Assembly: GCA_022844165.1 (NCBI GenBank)
Contig: JALHMH010000020.1
Location: 1 to 64,000 of the forward strand
Direction: 5' to 3'
Origin: Lysobacterales bacterium
GTDB taxonomy: Bacteria; Pseudomonadota; Gammaproteobacteria; Xanthomonadales; SZUA-5
DNA: 64,000 bases
The number at the start of each line of letters is the position of its first letter. Positions within the stretch are counted from its first letter, which is position 1. The position numbers and the translations under genes are program-made. The notes under the pieces were generated by a model, which had not been told where the DNA came from, made no database searches, and saw only the letters and a program-made list of their open reading frames with translations. Shown in pieces: positions 1-64,000 of the stretch.

Positions 1-359
1 CAATGCGGCACGCCGACGCGCGCATACAGCAAGCGCAGGTAGTCATAAATCTCGGTCACCGTACCGACCGTCGAGCGAGGATTGTGCGAGGTGGATTTCT
101 GTTCAATCGAAATCGCCGGCGACAGACCCTCAATCGTGTCGACGTCGGGCTTCTCCATCATCGACAAGAACTGGCGCGCATAGGAGCTCAACGACTCAAC
201 GTAACGCCGTTGGCCTTCGGCATAAATGGTGTCGAACGCCAGCGAGCTCTTGCCAGAACCCGACAGGCCTGTGATCACGATCAGCTTGTCTCGCGGCAGA
301 TCGAGCGCAATGTTCTTCAAGTTGTGCGTGCGCGCGCCGCGAATACGGATCAAAGACAT
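1..359 (-). CDS. uvrA: Excinuclease ABC subunit A, N-terminal part (runs off window)
   Basis: Manual minus-strand translation from ATG at 359: [64 protein letters not shown], the canonical UvrA N-terminus; absent from the ORF track. Confidence 0.97.
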
Positions 360-841
360 GCGGGAGGGAGCCGGACAGGAGAAGCGCTTCAGTCTAGAGA
401 AGAACCCATAGACGTGTAGTGATGCTCATTGAAGCACTTCTCGCGCACAAGCAAGAAGCTCCTGCGCAAAGTTCGCGACATGAGCGACACGGGTCACACC
501 ATGCAGTCCCTTGGAGCGGTTTGAATAACCTACTGCGCGGGTCGCCAGCTGCGTTGCTCCGTGCTCGCTCCCCGGCCACGCAACAAGTTGCGCGGCGTTC
601 AGCGGCTCGCGGCATGCCGCTCGAAAGACCGCTTCATCTATGTCCACTTCGGTTCCTGCGCGCGGTGCGCCTTGCTCTCGACCCGCCCGCTACGGTTATT
701 CAGACCGCTCCCTGGATCGATTGGAATGGCGGATTGCGGTGGTGCATTGATGGGATCCCTTGGCCTTTGGTTCGCAAAGGTGATTCAAACCGTCCCTGAC
801 TTGCGCTATGGTTTTCATCTGTGACCATTCGCAAATCGTCA

Positions 842-1189
842 ATGACCAAGACTCCCTTTCTCTGGCTGGTTCTCATCGTAGGGGCGCCCGCGTTTGCGCT
901 CGACGACGAAGCGTGGATCGAGCGTCACATGCAAGGTGTGCGCATCATTGAAGCCCCGGCCCCGTTAGTGCAGCGGGTGGCGCCCACCGTGCTGGCAGTG
1001 CCATTGAATGACCTGGGCAAGCACATCGGTCAAGAGGTCAGCTTTGTGCTCGATACCGGTCGAGAACGTCGCGGCACCATCCGCGCGGTCAGCGCCAGCA
1101 CCGTGACCATCGTCACACGTTTACACGGCGGGCGGGCTGAACTGGACGTTCCCCGGGCTTCCATCAAGAGTGCGAGCAAGCGGCCATGA
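842..1189 (+). CDS. Hypothetical exported protein
   Basis: Signal-peptide-like N-terminus (MTKTPFLWLVLIVGAPAFA); ATGA overlap with next gene. Confidence 0.65.
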   Translation: MTKTPFLWLVLIVGAPAFALDDEAWIERHMQGVRIIEAPAPLVQRVAPTVLAVPLNDLGKHIGQEVSFVLDTGRERRGTIRAVSASTVTIVTRLHGGRAELDVPRASIKSASKRP

Positions 1190-2304
1190 TGCAGTGGCTG
1201 AGCATGTCCGTTGTCTCTTTGGTGTTCATCATCTGGATTGTCCTGATTGTCAGGCGCGATAGTCCACTGATGGCGCTACTGATCGTGTTCATCTGGCCCC
1301 TCGCCATCATCCCGCTGATCCAGAACTGGGGCGTTTCGGGCCGCGACATTCGCCTGCCCTTTTTTCTGCTGGCGCTTTCGGTCGGCGGGAGCGTCTACAA
1401 GGTTAGCAATGATCCAACCGTCGATGCGCTTGGCGCCATCGAAACGCTGCGGGAAACTGACCCAGCCGCTGCGGATGCGCTCGATCAGGAGATTGCATCT
1501 GAGTACGTCAGAGCGCATCTGGAGGGCCGCTCGCCAGACGTCGAAAACCTGCCTGGTCTGGTTGCTTTGCGTGCGTCGCAGGGGGCATCACAAAAAGCAG
1601 CAGACGCCGAAGCACAACATCAAACGGCGCCTGTCGATCCAGAATCCGAGCAACGCGCTGCGGCGCTTGCGCAACAGGAAGCCGAACTCGCAAATCAGAT
1701 GCAGCAGGCCGTCGCGGCGCTTGCGCCTGTGCCTGGAACAATAGAACTGGCAATCGCTGACGCAACGCTGAAACTCCCGGCGCGATACCGGTTCATTTCA
1801 GTCGATCAAACCCAGACGTTAGCCGCTCTGCTGAAGTTGGCGCCGATGAACGGAGAAGTCGGCTGGGTGGTTCACGAAAAGGTTGATCTGGCGAGTAAAA
1901 CTGCGTGGTTCGTTCGCGTCGGCTTTGAACCCGGGCACCTTACGCTGGGCAATACTGCGGAACTGGCGACAACGGTGGCGACATTGAACAGCAGCGGCCA
2001 ACCTCAGTTCAGTCAGGGACAATTTGCGCCGACATGGAATGAGAGCAGCGGTAGCGTCACCTGGGGGCAACGCATGCTGTGGGGGCAGCACACATTGAAG
2101 CCGCTGGCCCATGGCACCCTCGCGTTTGCGATGCAGTCGCCGCTGAGTGAACCCGAAGAGTTAGGCATCCGTGCGACACGATTGTTGGCGGGTAGAACGT
2201 CCTCGGCAGACGAATCCAGACATAGCCGCTACGACGCAACAATCCACGGGCCACCCCGCGGCGAACTTGCCGCCTACATCGCCAGCGACCGCAAGCTGCA
2301 ATGA
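1186..2304 (+). CDS. Membrane protein with DUF2167-like C-terminal region
   Basis: Three N-terminal hydrophobic segments; GTIELAIADATLKLPARYRFI resembles the DUF2167 start. Confidence 0.6.
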   Translation: MMQWLSMSVVSLVFIIWIVLIVRRDSPLMALLIVFIWPLAIIPLIQNWGVSGRDIRLPFFLLALSVGGSVYKVSNDPTVDALGAIETLRETDPAAADALDQEIASEYVRAHLEGRSPDVENLPGLVALRASQGASQKAADAEAQHQTAPVDPESEQRAAALAQQEAELANQMQQAVAALAPVPGTIELAIADATLKLPARYRFISVDQTQTLAALLKLAPMNGEVGWVVHEKVDLASKTAWFVRVGFEPGHLTLGNTAELATTVATLNSSGQPQFSQGQFAPTWNESSGSVTWGQRMLWGQHTLKPLAHGTLAFAMQSPLSEPEELGIRATRLLAGRTSSADESRHSRYDATIHGPPRGELAAYIASDRKLQ

Positions 2305-2479
2305 GCGTGTGTTGTTCTGGCGGAAGAAATACAGCGATAGCGCCCGCGGTGATGGCGGAAGGCTCAACCCGCGCGAAGACGAGATGGCCAAATTCGACCG
2401 CAACGACAGGATTGTCGTGCTCGCCGAAGATTGATCGATCGGCCGCTATACTTCGCGGATTCGTCCCTGGAGAGCTGTT

Positions 2480-3655
2480 ATGACCAACGTCGTCATCGTA
2501 GGTGCCAAACGCACCGCCATCGGTTCGTTCAACGGCGTCTACGCCGAAGTGGCCTCGCCCGATCTGGGCGCAACGGCGATCAAGGCTGCACTTGAGCAGT
2601 CGGGTGTCGGTGTCGACGATGTCTCCGAAGTCATCATGGGTTGCGTCCTGCCGGCTGGCCTTGGCCAGGCGCCGGCCCGGCAGGCTGCCCTGAAATCCGG
2701 CGTGCCCGTCGGTACCGGCTGCACGACGATCAACAAGGTCTGCGGCTCGGGAATGAAAGCCGCGATGCTGGCGCACGATTTGCTGTTGGCCGGCAGCGCT
2801 GACATCGTCGTGGCCGGCGGCATGGAATCGATGACGCGCGCGCCGTACTTGTTGGGCAAAGCGCGGTTCGGTTACCGCTTTGGCCACTCCGAAGTGCTCG
2901 ACCATATGGCGCTGGACGGCCTGCAAAACGCCGCCGACCGTAAAGCTATGGGCGAGTTCGCGGAACTTTGTGCCGGTAAATACACCTTTACGCGAGAAGA
3001 ACAAGACGCGTTTTCAGCAGAGTCCGTGCGCCGGGCGCTCGCCGCACAAGCCAATGGCAAGTTTGCCGCCGAAATTGCGCCGGTCACTGTCGCCGGGCGC
3101 AAAGGCGATGTTGTGATCAGTGCCGACGAAGAGCCGCCTGCTTGCGACATCGGCAAGATCAGCAGCTTGCGCCCAGCGTTCAAGAAGGATGGGACGGTGA
3201 CTGCCGCCAGCTCGTCGAAGATTTCCGACGGCGCGGCTGCGCTGGTGATCACACGCAGTGACGTCGCCAGCGCCAAGGGTTTGGCACCGCTGGCAAGAAT
3301 TGTCGCGCATGCCACACACGCCCAGGAGCCCGAGTGGTTCACCACAGCGCCGGTGGGCGCCATCCAGAAAGTACTCGCCAAGGCTGGTTGGAGCGTTGGC
3401 GATGTCGATCTGTTTGAGATCAACGAAGCCTTTGCTGTTGTGGCAATGGCCCCGATTCGCGAACTTGGTATTGATCACGCGAAAGTTAACGTCAATGGCG
3501 GCGCCTGTGCGCTCGGGCATCCGATCGGCGCCAGTGGCGCGCGGTTGATCGTAACCCTGATTCATGCCCTCAAGGATCGCGGCGGCAAACGTGGCGTGGC
3601 GAGCCTGTGCATTGGCGGCGGCGAAGCAACGGCAGTCGCAATCGAAATCGCCTGA
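2480..3655 (+). CDS. Acetyl-CoA C-acyltransferase (thiolase)
   Basis: NKVCGSG, NEAF, GHPIGASG and CIGGG thiolase motifs. Confidence 0.96.
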   Translation: MTNVVIVGAKRTAIGSFNGVYAEVASPDLGATAIKAALEQSGVGVDDVSEVIMGCVLPAGLGQAPARQAALKSGVPVGTGCTTINKVCGSGMKAAMLAHDLLLAGSADIVVAGGMESMTRAPYLLGKARFGYRFGHSEVLDHMALDGLQNAADRKAMGEFAELCAGKYTFTREEQDAFSAESVRRALAAQANGKFAAEIAPVTVAGRKGDVVISADEEPPACDIGKISSLRPAFKKDGTVTAASSSKISDGAAALVITRSDVASAKGLAPLARIVAHATHAQEPEWFTTAPVGAIQKVLAKAGWSVGDVDLFEINEAFAVVAMAPIRELGIDHAKVNVNGGACALGHPIGASGARLIVTLIHALKDRGGKRGVASLCIGGGEATAVAIEIA

Positions 3656-3736
3656 TGAGGTCAGGAAAGACGGCGTTTCCCGCGAAATTCGGATTGCCTT
3701 CGTTTTTGCGGGTCGCTTTTGGCCATGATCGTTTTT

Positions 3737-3792
3737 GCAAACACGCTACCAAACGAAGCCCACAATGCTCCTCGGCCTGAGGCGAAGCCTCG
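3737..3792 (+). repeat. Dispersed intergenic repeat, copy 1
   Basis: acgctaccaaacgaagcccacaatgctc..tgaggcgaagcctcg aligns by eye with copies at 9742, 51436 and 57287. Confidence 0.75.
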
Positions 3793-3963
3793 TCCGGAGA
3801 CTTTTGTCCGCAGGTCGAAGGCGCTGAGACGGCCGACCCATGCAGATCGCCAACGATTGATTCATTGATCGGCGGCGCGTTTCGGGCCCAGGGGCACTGC
3901 CAGATCGCGTCAACCAAAACTGGCGCGCATCGTTGTTGGCCTTCGCAACGGTGGAAGTTCAAC

Positions 3964-4932
3964 ATGCGAAAACGAACACTGAGTCAACACGCCAGAGCAA
4001 GGATTGCCTTGCTCTGGCTGATCATCTTGTGCTCATGGCCCTGGGTTGCGTGCGCTCAGGCACCGGCCTGGGTGACCTCGCAAGTCAGTGCACCCAATGT
4101 GACGCGCCAGATTTTTTTCAGCGCAGCCGTTGGTGCCCAGGTCAGTTATCACGTCTATCTCCCTGACGAATACGACCAGAATCCGGACGCCCGGTTTCCC
4201 GTGCTGTTTTATTTGCACGGTGCCGGCGGCGTGCTTGGCGGCATTGCGCCGATATCCGCACAGCTCTCCCAGGCAATCGCCCAAGGTCATCTCCCGCCGC
4301 TGATAGCTGTGTTCCCCAACGGCCTGCCCTACGGGATGTGGTGCGATGCGGAAAGCGGCCTCCAACCCGTGGAATCGATGGTGGTTCAAGATCTGCTGCC
4401 CGAAATCGAGGCCCGCTTTCGGACCCAGGGTGGCTGGCGCTCCAGGCTGGTCGAAGGATTTAGTATGGGCGGTTACGGTGCGGCCCGATTTGGCTTGAAA
4501 CACGCCGACAAGTTCGCGGCATTTTCCATGCTCGGCGCCGGTCCGTTGCAGTTGGATTTCCTGGCCGATGATCCTGGCCTGGCGCCCATCGCGCTGCGTC
4601 AGCAGATACTTCAGCAGGTGTACGGCAATTCGCTTGCGATCTTCGAGGCACAAAGTCCATGGCGCATTGCAGAATCGTCAGCGGCGGCGCTGCGCCAAGG
4701 CTATCCAATTCGCCAACTCATCGGCAGTCTCGACTCCATCCTGCCTGCGAATCAGGCATTTCATCAACACCTGGACGCAGTGCCGGTGGCGCATCAATTC
4801 TTGGAAGTGCCTGGCGTTGGCCATGACGCACTCGGCCTCATTCAGGCGATCGGCCCGAGTTTTTTCCATTTCCATCGCGACGCCTTACGCGCCGCAGACC
4901 GATTGATGGGCGACGGATTCGAAGCTCAATAG
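3964..4932 (+). CDS. Secreted alpha/beta hydrolase (putative esterase)
   Basis: Signal peptide, YLHGAGG, nucleophile motif GFSMGG, C-terminal GVGH. Confidence 0.88.
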   Translation: MRKRTLSQHARARIALLWLIILCSWPWVACAQAPAWVTSQVSAPNVTRQIFFSAAVGAQVSYHVYLPDEYDQNPDARFPVLFYLHGAGGVLGGIAPISAQLSQAIAQGHLPPLIAVFPNGLPYGMWCDAESGLQPVESMVVQDLLPEIEARFRTQGGWRSRLVEGFSMGGYGAARFGLKHADKFAAFSMLGAGPLQLDFLADDPGLAPIALRQQILQQVYGNSLAIFEAQSPWRIAESSAAALRQGYPIRQLIGSLDSILPANQAFHQHLDAVPVAHQFLEVPGVGHDALGLIQAIGPSFFHFHRDALRAADRLMGDGFEAQ

Positions 4933-4992
4933 TGCCGGTTCGCATCCGCACAGTCACGTCAGCAACAGTGGCCTTGGGCATGCCCACCACCC

Positions 4993-6396
4993 TCAACTGC
5001 CCGAGCTTCGCATCAGTGCAAACGCGGAGAGTGCAGCTTCGCGCGTGGATTTGAGATCGACAATCGGCTGCGGATAACCGGACACACCGCCGACCACCCA
5101 GGGCTGGTGAATCGCCTTTGCCGGGAGTTTTGCCAGTTCGGGTACGAAACGCTTGACGTATGCGCCATTGGCATCAAAGCGTTCGCCCTGGGAAACCGGA
5201 TTGAAAATACGAAAGTAGGGTGCAGCATCGGCACCACAGCCAGCGGTCCACTGCCAACCTTGGGTGTTGTTTGCCAGATCGGCATCCACGAGCGTGTCCC
5301 AAAACCAGCGAGCACCCTCCAACCAGTGAAAGCGGAGATTTTTGGTCAAGAAACTGGCCACGATCATGCGCACTCGGTTGTGCATCCAACCGGTCTGCCA
5401 CAGCTCGCGCATGCCTGCATCGACGATCGGAATGCCGGTGCGACCTTGTTGCCATGCGCGCAGCTGACCCGCGTCGATAGCTGCCCATTCGAATGCCTCG
5501 AAAGCGCGCTGCATCGGATCGGTGGGAAGGTGCGGAAAGTGATAGATCAGATGATGCGCAAAGTCGCGCCATCCCAGCTCTCGCAAATAGGGTTCAGCCA
5601 GTTGGCGTTGTGCTGGCGTCGACTGTGCCGTAAGCCGATGCACGATGCGCCGTGGCGAAATTTCGCCGAAATGCAAATGCGGCGACAAGCCCGAAGTCCC
5701 GCGGCGGTCGGGCAAATCGCGGCCGTTGGCGTAGTGCTCGAAAGCGCTATCCAGAAAAACATCAAGCGACTTGGCTGCACCGCGCTCGCCCGGCGAGAAC
5801 CGTTCGCTGAAGCCATGATCCCAACGAATGGATGGCAGCAATTTCCAGGAATCGAGCGATTCAGAATCCACCGAAATGCGCGGCAATGATGTGGGTGCCG
5901 CCAGTGGTGCATTCGAATCGAGCCGCTGCGCCAAATTTCGCCAAAAGGGCGTAAACACGCGATACGGTTCCCCTGCCCCGGTCTTGATTGCAAACGGCTC
6001 GCGCAACAGATGCCCGGCAAAACTCTGTGCATCGATGCCACGTGCCCTTAAGTCTGCCTTGATCGCTGAATCGCGCTCCCGTGACGCGGGTTCGTACAAA
6101 CGATTCCAATACACGGCCACAGCGCCAGATTCCGCGATCAGCGAATCGATCACCTGCTTGCTCGGACCGCGCCGCAGCAGCAGACATCCACCGCGCTCTT
6201 CTACATCCGAACTCAGAGCCAACAAGCTGTGATGCAACCACCATCGCGCAGCGCCACCCGGTTGCCACGGGGCGTCTTCTTGCGGCGCGTGGATGTAGAC
6301 CAACAGAGGCGCGTGGCCAGCTCGGATAGCCGCATGCAGCGCAGGGTTGTCGAATAACCGTAGATCGCGCCGCAGCCAGACAATCGCAACTGTCAC
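4993..6396 (-). CDS. phrB: Deoxyribodipyrimidine photolyase (class I CPD)
   Basis: WLRRDLRLFDNPAL, TSGLSPHLHFGEIS, TGWMHNRVRM, APYFRIFNP. Confidence 0.95.
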   Translation of the reverse strand: MTVAIVWLRRDLRLFDNPALHAAIRAGHAPLLVYIHAPQEDAPWQPGGAARWWLHHSLLALSSDVEERGGCLLLRRGPSKQVIDSLIAESGAVAVYWNRLYEPASRERDSAIKADLRARGIDAQSFAGHLLREPFAIKTGAGEPYRVFTPFWRNLAQRLDSNAPLAAPTSLPRISVDSESLDSWKLLPSIRWDHGFSERFSPGERGAAKSLDVFLDSAFEHYANGRDLPDRRGTSGLSPHLHFGEISPRRIVHRLTAQSTPAQRQLAEPYLRELGWRDFAHHLIYHFPHLPTDPMQRAFEAFEWAAIDAGQLRAWQQGRTGIPIVDAGMRELWQTGWMHNRVRMIVASFLTKNLRFHWLEGARWFWDTLVDADLANNTQGWQWTAGCGADAAPYFRIFNPVSQGERFDANGAYVKRFVPELAKLPAKAIHQPWVVGGVSGYPQPIVDLKSTREAALSAFALMRSSGS

Positions 6397-7133
6397 GCCG
6401 GCCTGACCATCGGCCGCACAGCACTGAATCCACCATCGAGATGGATGACTTGTCCGGTGATCCAGCGCGCATCGTCGGAGATCAGCCAGTGCGCTACAGC
6501 TGCCCCGTCGACGGCCTCTCCAAAGTGCCCCAACGGATACTGCGCGGCAATGTTCTGTTGACTGCGCTCGCTGCTCAACATGCGCTCGGTCAACGGCGTA
6601 CGCATCAGTCCGGGTGCGATAGCGTTGATGCGCACCTGCTGATGCGACAAATCGGCGGCGACCGAACGCACGAAGGCTTCAACAGCGCCTTTGGCGGCGG
6701 CGATCCCGGCATGATTGCTGACGCCCATCCCGGCAACCACGGAGCTGAACACCACGATGGCGCCGGGCTTTTGCGTCGATGCCGCTGCCTTCGCATACGA
6801 CTGGGTGGCAAAGAACGCGGTATTGAGATTGGCCTCGATACAAAGGCGCAACGAATCGGCCGTCACGCGCCCGAGCGGCGCGATCAATGTGCTACCGGCA
6901 CAGTTGATCAGCGCGTCTGGCACGCCGGCGCCACGTTCAGCGGCCAGCGCCAACGCTGCATCGGCGCCGCCGGGTGTGGATACATCGGACTGAACGACGA
7001 TGTCGTGCTCGGTCGAATCCAAGTTCGACACATCGCGGCTCACCAGCACCAGACGCCAACCGGCGCTGCGCAATCGCGCTGCGAGAGCGCGACCCACTCC
7101 ACCGCTGGCGCCCGTGATGAGTGCAGTTGGCAT
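6393..7133 (-). CDS. SDR family oxidoreductase
   Basis: TGASGGVG, INCAG, INAIAPG; the catalytic YxxxK is replaced by IAAAK; start trimmed to ATG 7133. Confidence 0.9.
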   Translation of the reverse strand: MPTALITGASGGVGRALAARLRSAGWRLVLVSRDVSNLDSTEHDIVVQSDVSTPGGADAALALAAERGAGVPDALINCAGSTLIAPLGRVTADSLRLCIEANLNTAFFATQSYAKAAASTQKPGAIVVFSSVVAGMGVSNHAGIAAAKGAVEAFVRSVAADLSHQQVRINAIAPGLMRTPLTERMLSSERSQQNIAAQYPLGHFGEAVDGAAVAHWLISDDARWITGQVIHLDGGFSAVRPMVRPA

Positions 7134-7189
7134 AAAGACTCCTGTTCTTTTCGAAGCCGGACGATAGCGACGATGAAGTCGCGGCGTAG

Positions 7190-8374
7190 TCAATTTGTAG
7201 CGGTTGCTGCGTGTCGCCCTGCAACGACGCCGGACGCCATGCAGGCGGTCAACAAGTAGCCACCGGTCGGCGCCTCCCAGTCGAGCATTTCGCCGACGCA
7301 GTACCAACCTGGTCTGGTTTTCAATTGCAGATGTTGATCCAGCTCGTTGAACCGCACACCGCCGGCCGTGCTGATCGCCTCGTCGATGGGACGCGGATTC
7401 CCGAGTATCAACGGCAGCGCTTTCAAGTGCCCAGCAATGAAGTCCGGGCTCTCGAATGCATGCGGTACACACTCGCGCAGCAACGACAATCGCAAAGCGT
7501 CAACGCCCGAGCGCCGCGCGTGCTCGCTCCAGCTCCGTTTGCCACGAGGCCGATCGAGCGCGGATTGCAACGATGCCAGCGTGCGATCAGGCATCAAATC
7601 CACGGTCAGCAATCGCTCGTGCGCATCGCGGATGATCGCACCCAACGCATAGACCACCGAACCTTCGATGCCGTAACGGGTGATCAACGCCTCACCGCGA
7701 CGTTTGTGATTGCCAATTCGACACTCGATGTTTTTCAATGGCGCGCCGGCGAATTTCTCGGCAAACACAGTGCTCCATTTACGCTCAAAACCCACGTTCG
7801 CCGGCTTCAATGGCGCAACATCGATTGCCATGTCCTCGAACATGCCAACCCAGCGGGCATCGGCGCCCAGCTTGCGCCAACTGCCGCCGCCTAACGCAAA
7901 AATGACCGCATCGGCACGGGTTTCAATCACACCGCCGCAGCGATCGAAGCATAGAATGTCGCCGCGCGCACCAATCCATCGCGAGCCCACATGTAATTGC
8001 ATGCCCGCCGTACGCAATTGCCGCAGCCATGCGCGCAGTAACGGCCCAGCTCTCAGATCATTCGGGAACACTCGGCCGGAGCTGCCAACGATCGTCGGGT
8101 ACCCTAGCCCCGCACTCCAGGCACGCAGGCGCTCGGCACCAAACATCTTCAACCAATCGCGCACGATGTGAGCCGAGTGCCCGTAGCGAGAAACGAATGC
8201 CTCAAAGGCCTCGCTATGCGTCAGATTCAATCCGCCCTTCCCAGCGATCAGGAATTTACGCGCAGGCGACGGCATCTGCTCATAAACGTCGACGAGCGCA
8301 CCGCAACTGAGTGCCGCTTCTGCGGCCATCAAACCGGCGGGTCCGGCACCGATGACGACGACCCGCCGCGTCAA
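7190..8374 (-). CDS. HI0933/TIGR03862-type flavoprotein
   Basis: VIGAGPAGL, KFLIAGKGGLNLTH, AISTAGGV, GEMLDWEAPTGGYLL; TTG start overlapping the upstream stop. Confidence 0.9.
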   Translation of the reverse strand: MTRRVVVIGAGPAGLMAAEAALSCGALVDVYEQMPSPARKFLIAGKGGLNLTHSEAFEAFVSRYGHSAHIVRDWLKMFGAERLRAWSAGLGYPTIVGSSGRVFPNDLRAGPLLRAWLRQLRTAGMQLHVGSRWIGARGDILCFDRCGGVIETRADAVIFALGGGSWRKLGADARWVGMFEDMAIDVAPLKPANVGFERKWSTVFAEKFAGAPLKNIECRIGNHKRRGEALITRYGIEGSVVYALGAIIRDAHERLLTVDLMPDRTLASLQSALDRPRGKRSWSEHARRSGVDALRLSLLRECVPHAFESPDFIAGHLKALPLILGNPRPIDEAISTAGGVRFNELDQHLQLKTRPGWYCVGEMLDWEAPTGGYLLTACMASGVVAGRHAATATN

Positions 8375-8688
8375 TCGAAAGCCTTCTGCGTATCGGCTCG
8401 TGCGCTGCGCCCATCGTCGATGACGGTCACAGTGATCGCCAATCCTCGACAACAGCGCTGACAGTCTTCGATCAATTGCTGATCGCCGATCGTCAGATCG
8501 ACGCCGATCTCGTACGATTGCCAACAGTGCGGGCAATCGATGCGCACCCAATCAGACAACGGTCGTTGCAACGGATCGCTGCCGACCTCGAACACGGGCT
8601 CAAGCCCATAGAGCGCATCGATGTTGGCCGCATCGAGCCGCAGCGCTTCCCCCAAGATCGGTTTCAGCCTGGGCGACAACGTGCGCAT
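8371..8688 (-). CDS. CPXCG-motif cysteine-rich protein
   Basis: CPHCW...IEDCQRCC pattern; start/stop overlaps with both neighbours. Confidence 0.8.
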   Translation of the reverse strand: MRTLSPRLKPILGEALRLDAANIDALYGLEPVFEVGSDPLQRPLSDWVRIDCPHCWQSYEIGVDLTIGDQQLIEDCQRCCRGLAITVTVIDDGRSARADTQKAFD

Positions 8689-9107
8689 TAAAACGGTTTG
8701 CCCACAACCAGATAGATGATCGGAATCGCGAGCGCCAGCGGCGCTTCGTTGAACCAGCGAAAAAACGTGGCGCTTGGTAACTTCCCACCCGCCGCCGCAC
8801 GTTTGAGATACCGCCCGGTCGCAATGTAGTAAGCCAGCAGCAGAAACACGAGTGTGATCTTGGCGTGCACCCAGCCACCTCCGATGCGGAAGTGCATCCA
8901 AAGGAAGAGGCCGAACAGCATCATCACACCGAACATGACGTGCCCGAATCCATAGAGCCTGCGCCCCATCAGCAACAATCGCTCCCGGACTTGCGGCTGG
9001 TCCCCGGCTTCTGCGAGGTTCACCAAAATCCGCGGCAGATAGAACAACGCCGCCATCCAGGCCATGACGAACAGGATATGAAGCGTTTTGGTCCAGAGAT
9101 ACAGCAT
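8688..9107 (-). CDS. hemJ: HemJ/CopD family membrane protein (putative protoporphyrinogen oxidase)
   Basis: WTKTLHILFVMAWMAALFYLPR, WVHAKITLV, FRWFNEAP. Confidence 0.8.
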   Translation of the reverse strand: MLYLWTKTLHILFVMAWMAALFYLPRILVNLAEAGDQPQVRERLLLMGRRLYGFGHVMFGVMMLFGLFLWMHFRIGGGWVHAKITLVFLLLAYYIATGRYLKRAAAGGKLPSATFFRWFNEAPLALAIPIIYLVVGKPF

Positions 9108-9166
9108 CGGTCGGTCGATCTTCTTGTGAGAGCGGGAAAGAATACGCGTTAACTCGCAATGCCGCG

Positions 9167-9568
9167 TCAGCGGCGGCGCAAGTTCAATGCCGATCGAAGC
9201 GACCATCGCGAACGTTCGCGGACAGAGAGGCGCCAGCTTCCTGAGCCATAGAACCAAAGTTCCAAGGAACGCGAATCGATGACTTCGACTTTCTCTAGTT
9301 GAAAACTGCCATATGGCACAGCCAACGAACGCTCTGCCCGTATGCGCAAGTCACGATCGATGAGCGTCATGCACGTGGACTCCTCAAACGGGCAATCGAA
9401 GTCGGTGATCAACAGGAACTCGCCGTCGACTTCGAATTGATGCCGTAACGAATAACCCAGTATCGCCAGATCCGTTGCCCCGTCGATTGACAGCAACGGC
9501 GTGCGCTCCGGCCAGGTTGCGTATTCGCCAGGATGCACTGCCAGACGGAAACGATCGATTGGAGTCAT
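9167..9568 (-). CDS. Hypothetical protein
   Basis: 133-aa ORF with protein-like composition (FLLITDFDCPFEE), co-oriented with the downstream operon. Confidence 0.6.
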   Translation of the reverse strand: MTPIDRFRLAVHPGEYATWPERTPLLSIDGATDLAILGYSLRHQFEVDGEFLLITDFDCPFEESTCMTLIDRDLRIRAERSLAVPYGSFQLEKVEVIDSRSLELWFYGSGSWRLSVRERSRWSLRSALNLRRR

Positions 9569-9667
9569 CGTAGAACATTCTTACAGGCGACTTGCCATCA
9601 GGTCCACTTGCCGATTGGCTCTTGCCCGAACCTCCGATGCTTCGAATCGAGAAGTCTCCTTAAACTC

Positions 9668-9833
9668 GACAAATGAGTCGAGTGTTTTTCGGAGCAGCTC
9701 TGGCTCTTAAAACCTCCTTAAATCAAGGGCGCGCGCGGGGCTGTGGCAAGTACGCTGTCGGACGAAGCCAACAATGCTCACGATCTCAGGCGAAGCCTCG
9801 CCAGAAGTTGGTATGACCAGTTTTGCAGTCCAC
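9668..9833 (+). repeat. Dispersed intergenic repeat, copy 2 (long form)
   Basis: gacaaatgagtc...tgtggcaagtacgctgtcggacgaagccaacaatgctc...aggcgaagcctcg...ttgcagtccacc; closely matches the reverse complement of 57203-57330. Confidence 0.85.
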
Positions 9834-9906
9834 CACAATCGAATGTCGACACACTGGTGCAAGCCGTTGCTGTTAGATTGCGCATAGGGAGACCACGGAG
9901 CCAAGC

Positions 9907-11364
9907 ATGTCCCGACGTACGAAAATCATCGCCACCCTCGGTCCGGCCACTGACAAATCCGGCATGTTGGCGAGTGTGCTTGAGGCAGGTGCGGATGTGA
10001 TCCGTCTGAACTTGTCGCACGGAACGGCGGAAGACCAGTTGCGGCGCGCTGAGGACTTGCGCCGAGTCGCCGCGTCTCTCGGTCGCGAGGTCGCCATTTT
10101 GGCCGATCTGCAAGGACCAAAGATTCGTATCGAACGTTTCGCCGATGGTGCGATCGAACTGATCCCTGGTCAGCCTTTCGTACTTGACTGTGTCGACCAA
10201 CCGCCAGCGGGTACGCAACATCGCGTTGGCGTGAGCTACAAACAACTGCACAACGACGTTCGTGCCGGTGACACGCTGTTGCTTGATGACGGGTTGCTGG
10301 CCTTAAAGGTCGAGCGTATCGACGGCTTGGAAATTCACACACAAGTCGCGATTGGTGGGCGGTTGTCCGACCGCAAAGGCATCAACCGCCTGGGTGGTGG
10401 TTTGAGTGTCGATGCGCTGAGCGACAAAGACCGCCGCGACATCGAATTGGCCGCGCGTATGGGAGCCGACTATCTCGCCGTGTCGTTTCCACGCACTGCT
10501 GCCGACATGAATCAAGCCCGCGCATTGCTGCGCGGCGCCGGATCCTCCGCAGCGCTCGTCGCCAAGATCGAACGCGCCGAAGCGATCGACAATCTAGCCG
10601 AAATCATTGAAGCATCGGATGCCGTGCTTGTGGCCCGCGGCGACCTGGGTGTCGAGATCGGTTATGCAGAACTACCGGGGCTGCAAAAACGCATCATCCG
10701 AGAGTCGGTCTTGCGGCATCGGGTGGTGATTACCGCCACGCAAATGCTGCAATCGATGGTCGAATCACCCATTCCAACGCGCGCCGAAGTGCTCGACGTT
10801 GCGAACGCGGTGCTCGATGGTTCCGACGCGGTGATGCTGTCGCAAGAAACCGCATCTGGCAAACATCCAGACAAAGCGGTGCAAGCGATGCGCAGCATTT
10901 GCGAAGCAGCCGAACGCCAGTTCGAGGCCATGGATGGAAATTTGTCGGCACCCACCGACATCCAGCGCATCGACCAGGCCATCGCGATGGCGGCGATGGC
11001 ACTCGCCAACCGAACTGGTGTGCGCGCCATCATCGCGCTGACTGAGTCGGGCGCGACCGCGCAGTGGCTCTCGCGTTTTCGCTCGCGTATTCCAATCTAT
11101 GCCATGAGCCGCCACCAGATGGCGCGGCAAAAAATGGCGCTGTATCGGGATGTATACCCCGTCGCTTTCGATCCTCAGGGCGGCGGCGTGACCCATTCGA
11201 CGCGCCTTGCGGTGGAGTTATTGCATGCTCAGGGCCGAATCACTGGCGGCGATCGCGTCGTCGTGACCACGGGGGACCATACCGGTCTGCTCGGTGGCAC
11301 CAACACGCTGAAACTGCTGCGTGTCGGCAACAACGGTACCCCGGAAGGCATGTCCGATTTGTGA
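9907..11364 (+). CDS. pyk: Pyruvate kinase
   Basis: RRTKIIATLGPA, RLNLSHG, DLQGPKIR, AKIE, VARGDLG, ATQML, PTRAEVLDVANAVLDG. Confidence 0.98.
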   Translation: MSRRTKIIATLGPATDKSGMLASVLEAGADVIRLNLSHGTAEDQLRRAEDLRRVAASLGREVAILADLQGPKIRIERFADGAIELIPGQPFVLDCVDQPPAGTQHRVGVSYKQLHNDVRAGDTLLLDDGLLALKVERIDGLEIHTQVAIGGRLSDRKGINRLGGGLSVDALSDKDRRDIELAARMGADYLAVSFPRTAADMNQARALLRGAGSSAALVAKIERAEAIDNLAEIIEASDAVLVARGDLGVEIGYAELPGLQKRIIRESVLRHRVVITATQMLQSMVESPIPTRAEVLDVANAVLDGSDAVMLSQETASGKHPDKAVQAMRSICEAAERQFEAMDGNLSAPTDIQRIDQAIAMAAMALANRTGVRAIIALTESGATAQWLSRFRSRIPIYAMSRHQMARQKMALYRDVYPVAFDPQGGGVTHSTRLAVELLHAQGRITGGDRVVVTTGDHTGLLGGTNTLKLLRVGNNGTPEGMSDL

Positions 11365-11442
11365 TTCAGGTTTTTGCGCGGCGGATCCTTGTGACCTTCA
11401 AGAAGGTCTGTGAACCCAGGCGCAACCAGACCCTTGACCCGG

Positions 11443-11471
11443 TTGCGAGAACGCCCTGAGCGCACTATGCT
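11443..11471 (+). promoter_or_regulatory. Putative sigma70 promoter of tRNA-Pro
   Basis: TTGCGA-17 nt-TATGCT followed by a GC-rich discriminator GCGCGGC. Confidence 0.6.
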
Positions 11472-11487
11472 GCGCGGCTCTTCCCAT

Positions 11488-11571
<84 letters not shown>

Positions 11572-11590
11572 TTGAGTTTCAAGCACATAT

Positions 11591-11620
11591 GACGCCCCGG
11601 AAACGGGGCGTTGTTGTTTC
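11591..11620 (+). terminator. Rho-independent terminator after tRNA-Pro (element-supplied)
   Basis: gacgccccg-gaaa-cggggcgtt followed by gttgtttc. Confidence 0.8.
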
Positions 11621-11629
11621 CGAGGTCCG

Positions 11630-11652
11630 TAAGTGCGTGGTAAGTGCAATCG
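11630..11652 (+). promoter_or_regulatory. Putative integrase arm-binding sites (left)
   Basis: TAAGTGCGTGGTAAGTGCAATCG matches 22836-22858 with one mismatch; contains tandem TAAGTGC at 11-bp period. Confidence 0.7.
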
Positions 11653-11736
11653 ACCGGACGAAACGGGACATTTCTGCTACCTGACATCGCTCTTGCTGGT
11701 ACGCTATCAGGCGAAATTAGCCACTTGAGTTCCACC

Positions 11737-12030
11737 ATGACTGCCAAGGAAGTCGCCGATTGGTTCAAGACGTATGCCAGCTTCGGATACCCCCTGCAAG
11801 CGGGATACGCGAGTGACCTTCTTATCAAGATCCTGGAAATCCGAGCATCGGGCGGGCCTAAGCCCGATGAGGTTCGAGAGCATCTCGAACTCGACGACAT
11901 GCGAGATGACCGACGCAATAATGTCCGGCAAGCAATGGACGTCTGGGACAATTGGCAAGTCCTTCTCGACACTGGCCTGCGCGAGGGTTTGATCAAGGTC
12001 AATCCGCGCCCCACTAGGAAGCAAGACTGA
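11737..12030 (+). CDS. Hypothetical protein (satellite cargo)
   Basis: 97-aa ORF, the only plus-strand candidate gene in the element. Confidence 0.5.
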   Translation: MTAKEVADWFKTYASFGYPLQAGYASDLLIKILEIRASGGPKPDEVREHLELDDMRDDRRNNVRQAMDVWDNWQVLLDTGLREGLIKVNPRPTRKQD

Positions 12031-12105
12031 CCAGCGCGAACGACAATGGATGTAACGCAGCGCCGGGAAATCGAGCGACTGATAGCCGAATGCGCACGCA
12101 ACTAT

Positions 12106-12642
12106 CTACCTGCGAATCCCGGCAAGTCCCGGAAGATGCGCCTGAACTGGAACTGGTGGCTTGGTCACTATCAGAGGGTGTCCTCCCACGTTTCCGCTTA
12201 GTTTGAGTAGGCCAAGCGAATTGTTCTTCGCTGAGTCCTTTCCGTCAAACGTATGGAACTCCTTAGCGCGATACAAGATCGCGCTTGCCAAGTGCAAGGA
12301 GTCGGGCCAGCTCACTGTTCTGCCGGCGTATTCCTCGCGCGCCAAGTACCAGTTGCGGATGTCTCGCGCCAACTTCGCAACGCGGATATCCACCGCCAGA
12401 CGAGTGAAATTCGACCGTTGCATAACATCTTCCAACTGACCTTCGGTTCCTGCAGGAATCTTGATCGAAGTCATTTCGGTGATCGTAATCACCGAGGTGA
12501 TCAAGCTGATCTGCCGCTTGTGGAAGCGCTCAATCATGCTGGCGATCGCATCCATTTCGCCAGGTTGACGGCTTGTCTCATTCTTGAGCCAAGCCAAGAA
12601 CAAACAGGTATCCCAATAGAAGATGGGGTTATTCCCACTCAT
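12106..12642 (-). CDS. PIN-domain (VapC-like) nuclease
   Basis: FYWDTCLFL, TSVITITE, WPDSLHLASA, FHTFD: acidic PIN tetrad pattern. Confidence 0.85.
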   Translation of the reverse strand: MSGNNPIFYWDTCLFLAWLKNETSRQPGEMDAIASMIERFHKRQISLITSVITITEMTSIKIPAGTEGQLEDVMQRSNFTRLAVDIRVAKLARDIRNWYLAREEYAGRTVSWPDSLHLASAILYRAKEFHTFDGKDSAKNNSLGLLKLSGNVGGHPLIVTKPPVPVQAHLPGLAGIRR

Positions 12643-13435
12643 CGCGCACCTGCCTCACAAAATCCTCCGATGTGAGATCGTCTGTTGCGTCGGGAGCCAA
12701 GCCAAGCAAGTCGTACCAGCCAGGGAGTTGCGCATCAACGCCATAGACTTCGATCTGAGTGGCCTCAATCTCATGTGGGAAGGGCGTGAACTTCCGGAAT
12801 TTTGCAACACCGCTGACTGCGACTCGCCGTCGAATCGCGCCAATTCCCTTCTCCGTCAAGTACTCGGGCAGACGGCATTTAATGCGGCTCGGGCCAACGT
12901 CGGGAAAGATCGTGAAGACGTTTGCCTCGTCGTGGACGTTTACCCGTTCCAACATGCCCTCGACAGTCGTGATGCACTCCTCCTGCTCTGCCTGGACCGC
13001 CTTGACTGCATTTGCCAAGGTGGCGGTTAGCGGATACTGCTTGTCGTGAATCAGAATTCTTGCAGCCTTCAGCGTTTCGCCAACAGGCGACGCGAGTTCT
13101 TTGATGTCGTTCAGTAGTTCAAAATCGCTGTTCTCGTTGAATTCTCCGCGCTGAACCGCCTCTATCGCGCCCGCGAGCAAGCTCAGAGCGCTTGTACGAC
13201 AGTCGTGCATAGCATTGCTCGCGACACGCGCCTCAAGTTCAATCGTCGCTGGGCTGCTGTGTGAGAGTCCGACAACGGCGAAGAAGCTACATCGCTTCCC
13301 GTTGGATACATGGGCGTCGGCTCTGCCAAGCGCTGTGTGCAGTTTTTGAAGCTCGCTCGCGAACACTTCAAGGCGAACATGACCATCGTCGATGTCTAAG
13401 CCTTCAATGATCAGCTTGATACGGTGGCTGGTCAT
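12629..13435 (-). CDS. Hypothetical protein coupled to the PIN gene (putative large antitoxin/sensor)
   Basis: 268-aa ORF overlapping the PIN start by 14 nt; acidic C-terminal tail LLGLAPDATDDLTSEDFVRQVRDEWE. Confidence 0.75.
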   Translation of the reverse strand: MTSHRIKLIIEGLDIDDGHVRLEVFASELQKLHTALGRADAHVSNGKRCSFFAVVGLSHSSPATIELEARVASNAMHDCRTSALSLLAGAIEAVQRGEFNENSDFELLNDIKELASPVGETLKAARILIHDKQYPLTATLANAVKAVQAEQEECITTVEGMLERVNVHDEANVFTIFPDVGPSRIKCRLPEYLTEKGIGAIRRRVAVSGVAKFRKFTPFPHEIEATQIEVYGVDAQLPGWYDLLGLAPDATDDLTSEDFVRQVRDEWE

Positions 13436-13550
13436 TCTTCATCCCCTGAGCGTACAAGGGCGTTCGCCGTCAAGCCTAGGTTAACAGGATCGCGGAGCAT
13501 TCGAAATCTTGGCTCTTGGCTTACAAGGACCACAGCTTCGCGCATCTTCG

Positions 13551-14420
13551 TTAGTCCCGCCTCACCGGCTGGTTCTTTCGTTTCCGGAGCACGTCGGCCA
13601 TGTGCTTGTAAGTGCCAGCGATCACGTTCCCGGTGTTTACGAGTATGTCCCGGCCGCTGTCCTCACCTAGTCGGCGTACGCTAATCCTGACTCGATAGGC
13701 CTCGTCTCTTTGCGGCCCGTTCATTTCGAACAAGGTGACGTGTTCTGCTTCATCGACCAAACGCGGCTGCAGTCCGCCAGCCTTGTCGAGCAGGAGTTTG
13801 ACGACGTGAAGTTTTGCAGCTCCAACACCTTCGGCTTCCGTGGTCCTCGTGAACACCCGCGTAGCGACCGGTGTCGCGAGAATTTCGATAATCGTAAGAC
13901 AGGTGTGCGGTTCGTTGTTCGGAATCTGCACGTAGTTGAGAGTGATCGCGAGTCGTCCGTTGACCTTGCGCCAGTCTATGGACCAATCGGTGTGATAAGT
14001 CGTCTCCCTGATGCGACCCAACGACGCGCTGGTTACCTTCGCGATGCCCTCCATAATTGATTTGAATCCCGCATCAAAGTCAGTGCGGAAATCTGCGAAC
14101 AACTTGCCGCGCGCGAAAATCGGTACAGCGCACTCATCCAACCTTACGGGCATCACGACAACCCGTCTTTCCTCAAGCTCTCGAAGCAACCCTGCTGAAA
14201 GCTCCTTTCTGCACCACTCTGATTCCACAGATGCCTTAGACAAGATCACCAACAAGGCACTGGCACCGTCGACGGCTTCCTGGACCCTCTCGACAATCGA
14301 CTCGCCGACCGACAATTCCCATCGGTCGAGCCAAATGTGGACATTGCTTCGTACTAGCTGCATCGCTAGACGGTCTACGAAGTCCTTGTCGTTGTGCGAA
14401 TAGCTGATGAATACGGGCAT
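13551..14420 (-). CDS. TIR-domain protein with unknown C-terminal domain
   Basis: VFISYSHNDK, WLDRWE, SKASVESEWCRKE (catalytic-type Glu), KLFADF. Confidence 0.9.
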   Translation of the reverse strand: MPVFISYSHNDKDFVDRLAMQLVRSNVHIWLDRWELSVGESIVERVQEAVDGASALLVILSKASVESEWCRKELSAGLLRELEERRVVVMPVRLDECAVPIFARGKLFADFRTDFDAGFKSIMEGIAKVTSASLGRIRETTYHTDWSIDWRKVNGRLAITLNYVQIPNNEPHTCLTIIEILATPVATRVFTRTTEAEGVGAAKLHVVKLLLDKAGGLQPRLVDEAEHVTLFEMNGPQRDEAYRVRISVRRLGEDSGRDILVNTGNVIAGTYKHMADVLRKRKNQPVRRD

Positions 14421-14596
14421 GCGAAGTAGCTTGGTGGTTAGGGAGAGTCTCGGCTGCTCGTACGCGGACGCTAGTTCGCAACCGTCGATACTCACTTTGC
14501 GCGCGCTCGGATTGTCTCAGGCGCGATTGCGCGCTGACCAGCGTCTTTTTCTCGCAAATTCTGACTGGCGTTGTTGTGGTCGAGCGCGAGCCGCTC

Positions 14597-14857
14597 TCAA
14601 TGCCTGCGCGTCGAAGTCTGCGCGATCAGGTCGGCGCACCAATCCTCGAAGGCCTGCATCTCGTCAGCCGTCCATGCGGGATTGGGCGCCAGTGTTGCCA
14701 GTAGCGCGGCGATCGCCTGTTCGGCTTCGATGCGGGTGTTTCGGCAGTCTGCCGGATCGGCCACCATGCGCCTGTCGGCTGCCGCGCAAAGTGCATCGAG
14801 CGCATGGGTGTACTGCGCTCGGAAACGTGACGGCAGATCGAACGATTTCGTGCGCAT
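14597..14857 (-). CDS. Hypothetical protein
   Basis: 86-aa ORF with a GGAAGG RBS-like sequence, at the end of the satellite minus-strand operon. Confidence 0.5.
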   Translation of the reverse strand: MRTKSFDLPSRFRAQYTHALDALCAAADRRMVADPADCRNTRIEAEQAIAALLATLAPNPAWTADEMQAFEDWCADLIAQTSTRRH

Positions 14858-14959
14858 CGGTGCCTTCCCAGTTTTGAAGAATTGCCGCGTCACGGGAGAT
14901 TCGCTGCGGCTGCCGGGGTTTTGCACGCTCGGGCACTGGCCGGCTAATCCCGTCGACAA

Positions 14960-15382
14960 CTACATGCGCCCAGGGGCAATCTTGGCGTGAATGGCGTCCC
15001 ACGACTTACCGGCGTCCGGCTTGGCGCCATCGGGCGCGCTGGCATGCGGCGCCGGGTTCGGCGCGTCTCGGCGAATCGCGTCAAGCGTGATGCCTCGGTC
15101 GGCTTGTTCGCGAATCATGGCCAGCGCAAATTGCTCGAGCGTAGAGCCGTCTTCGATGGCCGAATCGGCGAGTCTTTCGAAGCCGGGCCGCACCATCTGC
15201 TGAATTGATCGAATGCGCGAGCGCTCTACCTTGACGGCGGCCTCATGGTCCCGGCCCTGCTGCGAATCCAGCCAGAGCCGGCGCACGTCTTCGAGCTTCT
15301 GTTGATGCGCGGCAATTTCAGCGTGAGCGTGCGCAAGCTCGATGCGAAGACGTTCGTTTTCGGCGGTTAAGTCGGTCGTCAT
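14960..15382 (-). CDS. Coiled-coil protein resembling phage head scaffold domains
   Basis: ERSRIRSIQQMVRPGFERLADSAIEDGSTLEQFALAMI recalls the scaffold region of lambdoid head-maturation proteases; ATGA-coupled to the upstream gene. Confidence 0.6.
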   Translation of the reverse strand: MTTDLTAENERLRIELAHAHAEIAAHQQKLEDVRRLWLDSQQGRDHEAAVKVERSRIRSIQQMVRPGFERLADSAIEDGSTLEQFALAMIREQADRGITLDAIRRDAPNPAPHASAPDGAKPDAGKSWDAIHAKIAPGRM

Positions 15383-15873
15383 AGGTCAGTTGCCCACACT
15401 CCAAGAATTACCTTTGCATCGGCCTCAGCGCGTCGAGGGATGAAGCCGTTTCCTTCCGCCTTGAGGATTTCGCGCTCTTCGCGCACTTCCAGCTCGCGCA
15501 ATTCGCGCCTCAACTTCGCCAGTTGCGCAGATCGCTCGCCAGCGCTTAGCGGCGTGTGTGAGCCCATGCGCGCGGTCAACAACGCTCGCGCTTGTTTCTC
15601 GACGTGGTCGCGGCCGAGCAGCAGGAACAAGGCTTGCGTGATGGCGGTAGGATCGGGCCAGGACGGGCCAATGGCAAAGGGCTGTTCTCCGCCGTCTGAC
15701 GCGAGGACGCCTTCCAGCAAGGCGCGGCCGCCTGCCAGCGCATCCGGCGAATCGAACAAGCCAGCGATGGTTGCGGCACCTTCATCAACGCTGCGCATGG
15801 ACTCGCCGATGTCGGCGATTTCGCTAAGCTTGGCGTCGAGTGATTCGCGGAGTTTTTCGATAGCCGGGGTCAT
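15379..15873 (-). CDS. Hypothetical protein
   Basis: 164-aa helical ORF, ATGA-coupled on both sides. Confidence 0.7.
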   Translation of the reverse strand: MTPAIEKLRESLDAKLSEIADIGESMRSVDEGAATIAGLFDSPDALAGGRALLEGVLASDGGEQPFAIGPSWPDPTAITQALFLLLGRDHVEKQARALLTARMGSHTPLSAGERSAQLAKLRRELRELEVREEREILKAEGNGFIPRRAEADAKVILGVWATDL

Positions 15874-16307
15874 GCGGGCAATACCTCGCCGCTCTGCGTG
15901 CTGCCTTCGCTGAAGGCGATCCCGAGCGTGCGTCGCGTGGTCTTAAGCTCCCTCACAATGGCATCCACCAGCTGATTCGCAGGCGCCGAAACTTGGTTCA
16001 GCGCGGACGCTTCGTCAATCGTCGTTTGCCTGTCGGATCGCATCGCAGCGATGCGGTCTCGAATACCTTGCAAGTGCGCGTCCAGGGAGGCGTGCTCAGC
16101 TTGGACTGCCGAGATGTGCAAGCCGGCGCGCAGGTAGTGAAGCCGGCGCTCGATTTCCGGTAACTGGCGTTCGAGCGCCTGCGCATCCTGGCGCAGCTGG
16201 TCGGCGCGCTGCTGGAGTGCCGAAATCTTGGCGCGCGTGGCGAACGCGGTCAACGCGATGGTGCGCAACTTGGCTTGAATCTTGGGCGTTACATGTTGTG
16301 TGTTCAT
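15870..16307 (-). CDS. Hypothetical coiled-coil protein
   Basis: Heptad-rich ORF (KISALQQRADQLRQDAQALERQL), coupled to the downstream gene. Confidence 0.65.
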   Translation of the reverse strand: MNTQHVTPKIQAKLRTIALTAFATRAKISALQQRADQLRQDAQALERQLPEIERRLHYLRAGLHISAVQAEHASLDAHLQGIRDRIAAMRSDRQTTIDEASALNQVSAPANQLVDAIVRELKTTRRTLGIAFSEGSTQSGEVLPA

Positions 16308-16382
16308 GGCGCAAATGCTGGCGACCTGCGCGCCTGTTTGCATCGTAGGTTTGGCGGCGAATGTCGGCGATTGGCGCACGGT

Positions 16383-16634
16383 CTATGCCGCGCGATCGCG
16401 TCCGGCGTTCAGGTGGTCGACCACGTCGACAAGCCGATAGAACACACGGCCGCCAGAAGGCAGTCGATAGCCAGTCGGGCCGACTCCCATCTCTCGCCAG
16501 CGCTCGATGGTGCGCGGGCTGACGCCCAGGACTTCGGCCAACGTCGCGGCGCTCACCGAGCCGCTAAGCGTAACGCTTCCGCCTCGGGCGCGAATCTCGC
16601 GCTCCAAAGTTTCGGCGGTGTAGGCTGCCTTCAT
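16383..16634 (-). CDS. Helix-turn-helix (AlpA/Xis-like) protein
   Basis: VSAATLAEVLGVSPRTIERWREMGVGP...GGRVFYRL. Confidence 0.8.
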   Translation of the reverse strand: MKAAYTAETLEREIRARGGSVTLSGSVSAATLAEVLGVSPRTIERWREMGVGPTGYRLPSGGRVFYRLVDVVDHLNAGRDRAA

Positions 16635-17116
16635 GGCGTCGGCTCCTTGCCGGTTTCCGCGCGTTTGCAAACACTATCGATCACCGACACCATTTGCTCC
16701 CGCGTAGAGCACATCACATTGCGGATATATGCGACCGAATCGCTGTCGATGCGCCTGTCGCGCTCCAAGCGATCCGCGACCGTATCCAGTTCGCGCACCA
16801 TCGGACCAGCAAGGCGACCGAGCACGTCGGCGACGTCTTCGCGGCGCATCAGGTTGCCGGCCTCGACGCCAAGTTTCAGCCGATCGCGCTCGGCGGCATA
16901 GTAGGCGCGCAGCTCGAAGGGGGACATTTTGTCCGGGTCACGGTTGCCAGCGCGCGCACTGAATGCGCAAATGATGGCCGGCAGGTCATAGACCGGGTAT
17001 CCGCCACGCTGGCCGGCAGGCTCGGCGCCGGATTCGGCCAGCTTGCGCGAGACTGTCTCGCGAGCCATTTTCATTTCTCTGGAAATCTCGCTGATGCTGA
17101 AAATCAGTTCACGCAT
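16631..17116 (-). CDS. DUF1441 family / lambda Nu1-like terminase small subunit homologue
   Basis: N-terminal wHTH (FSISEISREMKMARETVSRKL), DPDKMSPFELRAYYAAERDRLKL, GNLMRRED; lies directly downstream of cos-like sites. Confidence 0.75.
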   Translation of the reverse strand: MRELIFSISEISREMKMARETVSRKLAESGAEPAGQRGGYPVYDLPAIICAFSARAGNRDPDKMSPFELRAYYAAERDRLKLGVEAGNLMRREDVADVLGRLAGPMVRELDTVADRLERDRRIDSDSVAYIRNVMCSTREQMVSVIDSVCKRAETGKEPTP

Positions 17117-17214
17117 ACGCCTCACCCTCGATACAGTTGTGACAACTCGTTTCCCTCGTACCTAAGCCAAAAACGCCCATCTGTTGCTGCGTCCCTGGGC
17201 TACCGAAAAACTGT

Positions 17215-17468
17215 CGAAAACCGCGGCCTTGGCCCCGTGGTACGTGAAACAGGCCGGGAAAGAACCTAAGCCCCCCGGACCGATTGCTGGCAGGTTCGCC
17301 GGGGTCCTTCCGGCTGTGCGCGTCCATGGCGGGTGCGGAGCCGTGTGGCGTGCGTAGCGTGAGAACCGCAAGAAATGTCCGTCCCAGGTAGGAAATCGGC
17401 GCGCGCCTGCCGCTGATCGAGCGAAGCGATCTATCGATCCGCTTGCAATAAGCCCATGAATAGGACCC
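17215..17468. other. Cluster of lambda-like cos (cosQ/cosN) candidates
   Basis: Three cosQ-like heptamers (AGGTTCT minus, GGGTCCT plus, GGGTCCT minus), each followed after 22-25 nt by a CG-G(N9-10)-CG cosN-like segment. Confidence 0.6.
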
Positions 17469-17484
17469 TCCGGCCCACCATGCG

Positions 17485-17811
17485 TCATCGCAACGGCTCC
17501 GCTGCGGCGACGCGCTCGGGTCCAAACTGGTCGCGCACCGTCCGCAGCATCTCGTCGGAATCAGAATTGGCTGTGTCGATTGCTGTGCATCCGGTTCCAT
17601 CGACGAATCTGATGCGCCAGGCTCGACACCGGGACAGCGGTTCGTTCGCGCATCGTCGAAGGTGCGCGATCACTTCGACCTTGTTCGCGATCAGCAGCGC
17701 GCGCAGATCGGGCGGCAGTCTGGTCGCTGGTGTGATCGAGAGTAGGTCGCCCTTCGCCTTAAGCGTGAGCCCGGCAGCAGAGGCGGTGCGGATGATCTCG
17801 GCGGCGGTCAT
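17485..17811 (-). CDS. Small protein with TubC_N-like N-terminal domain
   Basis: MTAAEIIRTASAAGLTLKAKGDLLSITPATRLPPDLRALLIANKVEVIAHL; ATGA-coupled to the helicase. Confidence 0.65.
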   Translation of the reverse strand: MTAAEIIRTASAAGLTLKAKGDLLSITPATRLPPDLRALLIANKVEVIAHLRRCANEPLSRCRAWRIRFVDGTGCTAIDTANSDSDEMLRTVRDQFGPERVAAAEPLR

Positions 17812-19586
17812 AGCAGCACCTCGTCGGTTTCGCACTCTGTCTCGACGTTACATCCGCCGGGGAAACCGTCAGAACCGTCACAACCTACACAACCGCCATT
17901 CCCAGTTCGTGCTGGTTGTGCTGGTTGTGCTGGTTGTGCTGGTTGTGCTGGTTGTGCTGGTTGTGCTGGTTGTGCTGGTTGTGCCGCACTTCCCGGCGGA
18001 TGTAACGATGATTCCTCTTCATCTTCGACAACTTTTTTGCGCTTGTGAAAAGGGCTTGAACCGTCACAACCGTCATAACCGTCACGACCATCATTGGCAG
18101 CCCTGATCTTCTGGATCGTGACCAATCGCCCTCGGCTTCCGCGCTCGCTCAGGTCCACACTGAGCCCTGATTGCCGGAACGCCGGCGCCAGTCGCCTGAG
18201 TGCATTGGACAGCTTCTCCGGCGTAGACGGGAACGTCCTGTCATGGTCTGGCTTGATCGCGGTTAGCAGCTCGCCTACGGTGCCCTGCCATCCCGCCAGA
18301 TTGCGCTCCGACAACTCGATCACTGCAATCGCAACCGGCGACGATTCAATCGCCCCCAATGTTGCCGAGCGGATGCTCGCCCTGTACGCCGTGAGAAAGT
18401 CGGCGGCTGCGAACCCAAGCGCCGGCATCGCCGCTGCCGCCCAAGTGGCAAAGTCAGCCATGCGCGGCTTCTGGCCGATATCGATGCTCTTGGCGTCGCG
18501 CATCGCCAGCCTGAGCGATTCCAGCACGGCACCAAAGATGCGACCTGCTGATCGCTCGTAGGCTCGCCGTAGATCAGCCTCGGTCCTGCGGTTGCTGATT
18601 GGCATCAGCTCGACGAGCAACGAGCGTTCGGCCAGATCGGGACGGCTTGCCAGATCGTCGATTCCGTTTAGGATGATCGGACGCGCAATCTGTAGCAGCA
18701 CCTCGGTCGTGTCGGTGAATAGCTGCCTTGCCGCGATGCCGCCGCCTGTCGCCAGTCGGCAGATGCCATCCGACAACCAGGCAGGACAACCGCTCAGATT
18801 GTCGTAGGCCAGAACGTGACTATTGAGCGCCGCGACGCATAGGTCGCGTTCCTCACGCGGCGGTGATCGCAACGGGACTGCCGACGGATCGGTGATCGAC
18901 TTCACGCGCCGGGTTGCCTCGCTCTTGCCGGTGCCCTGTTCTGACGTGAACAGCAAAACCGGATACGGACTGCGAGGACGGAGCGCACCGGCAACATAGG
19001 CCGCGATCAGCGGCTGTTGCTCAGGCCTGCATGGGATCAAGTCCCAGATCGACGAGAAGTCCGCGCCATCGGGCTCAGGTAGCGCGAGCGACTTCGGTGA
19101 GCGCCGGAACAAGCATTCGGCCTGGTGATCGCGATCTATCGAGCTCGCCGTGATCTTCCACGCTGACCACACTTTGTCGCCGGTATCGATGAACATCGCA
19201 TTGCCGCTGGCGCCGGTGCGCAGGTGGACAGCCCGCGTATCGGACCGGCCAAACTTGGCGCTGGCGTTCAAGGTCGCGATGGCATCGGCGACCGCGTTTC
19301 TGTTGGCGCCTTTTTCCTCCCGCCGGAAGAACTCGGCCGCCAGCCAATCGCGAGTTTGCTGCGACTCAATCGGATAGACCTCCTTGTGTGCGCCCGCGCG
19401 GACCTGGACGTAGCCAACACCATCCTCATCTGCGAATAGATGTTGCTCGGCGCCGATCTCGATCAACTGCTGAGCGATGCCTTTGCGTTTCTCGTGCTCG
19501 CCTCGGTCGTTGGCCTTGCTGACGCGCTCCAGATCGCGTTCAGCGCGCGATTCAAGATCATCGATATACGACTCTGGCCCGCTCAT
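17808..19586 (-). CDS. Replicative helicase/ATPase of the satellite
   Basis: Walker A-like SEQGTGKS, Walker B LAYDN, LATGG...RQLFT, RPIILNG, DLAERS (SF3/VapE-like pattern). Confidence 0.8.
   Translation of the reverse strand: MSGPESYIDDLESRAERDLERVSKANDRGEHEKRKGIAQQLIEIGAEQHLFADEDGVGYVQVRAGAHKEVYPIESQQTRDWLAAEFFRREEKGANRNAVADAIATLNASAKFGRSDTRAVHLRTGASGNAMFIDTGDKVWSAWKITASSIDRDHQAECLFRRSPKSLALPEPDGADFSSIWDLIPCRPEQQPLIAAYVAGALRPRSPYPVLLFTSEQGTGKSEATRRVKSITDPSAVPLRSPPREERDLCVAALNSHVLAYDNLSGCPAWLSDGICRLATGGGIAARQLFTDTTEVLLQIARPIILNGIDDLASRPDLAERSLLVELMPISNRRTEADLRRAYERSAGRIFGAVLESLRLAMRDAKSIDIGQKPRMADFATWAAAAMPALGFAAADFLTAYRASIRSATLGAIESSPVAIAVIELSERNLAGWQGTVGELLTAIKPDHDRTFPSTPEKLSNALRRLAPAFRQSGLSVDLSERGSRGRLVTIQKIRAANDGRDGYDGCDGSSPFHKRKKVVEDEEESSLHPPGSAAQPAQPAQPAQPAQPAQPAQPAQPARTGNGGCVGCDGSDGFPGGCNVETECETDEVLL
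17864..18094. repeat. 9-bp iteron-like array (4 plus + 8 minus + 4 plus)
   Basis: AACCGTCAC-like x4 at 17864-17899, GCTGGTTGT x8 at 17911-17982 (AACCAGCAC on minus), AACCGTCAC-like x4 at 18059-18094. Confidence 0.9.
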
Positions 19587-20137
19587 CGAGCGCCCCCAAT
19601 AGCCACCCGCGCCGCGTGGATGCGTTCGACAGCGAGGACTAGGCGCGCATGGTCTTCATCGCTGAGCGTGCATCCTCGGTGCAGATCGCCAGCCGCTATT
19701 AAAACCACGCCAGCCTCGCTATCGAGCAGGTTCGCACAGGAGCGCAATTGCGCGCGCAGCGCCAACCCTTGCAACTCGCGGCGTTTCTCTGGTGTGGAAT
19801 CTGCCAGCCGACGCGGGAACAAGTCGCCGACTGTCAGGCCAATGGCGGCGAGCAAGTCGTGGGTGCTGCATCCGGCGAAGCAATGCGCGAGGATCCGGCC
19901 ATCGTTGCCGACAGCGACCGACAGCGACGCGGTTCGGTCCTCATGCGCCGGGCATCGCGCGCTGTAGCCAGCCCCGGACTTGCGGACCCGCTCCAGGCGC
20001 GCCAAAACCTGTTCGAGTGTAATGGCGCGCTGGTGCGTTAGCGCGCTATCATCGCGCCGCGTCCGCCCGGTCGCATGTGTTGTCTTTCGCGCCTCGCCGT
20101 GCCACCGGCGGGGCGCGCTTGCGTTAGCGGTCGGCAT
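19583..20137 (-). CDS. Primase-type CHC2 zinc-binding domain protein
   Basis: ARCPAHEDRTASLSV...LAHCFAGC; AGAAGGAGG RBS before ATG 20137. Confidence 0.82.
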   Translation of the reverse strand: MPTANASAPRRWHGEARKTTHATGRTRRDDSALTHQRAITLEQVLARLERVRKSGAGYSARCPAHEDRTASLSVAVGNDGRILAHCFAGCSTHDLLAAIGLTVGDLFPRRLADSTPEKRRELQGLALRAQLRSCANLLDSEAGVVLIAAGDLHRGCTLSDEDHARLVLAVERIHAARVAIGGAR

Positions 20138-20429
20138 CTGGCCCTCCTTCTCTCGCGAGCGCCAGCACTGCCGCGTCGACCGCCGTTCGATCCGTGGGCG
20201 ACAACACGCCAAGTTCGGGATGGTCCGCGCGATGGGCTCGGATCAGGCGGACCACGCCGGCATCGTTGATGGCAACGAGCACAACGGTGCTCGTTGCGCG
20301 AATCGAAATCAGCTTGGCGAATTCACGAGTCTGAGCGACGCGAGGTTGCTGCGCTCCGCGATGTTCGCGAGGCGCGGCGTACAGTTGGGCAAGTGCGCGC
20401 AGGTGCGCACCGTGTGGACCGGCGGTCAT
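20124..20429 (-). CDS. Hypothetical protein
   Basis: 101-aa ORF, TAATG-coupled to the upstream HTH gene. Confidence 0.55.
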   Translation of the reverse strand: MTAGPHGAHLRALAQLYAAPREHRGAQQPRVAQTREFAKLISIRATSTVVLVAINDAGVVRLIRAHRADHPELGVLSPTDRTAVDAAVLALAREGGPDADR

Positions 20430-20647
20430 TACGCGGACGCCTTCGGCGCGCTTTGGCGCTCCAGGTCCGCGATGAACTTGCTCAGTGCGTCGGCGCTGAT
20501 TAGGCGTCGGCGTCCATGTTTAAATGTTCGGAGATTGCCGGCGGCGATGTCGCCGTAGAGCTTCGTGCGCGGTATGCCGGTGAGCCGTACGGCACTGTCG
20601 ATGGTGTAGCTCAGGTGGTCGATTGACCTAGTCGTGTTCGTGTGCAT
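20429..20647 (-). CDS. Excisionase/AlpA-like HTH protein
   Basis: SYTIDSAVRLTGIPRTKLYGDIAAGNLRTFKHGRRRLISADAL. Confidence 0.85.
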   Translation of the reverse strand: MHTNTTRSIDHLSYTIDSAVRLTGIPRTKLYGDIAAGNLRTFKHGRRRLISADALSKFIADLERQSAPKASA

Positions 20648-20730
20648 GTCATCCCTCTTTGGCGGTGAGGGACGCGGCGTCAATTTTGAATTCCACCGCG
20701 TCCTGTTGAACTTGGAACGCGGAAAGGATT

Positions 20731-21594
20731 TTATGCACCAGATTTCGACGCGTCCGCAGCTTTTGCGGACACAATCGCTAAGTCATTTGGTCGATTCTGT
20801 CTCGTTTCGATATCGCGCCGAAGCTGTTTCGTCGAGTAAGGTTTCCCGAAAATGACCGTGACACAGGCCGCCGTCAGGCTCTCAAAGCGGTCGCCGATGT
20901 GGTAGCGAACGTAACTGTTCAAGCTCCTTGCGTAGGCCCAGCGCTTCGCCTCGAAGTCGTTTCGTTTGCCTGGGCCATGCGAAGTCTTCAGTGATTTGAT
21001 GTGGGCTACGTACTTCCGAAGCATGCTTGACAATCGCCCATCTTCCCGATCTTGCGCCTTCAGTCGCTTGTCGATCAGCAGCTTGTTGGCGTCCTCGTGA
21101 CCAGAAGTCCAGAGCAAGTGGGCGACGTCGTCATATCCCTTCCACCTAAAAATTACGTCGCAGAACTCTTTCGTCACACGCTCAAGATCGGCTTCCCACT
21201 CACGAATCCATCGCGAAGTCCGGGGCACCGATAGCTCGTTCATGTGCCCGGCATACGAAAGGAAAAGGCGCCCCACATTGGGCTCTTCTTTTCGACCGAG
21301 TTCAGTATGCGAACCCCGAGTGCGCATCGCTTGCAGCGCGCTCCAGGGCTTGCGCATTTGCTCATCTATGCAGAGCTTTAGCGTGATCCATAGTTCTACC
21401 GAATCATCTAATCCTGTTGGAGTCTCGCCCCGATTGATCATGTCGTTAATGACTTTATCGAGAGATTTCAACCGCGCTAGCCGCTCGGCCTCACCGGCGG
21501 GTACCTTGGCACGTTTGAAGGAGTGCGCCAAGAACCGATAGGCATCGTCCGGCACCTCATCAAGCACCGACACACTTTGAACTTTGCGCCTCAT
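20731..21594 (-). CDS. Hypothetical protein coupled to the integrase
   Basis: 287-aa ORF with ATGA overlap on the integrase stop. Confidence 0.7.
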   Translation of the reverse strand: MRRKVQSVSVLDEVPDDAYRFLAHSFKRAKVPAGEAERLARLKSLDKVINDMINRGETPTGLDDSVELWITLKLCIDEQMRKPWSALQAMRTRGSHTELGRKEEPNVGRLFLSYAGHMNELSVPRTSRWIREWEADLERVTKEFCDVIFRWKGYDDVAHLLWTSGHEDANKLLIDKRLKAQDREDGRLSSMLRKYVAHIKSLKTSHGPGKRNDFEAKRWAYARSLNSYVRYHIGDRFESLTAACVTVIFGKPYSTKQLRRDIETRQNRPNDLAIVSAKAADASKSGA

Positions 21595-22799
21595 GGCGTC
21601 CGCTCCAACATCGCCACCGCGCGCGCCTTGTGGCTCGGCGCCAAGTGCGAGTAGCGCTCGGTCATGGTCAGGTCGCTGTGTCCCAGCAGTTCCTTGACGA
21701 CGTACAACTCCGCGCCGGCCATTACTAACCGGCTGGCGAAATGGTGGCGCAGATCGTGGAAGCGCAAGTCCTCGATTTGTGCGGCGGCGATTAGACCGGC
21801 CCAGGATTTGTTGATGTTCGTCAGCGCTCGCCGGTCCTCGCCAGGGAAAACAAGACCCTCACCGCTGCCCTGCCCTCGCCAGCGCTTCAGCACGCCGAAG
21901 GCTTCTTCGTTCAGTGGTATTCGCCGCGTGCGCTGGCCCTTCGACGTGGCGGCGGTTACGGTGATAACGCGGTGGGTCAGATCGACGTTCGACCAGTTCA
22001 GCCCGAACAACTCGCCGCGCCGCATGCCGGTATTGATTGCGACCAGCACCAGCGGCGCAAGGTGGTCCGTGTAGCCATCGTCAGCGAACGATGGGCGCCC
22101 CGGTCGGCGGCGTTCGGCGTTCCAACGATTGCCGCTGTCGCGCTCTTTGCGTCGTCGAATCTCGCGCGCATCGAGCGCGGCGCGCAACGCGCCCTCTTCC
22201 TCCGGCGTCATGAATCGCGCCCGCTGCTCGTCGTCGCCCTTGGCGCGCTCGACGTTCTTCATGGGGTGCGATTCGAGGTATCCCCATTCAATCGCTTTTG
22301 ACAGCACGGCGCGAATGCGCACCAAGTCGCGGTTGACGGTCGCCGGTTTGATGCCATCGCGCAGGCGCGCTGCCTTGAAGCGGTCCATCTTGTAGGGCGA
22401 GATGGCGGCCAGTTTCTCCGGGTACAGGTCGGAGAATTGCGCCTTCAGCGCGGCCAGCGTGGCGGCGCCCGCGCGGCGCTCGGCGAGCACCCACGGTGCA
22501 TAGCGTTCGGTGATGAACTGGCCGAGCGACGACGGCCGTGAATGCCCGCGTGCAGCCGGCGGCAGCTTGCCGGAATCGTACTCAGACAGCCAGGTCCGCG
22601 CCGTCCTGCGCGCCTGCTCCAGGGTGATCACGGACGCGTTGCCGATGGTGCGCCGTTTGCCGCGCGCCAGCTCGACGACGTAGGACTTCACGCCCGATGG
22701 TTGGACGCGCAGCATCAACCCTTTCTGCGCGCCGTCGCGTATCTCGTAGGGCCGCGCATCGGGTGCCGATTGTTGGACGGTTTTGAGCGAGAGAGCCAC
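21591..22799 (-). CDS. int: Tyrosine recombinase/integrase with N-terminal arm-binding domain
   Basis: TGMRRGE, HDLRH, LLGH, TERY catalytic motifs; GLMLRVQPSGVKSY arm domain; GGGAGG RBS before GTG 22799. Confidence 0.95.
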   Translation of the reverse strand: MALSLKTVQQSAPDARPYEIRDGAQKGLMLRVQPSGVKSYVVELARGKRRTIGNASVITLEQARRTARTWLSEYDSGKLPPAARGHSRPSSLGQFITERYAPWVLAERRAGAATLAALKAQFSDLYPEKLAAISPYKMDRFKAARLRDGIKPATVNRDLVRIRAVLSKAIEWGYLESHPMKNVERAKGDDEQRARFMTPEEEGALRAALDAREIRRRKERDSGNRWNAERRRPGRPSFADDGYTDHLAPLVLVAINTGMRRGELFGLNWSNVDLTHRVITVTAATSKGQRTRRIPLNEEAFGVLKRWRGQGSGEGLVFPGEDRRALTNINKSWAGLIAAAQIEDLRFHDLRHHFASRLVMAGAELYVVKELLGHSDLTMTERYSHLAPSHKARAVAMLERTP

Positions 22800-22835
22800 A
22801 TTTCCTCCCGTAAGTGTGGCGGTAGCGCCACGCCA

Positions 22836-22895
22836 TAAGTGCATGGTAAGTGCAATCGGCCGAATACGGCGGGACACAGCGGGACGCAACGGGAC
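22836..22895 (+). promoter_or_regulatory. Putative arm-binding and accessory-factor sites (right)
   Basis: TAAGTGCATGGTAAGTGCAATCG plus three CGGGAC hexamers at 10-bp period (22870-22895). Confidence 0.65.
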
Positions 22896-22950
22896 TTAAA
22901 AACAGCAACTTACGTGTTAAGTGATTGATAGAGAACGCGCCAGAACTACC

Positions 22951-23002
<52 letters not shown>

Positions 23003-23021
23003 CTGGCATCCAGGCTCAAAC

Positions 23022-23049
23022 AACAACGCCCCGAAGACGGGGCGTTGTT
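23022..23049. terminator. Bidirectional terminator-like hairpin (original tRNA terminator)
   Basis: aacaacgccccg-aaga-cggggcgttgtt between attR and the convergent ECF sigma gene. Confidence 0.8.
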
Positions 23050-23075
23050 CTGTCTGAATTGCGTCAGTCAGAGCA

Positions 23076-23648
23076 TCAATCTTTGAAATCACTCATGTTG
23101 CGAGCGAGGTCAGCCAGCGCTCGCGCAACGCGCATCCTTGCCGCGTTCGCACTCGGGCTATCTGTCGCCGCGGCAATTTCTTCGTGGGCCATGCCGAGCT
23201 CCACTCGCATCACTACAACTTCGCGCTGATCGTCGCTCAACCGCGCCAATGCCGCCTCATAGGCCTTGAGCGTCTCAACAGTCATGGTCTGCACCATCGG
23301 CGATGGTGCCTCGTCGACGATGTGCTCATCCAGAACCGCTGCCTGCGGGCGGCGACCTACGCGACGTAGCTCATCTTTTAGTAGATTGCTCATGATCTGG
23401 CGCAAAAACGCGAAGAATGCTCCGGGTCCTTGCGCTTGAAACGACGGCAAATGCTGAAACGCACGCATCAGGGTGACTTGCACCAGATCGGAGGTTTCCG
23501 ACAGGTCACGCGCGCTGGTAGGCAAGCGCCCGCGCGCCCAGCGTGTCAGGACCGGCAAATAGCGCGCGAGAAGGCGGTCGCGCGCTGCCACGTCACCGGC
23601 ATGACTACGTTCAACCAAGTCCATTGTCGTTTCGAGAGGCGCGTTCAT
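23076..23648 (-). CDS. ECF-type RNA polymerase sigma factor
   Basis: AGDVAARDRLLARY, DLVQVTLMRAF region 2; LSDDQREVVVMR...EEIA...RMRVARAL region 4. Confidence 0.9.
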   Translation of the reverse strand: MNAPLETTMDLVERSHAGDVAARDRLLARYLPVLTRWARGRLPTSARDLSETSDLVQVTLMRAFQHLPSFQAQGPGAFFAFLRQIMSNLLKDELRRVGRRPQAAVLDEHIVDEAPSPMVQTMTVETLKAYEAALARLSDDQREVVVMRVELGMAHEEIAAATDSPSANAARMRVARALADLARNMSDFKD

Positions 23649-23964
23649 TAGCAACCATCCAGGACCGCGAATTTTATCGCACACTACAGACTGCGGCGAT
23701 CGAGACAGGAGCTTCATCGCGTCAAACGAGCATATCTGATTTGTGAATGGCCAAAGAAGCGTGCTCAAACTCCCGGCGCGAAGGTTTGCCAGGCGTTCTG
23801 GCACGACGTTGAGAAGCGCACTGCGAAACCGGATGCCTGTTTTCATGGGGGCGCCTTTGCCTCCGGATCACCGCCACAAAAGTGAGGAAGAAAACTCGAA
23901 GCCACGACAGCGCCGGGTGCGAAAGGCCCTCCGCCTCTGCCATTGTGCCTTCGCGTAGGACATT

Positions 23965-25131
23965 ATGGACAACCGCGATTGGCGACTTGCCAGCTTCTAC
24001 TTCAGCTATCTCGCCGTGCTCGGCGCGTTTTCGCCCTATATAGGGCCGTTCCTGAAGAGCCGCGGCTTCACCGGCTGGGAAATCGGTGTGGTGATGAGTG
24101 TTTGGTACGGTACCCGGATCTTCGCACCGCCCTTGTGGAGCGCCGCGGTCAGCCGCGCGCGGACGCCGATCGGCTGGTTGCGCGGCGGTTGCCTGGCCGG
24201 AACCGTGGCATTCGCAGTGCTCGTCTTGCCGCTGCCTTTTGCGGCAACCTTTTTGTCGATTGGCCTTTTTGCTGCCTTCTACAATGCCGTATTGCCGCAA
24301 TTCGAAGCGCTGACCCTGGCGACCATCGAGACCCGCCGCAGTGCCTATGGTCGAATTCGCGTTTGGGGTTCAGTCGGGTTTGTGATCGCTAACGTTGGTT
24401 ACGGCTATTTGTTGCAGCAATTCGGCTACGGCTGGTTGGCATGGCTGTTGTTGCCCACGCAGATGCTGATGATCGCCAGCGCCATCGGCAATCGCTATCC
24501 AGCGCAAGCGCTCGGCGCCACAATGCCAGCGCCGCCGATGCAAGGTTTCTGGGCGACGATCCAGCCGCGTTTGCGGCGCGCGGAGCTACGCTGGTTTCTG
24601 ATCGCAGGCCTGCTGATGCAGATTGCGCACGGCCCGTTTTACGTATTCTTCTCGCTATTTCTCAGCCGGCACGGCTACAGCGCCGGCACCATCGGCAGCA
24701 TCTGGGCCGTAGGTGTAATCGCCGAGATTCTGATGTTCCTGGCCATGCCGCGTGTGCTCGCCCGGCACTCTGCGCCATGGGTCATGTTGGTCTGTTTTGC
24801 TGCCGGCATCGTGCGCTGGCTGATAACGGCAGGACTCCCGGACATACTGGCGGTTATCGTCGTCGCGCAGCTGCTTCATGCGTTGACGTTTGCCGCTTTT
24901 CACTCTGCTGGCATGCATATCATTGGCAAGCACTTCGAAGGCCGAGATGCCATGCACGGACAGGCATTGTTGTATGGTTTCAGCTCCGGAATCGGCGGCG
25001 TGACCGGCGCGCTGCTGGCAGCAGCGCTCTGGGAAAACATAGCGCCCGCTGCCAGCTTCGTCTCTGCGAGCGTGGTGTCCGTGCTCGGTATGCTCGCGGT
25101 ACGCCGCCTGCTGGCAGCGAACCGTGCGTAA
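23965..25131 (+). CDS. MFS transporter (HcaT/MFS_1-like)
   Basis: About 12 hydrophobic segments; YGRIRVWGSVGF, QLLHALTFAAFH. Confidence 0.9.
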   Translation: MDNRDWRLASFYFSYLAVLGAFSPYIGPFLKSRGFTGWEIGVVMSVWYGTRIFAPPLWSAAVSRARTPIGWLRGGCLAGTVAFAVLVLPLPFAATFLSIGLFAAFYNAVLPQFEALTLATIETRRSAYGRIRVWGSVGFVIANVGYGYLLQQFGYGWLAWLLLPTQMLMIASAIGNRYPAQALGATMPAPPMQGFWATIQPRLRRAELRWFLIAGLLMQIAHGPFYVFFSLFLSRHGYSAGTIGSIWAVGVIAEILMFLAMPRVLARHSAPWVMLVCFAAGIVRWLITAGLPDILAVIVVAQLLHALTFAAFHSAGMHIIGKHFEGRDAMHGQALLYGFSSGIGGVTGALLAAALWENIAPAASFVSASVVSVLGMLAVRRLLAANRA

Positions 25132-25140
25132 CCACATGCC

Positions 25141-25860
25141 CTACGCCGCAACGCTCTCGACGTCCAGATCGGCAAGACGATAACCGGCGCTGTGAATGGT
25201 GTGCAGCAGCGTCTTGTGAAATGGTTTATCGATGACTTTGCGCAGGTTGTAGAGGTGACTGCGAAGCGTGTCGCTATCCGGCAGCATATCTCCCCAAACT
25301 TCGCGCTCAATGTCGCGTCGCGAGACCACGCGTGGTGATTCGCGCATCAGAATGGTCAACAGCCTCAAGCCAATCGGGGACACTTGCAAGTCCTTACCGG
25401 CGCGTGTCAATCGCAAGGTTGCCGTATCCAGCGTGAGATCGCCCACCCGCAGCAGTTCCTGACTGACCTGGCGACGATCGCGACGGATCAGTGCGCGAAC
25501 GCGCGCTTCCAGTTCCTTTACTTCAAACGGCTTGACTAGATAATCATCGGCTCCCGCATCAAGACCGGTCACCTTGTCTTCCAGTGTATCCCGCGCGGTG
25601 AGCATCAGTACCGGCGTCGACTTTTTCGCGTCTTGTCGCAGCTTTCGGCAAACGTCCAGTCCATCCATACCGGGCAGCATTAAATCGAGGACAACCACGT
25701 CGTAACTGTTGCTCACTGCGAGATGCAATCCTGTCACACCATCAGCCGCGTAATCGACCGAGTAACCGCGGCGCTCTAGAAATTCGCCGACCATCTCCGA
25801 AATACCCCGATTGTCTTCAATCAGCAAAACCAGTCCCGACTGCTCATCGCGCTTGTTCAT
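25141..25860 (-). CDS. OmpR-family response regulator (ColR-like)
   Basis: LLIEDN, LDLMLPGMDG, LTARD, GADDYLVKPF, wHTH LRSHLYNLRK. Confidence 0.95.
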   Translation of the reverse strand: MNKRDEQSGLVLLIEDNRGISEMVGEFLERRGYSVDYAADGVTGLHLAVSNSYDVVVLDLMLPGMDGLDVCRKLRQDAKKSTPVLMLTARDTLEDKVTGLDAGADDYLVKPFEVKELEARVRALIRRDRRQVSQELLRVGDLTLDTATLRLTRAGKDLQVSPIGLRLLTILMRESPRVVSRRDIEREVWGDMLPDSDTLRSHLYNLRKVIDKPFHKTLLHTIHSAGYRLADLDVESVAA

Positions 25861-26061
25861 CACGTTCTCCTGCCCGCCCATCGGGCTTTCACGGATGTGA
25901 AGATACGAGCTACGACATTGTGAAAATGTGAAGGCAGCGCAGCCATTCGCGTGTGTCTGTCTGACTGGTGGCCAAAAAGGCAGACGTGTCAGGGCAAAAG
26001 CGATACGAAAGACGCCAACTTCAGGTGAGACGCCAATCTGGCGGGGGCAACCGCGCTGGAC

Positions 26062-26874
26062 TTAGAACATCCCCATCACCTTGGCGGCGACTGCACTGAG
26101 CGTGAGCACCGCGACGATGACGATCGACCACATGAGGACGTTTTTTGCGTTCGAGGGCTGCGAAACCTCGACCGTTTTTTTCGTCTCCGCTGTCTTTGTT
26201 TGCGCCTGCTGGATGTCCTGCCCTGGGGCAAGCAGCAGAAATCGGATCGTATCCAGGCGCAATTCGTCACCTGACTTCATCGTATGACGCGTGATCCGCC
26301 GATCATTGACGTAAGTGCCATTGGATGAACCCAGGTCTTCAACCATGACGCCGTCTGGGGTCGCCTTCAACTCGGCATGGCGACGCGAAATCTCATCGGA
26401 TTGAATGGAAATTTCGCATTCCGCCTGGCGCCCAATGACCATCGTCCCATGCACCGGAAATACTTTGCCAAAGGTCACGCCCGACACGCCGCGCAGAACA
26501 AACTTAGGCAGTGCTACTCGTACCTTTGTGCGACCATCGTCTGCACTGTCCAACGGTGCCGGTGGCATCGATTTCACCGCGGGTGCTGGTGCGCGTTCGA
26601 TCGCAACGGCGCGCACTCTGACGCCCGAGAAAGTCAGAAGATCGCCCGGACTGACCACGGCATGACCGACAATCGGTTTACCGTTGACTGTAATCTCATT
26701 CGCCGGATGCAGCGAAACGACTTTCGTTTGCGCGCCGTCGAACTCCATCGAAGCGTGATGCGGTGCAACGCCGGGCGATAACAGCACCACCTGCGCATCG
26801 TTGCCGCTACCGATCAGCGTCTTGCCTGACAGAACAACCGGAGCATGCTCACCATTGGGAAATAGTAACTTCAT
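26062..26874 (-). CDS. Double FHA-domain membrane protein
   Basis: IGRQAEC...ISRRHA...DLGSSNGTYVN, a degenerate N-terminal FHA, and a C-terminal TM helix. Confidence 0.9.
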   Translation of the reverse strand: MKLLFPNGEHAPVVLSGKTLIGSGNDAQVVLLSPGVAPHHASMEFDGAQTKVVSLHPANEITVNGKPIVGHAVVSPGDLLTFSGVRVRAVAIERAPAPAVKSMPPAPLDSADDGRTKVRVALPKFVLRGVSGVTFGKVFPVHGTMVIGRQAECEISIQSDEISRRHAELKATPDGVMVEDLGSSNGTYVNDRRITRHTMKSGDELRLDTIRFLLLAPGQDIQQAQTKTAETKKTVEVSQPSNAKNVLMWSIVIVAVLTLSAVAAKVMGMF

Positions 26875-26891
26875 AGAATTCTCGTTGACTG

Positions 26892-29360
26892 CTACTTCAA
26901 ATCGCGCGCCAGACGAAACCCCGTGGTATTGCTCAGCCAGCTCTTGTCTTCCAGCCGCCGAATCACCACCGCCGCTTCATCGCTGTCGCTGTGCCACGCG
27001 CTCCCCATAATGACGCGTTCGCTGCAATCGCCGCTATCGCGCGCCGATTGGTCAGATTTCCGACCGGCGTGCGCTTCATTCGCACAATCGGCAACCCACT
27101 CGCGAACATTACCCTCAAGATCATAAACGCCACTGGCTGATGCGCCAAAACGGCCCACCGGGGCGGCAAAGGCCATTCCGTCGTCGCAAGCCAGGGTCTT
27201 GTTGCCACCCTCTTGCGCTTTGAAGCTCTGATCGGCCCGATTCCCACTCTTGCAAGCGCTCACCGTCGTCGCCGACGCCAGGTACTGCCACTCCGCCTCG
27301 CTCAACAAACGGTAAGTAAAGCCGGTTGTACTGCTGATCCATCGCGCAAAGGCCAGAGCGTCATCAAAACCCACACAAACGACGGGGTGATTATCGGTTT
27401 GTGTGTAACCTGGTACGCGCCAGGTACGATCTTTGGAGGCGGAAAAAAATCCCTCCTGATTTCGGCAGCTTTGCGCTGTTGTGCGGTGGCCAGTGGCATC
27501 GACGAAACGTCTGTAGTCACCTACCGTGATCTCGTGACGCGACACGGCAAACGGTCGTTCGATGCGAACGGCCACATCGCCACCGCGCCGCGCACCACGC
27601 AACCTCACCTCGCCTTTGCCGATGATGGTCAGTTCGGGGCCACCCTTATCGCGAAAACGATAACCTGGCTTACCGATCACCCCGGCCTCTTTGATCAGCG
27701 CTTCCAGGCTCTTGTCGTCGGGCGACAACTGCTTGGCGAGATTCAACGCTTCAAGCGCCGTTTCTCCCTGCCATGCCTGCAAAGCGATTTGCGCAGTGTC
27801 TTTGAGTTCTTTCAGTTTTCGCTGCCAGGGAGCATCAATTCTCTTGGTCAGCTCAGCCAGATTCATCCCGGGAAGAGCGGCAACCTGCCGCGCACGATCC
27901 AGGCGCTCCCTCGATTCCGGCAGTTTCCACGCCGCTAACTCTGTCTCGGCCAAGGCAATGTATGCATCGACCACGGATGCCAAACCGGCTTTGGCTTCTT
28001 CATTCTCCGGATCGAGCGCCAGCACGCGCGAGAACATGAGGGTTGCGTTCGCCTCGGGCGGCAATTGCAAACGCTGCATCTTGAGGAGTGCCTGACCCAG
28101 CGCGAGCAGCGTTGCCTTCTGCTGCTGTGGCAGCGGCGGCCCAAAATCACTCGGCAAGGGCTCTAAGGACTCGAGCGTTACGCCATCGGAAGTCACGGGC
28201 TGGCTGGCCGTGTCCGCGTCTTGAGGCGCATCTAGAATCGGACTCTCCATCGGAGTCGGGACAATCGGCAGCTGGCTGGGCAACTGCGCATTGGGTTGAC
28301 TCACTGGCTGCTTTGAAACAGCGTGCGAGGAGTCCTCGCGAACTTCTGTGGTACCGCGCGAACTCCAATAGCCATAACCAGCTGCGCCCAATCCGGCGAC
28401 CAGGATCACCGTCAGACCAGCCATCATCCAGGCTGGCACCGCTGTTTTGTCGTTCCGCGGCGGCACCTGTCGAACTAACGACTCGATTTGTGCCGTTGTG
28501 GATTGCACAAGCGTCGGCAGTGGCTTCTCCACCGTCGCCGGCATCGTCGAAGGCGCACCGCTCAAATCGATGCTTGCCAAACTTGTGACAAACTCATCGG
28601 CGGAGCTAAAACGATCTTTGGCTTCCTTTGCCAGCGCCTTGTCGATGAACGCCTGCCAACGAGCCACTTTGGCGGGCAGTCGAGGGATCGGCTCAAACAC
28701 ATGTGCGTAAGCAACCGCAAACCCGTCCGCCCCCTGGTAGGGAGGTGAGCCGACCAAGGCCTCAAACGCAAGCGCTCCGAGGCTGTACAGATCGGACCGC
28801 GCATCGACATCGCCCCCCCGCGCCTGCTCCGGGCTCATGTAGTTGCTTGTTCCGATACTCACGCCGGTACTCGTGATACGGGTTGAGCCGCTCAACGCGC
28901 GGGCGATACCAAAATCTGTCAGCAGCGGCGTATCCGCTGCATCGAACATAATGTTGCCCGGAGTGACATCGCGGTGAATCACGCCTTGTGAGTGCGCAAA
29001 GCCCAATGCTTTCCCAATTCCCGACAAAACGCGAACAACTTCACTCTCGCTGACGCCGCGACGCATCCTCTGAGCAAAGTCGCCGCCGGGAAGGTACTGC
29101 ATCGAGAAATAATGTATGTGGTCGTTGGTCACGCCGACTTCGTAGACCGCGACAATATTTGCATGCGTCAGCGAGGCGATGGTCCGCGCTTCGCGCAGGA
29201 ACCGCTTCGAAAACGTAGCGTCGGCGGCGAGCGCGGGCGCCATCACCTTCAGCGCAACGCGTCGCTCCAAAGACGACTGAATGGCAAGATAGACTCGCGC
29301 CATCCCGCCGACGCCGAGTTCTCGCTCGATCTCGTATCCTGGAATTGCGATCGCTGCCAC
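26892..29360 (-). CDS. Ser/Thr protein kinase with C-terminal FGE-sulfatase domain
   Basis: GVGGMARV, VALK, HRDVTPGN, DFG, YMSPE; TM; HPVVCV, RLLSEAEW, GNVREW, GFRL. Confidence 0.93.
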   Translation of the reverse strand: MAAIAIPGYEIERELGVGGMARVYLAIQSSLERRVALKVMAPALAADATFSKRFLREARTIASLTHANIVAVYEVGVTNDHIHYFSMQYLPGGDFAQRMRRGVSESEVVRVLSGIGKALGFAHSQGVIHRDVTPGNIMFDAADTPLLTDFGIARALSGSTRITSTGVSIGTSNYMSPEQARGGDVDARSDLYSLGALAFEALVGSPPYQGADGFAVAYAHVFEPIPRLPAKVARWQAFIDKALAKEAKDRFSSADEFVTSLASIDLSGAPSTMPATVEKPLPTLVQSTTAQIESLVRQVPPRNDKTAVPAWMMAGLTVILVAGLGAAGYGYWSSRGTTEVREDSSHAVSKQPVSQPNAQLPSQLPIVPTPMESPILDAPQDADTASQPVTSDGVTLESLEPLPSDFGPPLPQQQKATLLALGQALLKMQRLQLPPEANATLMFSRVLALDPENEEAKAGLASVVDAYIALAETELAAWKLPESRERLDRARQVAALPGMNLAELTKRIDAPWQRKLKELKDTAQIALQAWQGETALEALNLAKQLSPDDKSLEALIKEAGVIGKPGYRFRDKGGPELTIIGKGEVRLRGARRGGDVAVRIERPFAVSRHEITVGDYRRFVDATGHRTTAQSCRNQEGFFSASKDRTWRVPGYTQTDNHPVVCVGFDDALAFARWISSTTGFTYRLLSEAEWQYLASATTVSACKSGNRADQSFKAQEGGNKTLACDDGMAFAAPVGRFGASASGVYDLEGNVREWVADCANEAHAGRKSDQSARDSGDCSERVIMGSAWHSDSDEAAVVIRRLEDKSWLSNTTGFRLARDLK

Positions 29361-29415
29361 GCCAACCTGAGCACTAAGAGATGACCGCAGAGTCTAACCC
29401 GAACCACCGCGACGA

Positions 29416-29763
29416 ATGTCGCACTTCCCTGCAATGAGCGCGTGGTGGACGCTGACAATGCTGCTCATCCTGGCCTGTGCTGCCATGGCGTGGCTCGCAC
29501 TTCGCGGATTAGCGGAGAAAGCCACTGTCGCCGGAATGCGGGCGTGCCAGTCGCGCGGCGTGCAATGGCTGGATAGCCATGTGGGTTTCGCCGGCTTACG
29601 ACTGCGTTGGCGCAACGGCCCGCAAGTGCTGGTCGACTTTCGTTTCGACGTGTCACTCACCGGCCAGGATCGGCATGGCGCGCGAATGCGCTATCTAAAC
29701 GGTGAGATCGAGTGGATCAGCTTTCCAACCAATGATGGCGGCAGTGAGTTGTGGACGCCTTGA
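29416..29763 (+). CDS. DUF3301-like membrane protein
   Basis: N-terminal TM, ACQSRGVQWLDSHV, FRFDVSLTGQDR. Confidence 0.7.
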   Translation: MSHFPAMSAWWTLTMLLILACAAMAWLALRGLAEKATVAGMRACQSRGVQWLDSHVGFAGLRLRWRNGPQVLVDFRFDVSLTGQDRHGARMRYLNGEIEWISFPTNDGGSELWTP

Positions 29764-29906
29764 GCGCGCTCGATTCGATCGGTATTGACGATCCCGTCAC
29801 GCGACGCTCTCAACACACGAATAACGCACAACTTTTTGCGGGCGACGACTGGTATCGATTCGCCGACTGATGCAACATTCGGTGTTGGCCCGATCGAGTG
29901 TGTTGC

Positions 29907-32381
29907 ATGCCAGAAATCTTGCTCGTTGAACGATCCGCAACGCTGTGCAACCTGCTTGAGCGCACGCTGGAGTCTGCGGGCGTCGGCATTACCAAACACT
30001 TCGAACGCTTCGGCGACGCCATCGAAGAAATGCGTGAACGCATCGTTGCGTCGCGCTTGCCGGCACTTCTGATCGTCGGCGTTCCAGAGCGCGAACCGGC
30101 AGAGTGCCAGACGCTGCTGAAAATCGTTCGCGAAGTTGGCGGCCAAAGCATGCCGCTTTTGGTGCTTAGTCACGCACCGCTGCCACGGTTGGACTCCTGG
30201 CTTGAGCATCGCGGTCAATCGATGCGTCTTTTGTGGTCGCAGTTTTGGCAGGTCCCAGGCGCGATTAGCGAACTTGCACCGGAACTGCTGTTCCAATCCA
30301 CTCCAGAACGCATCACGCCACAAAGCCCGTTGCGCCTGTTGCTGGTCGATGATTCGGTCAGCGTTCGCCGCACCTACTCGCAGCTGCTGACACAACAGGG
30401 ATATCACGTCGATCTCGCGGAAAGTGTCGCCGATGGCTTCGCGCGCGCGCGCACCGGTCGCTACGATCTGATCATCGTCGATTACTTTCTGCCCGACGGT
30501 ACGGGCGACCAGCTGGTGACACGGCTGAAAGATGAACCAGCAACGCAAGCTGCCCAGATCGCTCTTATCACCGCAACCTATAGCGAAGAAGTCATTCAAA
30601 AGTGCCTCGACGCTGGCGCAGTTGAATGCATGTTCAAAAATGAAGTGGTTGCGCTGACGTTGGCTCGTATCAAGGCGCTCGCACGCTCGGCGTTGGATCG
30701 TCGCCGCACCGAGACGGAGCGGCAACGCCTGGATGGCATCCTGCGCTCGGTGGGCGAAGGCGTGTATGGGCTGGACGATGCGGGCGTTGTCACGTTCGCC
30801 AACCCGACGGCGTGCCGGCTATTGGGACTCATGGACGACAGCAGCTTGATTGGCGTCGGCGGCGGCCAATTGCATTTGAGCCTGGAACGCGAAAACGTCA
30901 GTTCACGCCTGGAAACCGTGTTCTCGACCGCAGACGGTCGTTCGCTGCCCGTCGAGTGCACGATTGTTCCGATGTTGGTCGATGGCGAAGCCGAAGGCTC
31001 TGTGGTCGTGTTTCGCGACATCTCAGAGCGCAAGAGCGTTGAGCGTGTGCGTTGGGAACTGGATCACGACAAACTGACCGGCTTATCGAATCGTCGACAC
31101 TTCCTGGGACAATTGCGCGAAGCGGTCGAACGACACAAAGAAGGTGGTTTTGGTGCGGTGTTGCTGGTCGACATCGATCGTTACACACAAGTGCTGGAAA
31201 ACGCCGGGGAGATCGCCGGGCAGCAGCTGTTGGTCGATATCGGCCAGCGCCTGCAGGCGCGCTTGCGGGATCATGACGGTGTGGCGCGGCTGGAGAACGA
31301 TCAATTCGCGCTGCGGCTGGAGAATGTCCAGCTGGAGCATCTATACACGCTCGCCGATTCACTGCGCGAAATGTTGCACGACGTGCGGTACACCGATCAC
31401 GCAGGGCGCGCCCTGAGCGTCACGGTTTCGGTTGGCGTAGCGATCATCAGCAAAGACTCGCCCTCAGGCGAATATGTGCTGGAGAACGCGCGGCAGGCTT
31501 GTGCTCAGGCCAAACGACGTGGCCAGAACCAAACGCAGATTTTTGTAGTCGAAAGCGATTCGCGCGCGGCGCGCGAGCTGGAAGCCGGCTGGGCACAGCG
31601 CATCCGCGAAGCCATGAGCGAAGACCGCATGATTTTGCTCGGTCATCCGATTCTGCCGATACAGGGCCTCGTCCGCGAGGGCCAGCGCTGGCACGTTCGT
31701 GGCGATGGTTACGAGCAGGCTTTTGAAGTGTTGATCCGCATGGTTAACCGCGATGGCCAATGGGTCAGCCCCAGCGTGTTCGTGCCGTTGGCCGAACGTG
31801 CCAATCTGATGTCCAAGATCGATCTTTGGGTGATCGCGCGTACCGTGCGGATCGCATCACGGGTGCCCGACGACGCGCCGATCGCCTTTGCCATCAACTT
31901 GTCGAACCAGACCCTGCAGGACGCCGATGCGCTGGGCCATATCGAAAACACCTTTGCCAGCCACCGAGTACCGCCCGGTCGATTTATTTTCGAAATTTCG
32001 GAGATCGGTGAGATCCATCAACTGCACTCTGCGCGCCGCTTCATGACACAGCTCAAGAAATTGGGCTGCCGTTTCGCGCTTGACGATTTCGGGTCTGGCA
32101 ATAACTCTTTGAGCCACCTGAAGTGGTTACCGGTCGATCTGGTCAAAGTCAACGGCGAGTTTGTCGCTGAGAAACAAGGCAGCGAGGTCGACCGGGCAAT
32201 GGCCCTGTCGCTGACGCAAATGGCACACTCGCTGAAGCTCAAAGTCATCGCCGAACGCGTCGACTCAGCGAAAGCGCTGACGTGGTTGAAAGCCGCCAAA
32301 GTGGACATGGTCCAAGGGCACTTGTTTGGCGAACCGCAGCGCCTGGATGAGATCGACTTCGAGGCTTTGTTGGAAACTTGA
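29907..32381 (+). CDS. REC-REC-PAS-GGDEF-EAL signalling protein
   Basis: LLVDDS...IVDYFLPDG; PAS; DKLTGLSNR with degenerate ENDQF; FEVLIR, ALDDFGSG, IAE, QG. Confidence 0.92.
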   Translation: MPEILLVERSATLCNLLERTLESAGVGITKHFERFGDAIEEMRERIVASRLPALLIVGVPEREPAECQTLLKIVREVGGQSMPLLVLSHAPLPRLDSWLEHRGQSMRLLWSQFWQVPGAISELAPELLFQSTPERITPQSPLRLLLVDDSVSVRRTYSQLLTQQGYHVDLAESVADGFARARTGRYDLIIVDYFLPDGTGDQLVTRLKDEPATQAAQIALITATYSEEVIQKCLDAGAVECMFKNEVVALTLARIKALARSALDRRRTETERQRLDGILRSVGEGVYGLDDAGVVTFANPTACRLLGLMDDSSLIGVGGGQLHLSLERENVSSRLETVFSTADGRSLPVECTIVPMLVDGEAEGSVVVFRDISERKSVERVRWELDHDKLTGLSNRRHFLGQLREAVERHKEGGFGAVLLVDIDRYTQVLENAGEIAGQQLLVDIGQRLQARLRDHDGVARLENDQFALRLENVQLEHLYTLADSLREMLHDVRYTDHAGRALSVTVSVGVAIISKDSPSGEYVLENARQACAQAKRRGQNQTQIFVVESDSRAARELEAGWAQRIREAMSEDRMILLGHPILPIQGLVREGQRWHVRGDGYEQAFEVLIRMVNRDGQWVSPSVFVPLAERANLMSKIDLWVIARTVRIASRVPDDAPIAFAINLSNQTLQDADALGHIENTFASHRVPPGRFIFEISEIGEIHQLHSARRFMTQLKKLGCRFALDDFGSGNNSLSHLKWLPVDLVKVNGEFVAEKQGSEVDRAMALSLTQMAHSLKLKVIAERVDSAKALTWLKAAKVDMVQGHLFGEPQRLDEIDFEALLET

Positions 32382-32491
32382 CTGGCCTGTGGCGCCCAGT
32401 TGGGCAAGTCAATTGCCACCAAATCTGAGCAGAACTCCAAATGACGCTCGATCGACGTCGGCTTCGGCCGCCCGTGGGCTTCTCAGCGAGT

Positions 32492-33298
32492 CTACCAAGC
32501 TGCATTGCCACCAAAGCCGAGCAGAGCCCCGAGCGCATGACGAACCGAACCTAGTCGCTCTGCGATCTTCGTAGCGTCGGCAATTTCCACAGAGCGCTCC
32601 AACAACATCAGATCTTGTGTGAAGTTCTCCTTTGCGAGTCTCAGCGAATCCCCGTAAAGACCCAACAGCTCAGAGTGGGCGCCAGTCCGAGCCAAAAGGG
32701 CTGCAGAATCAAACCGAGCTCCCTGAAATTGGAACATCAGAGGTAACGCGAGGATCTCCATTCCTCCGCATCCTTCCTCCAAGAGGCTCCTCATAAACAA
32801 GTGCCTTGCAACCCGTCCATTGCCGTCGGAAAACGGGTGAATCGAAATCAACACAAACCACAACGCCATGGCGAAGCAAGTATGTCGGCGCTCGCTGAGT
32901 GAATACTTGCTTGCGACGGACACCAACGTTCTCATGAGTTGACCGACAACCCCGACTCGTGGGGCAAGAAAAGCATTTCCAACTGCGTTGGGGCTGGTAA
33001 CGCGAATAGACGATTTGCGGAGTTCAAACCTCGGGCCGTAGAGCTTCTTGCCCGTCACTTGCATCGCTGAGGCCCTCAGTAGCTTACTTAGCGCAAAAAT
33101 CTGAACGCCATCCAGAGCATTCTGAATTGTCAACAAATCGTCGGTCGACGATCGAAGCCCGGCATGAGTCAGCAGTGCCCCCAAGACCCAAACAGCCTTC
33201 CGAGAAAGGAGATGATCGACTCCGAGTCGAACCTTGGTCGATTCATCGAAGATGCGTACTATCCAATTTTGGTCCAAGGGTTCTTCGTACGGAGTCAT
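32492..33298 (-). CDS. Fic family protein
   Basis: HPFSDGNGRVAR canonical Fic motif; start uncertain. Confidence 0.85.
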   Translation of the reverse strand: MTPYEEPLDQNWIVRIFDESTKVRLGVDHLLSRKAVWVLGALLTHAGLRSSTDDLLTIQNALDGVQIFALSKLLRASAMQVTGKKLYGPRFELRKSSIRVTSPNAVGNAFLAPRVGVVGQLMRTLVSVASKYSLSERRHTCFAMALWFVLISIHPFSDGNGRVARHLFMRSLLEEGCGGMEILALPLMFQFQGARFDSAALLARTGAHSELLGLYGDSLRLAKENFTQDLMLLERSVEIADATKIAERLGSVRHALGALLGFGGNAAW

Positions 33299-33387
33299 AT
33301 TCGAACTCGAAGAGAGGTCGCTCGAACCGCCGCGAGCAGGGCTCGACCTTAGGTCGAGCCCGATGCGATTGTCGGCGCCGTTGACGA

Positions 33388-33660
33388 TCAGGGAAATTCG
33401 TCTGGATATGCTTCGCGACAGGTCATTGTGATGGTGGCGACGGGCCCCCCGTTGTAGCTCCAAGACCAGACCAAAATTCCGTCAGGGTTTCCTACGCACT
33501 CTAGTGGCAATCCCGCGGGTCCCGTCCACCCTGCGTCGCATGAGTTGCAGTCGTTGTGCCACCAGCCGAATTCTGGCGGCAGGTCGACAGCTAGTGCCGG
33601 AGCGGATGCAGCGGCGAGTAAAGTAATGGAAATGATTCGGCTCAACGCCTTGATTTTCAT
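33388..33660 (-). CDS. Small secreted cysteine-containing protein
   Basis: Signal peptide MKIKALSRIISITLLAAASAPALA, four Cys, Trp-rich; GAGG upstream. Confidence 0.75.
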   Translation of the reverse strand: MKIKALSRIISITLLAAASAPALAVDLPPEFGWWHNDCNSCDAGWTGPAGLPLECVGNPDGILVWSWSYNGGPVATITMTCREAYPDEFP

Positions 33661-34118
33661 CTTCGAACCTCAGCAAATTTGGAAGTTAAGTTTCTCGATT
33701 ACGAGTCGAGCGCATGACTGAGCAGCTTTGCGCCGGATAGAACTAACGCGAACGCCGATTTGGGCGTACTATCTATTCGCGTGACGCCAGGCTGCTGGCA
33801 GTTACACGGACTAACGTCAGAAAATCGCTCACGGCGACGGAGCACTTCTCTGGCGATGGGGAATCCATCGAGAAGGGGAGTCGCCGCCGCCAATGGGGCG
33901 CAGCCACTGCTGATCGGTCGCCGAGAGGCGCCAGTCTGCCAAAAAGCCCGAAAGCTCAGATGAAACGATTATGGAACGGATCTAAGCAGCGTCGGTCGAC
34001 GAAAGCCCTGCAAACGACCCAACACATGGTTCTAAGTAACCGAACCTGCTGGCCGGGTCCGGATCTTTGACGAATTTGAGTGTTTGTCAGGATGCCTTGG
34101 TCGCCAACCGCGAACGAC

Positions 34119-34553
34119 TCACTTCACGATACGCAAAGCCGGCCGTTCGCGGATAGGTTTATTGGTGTTCTCTTCGGGCGCCGATTCAGCTGGTTCGACA
34201 GTATCGGCAACGGCGTCTTCGGCCGGAAACATCATGCCCTGCCCGTTTTCTTGGGCATAAATCGCAAGCACTGCCGCCATGGGCACAATGACCTGATGAC
34301 TGATGCCGGAAAAACGCGCGTGGAAGCGGATGTCCTCCAGTCCCAGGTCTAGTCGATCGACCGCCCGCGGTGCAAGATTCAAGACCACCTGGCCATCTTT
34401 AATGGCCGAGGGTGGCACGCGAACGTGGGGGCGATTGGCATCGCACAACACATAAGGGGTGCAGCGGTTGTCGATGATCCAATCGTAGATCGCGCGGATC
34501 AAATACGGTTTGGTCGGCGTCATCTGGGCCGTATCGGCAGTCACGTCAGGCAT
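34119..34553 (-). CDS. sspB: ClpXP adaptor SspB
   Basis: KPYLIRAIYDWIIDNRCTPY, IYAQENGQGM, C-terminal RPALRIVK ClpX-binding tail. Confidence 0.95.
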   Translation of the reverse strand: MPDVTADTAQMTPTKPYLIRAIYDWIIDNRCTPYVLCDANRPHVRVPPSAIKDGQVVLNLAPRAVDRLDLGLEDIRFHARFSGISHQVIVPMAAVLAIYAQENGQGMMFPAEDAVADTVEPAESAPEENTNKPIRERPALRIVK

Positions 34554-34556
34554 TCC

Positions 34557-35186
34557 TTAAGGGTTGAGCGTGCGTTCGGGTTCGGTGAGCGTGCGCTGAA
34601 AAAGCGGTGTTTGAAACAAACGCGTGGCGTAGGCATCGATACTGGGGCCTAGCTCCCTGAGCGCCAGACCAATACTGGGCAGGCGCCACAAAATTGGCAA
34701 GATCAGACTATCGCACCAACCTACCTCGTTGCTGAGAAAATATTTAGCTGCTTTGAACAGCGGATCGGCCTCTGCGAGGCTGGCCTTGAGCTGTGTTTTG
34801 GCCTTCTGCGCTGCACTCGAATTGCCGGTGCGAGCTCCATCCAGCGCATCGGACCATTCGCGCTCGATGCGATGCCCCGTCAACCGCATGCGCGCGCGGC
34901 CAATGGGATCGTTGGGCAAAAGTGGCGGATGCGGGAATCTCTCATCCAGGTATTCGGCAATGATGCGCGGTTCGTACAGCGTAATTTCGCGCTCCAGCAA
35001 CGCGGGTATCGTTAGCGAAGCGCCTGCGGTGCTCAATTCGCCAGGCAGCTGATCTCGTTCGACATAAACCACATCGTGCGGCAGGGCCTTCAAGCCCAAG
35101 ACAAAGCGCATCGTATGCGAGCGCTGACAGTCCAGCAGCGAATACAAGGTTAGCGCGCTGCGCGATCGTGGTCCCGGTGGCGACAT
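34557..35186 (-). CDS. sspA: Stringent starvation protein A (GST-like)
   Basis: IIAEYLDERFPHPPLLP, PILWRL; directly upstream of sspB. Confidence 0.88.
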   Translation of the reverse strand: MSPPGPRSRSALTLYSLLDCQRSHTMRFVLGLKALPHDVVYVERDQLPGELSTAGASLTIPALLEREITLYEPRIIAEYLDERFPHPPLLPNDPIGRARMRLTGHRIEREWSDALDGARTGNSSAAQKAKTQLKASLAEADPLFKAAKYFLSNEVGWCDSLILPILWRLPSIGLALRELGPSIDAYATRLFQTPLFQRTLTEPERTLNP

Positions 35187-35260
35187 GCCCATCTCCCCCA
35201 AGCGGTCCCGGAGAGATTAGCGTGTCGATGCCGCACAATCCAGATCGCAGGAACAACAAG

Positions 35261-35280
35261 GCCGCCCAAAGGCGGCCCTG
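35261..35280 (-). terminator. Terminator-like hairpin after the TonB receptor
   Basis: gccgcc/ggcggc stem with ttgttgttc tail on the minus strand. Confidence 0.55.
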
Positions 35281-35309
35281 CTGCAAAACTTCGACGCTCG
35301 CCGGCCAGA

Positions 35310-38300
35310 TCAGAAGCGATAGCGGAAGCCCATTTGCACCGCCCAACGCGACTCACCGGTGCGATCACGACGCAGGAAGTCCTCCGGCGTTGCCAGCACG
35401 TCGTACACATACTGACCGCTAGCGTTGATGCCCGCAAAGTTGACAAAACTGCGCGCCTGACCACCGTTACCCTGGAAGCCAACCTCGTCGATTACGCCCC
35501 AGTCTTTGTTGATCAGGTTGCCGACGTTGAGGATGTCGAACCAGATCTCAGCTTTGTTGTCGGCAAAAAAGCCGGGGAGTTCTTGCGAGATGCGGATGTC
35601 GAAGTTGTGTACCCAAGGCGCAAAAAATTCGTTCCGCGGCACCGTTTGACCAATGAAGCCAGACAAGCCCAGGCTTTGGACCAGCTGGTCGTACACCGCG
35701 CGCTCCGCCGGATCAGTGAACGTCACCTGCGCAGCAGTTGGCAAGTACATCAGATCGTTGCCAGCCAAACCGTCGCCGTTCATATCGTTATTGAAGGTGA
35801 AGCTGTACGGCTTGCCTTCGCGACCCTCGTAGAACATCGCGAATTCGGTCTTATAGTTGTCGAAGAAGAAGTGGCGATAACTCATCGTCGCGGTGAAGCG
35901 ATCCTTGTTCACATATGGCGATCGCGATGCAACTTCTTCGTTGGGATTGAAGATCGAGCGGCTCGCCCAGTTGGAAATCGCGCGACTGGACGTGAGACCG
36001 TTGACCTCTTCCGCGTCGGTGTAAGCGTACGCCACCTGCGCGAAGATGTTGGACTCTTCGGTCATCGGCTTGGTCAACGAAACGGTGAAGTTTTCGCCGC
36101 GGCCTTTGTTGGTGTTGCGGGCCAGAAGCACTTCGCGGAATGCGGTATTTCGGCGCGAACGTGCCGTGCCGCCGAACACGCCATTGGTACCATAACGCGC
36201 CGGGTCGAACGTCGCCCAATACAAGTTGCGGCCGTCCAGACCGAGACGAGTCGGTGTGCCCAGATTCAGATGTTCATAGAACACCGCGTCTTCGACTTCC
36301 GTCAGGATCACTTCAGCCGATCCTACCAGACCCCACCACGGCAACTCATGTTCAACCGCAAGATTGCCCTTCCATACGGATGGCTGGTTCAGATCATCGG
36401 AGACAATGTCGACGTCTGCCGCCGGCGTACCGAATCGCGGCTGGTTGTTCGGATCAGGACTGAAGCCAGGACGTGTGGTCGGGCAGTTCGCCAGACCCGG
36501 CACGCTGCAGCCGAACACCGAAATAGTCAAGCCGTTGTTGGTGTAAGGATTGGACAGCCAGACGTTCGCCGCTGCACCTTGGAACAAACCAACACCGCCA
36601 CGCAGCTGCGTCGGACGTTCCGTGTCGAACGTGTAGTTAAACCCGAATCGTGGCTGGATGACATCGTTGCCATCAATGGTCTGATCGTTGCGAATGCCGA
36701 ATGCACTGAGAGCCGCCTGATTGAACGGCGGACGCTCGTCCGTACCTGGGGTGTCGATGCGGAACCCATACATCAAGGTCAAGTTCAGGTTGACGTTCCA
36801 CGTATCTTGAACGAACCAACCAACATTGGTAAGTTCAAAGTCCGCAGCCGCCGTCTCGGGAGCACCGCCTGTTGCGGCGCGATAGACGTATTCGCTGTAG
36901 ATACCGTTCCTGAAGTTTTGCGTGGCTGTTGCCGTCACCTGGTTATTGACTCGGGTGTCCGAGAACCGATACTGCCCAAAGTTCGATTCCAGGAACAAAT
37001 TGTAGATGTCGTTCGCTTCATAGTCGAAGCCAAATTTGAACGTGTGATCTCCCACAAAAATGTTACCTGCGCCAAATCCGTTGAACGTCTGGGTCTCCAG
37101 CACGTTCTGGTGCCGGAATTGTTCCGTTCCGAAACGGAAGTTGGCCGTACCGAAATCCACCTGGATCTGCGGTTGGTTTGCGAAGGTTCGCGGCGTGCTG
37201 AAGTAGTCGCGGTAAGACGCACGGAACTCGGTCGAAAATGAGTCGGTCCAATCGCTGAACAACTCGACGACATAGTTGTCGAATTCTTTCTCTTGTGTGT
37301 ACCAATAACTGGACAGGGAGAAGAAGTTGTTGCCGAAACCGGGCAGGATCGCTTCGGCTTGTTCGGTGCGGCTGAAGCGAAATGCTGCGCGGTGTTGGTC
37401 GCTGATGTTCCAATCGAAGCGCGCCAGCAAGGTCTCGACTTCGGTATCGATGTCGCTCGGGTTCAAGTCGCCTGGATTCAATCGATAGACGTTTCGTGCG
37501 ATATCGATCACTTCCTGGAGCTGTGCCGCACTAATACCGTTCGTCGCACGATTGAATGGGCCTGCGCTCAGATCGGGCGCCGGCGACTTCAGTTCGGACT
37601 TGTCGTAGTTGACAAAGAAGAACAGACGATCTTCGAGGATCGGTCCGCCCAGGGTGGCCCCGTAAGTGCGCTCGTTATCGAAACCCGCAAACTTCACGCC
37701 ACGATCATCTGTCTCACGCACCCAATCGGAATCGCGGTAGGTGCCATACACCGAGCCCGTGAACTCGTTGGTACCGGATTTGGTGACCGCATTGATGTTT
37801 GCGCCGGTATAACCACGCTGCGTGATGTCAAAATTCGCGATGTTCAACTGCACGGACTCGATGGCGTCGATCGAGATCGGCTGGCGAATCGTGGGCAGAT
37901 TGTTGGACTCAAGACCGAAAGTGTCGTTGGTGGACACCGAGTCGATGGTCACCGAGTTGTAGCGCGAATTCTGGCCGAGGGCGGAAATTTCGCCACGTTC
38001 TTTGTCGGTTTGCGAAATGCGCGGATCAAGGCGCGCGTAATCTTGCAAATCGCGACGGATGGACGGCAGTGCGTTGATGGTCTCGCGCGAAATATCCGTG
38101 CTCGCGCCCATACGCTCAGAAGAAAAGATATCGGACTGAGCGGAAGCGACAACTTCGACAGCCGTCATCTCAACGGTTTCCGGCTCGAGGTCGACGATCA
38201 GCGAAGCCGTTTCGCCGAGTGCCAGTGTTAAGTTATCGGTCGCCTCGCCTTGAAAACCATCGGCGGTCACAGTGACACGGAACGGACCGCCAACGCGCAA

Positions 38301-38525
38301 ACCAGTCGAACCATAACGCCCTTGTGCGTCGGTGATGATCGTGCGACGCGTGCCGGATGGCACGTGCAAAATGTCGACGGTTGCGCCGGCAATCGGACGC
38401 CCCTCGGCATCGGTAACGCGACCACTGAGTGCGGATGAGGTGTTTTGTGCGAATGCGATGTGCGAGGCCGAAAGGCCCAACAACACACCCAGGACCAACG
38501 CTTTGATCTGCGGCTTTCTTTTCAT
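35310..38525 (-). CDS. Oar-like TonB-dependent outer membrane receptor
   Basis: Signal peptide, carboxypeptidase-like N-domain (GLRVGGPF), INAVTKSGTN, QPRFGFNY, C-terminal GFRYRF. Confidence 0.93.
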   Translation of the reverse strand: MKRKPQIKALVLGVLLGLSASHIAFAQNTSSALSGRVTDAEGRPIAGATVDILHVPSGTRRTIITDAQGRYGSTGLRVGGPFRVTVTADGFQGEATDNLTLALGETASLIVDLEPETVEMTAVEVVASAQSDIFSSERMGASTDISRETINALPSIRRDLQDYARLDPRISQTDKERGEISALGQNSRYNSVTIDSVSTNDTFGLESNNLPTIRQPISIDAIESVQLNIANFDITQRGYTGANINAVTKSGTNEFTGSVYGTYRDSDWVRETDDRGVKFAGFDNERTYGATLGGPILEDRLFFFVNYDKSELKSPAPDLSAGPFNRATNGISAAQLQEVIDIARNVYRLNPGDLNPSDIDTEVETLLARFDWNISDQHRAAFRFSRTEQAEAILPGFGNNFFSLSSYWYTQEKEFDNYVVELFSDWTDSFSTEFRASYRDYFSTPRTFANQPQIQVDFGTANFRFGTEQFRHQNVLETQTFNGFGAGNIFVGDHTFKFGFDYEANDIYNLFLESNFGQYRFSDTRVNNQVTATATQNFRNGIYSEYVYRAATGGAPETAAADFELTNVGWFVQDTWNVNLNLTLMYGFRIDTPGTDERPPFNQAALSAFGIRNDQTIDGNDVIQPRFGFNYTFDTERPTQLRGGVGLFQGAAANVWLSNPYTNNGLTISVFGCSVPGLANCPTTRPGFSPDPNNQPRFGTPAADVDIVSDDLNQPSVWKGNLAVEHELPWWGLVGSAEVILTEVEDAVFYEHLNLGTPTRLGLDGRNLYWATFDPARYGTNGVFGGTARSRRNTAFREVLLARNTNKGRGENFTVSLTKPMTEESNIFAQVAYAYTDAEEVNGLTSSRAISNWASRSIFNPNEEVASRSPYVNKDRFTATMSYRHFFFDNYKTEFAMFYEGREGKPYSFTFNNDMNGDGLAGNDLMYLPTAAQVTFTDPAERAVYDQLVQSLGLSGFIGQTVPRNEFFAPWVHNFDIRISQELPGFFADNKAEIWFDILNVGNLINKDWGVIDEVGFQGNGGQARSFVNFAGINASGQYVYDVLATPEDFLRRDRTGESRWAVQMGFRYRF

Positions 38526-38695
38526 GATGACGGATGCCTGACTTTGACGTACGGGTTGACTCACTCCCATGACTTCGCACACGAGGCGTGCCGAACAAGT
38601 GTCGGGGAGGAATTAAGGGGAGTTTAACAGCGGCAGATGACGGTTTGGTAACAAGCCCCTTGACTGTCATTCAGCCAGAAGTCCTGGATTGACGG

Positions 38696-39172
38696 TCAAA
38701 ACAGCCCGGACGTCAGACCGAACGCGAGGGTTGCGCCCAATTCTTCACAGTTCTGACGATTCAGCTCGATCTGATCGCTGGGCACGATTGAAGCTTCTTG
38801 TACTTTCTTGAGCCCAAGTCCTCGGGCAATACGCTCGATCCCTTGAACCGCACCCTGGCCGTCCTGTCCCGCGACGACGACGCAGGCATAGGGTCTTCCG
38901 GCAAGCCGATCGCCGATCGGGTAATACGCGCGTTCGAACAGGTCTTTGAGCATCCCGCTCATGCCACCAAAACACTCCGGTGTTGCGAACAAATAGCCGT
39001 GAGCCGCCAGCAGGTCATCTACGCTTGTTGCGGCGGCGCGTTGGCAATGAACCTCGATTTCCAAACACGTTTGCGCACCTGCCATCGCGGCGGAGGCCAG
39101 CGCTTCCGTGCGCCAGCCATGACTGTGATAGACAATCAACAATCGCGATTGCATCACACTGCCGATCGCCAC
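38696..39172 (-). CDS. Flavodoxin-family / NAD(P)H-dependent oxidoreductase
   Basis: LLIVYHSHGWRT, ATPECFGGMSGMLKDLFER. Confidence 0.85.
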   Translation of the reverse strand: MAIGSVMQSRLLIVYHSHGWRTEALASAAMAGAQTCLEIEVHCQRAAATSVDDLLAAHGYLFATPECFGGMSGMLKDLFERAYYPIGDRLAGRPYACVVVAGQDGQGAVQGIERIARGLGLKKVQEASIVPSDQIELNRQNCEELGATLAFGLTSGLF

Positions 39173-39175
39173 GCC

Positions 39176-41659
39176 TCAGTGACGCACGAGACCCGTCGCA
39201 CTTTCGCCCGCCGGCGCCTGTTCAGCTGTTGGCGATTCCACGGGCCTCGGCTGAGGTTGTCCGGCGAGTGCGATCTCCAAGACCTCATCGATCCACTTGA
39301 CGGGACGTATGTCCAGATCGCCCGTGACGTTGGCGGGGATATCGGCCAGGTCCTTTCGATTATCGTCTGGGATCAGAACCGTCTTGATGCCGCCGCGATG
39401 GGCCGCCAACAGCTTTTCTTTTAGTCCGCCGATCGGCAAGACGCGGCCCCGCAACGTGATCTCCCCAGTCATCGCCACCGAGGACTTAACCGGAATCTTG
39501 GTGAGCGCCGACACCAGGGCCGTGCACATGCCGATACCAGCGCTTGGCCCGTCTTTGGGCGTAGCGCCTTCCGGTACATGCACATGGATATCCAGTTTCT
39601 GGTGGAACTCTGGGTCGATACCCAGACTCACCGAGCGTGCTCGCACGACCGAAAGTGCCGCTTGCACGGACTCCTGCATGACTTCCCCGAGCTTGCCGGT
39701 TTGAGTCAACTTACCTTTGCCCGGAACAATTGCAGCCTCAATGCTCAGAATTTCGCCGCCGACCTCAGTCCAGGCAAGACCGGTGACCAGGCCTACTTCG
39801 TCCTTTTCTTCGGCAAGGCCGTACTGAAAACGACGCACGCCAAGGAATTTATCAAGATTTTTGCTTTGCACCAGCACCGTTTTCGCGGCCTTTTCGCTCT
39901 TCTGTGCCTTATCGACCTTCGCTTTCGACAGACGTACTTTGCGCGACTTGCCCTCTTTGAGCGACAGCTCTTTGACGGCTTTCCGGCAAATTTTGCTGAT
40001 TTCGCGTTCGAGGTTTCTGACGCCAGCCTCGCGTGTGTAGTAACGGATGATGTCGATGATCGCCTCGTCAGCGACCTGGATCTCGTTGGGCTTCAGACCA
40101 TTGGCCTTCACCTGCTTGCCCAGCAGATATCGCTTGGCAATCGCCAGCTTTTCGTCTTCGGTATAGCCGGGGATACGAATAACCTCCATGCGATCCAGCA
40201 ACGGCCCCGGAATGTTCAATGAGTTGGCGGTCCCGATGAACATGACCTCCGACAGATCGAGATCGACTTCTAGATAGTGATCGTTAAAGGTGTGATTCTG
40301 CTCGGGATCCAGGACTTCGAGCAAAGCCGAGGACGGATCGCCGCGAAAATCCATCGACATTTTGTCGAGCTCATCCAGCATGAACAGCGGATTCTTGCTC
40401 TTAACCTTGCTCAGGTTCTGAACGATGCGGCCCGGCAAGGACCCGATGTAGGTCCTGCGATGGCCGCGAATTTCGGCCTCGTCGCGCACGCCACCTAAGG
40501 AAATACGCGCAAACTTTCGTCCCGTTGCGCGTGCGATGGATTGACCAAGCGACGTTTTGCCAACGCCTGGTGGGCCAACCAGACACAGGATGGGCCCTTT
40601 CATGCGTTTGACGCGTTGTTGAACCGCCAGATACTCGAGAATGCGTTCTTTGACCTTTTCCAGACCAAAGTGGTCTTCGTCGAGCACCTTTTCCGCCTCG
40701 GCGAGGTTCTTTCGGATGCGCGTTCTCGCGCTCCAGGGCACATTGGCCAACCAGTCGATGTAGTTGCGAACGACGGTAGCCTCAGCGGCCATCGGCGACA
40801 TCATCTTGAGTTTGTTCAACTCGGCGCGTGCTTTGGCCGCCACGGGTTTGGGCATCCCGGCCTTTTCGATGCGCCGCGCCAATTCGTCCATCTCGGATGG
40901 CGCTTCGTCCAAATCGCCGAGTTCCTTCTGAATGGCCTTCATCTGCTCATTCAAGTAGTACTCGCGCTGGCTCTTCTCCATCTGCGTCTTGACGCGACCT
41001 CGGATGCGTTTCTCGATCTGCAGGACGTCAATTTCGGCGTCAACAGCAGCGATCAGCATTTCCAGGCGTTGACCAACTCCCGCGGTTTCCAGCAGCGACT
41101 GCTTATCGCCCATTTTGATCGACAAATGCGCGGCGATGGTATCGGCGAGGCGCGAGGGGTCATCGATTGCGTTCAACGTTGCCAAAAGCTCAGGCGGAAT
41201 CTTGCGGTTGAGCTTGACCAACTGCTCGAACTGACTCAACAAAGTCCGCGCTACCACCTCCACTTCACGTGGCTCGCGATCCATCTCCGACTCAACGACA
41301 ACGGGAACCGCGCGATAAATGCCCTGGGATTCACCGACGCCGGTTATCATGACGCGGCGCAAGCCCTCCACCAGCAACTTCACTGTGCCGTCTGGAAGCT
41401 TCAGCAACTGCAGAATCGTGGCATGCGTACCCATCTCATACAAATCGGCCGGCGCCGGATCGTCGACTTCCGGGAGTCGCTGCGACACCAGCAGAATCTG
41501 CTTGTCGGCGTCCATCGCAAATTCCAAAGCACGCATCGAACGCTCGCGGCCTACAAACAGCGGAATGACCATGTGTGGATACACCACGACATCTCGCAGC
41601 GGGAGTATCGGCAGGCTGCGTTCATGGCGGCCAAAATCGAGTCGGGAGCTGGCGGGCAT
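39176..41659 (-). CDS. lon: Lon protease
   Basis: [38 protein letters not shown]. Confidence 0.98.
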
Positions 41660-41690
41660 ATTTTTTCTGATCTTGAAGGTTACCGCGGTG

Positions 41691-41719
41691 AAATGCGGCA
41701 CGATAGGAAAGAAGTCAAG
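41691..41719 (-). promoter_or_regulatory. Putative sigma32 promoter of lon
   Basis: Minus strand CTTGAC-15 nt-CCGCATTT versus consensus CTTGAA-N13-17-CCCCATNT. Confidence 0.6.
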
Positions 41720-41818
41720 GGATGCAAGGCTCGCTGTCAGTGAGCAGGGCAGCGGCCAGGGTCACGGGTCTGGACGGCGACGCATTTGCCCCGACGGCGC
41801 TCGCTTTCGCAAATGGAA

Positions 41819-43093
41819 CTATTGTCCTGACGCCAATGCCTGTTGCACTGCACCGCCGTCATAGATCAGATAAGGCTCGGCGTTGCCATTAATGACGGCT
41901 TCGTCAACGACGATCTTGCTGACCGACTGCATCGACGGCAAATCGTACATCGTATCGAGCAAAACCTGCTCGACGATCGTACGCAGGCCGCGCGCGCCGG
42001 TTTTTCGATCAAGCGCTTTGCGTGAAATTGCGCCTAGCGCATCGGGACGAAATTCGAGATCGACCCCTTCCATCTCGAACAAACGCTTGAACTGTTTCAC
42101 CAGCGCGTTCTTGGGTTCCGACAGAATGCGCACCAAAGCCGCCTCGTCAAGTTCTTCGAGCGTCGCCACAACCGGCAGACGACCGACGAATTCCGGAATC
42201 AAACCGTAGCGAATCAGGTCCTCAGGCTCGACATCCTGAAGTACCTGCCCGACGTTGCGTTTGCTGGAGGTGGAGCGCACATCCGCCGAAAAGCCGATGC
42301 CGGTATGCGTCGACCGCGCCTGGATCACTTTTTCCAATCCGGCGAAGGCACCGCCGCAAATGAACAGGATGTTTTTCGTATCCACCTGCAGAAACTCCTG
42401 CTGGGGATGTTTGCGTCCGCCTTGCGGTGGCACCGATGCGACCGTGCCTTCGATCAACTTCAGCAGCGCCTGCTGCACGCCTTCGCCGGAGACATCGCGG
42501 GTAATCGAAGGGTTTTCGCTCTTGCGCGAAATCTTATCGATCTCATCGATATAGACGATGCCCGTCTGTGCCTTTTCGACATCGTAATCGCACTTCTGAA
42601 GCAACTTCTGAATGATGTTCTCGACGTCTTCGCCGACATAGCCCGCTTCGGTCAACGTCGTTGCATCGGCAATGGTGAACGGCACATTCAGCAGGCGCGC
42701 CAACGTCTCCGCGAGCAAGGTTTTGCCCGAACCGGTAGGTCCGATCAGCAGGATATTCGATTTAGCCAGCTCCACTTCGTCGCCGCGCTGGCGCGATTCC
42801 AATCGCTTGTAATGATTGTGCACCGCTACCGAGAGAATTTTTTTGGCTCGCTGCTGGCCGATCACGTATTGATCGAGCACCTCAAGAATCTCGCGTGGCT
42901 TCGGCAGGCTGGATCGCCCCGCTTGAGCTTTGTCTTCGAGTTCCTCGCGGATGATGTCGTTGCACAGCTCAACGCACTCATCGCAGATAAAGACACTGGG
43001 GCCTGCGATCAGCTTGCGCACCTCATGCTGGCTCTTTCCGCAAAACGAGCAATACAGCACTTTTCCGCCATCACCACGTCGATCATCCGACAT
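41819..43093 (-). CDS. clpX: ATP-dependent Clp protease ATP-binding subunit
   Basis: CSFCGK zinc finger, [22 protein letters not shown] loop. Confidence 0.98.
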
Positions 43094-43224
43094 TCGCACG
43101 AACTCATTCTTCGCCCATTTACAGGGCAGACGATTTGAGAATAGCAGGGTTTTCAGATGACGTTGCCTAACGCCACAGGTGTTCACAAACCCAGTCGTTT
43201 GCTGCCGGATTCTGCAACCGGACT

Positions 43225-43860
43225 TCAAAAGGCGAAGCGCTGCATTGATTTGCTGTAAGCGACGCCGTTGAGGTCAAACGTCAACACGCCGCTCTCTCGA
43301 TCGGCGAATATCAATGAGAACGTGCCGACTTGAGCCGTGGCGACTGACGCTGGATCAAACCCCATCGGCGGGAACCCGCTGGCCGTGGACCTCAGCAAAG
43401 TCCCACGCATCTCCAGCGGACTGACCCAGTTCACGCCTGTCATCAGCAGCCACAGCGGCTTGCGATCCGCGTCATAAATGTATAGCGTGCCGGCGACGCG
43501 CGCGTTCGGCCGATGCGTAAGATGCATTCCCCAACCCGCTTCGGCTGGCATCCACCACAAATCGGTGAAGTCGATTCCTGGTGCCCAAAGATATTGCAGC
43601 GGCGATCGCAAGTACGCCTCGACGTCCAGGATCTGCGGCTCAGGCAGATTGACCTTGACCATCGCAGGTATGTTGGCCAGTGCGCCGCGAATTCTGTCCG
43701 CGCTGAATCCGGTGATATTCGGCGTACCGTTTTGACGCTCCTGTGGCGGGCTGCCATGGCAGCGCGCGCAGGTTTGTTCGTACCAGAACTTACCGGCAAC
43801 CGGATCTGCCGCATGGGCTGCTGCGGCAAGAAGAAGAATCAAGGACAGGATCAGACGCAT
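43225..43860 (-). CDS. Secreted c-type cytochrome with extra C-terminal domain
   Basis: Signal peptide, CARCH heme motif, distal Met (IPAM), then FTDLWW...EAGWG beta domain. Confidence 0.8.
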
Positions 43861-43983
43861 GCCAACCTCCAACTGGACGCTGGACAATCATCACGCGGTC
43901 GCGTTGCAATCCAATGACTGCGCTCAGAGCGGGCTTTGTCAGGGGCGCCTATACTCGTCGGCCCTTTTGTGAATCGCCAGCCA

Positions 43984-45312
43984 ATGATCGCCACTGCACC
44001 CAAAGTTGGCTTTGTCAGTTTGGGATGCCCCAAAGCGCTTGTCGACTCCGAGCGGATCCTCACGCAATTGCGCACAGAGGGTTACCAGATCGTTCCGACC
44101 TACGACGCGGCAGATGTCGTCGTAGTGAATACCTGCGGATTCATCGAATCGGCGGTCGAGGAGTCGCTCGAAGCCATCGGCGAGGCCATGGCGGAGAACG
44201 GCAAGGTGGTGGTCACCGGCTGTTTAGGCGCGCGGGCGGAATTGATCCGGGCGCGGTTCCCACAGGTCTTGAGCGTGTCTGGCCCACAGGACTACGAGTC
44301 GGTCATGACTGCGGTGCACGCGCAACGCCCACCTCCGCACGATCCGTTTCTCGACCTGGTGCCTCCGCAAGGCATCAAATTGACACCACGCCACTATGCC
44401 TACTTGAAAATCTCAGAAGGCTGCAATCATCGCTGCAGCTTTTGCATCATTCCCTCGATGCGTGGAGATCTGGTCAGCCGGCCGATCGATGCGGTGTTGA
44501 CCGAAGCGGAGCGACTGGTCAAAGGCGGCGTGCGTGAACTACTGGTGATTTCGCAAGACACCAGCGCCTATGGTGTCGACCTGAAATACGCGGACCGCAC
44601 CTGGCGCAGTCGCCAATGGCAGACCCGTTTTGTTGATTTGGCAAGCGCGCTCGGAGAGCTCGGCGTGTGGGTTCGGATGCACTACGTTTATCCCTACCCG
44701 CACGTCGATCAGATCATCCCATTGATGGCGGCGGGCAAGATCCTGCCATATCTGGACATACCATTTCAGCACTCGCATCCGCAGGTCCTGAAGCGCATGA
44801 AACGGCCAGCGAGCGGGGAACGCAACATCGAGCGTATCCGAGCCTGGCGCAGTATTTGCCCAGAGATCACGCTACGTAGCACGTTCATTGTTGGTTTTCC
44901 TGGCGAGACCGAAGCGGAGTTCCAGGACCTGTTGGCGTTCTTGGAAGAAGCCCAGTTGGACCGCGTCGGTGCGTTCGCCTATTCGCCGGTGGCTGGCGCT
45001 GCGGCAAACGCGCTTGAAGGCGCGGTGCCGGAAGACGTCAAACAGGAACGTCTCGAACGTTTTATGGCAGTTCAAGCCGACATCAGTGCACGTCGACTGC
45101 AAGCACGCATTGGCACAACCGAAACGATTCTGATCGACGAAGTTGGACCTGGTGTCGCGACTGGCCGTTCGCGCAAAGAAGCCCCCGACATCGACGGCAA
45201 GGTTTTGATCAAACTGCGCAAATCCGACCCGCGTCCTGCACCCGGCATGTTCATCGACGTGGCGATCAAAAAGGCTGATGAGCACGACCTGCATGCCGCC
45301 ATCGCCATTTGA
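43984..45312 (+). CDS. rimO: Ribosomal protein S12 methylthiotransferase
   Basis: [26 protein letters not shown] domain. Confidence 0.97.
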
Positions 45313-46201
45313 TCAGCTTTCGGTTGCAAGTGTGCCAGGTAAGCTCACAGGAACAGTGCCAACCGACCCGCCAGTGGCCACGCAAGGGCCATTGACCGAT
45401 GAGATTTTTGCCACGCCGCCCTTTGCGCAACTCGCGGCCTATCGCGAGCTACTGGCGTTGAGCGACGCCGATTTTCTGCGCGCGATCAATTCACAGGTCG
45501 ATTCGCCATCCTTTGTTTGCGCAACCACAATCGACGACGGGATGCACTACGAGGCGCGTGTGGCCCAAGGTCTGGTCAGCACCCGTCCGAACAGTTGGCA
45601 TGACCGTTTTGGGGCGCTTGCCTGGCTGGAGTTTCCGCACAGCAAGCGCGCATTGAACGCCCTGCAAATGGCGGGGCTGGTGCGAGTCGGCCCGAAAGAA
45701 AGAACCCGCCATCAACAGGCGCTGACGCATGTTGATGAAGCAGGATTGATCGTAGCCTGCGCCGATGCCGGCTGGTTAGATGCCATGCTCGAGCACCGCT
45801 GGACCGAATTGCTGACCTCACGACGCAAACAACTTAACAAGGACGTCGAAGTGTGGGTCCTCGGCCATGCATTGTTTGAGCTCAAGCTGACGCGGACGGA
45901 TGAACTGTTGGCAGGCAAGGTTCTGCCGGTGATGGTGGAGCCCGGTTTTTATGCCGACTCCCCGGAGTCTCGCCGCGAGCAGTTGGACCGGCGCATCGCG
46001 GCTGCTCTGCTCGCCGGAGAACTCGCCGCTGACCCAAAGGACCTGCCGACGCTGCCTCTGGCGGCGCTCGCCGGGTGGCACCCAAGAAACGCCGACCCGG
46101 CATTCATCGCGAGTGCGCCGTGCTTTCGCCCCAAACCTGCCGGGCGGATCTACGCTCCGCCCGTTGAGCTGTGCTTGCCAAATCAGCCGAACATCAGCTG
46201 A
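45278..46201 (+). CDS. DUF3025-like protein (start uncertain)
   Basis: HYEARV...[33 protein letters not shown]. Confidence 0.8.
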
Positions 46202-48060
46202 TTCAAGCGCCGCACGAAACCGCTCGGATCCTCGAGCTGGCCACCTTCGCTGAGTACGGCTTGTTCGTACACCAGCGTTGCCAAATCAGCGAATCGATCT
46301 GCATCGGCTTCGCCCTGGAGACGCGCCGTTAACGGATGCGTCGGGTTCAATTCCAGATTCGGCGCGCCACTGCCGGCGCCCTGCCCGGCTTGCTTCAGCA
46401 ATCGCTGCGTATGGAGCGACAGTTCGTGTTTGTCAACGACCAGCACTGCAGCAGAATCGCGCAATCGACTCGAGCCCCTGACCGACTTCACCCGTTCTCC
46501 AAGCGCCCCCTTGATACGGTCAGCAAGTCCATCCGGCAATTCTGCAACGGCAGGTCTGGTCGCGCCGGGAAGGTCCTCGATCGTCGACAGGTCAACATCG
46601 CCCTTGGCAACCGAGACGAAAGGCTTGCCGTCGAACTCATGCACGTACGACAGCGCCCACTCGTCGATGCGATCGGACGCCAACAGCACTTCAACCCCCT
46701 TGCCAGCGAACTGTTCCAGGTGTGGCGAGTGGCGAGCCGCCAGGTGGCTCTCGGCGGTGATGTAATAAATCGCCGTCTGATTGGGTCGGACACGCGCCAA
46801 ATAGTCGCTCAGCGACACCGTGGGCGTTGCGCCTTCAGTACTCGTCGACGCGAAACGCAGCAGTTTCGCGATGCGCTCCCGATTGGCAAAGTCCTCGGTG
46901 AGGCCTTCTTTGAGCACCTGTCCGTATTCGCCATAAAAGGCGGCATATTTCTCGGTGTCGTCTTGTGCGAGTTTCTCCAGCATATCCAGCGTTCGCTTGA
47001 TGACTGCCGATCGAATCTGCTGCGTCAGCTTGTGGTCTTGCAAAAGCTCACGCGAAACGTTCAACGGCAAATCGTCGGAATCGACGACGCCACGAATAAA
47101 GCGCAAGTACGAAGGCAACAACTGCTCCGCAGCATCCATGATGAAGACGCGCTTCACATACAACTTCAGCCCGTGGCGCTCGTCACGCTGCGCGCCGAAC
47201 AAATCGAACGGCGCCTTGGCGGGCACATAGAGCAGAGTGACATAACTCTGACTGCCCTCAACTTTGTTATGGGTATACGCCAGCGCTTCGCCGTCGCCAT
47301 GGGTCAGGTGTTTGTAAAAGCTCTGATAGTCCTCGTCCTTGATTTCGGACTTCGGTCGCACCCACAGTGCCGACGCTTGATTGACGGTCTCGAACTCGGC
47401 GGTTTTTTCTTCCTCACCGCTGTGCTGACCTTTCATTCGAATCGGAAAGGCAATATGTTCGGAGAATTTGTTGATCAGCGAGCGCAAACGCCAACCGGCC
47501 GTGAACTCTGACTCTTCCTCTTTCAGGTACAACACAATCTCAGTACCGCGCGGCGCGTGTTCTGTGCGATCGACGCGATATTCGCCCTTGCCATCCGACT
47601 CCCATACCACGCCCTCCGATGCCGCCCCACCTGCACGGCGAGTGGTCAACATCACTTTATCGGCGACAATAAACGCCGAATAAAAGCCAACGCCGAACTG
47701 ACCAATCAACTGCGCATCTTTGCGCGCGTCGCCGGACAGGCTCTCCAGGAACTTACGTGTGCCCGAGCGCGCAATGGTGCCGATGTTCTCTACGACTTCA
47801 TCGAACGCCATGCCGACGCCGTTATCGCGAATCGTCAACGTCCTGGCCTTTTCGTCGCTCTCGATCTCGATCTTGAGTTCCGGATCTCCCGCCAGGAGCT
47901 CGGGCGCGGAGATCGCTTCGAACCGCAGTTTATCCAGAGCATCCGAGGCGTTGGAGATCAGTTCCCGAAGAAAGATCTCCTTATTCGAATACAACGAGTG
48001 GATGACCAGATTGAGGACTTGCTGGACTTCGGCCTGAAAAGCGCGCGTTTCTTGGGTCAT
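46183..48060 (-). CDS. htpG: Molecular chaperone HtpG (Hsp90)
   Basis: LYSNKEIFLRELISNASDA, IGQFGVGFYS, LPLNVSRE. Confidence 0.98.
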   Translation of the reverse strand: MTQETRAFQAEVQQVLNLVIHSLYSNKEIFLRELISNASDALDKLRFEAISAPELLAGDPELKIEIESDEKARTLTIRDNGVGMAFDEVVENIGTIARSGTRKFLESLSGDARKDAQLIGQFGVGFYSAFIVADKVMLTTRRAGGAASEGVVWESDGKGEYRVDRTEHAPRGTEIVLYLKEEESEFTAGWRLRSLINKFSEHIAFPIRMKGQHSGEEEKTAEFETVNQASALWVRPKSEIKDEDYQSFYKHLTHGDGEALAYTHNKVEGSQSYVTLLYVPAKAPFDLFGAQRDERHGLKLYVKRVFIMDAAEQLLPSYLRFIRGVVDSDDLPLNVSRELLQDHKLTQQIRSAVIKRTLDMLEKLAQDDTEKYAAFYGEYGQVLKEGLTEDFANRERIAKLLRFASTSTEGATPTVSLSDYLARVRPNQTAIYYITAESHLAARHSPHLEQFAGKGVEVLLASDRIDEWALSYVHEFDGKPFVSVAKGDVDLSTIEDLPGATRPAVAELPDGLADRIKGALGERVKSVRGSSRLRDSAAVLVVDKHELSLHTQRLLKQAGQGAGSGAPNLELNPTHPLTARLQGEADADRFADLATLVYEQAVLSEGGQLEDPSGFVRRLNQLMFG

Positions 48061-48089
48061 GGGCGTAAAAAGGCATTGGGAAGCCACGG

Positions 48090-48117
48090 ATTTGAGGGCA
48101 GAATGGCGAAGTTCAAG
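48090..48117 (-). promoter_or_regulatory. Putative sigma32 promoter of htpG
   Basis: Minus strand CTTGAA-14 nt-CCTCAAAT. Confidence 0.65.
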
Positions 48118-48132
48118 CGGCGGATCGCTTTC

Positions 48133-49242
48133 ATGTTGAATGCCCTTCGAGTCGCCTCGCCTCTGCATCTTGCGGCGCTGATCACCTGGCTGGCAGTGCT
48201 TGCGCAATCGCTGCGCTTTAACGGGCTCCGCAGTGGCGATCCACTGCAGCTGTTCGGTTTGCTGTCGTTGTGTGCGGTCGCGGGACTCTACTTCGGTACC
48301 ATGCACACCCAATCGGCACGCGGACGTGGGCTGATGGTGATCGGACAAGGGCTACTGGTGCTGGTTGGCACCTGGTGCTTTCGCAACGGCGGTCCAGCAA
48401 TTTTGCTGATCGTGGTTGCAAGCCAGATGGTCGCGATGTTTCAGCGTCGCAATGCGCTGGCGCTCATGATTGCTTTGAATGTCGGAATGGCACTCATCTA
48501 CTCTGTCGCCATGCCGTGGGCCAACGTGCTGCTGTTTCTGACGCCACTGATCGGCTTTCAACTGTTCGCCGCGTTGACCATGCACTACGCCGTCAGCGCT
48601 GAAGCCGCACGAGCGGAAGTCCAGCGGACGCACGCTCATTTGTTGGCAACCCAACAATTACTCGCTGAAAGTACACGCGGCGATGAGCGATTGAAGCTCT
48701 CCCGCGAACTTCACGATGTTGCCGGTCACAAATTGACGGCACTCAAACTCAATCTGCGCCTGCTGCGCCGCCAACCAGCGCTCGCGGAAAATGCCGAATT
48801 GGGCATCGCGGCGCAGCTGGCCGATGAGTTGCTCGACGACATTCGTGCCGTTGTCAGCGAGTTGCGGCGCCACGATGGCATCGACCTTCCCGCCGCAATA
48901 GAACTCCTCACACGGCAGATACCAGGACCTGGTTTTGAGGTTGACATCGACCCGGAATTGCGGATCGCTGATGTCGCCCGTGCCGAGGCGTTGTTGCGGT
49001 GCGTGCAGGAGGGAATCACCAATGCGCTGAAGCACGGCCAGCCGACCGCCATTCGTATTGGACTCAAGCATCGCGATGGACGGATTGCGCTTACTGTGGA
49101 GGACAATGGTCAATCCCGCGGCGAAGTCCGTTTCGGCAACGGGTTGAACGGCATGCGCGAACGCCTCGCCGACATTGGCGGTGTATTGGAAGTGATCGGC
49201 ACTGCGTCAGGCGTGCGTCTGCTGGCCGAGGTGCCAGCATGA
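48133..49242 (+). CDS. Membrane sensor histidine kinase (HisKA_3, DesK-like)
   Basis: Multiple TM; ERLKLSRELHDVAGH, QEGITNALKH, GNGLNGMRER. Confidence 0.93.
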   Translation: MLNALRVASPLHLAALITWLAVLAQSLRFNGLRSGDPLQLFGLLSLCAVAGLYFGTMHTQSARGRGLMVIGQGLLVLVGTWCFRNGGPAILLIVVASQMVAMFQRRNALALMIALNVGMALIYSVAMPWANVLLFLTPLIGFQLFAALTMHYAVSAEAARAEVQRTHAHLLATQQLLAESTRGDERLKLSRELHDVAGHKLTALKLNLRLLRRQPALAENAELGIAAQLADELLDDIRAVVSELRRHDGIDLPAAIELLTRQIPGPGFEVDIDPELRIADVARAEALLRCVQEGITNALKHGQPTAIRIGLKHRDGRIALTVEDNGQSRGEVRFGNGLNGMRERLADIGGVLEVIGTASGVRLLAEVPA

Positions 49243-49871
49243 TCCACATCGCCTTGCTGGACGACCAGGCCCTGGTGCTCAAAGGCCTGTCAGCGCTGTT
49301 GCGCAGTGTGCCCGGCATCGATGTCGCGCTCGAATCAACGAACGCCGAGCAGCTGCTGCACGCGTTGGAGCGTCGCGCCGTCGATGTCATTGTCAGCGAT
49401 ATTCGTATGCCTGGCATAAACGGATTCGAACTGATCACGAGCCTGCGCGAACGTGGCGATACGACACCAGTCATCTTGCTGACAACCTTCGATGACAAAG
49501 AGCTGATGTTGGCAGCTGTCGATGCCGGAGCGCAGGGGTTCTTGCTCAAGGACGCGGCACCGGAGGATTTGGCCGAAGCCATCGCCAAGGTAGCTGCAGG
49601 GGATACGCTGCTACAACCCGTGAGCCTGGGCGCAGTGCGCGCACAACGCCCTTCCGTTCGCAACGAGAGCCTGCGGAACGTCTCCCTCTCAGATCGCGAA
49701 GTCAGCATCCTGCGGCTGGTCGCCGGCGGTTATTCGAACAAAGAGATCGGCCGCAGTTTGCACCTCTCGGAAGGCACGGTGAAAAACTACATCACCGAGA
49801 TCCTGGCGAAGCTGGACTGCCGCGACCGCACGCACGCGGTCTTAAAGGCAATCACGCACCGCTTATTGTGA
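49239..49871 (+). CDS. NarL/LuxR-family response regulator
   Basis: LLDDQ, SDIRMPG, LTTFDD, LSDRE...SNKEI...EGTVKNY; ATGA-coupled to the kinase. Confidence 0.95.
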   Translation: MIHIALLDDQALVLKGLSALLRSVPGIDVALESTNAEQLLHALERRAVDVIVSDIRMPGINGFELITSLRERGDTTPVILLTTFDDKELMLAAVDAGAQGFLLKDAAPEDLAEAIAKVAAGDTLLQPVSLGAVRAQRPSVRNESLRNVSLSDREVSILRLVAGGYSNKEIGRSLHLSEGTVKNYITEILAKLDCRDRTHAVLKAITHRLL

Positions 49872-50012
49872 ATCCGAGAACTAAGTCACGGACGCATTGT
49901 GGCGTAGCGCATTCACTCGCGAAGCCCAAACTTGCTCAACGAAACGCCGCACTTTCTCTGGTCCTTTCATGAACTCGTTGCCTCCAGACGACAGGCAGGC
50001 ATACTGGGCAAA

Positions 50013-50173
50013 CGCAGCAGTCGTCCCGAGTGTGGGGTAGTTCATCACTATCCACTGCGGGGATGCCCCGCGGCCTGGCTGTATGTTTCGGCAGTTGCAT
50101 GGCAGTGAAGCTCGTTTGCCTTTCGGCAAACCCACTTTCACCGCAATCGAAGACGTCGGGACGGCTGTCTGCG
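50013..50173 (+). ncRNA. Putative retron ncRNA (msr-msd)
   Basis: Terminal inverted repeat 50013-50029/50156-50173, unpaired G at 50030, two short hairpins (50032-50055, 50057-50071) and a long hairpin (~50095-50146), ending 20 nt before the RT start. Confidence 0.75.
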
Positions 50174-50192
50174 CTTTCGCTTCTGGAACGCC

Positions 50193-51242
50193 ATGATGCG
50201 CTTTGACCAACTGCCCGGATTCGAGTCGACGATTCACCTGGCGCAATGGCTCGGCCTGGCAATGGGCGAGATCGACTGGTTTGCAGATCGCTACAACAAT
50301 CTGGCACGAAACCACGTGGAACAGAGCCACCACTACCGATGGCATTGGCTACCCAAACGCCGCGGCGGCGTGCGTATGATTGAGGCACCCAAAGCCCGTC
50401 TGCGGCGTGTTCAACGGCGCATCCTGGATCGGATTTTGCACCTCGTGCCATTGTCGGAAGCAGCCTGTGGATTCGTCCGCGGGCGATCATGCCTGGACCA
50501 TGCCCGGCGCCATGTTGGAGCAATCTGGCTGGTGACGACGGATCTTAGCGACTGGTTCGGCCGCATCGACGGTGCGCGCGTGTTCGCGCAATTTCGTTGG
50601 CTGGGCTATCCGCCAGCCGTGGCCGTTGCACTCACTGGCCTTTGTACGACGCGCGTGCCAGCTGCGCTCATTGCGCAAGCAGCGCCCGGCGATCGACTGT
50701 GGCTGCGCTCACCCCACTTGCCGCAAGGTGCGCCCACCTCGCCCAGTCTGGCCAACCTGGTGACCTCTCGGCTGGATCGGCGCCTGAGCGCCTACGCTGC
50801 GGCGGAAAACCTGCGCTATTCGCGATACGCTGATGATCTTGCGCTTTCGCCGCAGCATGGCGCAAATGCGCCACCTCCAGACCGCGTCATTGATGCTGTC
50901 ACGCGCATTGCTCGCAGCGAACGCTTCGTCATAAACACAGCCAAAACCCACATACGCAGGCAATGTGACTCGATGCGCATCTGCGGCAGCATCGTTAACG
51001 CCAGACTTAACTCAACCCGGGTCGAATACGATCGCCTGCGCGCCGCAGTACATCGCCACGTTCATGGGAACCCAGAGCCGGATCTCAACAAGTTGCTGGG
51101 TCAGCTGACATGGCTTGCCCAGCGAAACCCCAGACGCGCCGAGCGGCTGCGAGAGAAGTTGAAGCGTGAGGCGGGTCCGGGTTCCGACGAGTTGGAGCCA
51201 CAGATAGACCGGCTCACATGCAGCAGCGCAAACAACGGCTGA
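50193..51242 (+). CDS. Retron-type reverse transcriptase
   Basis: PKRRGGVRMIEAP, DHARRH (NAxxH-like region X), LPQGAPTSPSLAN, YSRYADD, ICGSIVN (VTG-like region Y). Confidence 0.9.
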   Translation: MMRFDQLPGFESTIHLAQWLGLAMGEIDWFADRYNNLARNHVEQSHHYRWHWLPKRRGGVRMIEAPKARLRRVQRRILDRILHLVPLSEAACGFVRGRSCLDHARRHVGAIWLVTTDLSDWFGRIDGARVFAQFRWLGYPPAVAVALTGLCTTRVPAALIAQAAPGDRLWLRSPHLPQGAPTSPSLANLVTSRLDRRLSAYAAAENLRYSRYADDLALSPQHGANAPPPDRVIDAVTRIARSERFVINTAKTHIRRQCDSMRICGSIVNARLNSTRVEYDRLRAAVHRHVHGNPEPDLNKLLGQLTWLAQRNPRRAERLREKLKREAGPGSDELEPQIDRLTCSSANNG

Positions 51243-51269
51243 GTATCAGAACAGGTTTTGCCTGCTTGT

Positions 51270-51346
51270 TGGTAGCGGGGGCAGGATTTGAACCTGCGAC
51301 CTTCGGGTTATGAGCCCGACGAGCTGCCTGACTGCTCCACCCCGCA
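51270..51346 (-). tRNA. Initiator tRNA-Met (CAT)
   Basis: TGCGGGGTGGAGCAG...TCGGGCTCATAACCCGA...GGTTCAAATCC...CCCCGCTACCA; three GC pairs in the anticodon stem, 1:72 mismatch. Confidence 0.96.
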
Positions 51347-51360
51347 CCGGTAAGCCCGCA

Positions 51361-51389
51361 ACTTTAGCGAACACTCGCGGAGAACGCAA
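51361..51389 (-). promoter_or_regulatory. Putative sigma70 promoter of tRNA-Met
   Basis: Minus strand TTGCGT-17 nt-TAAAGT followed by a GC-rich discriminator. Confidence 0.55.
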
Positions 51390-51435
51390 GTCAAAATTTT
51401 GGCGAATCGCCAGCAGTTCCACTCATCTCCAGAGC

Positions 51436-51483
51436 ACTGTCGAACGCAGCCAACAATGCGCGGCGGCCTGCGGCGAAGCCTCG
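51436..51483 (+). repeat. Dispersed intergenic repeat, copy 3
   Basis: actgtcgaacgcagccaacaatgcgcggcggcctgcggcgaagcctcg. Confidence 0.7.
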
Positions 51484-51575
51484 TCGGCCGGTTGAAAAGT
51501 CGGCACCTGTGGCAATCATCGTGGCGACATTTGGTCTTGTTATGCTCCAGGCTACTTCGTTAGTGAGTCTCGCCC

Positions 51576-52466
51576 ATGAGCGCTCGGTTACGCACCGTTG
51601 TTTTTCCCGTTGCAGGACTCGGAACCCGGTTTCTACCGGCGACCAAAGTGGTACCGAAGGAACTACTGCCGATCATGGATCGGCCACTGATCCAATGGGC
51701 GGCGGACGAGGCGATCGCCGCAGGCGCGGACACGCTGGTGTTTGTCGTGAATCGCAACAAACGAGCGATCAACGACCACTTTGACATGGCGTTCGAACTT
51801 GAATCGAGGTTGGCGAGCAGCGGCAAGACCGAGCATTTGAAAATGGTGCGGGAAACTCTGCCGGCGCATGTGCGTCCGGTGTTTGTTTTGCAGCCAGAAG
51901 CGCGTGGACTCGGACACGCCGTTTTGTGCGCCAGGCCAGCCGTCGCCAATGGTCCCTTCGGCGTAATTTTGCCCGACGACTTTATCTTGAATCGCAATGG
52001 CCCCGGCGCGCTGGCGCAGATGGCTGCTGTTCAAGCCGAGCACGGCGGCAGCGTGATCGCCGTCGAGCCCGTCGAATGGAAGGACACATCGCGCTACGGC
52101 ATCGTCTCGGGCTCACAAGTCAATCGTCAGCTGATGAGGATTGATACGATCGTCGAAAAACCCAGGCCTGATGTAGCGCCAAGTAACCTGGGCGTTGTCG
52201 GACGATATGTGCTCGATCACCACATTTTCGATTTGTTGGAGCGCACCAATCCCGGCGCAGGCGGAGAAATCCAGCTCACAGACGCCATCGCTGCACTGCT
52301 GAAAGAACAGCCGGCGTACGCGTATCGCTTCGATGGCGTGCGCTACGACTGTGGAAACAAACTAGGTTACGTGCAGGCGACCCTTCGCTGTGCGCTAGAC
52401 GACGAGGAAATCGGCGACGAATTGCGCCGTACACTGGAGAACTGGCTGGCGCCGAGTGTGGCTTGA
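51576..52466 (+). CDS. galU: UTP--glucose-1-phosphate uridylyltransferase
   Basis: PVAGLGTRFLPATK, GLGHA, VEKP, GGEIQLTDAI, YDCG. Confidence 0.96.
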   Translation: MSARLRTVVFPVAGLGTRFLPATKVVPKELLPIMDRPLIQWAADEAIAAGADTLVFVVNRNKRAINDHFDMAFELESRLASSGKTEHLKMVRETLPAHVRPVFVLQPEARGLGHAVLCARPAVANGPFGVILPDDFILNRNGPGALAQMAAVQAEHGGSVIAVEPVEWKDTSRYGIVSGSQVNRQLMRIDTIVEKPRPDVAPSNLGVVGRYVLDHHIFDLLERTNPGAGGEIQLTDAIAALLKEQPAYAYRFDGVRYDCGNKLGYVQATLRCALDDEEIGDELRRTLENWLAPSVA

Positions 52467-52563
52467 GCGTTGGCGATACGGACCATCGACGTGAGTGAGT
52501 CGTCGCAGTCAGGCATGCCAACTGACGTTGGCGCCAGATGCGTCTCGCCACGTTCGTCGCAGG

Positions 52564-53925
52564 TCAGGTGACAGGGGATCGTTCCAGCGAATCGACGATA
52601 TCGGAGCGGTATTGCCAGAGCTTGCCTTCGCTCTTATGCAACATTTGCGCGCGGATCTTCGCGGACCCCAGCACCCGGTTCAGTCGCGCGATTGTTTCGT
52701 CGAGATCGAATCCCGGCCCAGGCTGAACAGTGAAATCGAGATCGCCGTCGACTCGTTGGTGCAGCGAGAACTGGGCGATCGGCAAGTCGGCGAGTGCATG
52801 GGTGATGTCAATGTTGTTGAGGAAACTGCCATTGGCTCTGCGAATTCGAACAGGTTGCCGACCAAGCAGTCGGCGAAGCACAAATTCTCCGCCAACGCGC
52901 TCCAAAGTCGCCGTATCTCCGGTGCGGTATCTCACCAAGGGCAAGTAGTCGTTGAAGCCACCGGTCAGCACAACATCGCCTGCCTCGCCAATTCCTGGCG
53001 GCCGATTGTTCGCATCCAAAATCTCGACCACCAGCTCTGGCTGCAGCAACATGTGACCATCCACTGAGTTCTCGTACGCGGCGATCGGTCCGGCCTCATT
53101 GAGTGAATACACATCGGCGACAACGCACTTGAAGCGCGCTTCCAGCGCGTGGCGCAAACCTGGCAACAGTTGCATGGACGTGCTCAAAAGTATCTTGGGC
53201 CGGTGTTCGAACTCGATCTCCAGCAGCACAGCGAGGGACAGCGGATCGCCTGCAATTACCTCCGGCGCCAGCGCGTCGATGTAAGCGCCGCGGTCGCTCA
53301 AGTGACGCCAATCAACCGGATGCAGATTGATCTTGGCTAATCCACAATCATCGCGATAAGGGGTGACGGAGGTGTAGGTAAAACACTTCTGCTGCCAGCC
53401 AATCAGCAGTACGCCCACTTGCCCACGACCCGCGGTTAACTCGACGCCCAGTCGTCGATACGCCCGTTGGTGGTAACTCAAGTAGCGAGCGGCCACCACT
53501 GGATGCGAGGGCAGAAGGAGCGGGTGTCCGGTACTGCCGGTGGTACGGAAGTTGATGACGCGGTCGAGCGACAGGTCATCTGGAACGAATGCCGCGATAT
53601 CTGCCGCAAAATTGGCGCGCGACGTGGTGGGCCAATCGCCAAGTTCATCGCTGCCGGGTGCGTGCAAGCGCCAATACGGCACCTGTTCCCGCACACGTTT
53701 CAGAAACGCAGGCAGCCAAGCTGCGAAGTGCGGTCGTGGTTCGATATCGGCGCATCGCACGCGCTCGCTATGTTGGCGCACGGCATCCACTTCCATCGGC
53801 AGCAGGCGATGCCCACTGTGATTGCGAAACAACGGCGCCGCGGGATGTTCGCGCATTCGCTTCAGCAATTCCGCGCCGTGCGCCGTGAGTCCTGGATGCC
53901 GGTCGTCGTGTGTTGGGTTCTGCAC
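52564..53925 (-). CDS. Phenylacetate-CoA ligase/CapK-like adenylate-forming protein
   Basis: TTGSTGHP P-loop, YSLNEAGPIA, LVRYRTGD, GRQ; GTG start just after the upstream stop. Confidence 0.8.
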   Translation of the reverse strand: MQNPTHDDRHPGLTAHGAELLKRMREHPAAPLFRNHSGHRLLPMEVDAVRQHSERVRCADIEPRPHFAAWLPAFLKRVREQVPYWRLHAPGSDELGDWPTTSRANFAADIAAFVPDDLSLDRVINFRTTGSTGHPLLLPSHPVVAARYLSYHQRAYRRLGVELTAGRGQVGVLLIGWQQKCFTYTSVTPYRDDCGLAKINLHPVDWRHLSDRGAYIDALAPEVIAGDPLSLAVLLEIEFEHRPKILLSTSMQLLPGLRHALEARFKCVVADVYSLNEAGPIAAYENSVDGHMLLQPELVVEILDANNRPPGIGEAGDVVLTGGFNDYLPLVRYRTGDTATLERVGGEFVLRRLLGRQPVRIRRANGSFLNNIDITHALADLPIAQFSLHQRVDGDLDFTVQPGPGFDLDETIARLNRVLGSAKIRAQMLHKSEGKLWQYRSDIVDSLERSPVT

Positions 53926-53929
53926 TACC

Positions 53930-54505
53930 CTACTCCCGCGACCACTTGTCAGCCGATTCTTCCGCTGCCTTGCGCGCCAGAGCCTCGCGGATTGCACGAG
54001 CGCGCTGTTCCGCCGCGCGACTTGCGTCGACAAGACGCGCGCGCTCCATCGTGCTGACAGCCAGCCATCGATCGCGTGCCTGCACCAGGCTCTCGCCAGC
54101 CGGACGCTGACCCAGGGCCATGAGCGTCAACCGCGCCAACTCCTCGCGACGCTCGTCGTCGGCGATGACAGCTTCGGCGCTCAAATGAACGGCGAGTTCT
54201 CGAGCGCGGATCAGCAGCAGCGCCAGGAGCGCGTTCGGGTCATTCGGCCACTGCAATTGCGGCTCGACCAACAACCAACAGATCAACAATGCCAGGCGTG
54301 GATGTTCACGAGGCGAGATCGGACTAGACAATGCAGCCAGCGCGGTGATCGGCACGTCGATTCCGCGGGAGGACAATACGTCTCTTGCAATTGCATCGAC
54401 ATGGACCAGCCCAGCAGCACCAATGCGCGGCATCGCCAGAAAATCCGCTGGCGCTTCCGCGATGCGGCGGGTCAACAACGGTAGCGGCGCTCCCTCAATG
54501 TCCAT
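53930..54505 (-). CDS. Hypothetical helical protein
   Basis: Overlaps the radical SAM stop; DDERREELARL, RPAGES, C-terminal charged helix. Confidence 0.75.
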   Translation of the reverse strand: MDIEGAPLPLLTRRIAEAPADFLAMPRIGAAGLVHVDAIARDVLSSRGIDVPITALAALSSPISPREHPRLALLICWLLVEPQLQWPNDPNALLALLLIRARELAVHLSAEAVIADDERREELARLTLMALGQRPAGESLVQARDRWLAVSTMERARLVDASRAAEQRARAIREALARKAAEESADKWSRE

Positions 54506-55439
54506 CCGAACCAGGCGCACAGGAAAATGCAAACTTACCCGCAACTTGCGTACTTGGGCAATCCTCACAAACGGCGCTGCGCCGATGACGCTGCATGTTG
54601 CGCCAAGTCATCGCCAATGTGCCGCGCTCAATCTGGGCGACCGGCACACCGTAATCGTCCAGGGTAAATGCGCAGGGCGCAACCCGCCCGAGTTCGTCGA
54701 TGAACCAAAGTACCGAGCCGGGCGCGCAGTCTGCGACCGGGTGCGGAATGCCGCTGGCAGCATCGCGCAACCGCGCAACATAGGCGTCTGTGCCAACAAG
54801 TCGCCCACCGGCGCACTTGATCTCTTCGCGGAGGGCCGGCAAGGTTGCGGCGAACTCGATCAGGTCAGAAGGACGCAGTCGTTCTTCGGCTGAAAAATCC
54901 GGCCGATCTCGCCATCCGAGTGCGTTGAAGGTCACTTCGTCGACGCCCGCCGAAACCAAAACCCGACAAAGTTCAGAGAAGGCGCCGATAGCGCTGCGCA
55001 TCAAGACCACGTTGATCCGCAATAGCGGCCTGGCCCTTTCCGCTGCCAACGATGTGATGCCGTCGAGCAACTTTTTCGTGCCGCCCGGCCAACCGCGCAG
55101 CTGGTCGTGCAGACCATCGATCGCGTCCAGGCTGATCGTCAGTTCGTCGAGAGCCAACAGGCATGTGCGCATCGCGGCCAGCCGCGTGCCGTTGGTGGTC
55201 AGACTGACGCGCAGTCCTTTTGATTTCGCATAGGCAGAAGCGGGCGCCAACGGCGGCCACAGCGTCGGCTCTCCGCCAATCCAGCTCAAATGCGTTGCAC
55301 CACCCTCAGCCAGCCGATCGATCGTCGCAACCGCGGTCGCGTACGAGACATGCGCCCTGGATTTTGGCAATCGTCGGTCGTATGCGCAGAAGCCACATGC
55401 CAGATTGCAGCGCGTATCGATGCGCCAGAGGGCGATCAT
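54495..55439 (-). CDS. Radical SAM protein with Cys-rich C-terminal (SPASM/Twitch-like) domain
   Basis: CNLACGFC, IGGEP, TTNG; C...GRVAPC...CEDC. Confidence 0.9.
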   Translation of the reverse strand: MIALWRIDTRCNLACGFCAYDRRLPKSRAHVSYATAVATIDRLAEGGATHLSWIGGEPTLWPPLAPASAYAKSKGLRVSLTTNGTRLAAMRTCLLALDELTISLDAIDGLHDQLRGWPGGTKKLLDGITSLAAERARPLLRINVVLMRSAIGAFSELCRVLVSAGVDEVTFNALGWRDRPDFSAEERLRPSDLIEFAATLPALREEIKCAGGRLVGTDAYVARLRDAASGIPHPVADCAPGSVLWFIDELGRVAPCAFTLDDYGVPVAQIERGTLAMTWRNMQRHRRSAVCEDCPSTQVAGKFAFSCAPGSDGH

Positions 55440-57202
55440 ATGTCCGATATCACATCGTGACCTTGATAGTGCCGATTCGAGAACACGCGAGCAAAAGCAA
55501 GCAAGTCCTCAAGGCTTGTTAGGGCCGCAATCTGCCAGCCTTGCTCATCGCGTGCGCGCTTGATCCAATTCAACGCCGCCCAGTCCAGACTCTCCCAGCC
55601 GTCGGGCAGATTCAGCGCCAGGGTTCCGCCCCCGCCGGCATCGAGCAGCGCCTGGCGGCAAACATCGAGGCCGCTGTGGCCCTTCTCGTCGGGGCTGTCG
55701 AACATCGTTGAAGCGCCATCGTCCGACACCACCAGGATGTGGGTTGGCCGCAATAACTTCTTCCGCCCCGAATGCAAATCGCGCAGCAGCGGTAATGGGA
55801 ACTGCGTGCCGCCGCCGAAATAGCCGACCAGCACCCGCAGACAATCGCGAGCGTCGCGCACAAATCCATTCGTACTGGCGACGCTTTTCTTATCGCTCCA
55901 AAGATGCACCGCGACCCGGGCACCAGCACGTAGCGCCGACAAACAGATCACCGCACCGGCCAACGCCGGCCAGGAGATGACAACTCGGGGGTCCGGCATC
56001 GAACCGGAGCTGTCGACATACAGATCCAGGTCCAATGGTAATGCGGAATTGTGCTGTCCCTGTACCGTGCCAAACACTCTTTTGACCAGCGTCATTCCCG
56101 CAATCGGCGTTGGACTCTTCAGCAGCGATTCGCGCCAGTCGATCGCTGCAATCGGATCGCCGATCTCCCACAGTTCTGTACCCTCCATCAGCGGTTCGAT
56201 CGACTCGGGCAGACGCATCGTAGGAAACGGCACGAGATACGGACGGGCAAGCTCCTCGTAATAGCGGATCGCCGCCTCTTCGGGCGACAACCGCAGACCG
56301 GCCAGACGCAGAATCTCACCAAATTCGTAAGGCGTGCGCGTCTGACCGCGACCGGATGTGGGAGTGGGCTTTGCTGTCTCACCAATGTCATCGCGATCGC
56401 GAGAAATACCCGAGAGCGTCTCATCGAAGGCCGGATGCACGATGTCAGCGGCATCGATTTCTGTCAGCCCCTGTGGATCGCCACCGAGACCTGCATCGCG
56501 CGTATCGTGCCAATGCGCCAGGCTCGCAGCGCTCTTGGATTCGAGCAGGTACGGCAGCGCCAGTACACCGTAGCGCGACACACCATCCAGCCAGTGTTGA
56601 CTGTAGTGTCGCACCAGTCGCGCGGCGAGGCGAGCGTCTCCTTCCAACGTTTCGTGGTCCATCTTTGCAACCAATTCGCCGGAAGTCATCGCCCACAGTA
56701 ACTCATATGTCCGCTGATAAAACTGCCACAACGAACTGATCTCGACGGGCGCCACGCTTTGCGTCAGACGGCGCATCAGATCAGCCATGCGCAGGCCCGC
56801 GCTGCGCTGCAATCGATCGTTGATCAGCAAGTCAGTGTAAAGATTGCAGATCATCGGTGCCGACGCCTCAACGGTTGGCAGCGCCCGTCGCATGCGCGCC
56901 AGTGAACGCGTATGTTCGGTAACCGACGCTGGCGCGTACACATGGTGACCAATCTCGTGCGCGAGTATTTCCAATGCAAAATCCGTGATGCGCAGTTGCT
57001 CGACCGTTTCCAGATCGATCACCACGGTTTGATCGACCAACCGGATCATTGCAAAACTGCCCTGCAATCCTTCCTTGGCAGCATCAATGCGAAATTCGCA
57101 CAGAAGCGGGAATCGCAGGCGCGTGTATCGCGACCAAGCGCTCAGTGCGTTGGGCCAGGCAGCTTTCCAGAGTTCGATTGCGCTCACGTTTGTCGGATTC
57201 AA
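55436..57202 (-). CDS. HExxH metallopeptidase-like + VWA domain protein
   Basis: AHEIGHH; MIDAS DSSGS, GGGT, VVSDD. Confidence 0.85.
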   Translation of the reverse strand: MNPTNVSAIELWKAAWPNALSAWSRYTRLRFPLLCEFRIDAAKEGLQGSFAMIRLVDQTVVIDLETVEQLRITDFALEILAHEIGHHVYAPASVTEHTRSLARMRRALPTVEASAPMICNLYTDLLINDRLQRSAGLRMADLMRRLTQSVAPVEISSLWQFYQRTYELLWAMTSGELVAKMDHETLEGDARLAARLVRHYSQHWLDGVSRYGVLALPYLLESKSAASLAHWHDTRDAGLGGDPQGLTEIDAADIVHPAFDETLSGISRDRDDIGETAKPTPTSGRGQTRTPYEFGEILRLAGLRLSPEEAAIRYYEELARPYLVPFPTMRLPESIEPLMEGTELWEIGDPIAAIDWRESLLKSPTPIAGMTLVKRVFGTVQGQHNSALPLDLDLYVDSSGSMPDPRVVISWPALAGAVICLSALRAGARVAVHLWSDKKSVASTNGFVRDARDCLRVLVGYFGGGTQFPLPLLRDLHSGRKKLLRPTHILVVSDDGASTMFDSPDEKGHSGLDVCRQALLDAGGGGTLALNLPDGWESLDWAALNWIKRARDEQGWQIAALTSLEDLLAFARVFSNRHYQGHDVISDI

Positions 57203-57330
57203 CGGTGGGCTGCAAGACGAAACCTAGCGAGGCTTCGCCTCGGACCGCCGAGCATTGTTGGCTTCGCTCGGCAGCGTACTTGCCACAACCCTGCGCGCTG
57301 CCGCTTCGAAGAAAGTCTGACTCATTTGTC
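57203..57330 (-). repeat. Dispersed intergenic repeat, copy 4 (long form)
   Basis: Minus strand gacaaatgagtc...tgtggcaagtacgctgccgagcgaagccaacaatgctcggcggtccgaggcgaagcctcg...ttgcagcccacc. Confidence 0.85.
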
Positions 57331-57430
57331 CAGATCCCGCTCGGCCAAGGACTCTAGAGTAAACCACGTCGCCACCGCATTCACGAATCGCCACCTATAA
57401 TCTGCGCCATCGTCAATCGAGACTTCGACA

Positions 57431-58618
57431 ATGGCCGACGGCAATAACAAACCCGCCCCCCTGGACCCGAGCGATCTTTACAACGTGCGCGCCTTGCTTT
57501 CGGATGAAGAACGCATGGTGCAAGACACGGTGGCACGCTTCACCGATGAGCGTGTGTTGCCGATCATCGGTCGCTGCTTCGACGAGCACCGCTTTCCTTC
57601 CGAGCTGATTCCAGAAATTGCAGAGCTGGGTTTGTTGGGATCCAGCCTTCCGGAAGAATACGGTTGCGCCAACATGAGTGGCGTCATGTACGGCTTGATT
57701 TGCCAGGAATTGGAGCGCGGCGACTCAGGTATCCGCAGCTTCGTTTCTGTGCAATCAAGCCTGTGCATGTATCCAATCTTCGCGTTTGGCAGCGAAGAGC
57801 AGCGCAGGCACTATCTGCCGCGCATGGCGAAGGGCGAATTGATCGGCTGCTTTGGTCTCACGGAACCGCACGGCGGTTCGGACCCGGGCAACATGAAGAC
57901 CCACGCCAGGCGCGACGGCGGCAACTGGGTCATCAATGGCTCAAAAATGTGGATCACCAACGGCGGCGTCGCTGGCGTCGCCATCGTCTGGGCAATGACC
58001 GAAGAGGGCATCCAGGGCTTTTTGATCGATCGCGGAACGCCGGGATTCAGTACCCAGGATATCGAACGCAAGATGAGTTTGCGGGCGTCCATCACCAGCG
58101 CACTGTTCTTCGATTCCGTGCGCATACCGGACACACAGCGCCTGCCGAATGTGCGCGGCCTCAAAGGCCCACTTTCGTGCCTGACTCAGGCCCGTTATGG
58201 CATCACCTGGGGTCCGATCGGCGCCGCAATCGCCTGCTATCGCGAAGCCTTGGAATACGCCAAAACACGCATCATCTTTGGTAAGCCAATCGCCGGCACT
58301 CAAGCTGTGCAAATGAAACTGGCAGACATGGCGCGCCGCATTACCATGGCGCAGTTACTGTCGCTGCAACTAGGACGTCTGAAGGATGCCGGGCAGATGC
58401 ACCCCACGCAGGTCAGTCTGGCCAAATGGAACAATGTGCGTATGGCCATCGACATCGCCCGCGAAGCGCGAGACATCATGGGCGGCGCCGGAATCACCGT
58501 CGAACATTGTCCGATTCGCCATGCGCTGAACTTAGAAAGCGTGATTACTTACGAAGGCACGGAAACCGTCCACCAGCTGGTGGTCGGTCGCGAAATCACG
58601 GGCATCAACGCGTTTTAG
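57431..58618 (+). CDS. gcdH: Acyl-CoA dehydrogenase (glutaryl-CoA dehydrogenase-like)
   Basis: GCFGLTEPHGGSDP, KMWITNG, LESVITYEGT. Confidence 0.85.
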   Translation: MADGNNKPAPLDPSDLYNVRALLSDEERMVQDTVARFTDERVLPIIGRCFDEHRFPSELIPEIAELGLLGSSLPEEYGCANMSGVMYGLICQELERGDSGIRSFVSVQSSLCMYPIFAFGSEEQRRHYLPRMAKGELIGCFGLTEPHGGSDPGNMKTHARRDGGNWVINGSKMWITNGGVAGVAIVWAMTEEGIQGFLIDRGTPGFSTQDIERKMSLRASITSALFFDSVRIPDTQRLPNVRGLKGPLSCLTQARYGITWGPIGAAIACYREALEYAKTRIIFGKPIAGTQAVQMKLADMARRITMAQLLSLQLGRLKDAGQMHPTQVSLAKWNNVRMAIDIAREARDIMGGAGITVEHCPIRHALNLESVITYEGTETVHQLVVGREITGINAF

Positions 58619-58629
58619 CCGTGCAAAAG

Positions 58630-58657
58630 CACGAAGCCCGCAAGTGCGGGCCTCGTG
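58630..58657. terminator. Hairpin between convergent genes
   Basis: cacgaagcccgc/gcgggcctcgtg imperfect stem. Confidence 0.55.
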
Positions 58658-58683
58658 AGCTTCGATAGCTTACCAGCGACATA

Positions 58684-59544
58684 TCAGTCGCCGAACATGC
58701 CACGCATCTTCTTGAACGCCGCAGATTCGATCTGGCGAATGCGCTCGGCCGACACCTTGTACTCGGCCGCCAGGTCCTGCAGTGTGGCCTTGGGTTCGGC
58801 GAGCCATCGGCGGGTGACAATGTCGCGACTACGCTGATCCAGTTGCTCCAGGCTGTCGGCCAACACATCTAACTGGCGATCGCTTGAGGTCTCGCTTTCC
58901 AAGCTCTCGTACGGATTTGCGCTTTGATCGACCAGAAATGCGATCGGCGCGGGTTTGCCTTCGGTATCGTCATCCGCGGGTGCATCGAACGCCACATCCT
59001 GGCCCTGCAAGCGCGCTTCCATCTCGACGACGGTTTGCGGATCGACACCCAGGTCCTTGGCCACGGCCTGCACTTCCTGCGCATTCATCCATCCCAGGCG
59101 CTTTTTCGCGCGGCGCAGATTGAAGAACAGCTTACGCTGCGCTTTGGTCGTCGCAACCTTGACGATGCGCCAGTTCTTGAGGATGAACTCGTGTATCTCG
59201 GCGCGAATCCAGTGCACCGCGAAGGACACCAGACGCACGCCCATATCGGGATCGAAGCGCTTGACTGCCTTCATCAGTCCGATGTTGCCTTCCTGAATCA
59301 GGTCAGAGATGCCCAACCCGTAACCGGCGTAACCTCGCGCAACATGCACGACGAACCGCAAGTGCGACATGACCAGCTGGCGAGCGGCCTCAAGATCAGT
59401 CTCCTCGCGGAATCGCCGAGCCAATTCCTGCTCGTCCTCAACCTCCAGCACCGGGATGCGATTGACGGTGCCGATGTAAGCATCAAGACTGCCAACATTG
59501 CCCAAGATCGGCAGATTGTTGGCCACCAAAGCCTGCGTGGTCAT
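58684..59544 (-). CDS. rpoH: RNA polymerase sigma-32 factor
   Basis: RpoH box QRKLFFNLR, DLIQEGNIGLMKAV, SAERIRQIE. Confidence 0.97.
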   Translation of the reverse strand: MTTQALVANNLPILGNVGSLDAYIGTVNRIPVLEVEDEQELARRFREETDLEAARQLVMSHLRFVVHVARGYAGYGLGISDLIQEGNIGLMKAVKRFDPDMGVRLVSFAVHWIRAEIHEFILKNWRIVKVATTKAQRKLFFNLRRAKKRLGWMNAQEVQAVAKDLGVDPQTVVEMEARLQGQDVAFDAPADDDTEGKPAPIAFLVDQSANPYESLESETSSDRQLDVLADSLEQLDQRSRDIVTRRWLAEPKATLQDLAAEYKVSAERIRQIESAAFKKMRGMFGD

Positions 59545-59606
59545 CGATAAATCCTCAATTTGGTAGGGCTCACGGCCATTGCCGGTCCCAGATGAATCGA
59601 TTTTAG

Positions 59607-61880
<2,274 letters not shown>

Positions 61881-62034
61881 GCTCACATGTGAACGATCCA
61901 AATTCGAAATCGCGGCAGCACGCCAGCAATGGCGGTATTCGTGCCCTTCGTGGGAACCAACACCGCCGCGTGCCACTTGCCCCACTGCGGCGCAATCCCC
62001 AGAATCCGCGACCTGATTTCGCTTTGCCCCTACA

Positions 62035-63636
62035 ATGACCACTCACGTCGAAGAAACCCAACGTCGGCGGACGTTTGCGATTATTTCGCATCCGGACGCC
62101 GGCAAGACCACCCTGACCGAGAAGTTGCTGCTCTTTGGTGGGGCCATCCAAATGGCGGGTTCGGTCAAATCGCGAAAAGCCTCGCGGCATGCCACTTCAG
62201 ACTGGATGGCGCTGGAAAAAGAGCGCGGCATTTCGGTCACGAGTTCGGTTATGCAATTCCCGTATGCCGAACGCATCGTGAATTTGCTGGACACCCCAGG
62301 CCACGCCGATTTTTCGGAAGACACGTATCGCGTGCTGACGGCGGTCGATTCGGCGCTGATGGTCATCGATTGCGCCAAAGGCGTTGAGGAACGCACCATC
62401 AAGCTGATGGATGTGTGCCGATTGCGCGACACACCAATCATGACTTTCATCAACAAGCTTGATCGCGAGGGTCGTTCGCCAATCGACTTGCTGGATGAAG
62501 TCGAAAGCGTGCTGAAGATTCGGTGCGCGCCGGTCACCTGGCCCATCGGCATGGGCTCGCGGCTGAAAGGTGTGTACCACTTGCTGCTCGATGAAGTGCA
62601 CATCTTCGAGACCGGACGAAACTTCACGCGTCAGGATTCAACAATTTTCCAGGGCCTGGATGCGCCGGGATTAAGCGAACGCATTGGTGCAGACGCCTTG
62701 GCGGAGCTTAGAGATGAGTTGGACTTGGTCCGCGGTGCGTCGCACCCTTTTGATCTTGGCGCCTACCTGAGCGGCAAGCAGACGCCCGTATTTTTTGGCT
62801 CGGGCATCAACAATTTTGGTGTGCAACTGCTGCTGGATTTTTTCGTCGAACATGCGCCGTCGCCGCGTGCGCGCGCCACAGAAACGCGCCCCGTCGACCC
62901 GATCGATGAAAAATTCAGCGGTTTCGTGTTCAAAATTCAGGCGAACATGGATCCGCAACATCGCGATCGTGTGGCGTTCTTCCGGGTTTGCTCCGGGCGC
63001 TACACCAGCGGCATGAAAGCGTGGCACGTGCGCGCCGGCAAAGAGTTCAAACTGGCAAACGCACTGACGTTCATGGCCTCGGATCGAGAAATTGCCGCCG
63101 AGGCCTACCCAGGCGACATCTTGGGCATTCACAATCACGGCACGATCTCGATCGGCGACACGTTCACGGAAGGCGAGGCGCTGAAATACACCGGCATCCC
63201 GAACTTCGCACCCGAGTTGTTTCGCCGCGCCCGATTGCGCGATCCGCTGAAACTGAAGCAGTTACAGAAAGGCCTGACGCAGTTGTCGGAAGAAGGCGCC
63301 ACGCAATTTTTCAAACCCTTGCTCGGCACCGATTTGATCCTGGGAGCGGTTGGCACGCTGCAATTCGATGTTGTCGCCTACCGGCTCAAGGACGAGTACG
63401 GCGTCGACTGTCTGTTCGAGAACGTACAGATTCATACCGCACGCTGGATCGGCGGCGATGACCCGAAGTCGATCGAGGATATGGAAGCCAAGGCGATGCA
63501 GAACATGGCCCGCGACGCCTCCGGCGCACTGGTGTACCTCGCGCCGACCCGGGTCAATTTGCAGCTGACGCAAGAGCGCTATCCGAAGCTCAAGTTTGCG
63601 GCCACCAAAGAGCACGCGCAGCCAGTAGAAATGTAG
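62035..63636 (+). CDS. prfC: Peptide chain release factor 3
   Basis: [31 protein letters not shown]. Confidence 0.98.
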
Positions 63637-63692
63637 GCTCGCAGATCTGCGCAGTAAGTTACCCAAGGCCAGCCGCGCCGCGGACGATTGAC

Positions 63693-64000
63693 TTATGGCT
63701 CAAGCGCCAATGCCACTGCGGCTTGGGCGTGCAGCGTGGTTGTATCGAATAGTGGAACTTCTGCATCGTGCTGACTGACAAGCAGCGCGATCTCTGTGCA
63801 CCCAAGAATGATCGACTGGCATCCTTGACTGCTCAGGTGCCGGATGACCCTGCGGAATTCACTGCGCGATATCGGATCGATGACGCCGCGGCACAGTTCT
63901 TCGTAGATCACGCGATGAACAAGATCCCGATCCAGTTGATCGGGAACGATGACCCGCAATCCATGGCGCTCACGAAGCCGCTCTCGATAGAAATCCTCTT
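63693..64000 (-). CDS. Aspartate/glutamate racemase family protein, C-terminal part
   Basis: IYEELC, ILGCTEI, PLFDTT. Confidence 0.88.
   Translation of the reverse strand, partial: EDFYRERLRERHGLRVIVPDQLDRDLVHRVIYEELCRGVIDPISRSEFRRVIRHLSSQGCQSIILGCTEIALLVSQHDAEVPLFDTTTLHAQAAVALALEP

Follow-up and report, generated by a model that had tools for sequence, protein, structure and literature searches.

Retrons consist of a small structured RNA and a reverse transcriptase (RT) that copies part of that RNA into DNA. The 64,000-nucleotide stretch analysed here (hereafter the window; Lysobacterales bacterium, GCA_022844165.1, JALHMH010000020.1, positions 1 to 64,000) carries at 50013-51242 what a first-pass annotation had described as a complete-looking retron with neither an effector gene in cis nor an effector domain fused to its RT. 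The locus raises the question of whether such a bare cassette is a genuine two-part system, the residue of a larger one, or an RT lying beside hairpins by chance. The interval 50013-51242 is a real, intact retron made up of an msr-msd RNA and an RT. That description is supported, and all the feature coordinates first proposed for it were verified. [quoted passage not shown] Our overall reading, in which we have good confidence, is that the region holds a two-part retron that is intact and autonomous and belongs to the stand-alone 'clade 11 / outgroup' lineage.

The RT gene (50193..51242, plus strand) encodes 349 amino acids, with RVT_1 (1.2e-21) as the sole Pfam domain. The motifs noticed at first pass, YADD, 'DHARRH' in region X and 'ICG' in region Y, were confirmed and correspond to the YxDD, NAxxH and VTG motifs by which retron RTs are recognised. 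A104 and H107 of region X and G265 of region Y are invariant among nine homologues, and H and G are given as the most conserved residues of regions X and Y, respectively, in Mestre 2020 (PMC7736814). Among PADLOC profiles the RT scores highest on RT_other (3e-111, 371 bits) and RT_outgroup (2.9e-106, 354 bits), followed by RT_XIII as third-best (1.9e-79, 265.9 bits), and the best 25 of 67 matches are all retron RT profiles. The best solved relative is the RT of Retron-Eco1 (Ec86; 7v9u, 7v9x, 8qbk), which is distantly related in sequence (E = 1.3e-30); since residues 48-319 of the window RT align with residues 48-299 of the 320 in Ec86, the window RT has the full core and length of a canonical retron RT. 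Ec86 itself is a type II-A retron, also in the Mestre classification, and has an adjacent effector. Judged by its sequence, the window protein is a full-length, motif-intact retron RT. It could be argued that it represents another kind of RT, such as a group II intron, DGR or Abi/DRT enzyme, lying beside chance hairpins, as the NCBIfam retron models all score under their cut-offs on it and the RNA has no Rfam family: a scan of 49000-52000 at E<=10 returned only the tRNA and two chance matches. We regard this as vanishingly improbable, given that the leading PADLOC profiles and the solved-structure matches are retron RTs, that the group II maturase model reaches 46.9 bits where its cut-off is 300 and Drt2/Drt3a yield 21-31 bits, and that the adjoining RNA has both the layout of a retron and covariation.

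The N-terminus sets this enzyme apart. [quoted passage not shown] The suggested resemblance of the N-terminus to Mx162-type RTs was consequently not upheld: the extension of about 100 amino acids found in type XIII and clade 11 RTs is absent, and RT_XIII (266 bits) scores below both RT_other and RT_outgroup. A Pfam search of the N-terminal extensions of five long RTs (E<=1) gave no domain beyond two chance-level matches.

The RNA lies immediately upstream of the RT on the same strand and has the arrangement of a retron RNA, being contiguous, with pairing a1/a2 ends that enclose msr hairpins and a long msd stem-loop. The 17-bp terminal stem, the unpaired G50030, the two msr hairpins and the msd hairpin of the first-pass annotation are all present. 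The terminal stem joins a1 (50013-50029) to a2 (50156-50173) in 17 bp with one bulge and one G-U; its 16 helix pairs all show double-sided changes, and 96.7% of their cells are paired across 72 relatives. Directly 3' of a1, the unpaired G50030 faces G50155, which precedes a2 (together 50155..50173), and each position is a G in 17 of 21 aligned relatives. G50030 is thereby placed as expected of a retron branching G and is a candidate for the 2'-OH priming site, a role assigned by analogy with other retrons. Inside the stem, msr hairpin 1 (50035..50053) occurs in the minimum free energy (MFE) fold, with covariation in 7 of 7 pairs and 88.4% of cells paired. The GC-rich msr hairpin 2 (CTGCGGGG-ATG-CCCCGCGG; 50055..50073) is the most conserved sequence element of the RNA, with 99.5% of cells paired and three of its eight pairs invariant in 72 sequences, and it is likely to be the hairpin that the RT recognises. 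A variable third hairpin in the msr/msd spacer (50077..50096) is present in the MFE fold and weakly supported in the relatives, with only 69.4% of cells paired; a 3-bp extension inside G50030 is similarly poorly supported (69% paired). The msd stem-loop (50102..50144, apex 50114-50131) is the predicted template of the msDNA; the pairs of its stem base (6+2) are 93-95% paired and all covary, and its interior varies between the window and the related genomes G001 and G082, yet a hairpin forms in each. Two antisense open reading frames that overlap the RNA and the RT (49881-50345 and 49936-50523, minus strand) are taken as GC-rich artefacts.

Thermodynamics and covariation both support this fold. 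The MFE of 50013-50173 is -83.1 kcal/mol, compared with -64.6 +/- 4.1 in 200 shuffles (z = -4.58), none of which folds as well. Between the window and G001, compensatory changes occur in 7 of 47 pairs, and a covariance model built from these two sequences only (R1) finds the RNA upstream of an RT in 21 loci from several phyla (E<0.01). A second model (R2) gave 72 matches in 96 sources, including 62 of 80 related genome loci, with one match per locus, on the RT strand and just upstream of the RT; a contiguous upstream msr-msd RNA is a feature that the window shares with these 62 relatives. An RT search of metagenomes returned only two distant partial loci, and the covariation work was therefore carried out on genome loci. 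MAFFT alignments of three of the RNAs misplaced the 5' arm of the G082 sequence, and model-based alignments were used instead. Among the 72 relatives, 91.9% of cells are paired, against 38-49% in slid controls, and double changes occur in 43 of 47 pairs, a value reached by none of 500 shuffles, with the pair counts somewhat inflated by their origin in model-fitted alignments. Covariation had been named at first pass as a check on this structure; because the structure covaries in 72 relatives, the fold is more than chance. Across these loci the RT and its RNA are seen to be passed on together as one unit.

To which lineage does the cassette belong? In a tree of 96 RTs rooted on three type XIII RTs, which comes from a quick search and carries SH-aLRT support only, the window RT groups with five other short RTs (98), and this short-RT group is sister to the 435-amino-acid RT of G024 (99) within a 90-row clade. 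That clade appears to correspond to the stand-alone (msr-msd)-RT cassettes of clade 11 in Mestre 2020 (PMC7736814), a paper that assigns such cassettes both to RT clade 11 and to the Ec107 branch of clade 2. Clade11-A and clade11-B, lacking an accessory module, and the RNA models OutgroupA and OutgroupB are given in Toro 2026 (PMC13712802). The window RT would resemble clade 11 (Mestre 2020, PMC7736814; Toro 2026, PMC13712802) in that its top profiles are the 'outgroup' and 'other' ones, where the equation of PADLOC RT_outgroup and RT_other with clade 11 is drawn from the RNA-model name 'Outgroup' in Toro 2026. Its relatives are found in Pseudomonadota, Actinomycetota, Acidobacteriota and Planctomycetota, in agreement with Toro 2026 (PMC13712802). 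The locus is probably a fresh example of a catalogued lineage that normally lacks a partner effector gene, and the effector-less state is not new, as stand-alone cassettes are already described in these papers. Within the lineage, the locus falls in a small subclade, encountered in this bacterial order and in metagenomes, that has lost the typical N-terminal extension of about 100 amino acids. Loss of the extension is seen repeatedly, in this subclade and in Amycolatopsis. In a class-level sample, 1 of 400 genomes matches the RT at E<=1e-75, namely the genome of the window itself (G000), with one further genome unscored.

Two known kinds of retron provide further comparison. Retron-Eco5 (Ec107), from the stand-alone branch of clade 2, is likewise a two-part system without a cis effector and with ordinary chromosomal genes around it, but it belongs to another RT clade. 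Membership in the Ec107-like group was rejected, as RT_Ec107-like ranks 15th for the window RT with only 159 bits, against 371 for RT_other. Type XIII retrons constitute RT clade 10, with Mx162, Mx65, Ne144 and Sa163. The window RT is like them in its RT_XIII match and in its 41% identity to the type XIII RT of its own genome; it is unlike them in that its RT_XIII score falls 100 bits below its RT_other score, in having no N-terminal extension, and in having no SWIM or HEAT/ARM gene within the window flanks. Type XIII membership was also rejected, there being no adjacent SWIM/HEAT gene and RT_XIII not being the best profile.

If the cassette has no effector beside it, has it lost one? No neighbour family exceeds 7 of the 80 related loci, the largest being a DnaE2-like polymerase found exclusively in Nocardiaceae or Pseudonocardiaceae. 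Absence of a cis effector is on this evidence characteristic of the whole lineage, not a loss or decay at this locus. No gene recurs beside the window-type loci and no effector domain is fused to the RT, so that they stand alone, as is described for clade 11. The gene 3' of the RT differs in each of the four closest genomes (tRNA-Met/GalU in G000, P0122/LptD in G001, an AMP-binding enzyme in G082 and peptidase M3 in G024), and the SWIM and HEAT proteins of the window's own genome have no match in the 80 related loci. The first-pass annotation had noted that the cassette would be a decayed copy if its close homologues all had an adjacent effector, which the relatives do not bear out; since close homologues share no such gene, the window cassette is not a decayed copy. 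In G082, a bare RNA+RT cassette has a gene on one side and, on the other, a 227-nt copy of the 3' end of that gene with 85% identity. The long ORF 3' of the G082 RT has no similarity to P0122 and is probably spurious, running antisense to the AMP-binding gene.

A specific form of decay can nevertheless be conceived, in which the ancestral effector of a tripartite retron survives as P0122 of G001 and was lost from the window through a rearrangement at tRNA-Met. P0122 is a 343-amino-acid, membrane-anchored ORF whose ATG overlaps the RT stop (ATGA), and overlaps of this type with the RT stop are common among retron effectors. It has an N-terminal hydrophobic helix, falls into no Pfam or PADLOC family and has no match in G000, and synteny between G000 and G001 ends exactly 3' of the RT. 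However, P0122 has homologues (35-38% identity) in three genomes, G022, G020 and G008, where they lie on contigs without any RT match, and G020 has no RT match whatsoever. P0122 also finds no match at other RT loci among 123 loci, other genes stand downstream of the RT in G082 and G024, the neighbourhoods of the 80 related loci have no recurrent family, and the published lineage is stand-alone (Mestre 2020, PMC7736814). We therefore consider an orphaned tripartite retron very unlikely. Had integration left a scar, sequence from the tRNA 3' end should recur ahead of the cassette; a search for such a repeat gave only short matches of 14-20 nt with 73-93% identity.

The flanks are as first described: upstream, a co-oriented two-component pair, and downstream, a convergent tRNA-Met. 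The pair (48157..49871, plus strand) is regarded here as context only and comprises a HisKA_3 histidine kinase (~48157-49242) and a LuxR/NarL-type response regulator (49239-49871), which share 72% and 83% identity, respectively, with their orthologues in G001. On the other side, a weak terminator-like hairpin matching the consensus (51252..51264, plus strand; 5 pairs, 3 of them G-C) lies between the RT stop and the tRNA-Met(CAT) gene (51270..51346, minus strand), which begins 27 nt after the RT stop and bounds the cassette without being part of the retron. This position, with a two-component system immediately upstream and a tRNA gene close on the other side, distinguishes the locus from the stand-alone clade 11 cassettes. 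The cassette sits amid housekeeping genes.

It is conceivable that the retron is coupled to this DesK/NarL-type system, by read-through or by control through the regulator, so that msDNA would be made upon the kinase signal. In both genomes of the genus the retron follows the regulator immediately and on the same strand. The interval separating the regulator stop from the RNA holds no terminator-like site, which would allow transcription of the two-component operon to read through into the retron. In addition, the promoter that the retron would have for itself is weak, and in G001 no -35 element can be recognised. This promoter-like site (TTGCCT at 49978-49983, a 16-nt spacer and CATACT at 50000-50005; 49978..50005, plus strand) ends 7 nt before a1 and agrees with 8 of 12 consensus positions, which is below the call of the promoter scan. 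TTGCCT-17-CATACT also precedes the RNA in G082, CATACT precedes it in G001, and most of the 21 related loci have TTGAC-~17-TAnnnT about 7 nt before a1; the RNA thus appears to have its own promoter. Such promoter-like sites before a1 throughout the family speak against coupling, as does the distribution of the two systems: the kinase-regulator pair occurs in 22 of 25 genomes of the family, yet no RT lies within about 6 kb of it at six loci from six genomes of other genera, G024 has its pair and its retron on different contigs (C18 and C2, respectively), and G082 has no pair beside its retron. The adjacency is confined to two congeneric genomes, which amount to one evolutionary event. We regard coupling as quite unlikely, and the functional tie suggested at first pass was not sustained. 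A minimal unit of 1.27 kb would comprise the promoter-like site, the RNA and the canonical-length RT.

A partner could instead be encoded elsewhere in the genome. Two particulars of this locus are the RT without an N-terminal extension and the complete type XIII retron found elsewhere in the same genome, on contig C6, where WGR/HEAT-ARM_XIII (2e-69), SWIM_XIII (5.3e-154) and RT_XIII (1.5e-150) form an operon-like row. The RT of that system reaches 500.3 bits on RT_XIII, against 265.9 for the window RT. The presence of these genes, and the standing of type XIII as the nearest retron type by profile and identity, would be compatible with a cassette that acts in trans with the C6 effectors (SWIM, WGR/HEAT-ARM), so that one effector would receive msDNA from two retrons. 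On the other hand, among the four genomes with an RT of the subclade or its sister, the SWIM protein is found in one, G000 itself, and a search of G001 at E<=1e-20 gives no further RT. Model R2 gave no match in three type XIII loci, and the RNAs of the window and of type XIII therefore differ. Moreover, the type XIII RT is described as co-evolving with its own accessory protein (Mestre 2020, PMC7736814). We find shared use of the type XIII effectors extremely doubtful.

For the stand-alone two-part retron, we propose a sequence of steps modelled throughout on established retron biology. A weak promoter of its own (TTGCCT-16-CATACT) would start the transcript at or beside 50013, and this transcript would consist of the msr-msd RNA followed, 20 nt on, by the RT gene. 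Pairing of a1 with a2 would close the RNA, and the RT would bind the conserved GC hairpin at 50055-50073. Priming on the 2'-OH of G50030, the RT would copy the msd from about G50155 back through 50102-50144 to yield a branched msDNA of roughly 55-60 nt. As our best guess, the RT-msDNA complex would work with a partner encoded elsewhere, or alone, rather than with the adjacent two-component system.

The question of a trans effector or of a role outside defence, which the first-pass annotation put forward for this locus, has already been raised for such retrons (Mestre 2020, PMC7736814; Toro 2026, PMC13712802). The function of effector-less retrons is posed as a question in Mestre 2020 (PMC7736814), where the same is asked of Ec107-type retrons. 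Our literature search found no paper that gives clade 11 retrons a function, and the figure-legend passages of a census paper (PMC10849725) hold nothing specific to clade 11. A bolder scheme, which we offer as speculation and think unlikely to hold, is that stand-alone clade 11 retrons are self-sufficient two-part modules and not defence systems that guard a toxin. In this scheme the RT-msDNA would itself be the active agent. In this genus, msDNA production would have come under signal control after capture behind the DesK/NarL operon, given the missing terminator between the two and the weakness of the retron's promoter. The repeated loss of the N-terminal extension and the bare G082 cassette, with its duplicated gene end, would mark the minimal functional and transferable unit.

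The locus provides a clean test case for the function of effector-less retrons, without answering that question, and the type XIII retron in the same genome offers a possible internal comparison. If msDNA is made from this cassette, the N-terminal extension of clade 10 and clade 11 RTs would be dispensable, and the window would supply a compact RT with which to ask what a bare retron does.

The retron RNA (50013-50173, plus strand) is as the first-pass annotation described it and folds with a terminal stem in which the 5' arm (a1, 50013-50029) pairs with the 3' arm (a2, 50156-50173) around two msr hairpins (50035-50053 and a GC hairpin at 50055-50073), a weaker predicted third hairpin and the msd stem-loop (50102-50144), the third hairpin lying between the msr hairpins and the msd. 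The candidate branching residue, G50030, sits without a partner just inside the stem and faces G50155; each position holds a G in 17 of 21 aligned sequences, and judged by sequence the two correspond to the classical retron pair of opposing G residues. The 181-nt stretch has a minimum free energy of -83.1 kcal/mol; 200 dinucleotide shuffles gave -64.6 ± 4.1 (z = -4.58). Between the window and a second genome of the genus (G001), stems are kept while hairpin interiors are altered, with compensatory changes in 7 of 47 predicted pairs, including U-A to C-G in a1/a2. A covariance model built from these two RNAs only (R1) found, at E<0.01, full-length matches 5' of the RT in a genome of the same family (G024), in one of the same order (G082) and in 17 further loci. 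The resulting 21-sequence alignment has 93.8% of cells paired and both-side changes in 41 of 47 pairs, with none of 500 shuffles equalling the observed pairing and slid controls at 41-45%. A second model built from those 21 sequences (R2) gave 72 matches at E<=0.01 across 96 sources, including 62 of the 80 loci kept from species-representative genomes, every time one per locus, on the RT strand and ending just 5' of the RT. Across the 72 sequences, 91.9% of cells are paired and 43 of 47 pairs show double changes (0/500 shuffles equal this; slid controls 38-49%), so the RNA covaries in the upstream regions of its homologues. Pairing is highest in the GC hairpin (99.5%, sequence almost invariant), followed by the a1/a2 helix (96.7%), the base of the msd stem (95.3%) and msr hairpin 1 (88.4%), and falls to 69% in the third hairpin and in a 3-bp extension past the branching G. 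Alignments fitted to a model are biased toward pairing; even so, the margin over slid controls is large, as is the count of pair types.

The RT itself (50193-51242, plus strand; 349 aa; RVT_1, 1.2e-21) has the YADD and variant region X and Y motifs noted earlier, and an alignment with eight homologues shows no variation in YADD, in region X residues A104 and H107 or in region Y residue G265. The best 25 of its 67 PADLOC matches are all retron RT profiles, led by RT_other (3e-111, 371 bits), RT_outgroup (2.9e-106, 354 bits) and RT_XIII (1.9e-79, 266 bits), with 159 bits on the RT_Ec107-like profile; in NCBIfam, no retron, group II or Drt model reached its cut-off. Since its alignments begin at position 144 of 481 (RT_other) and 84 of 407 (RT_outgroup), the window RT lacks the N-terminal part of those families. 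Among solved structures it is closest to the Ec86 RT (1.3e-30), and the alignment spans residues 48-299 of the 320 in Ec86; at 349 aa, the window protein is thus a full RT of the canonical retron length. A protein search (8000 candidates scored, 2492 at E<=0.001) places this short form in a minority: of the best 120, the short ones are the window protein and five more of 326-335 aa with 53-67% identity, and almost all others have 390-490 aa (40-47% identity), with roughly 100 extra N-terminal residues in which no Pfam domain was found. The short form occurs in G001 (67% identity) and G082 (54%), and G024 has a 435-aa RT (47%). Matches were given by 8 of 59 related genomes at E<=1e-20 and, within the order, by 8 of 399 genomes at E<=1e-60; of 400 genomes scored from the class, only the window's own matched at E<=1e-75. 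Among species-representative genomes 595 stretches matched, of which 588 encode relatives; Pseudomonadota, Actinomycetota, Acidobacteriota, Planctomycetota, Myxococcota and other phyla contributed the best 80. A quick maximum-likelihood tree was computed for 96 RTs, with three type XIII RTs as root. In it the six short RTs group together as a clade (SH-aLRT 98) and the G024 RT is their sister (SH-aLRT 99); both lie in a clade of 90 rows whose branches roughly follow phylum. On this placement, the short form is derived. Measured from the RNA end, RTs at 62 related loci comprise 59 of 374-523 aa and three short ones (334-341 aa), all from Amycolatopsis, so the N-terminal extension has been lost at least twice.

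No effector has been lost in cis at the window retron; four lines of evidence agree on this. Clustering every ORF within 4.5 kb of the RT at 80 loci returned no neighbour family in more than seven, and the largest (7/80) is confined to Nocardiaceae or Pseudonocardiaceae. Members of this family (L044, L061, L068, L078, L082, L089, L091) are DnaE2-like, co-oriented, 876-1117 aa long and end 0.2-3 kb upstream of the retron; the one at L068 is a DnaE2-like DNA polymerase III alpha with PHP, pol3 alpha, HHH and OB domains, and the RTs of L068, L078 and L082 are likewise of the short form. Synteny among relatives explains these neighbours most simply, although the retron could be genuinely associated with an error-prone polymerase cassette. 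Rather than all carrying an adjacent effector, the four nearest genomes each have a different gene 3' of the RT: tRNA-Met and GalU in the window's genome, the ORF P0122 and LptD in G001, a convergent AMP-binding enzyme in G082 and a peptidase M3 in G024. The cassette was thus rightly described as having no adjacent effector. The sole effector candidate was P0122, whose ATG overlaps the RT stop in G001 (ATGA). It encodes 343 aa with an N-terminal hydrophobic helix (6226-7257, minus strand, of the G001 locus L010 on contig C1) and has no Pfam or PADLOC family and no match in the window's genome. Homologues (26-38% identity) occur in six other genomes of the family, those of G022, G020 and G008 lying apart from any RT match (G020 has none), and no other RT locus among 123 matched, which makes P0122 an unlikely effector of the lineage. 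In G082, the RNA and RT stand alone, with an intact AMP-binding gene on one side and, on the other, a 227-nt duplicate of its 3' end (85% identical), so the inserted unit appears to lack an effector. Of the two direct repeats (6584-6810 and 8357-8583 of L100, contig C195), one is the 3' end of the intact gene and the other a detached fragment that still reads as the C-terminus of an enzyme of this kind, and it looks as if a two-part cassette was inserted along with a replacement gene end.

The surroundings of the window retron are housekeeping genes and not a defence island. The co-oriented two-component pair first noted upstream comprises a HisKA_3 kinase and a response regulator of the LuxR/NarL type, and a convergent tRNA-Met(CAT) (51270-51346; ARAGORN and Rfam) begins 27 nt past the RT stop; farther out, HtpG, DUF3025 and MiaB are encoded at one end and GalU at the other. 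Two predicted minus-strand ORFs (52564-54033, 489 aa; 55436-57202, 588 aa) match no Pfam family at E<=0.001. Mechanical ORF calls make HtpG (46183-48348, minus strand, 721 aa) and the kinase (47557-49242, plus strand, 561 aa) overlap by about 800 nt; since comparison with G001 places the kinase start near 48157 and the Hsp90 match starts about 100 residues into the HtpG ORF, both calls are over-extended at their 5' ends and the genes are divergent neighbours. Identities with G001 are 83% for the regulator, 72% for the kinase and 67% for the RT, and the kinase-regulator-RT block is common to the genus. Kinase orthologues are present in 22 of 25 family genomes; at six kinase loci from other genera, the regulator follows the kinase and no RT lies within about 6 kb, and G024 has the pair and the retron on separate contigs. 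The adjacency is limited to the genus and the pair occurs elsewhere without an RT; it is thus a single recent event and lends no support to the functional tie once suggested. The hexamer CATACT lies 7 nt before a1 and a -35-like TTGCCT 16 nt before that. We read the two hexamers as a putative promoter of the retron's own: both are identical in G082, G001 has CATACT only, and TTGAC-~17-TAnnnT stands at an equal distance from a1 in most of 18 other loci. The window site has 8 of 12 consensus positions, below the scan's call, and a terminator scan between the regulator gene and the RNA found none; read-through from the upstream genes into the RNA is conceivable. The spacer from the regulator stop to the RNA (49872-50012, 141 nt) contains the -35-like hexamer, and some 80 nt of it are absent from the much shorter G001 spacer.

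Contig C6 of this genome encodes a complete retron of type XIII, with WGR/HEAT-ARM (826 aa, 2e-69), SWIM (567 aa, 5.3e-154) and RT_XIII (465 aa, 1.5e-150) proteins and a gap of about 290 nt between SWIM and RT. At this locus (L012, G000:C6:64000-83999; 9729-17820, minus strand), the RT (9729-11126), SWIM (11418-13121) and WGR/HEAT-ARM (13118-15598) genes are directly adjoined by a Macro-domain gene (15609-16319), next to which stands a bacterial PARP-like gene (16390-17820; domains WGR, PARP_reg and PARP catalytic). The opposite flank holds ppk and ppx. A PARP-Macro pair beside a retron with a WGR-like accessory part may be more than coincidence. That the window retron uses these type XIII effectors in trans is unlikely, because the SWIM protein occurs in only one of four genomes (G000, the window's own, G001, G024 and G082), G001 has no second RT, and R2 has no match in the type XIII locus (0 matches in three such loci searched). 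Published descriptions offer a closer likeness. Mestre 2020 (PMC7736814), in its clade descriptions, sorts retron RTs into 11 clades, with clade 10 (Mx162, Mx65, Ne144, Sa163) being type XIII with SWIM and HEAT/ARM, and assigns stand-alone (msr-msd)-RT cassettes to the Ec107 branch of clade 2 and to clade 11, asking whether such 'orphan' retrons have trans effectors or another function. Toro 2026 (PMC13712802) lists two groups, clade11-A (n = 71, 41% Pseudomonadota) and clade11-B, whose RNA models are called OutgroupA and OutgroupB, and its account of clade 11 gives no accessory module and rates it 'heterogeneous/low priority'. By these descriptions the window element fits the stand-alone cassettes of clade 11, differing in its short RT, its place behind a two-component system and a co-resident type XIII retron. 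The window retron probably belongs to this catalogued effector-less lineage and is of a known kind; the first-pass observation was correct and its interpretation largely so. From retron biology, transcription would start at about 50013 and a1/a2 pairing would close the RNA; the RT would then bind the conserved GC hairpin, prime on the 2'-OH of G50030 and, starting near G50155, copy the msd stem-loop into a branched msDNA of about 55-60 nt. As to the role of the RT-msDNA complex, a non-adjacent partner or a self-sufficient function is judged more likely than coupling to the neighbouring regulator.
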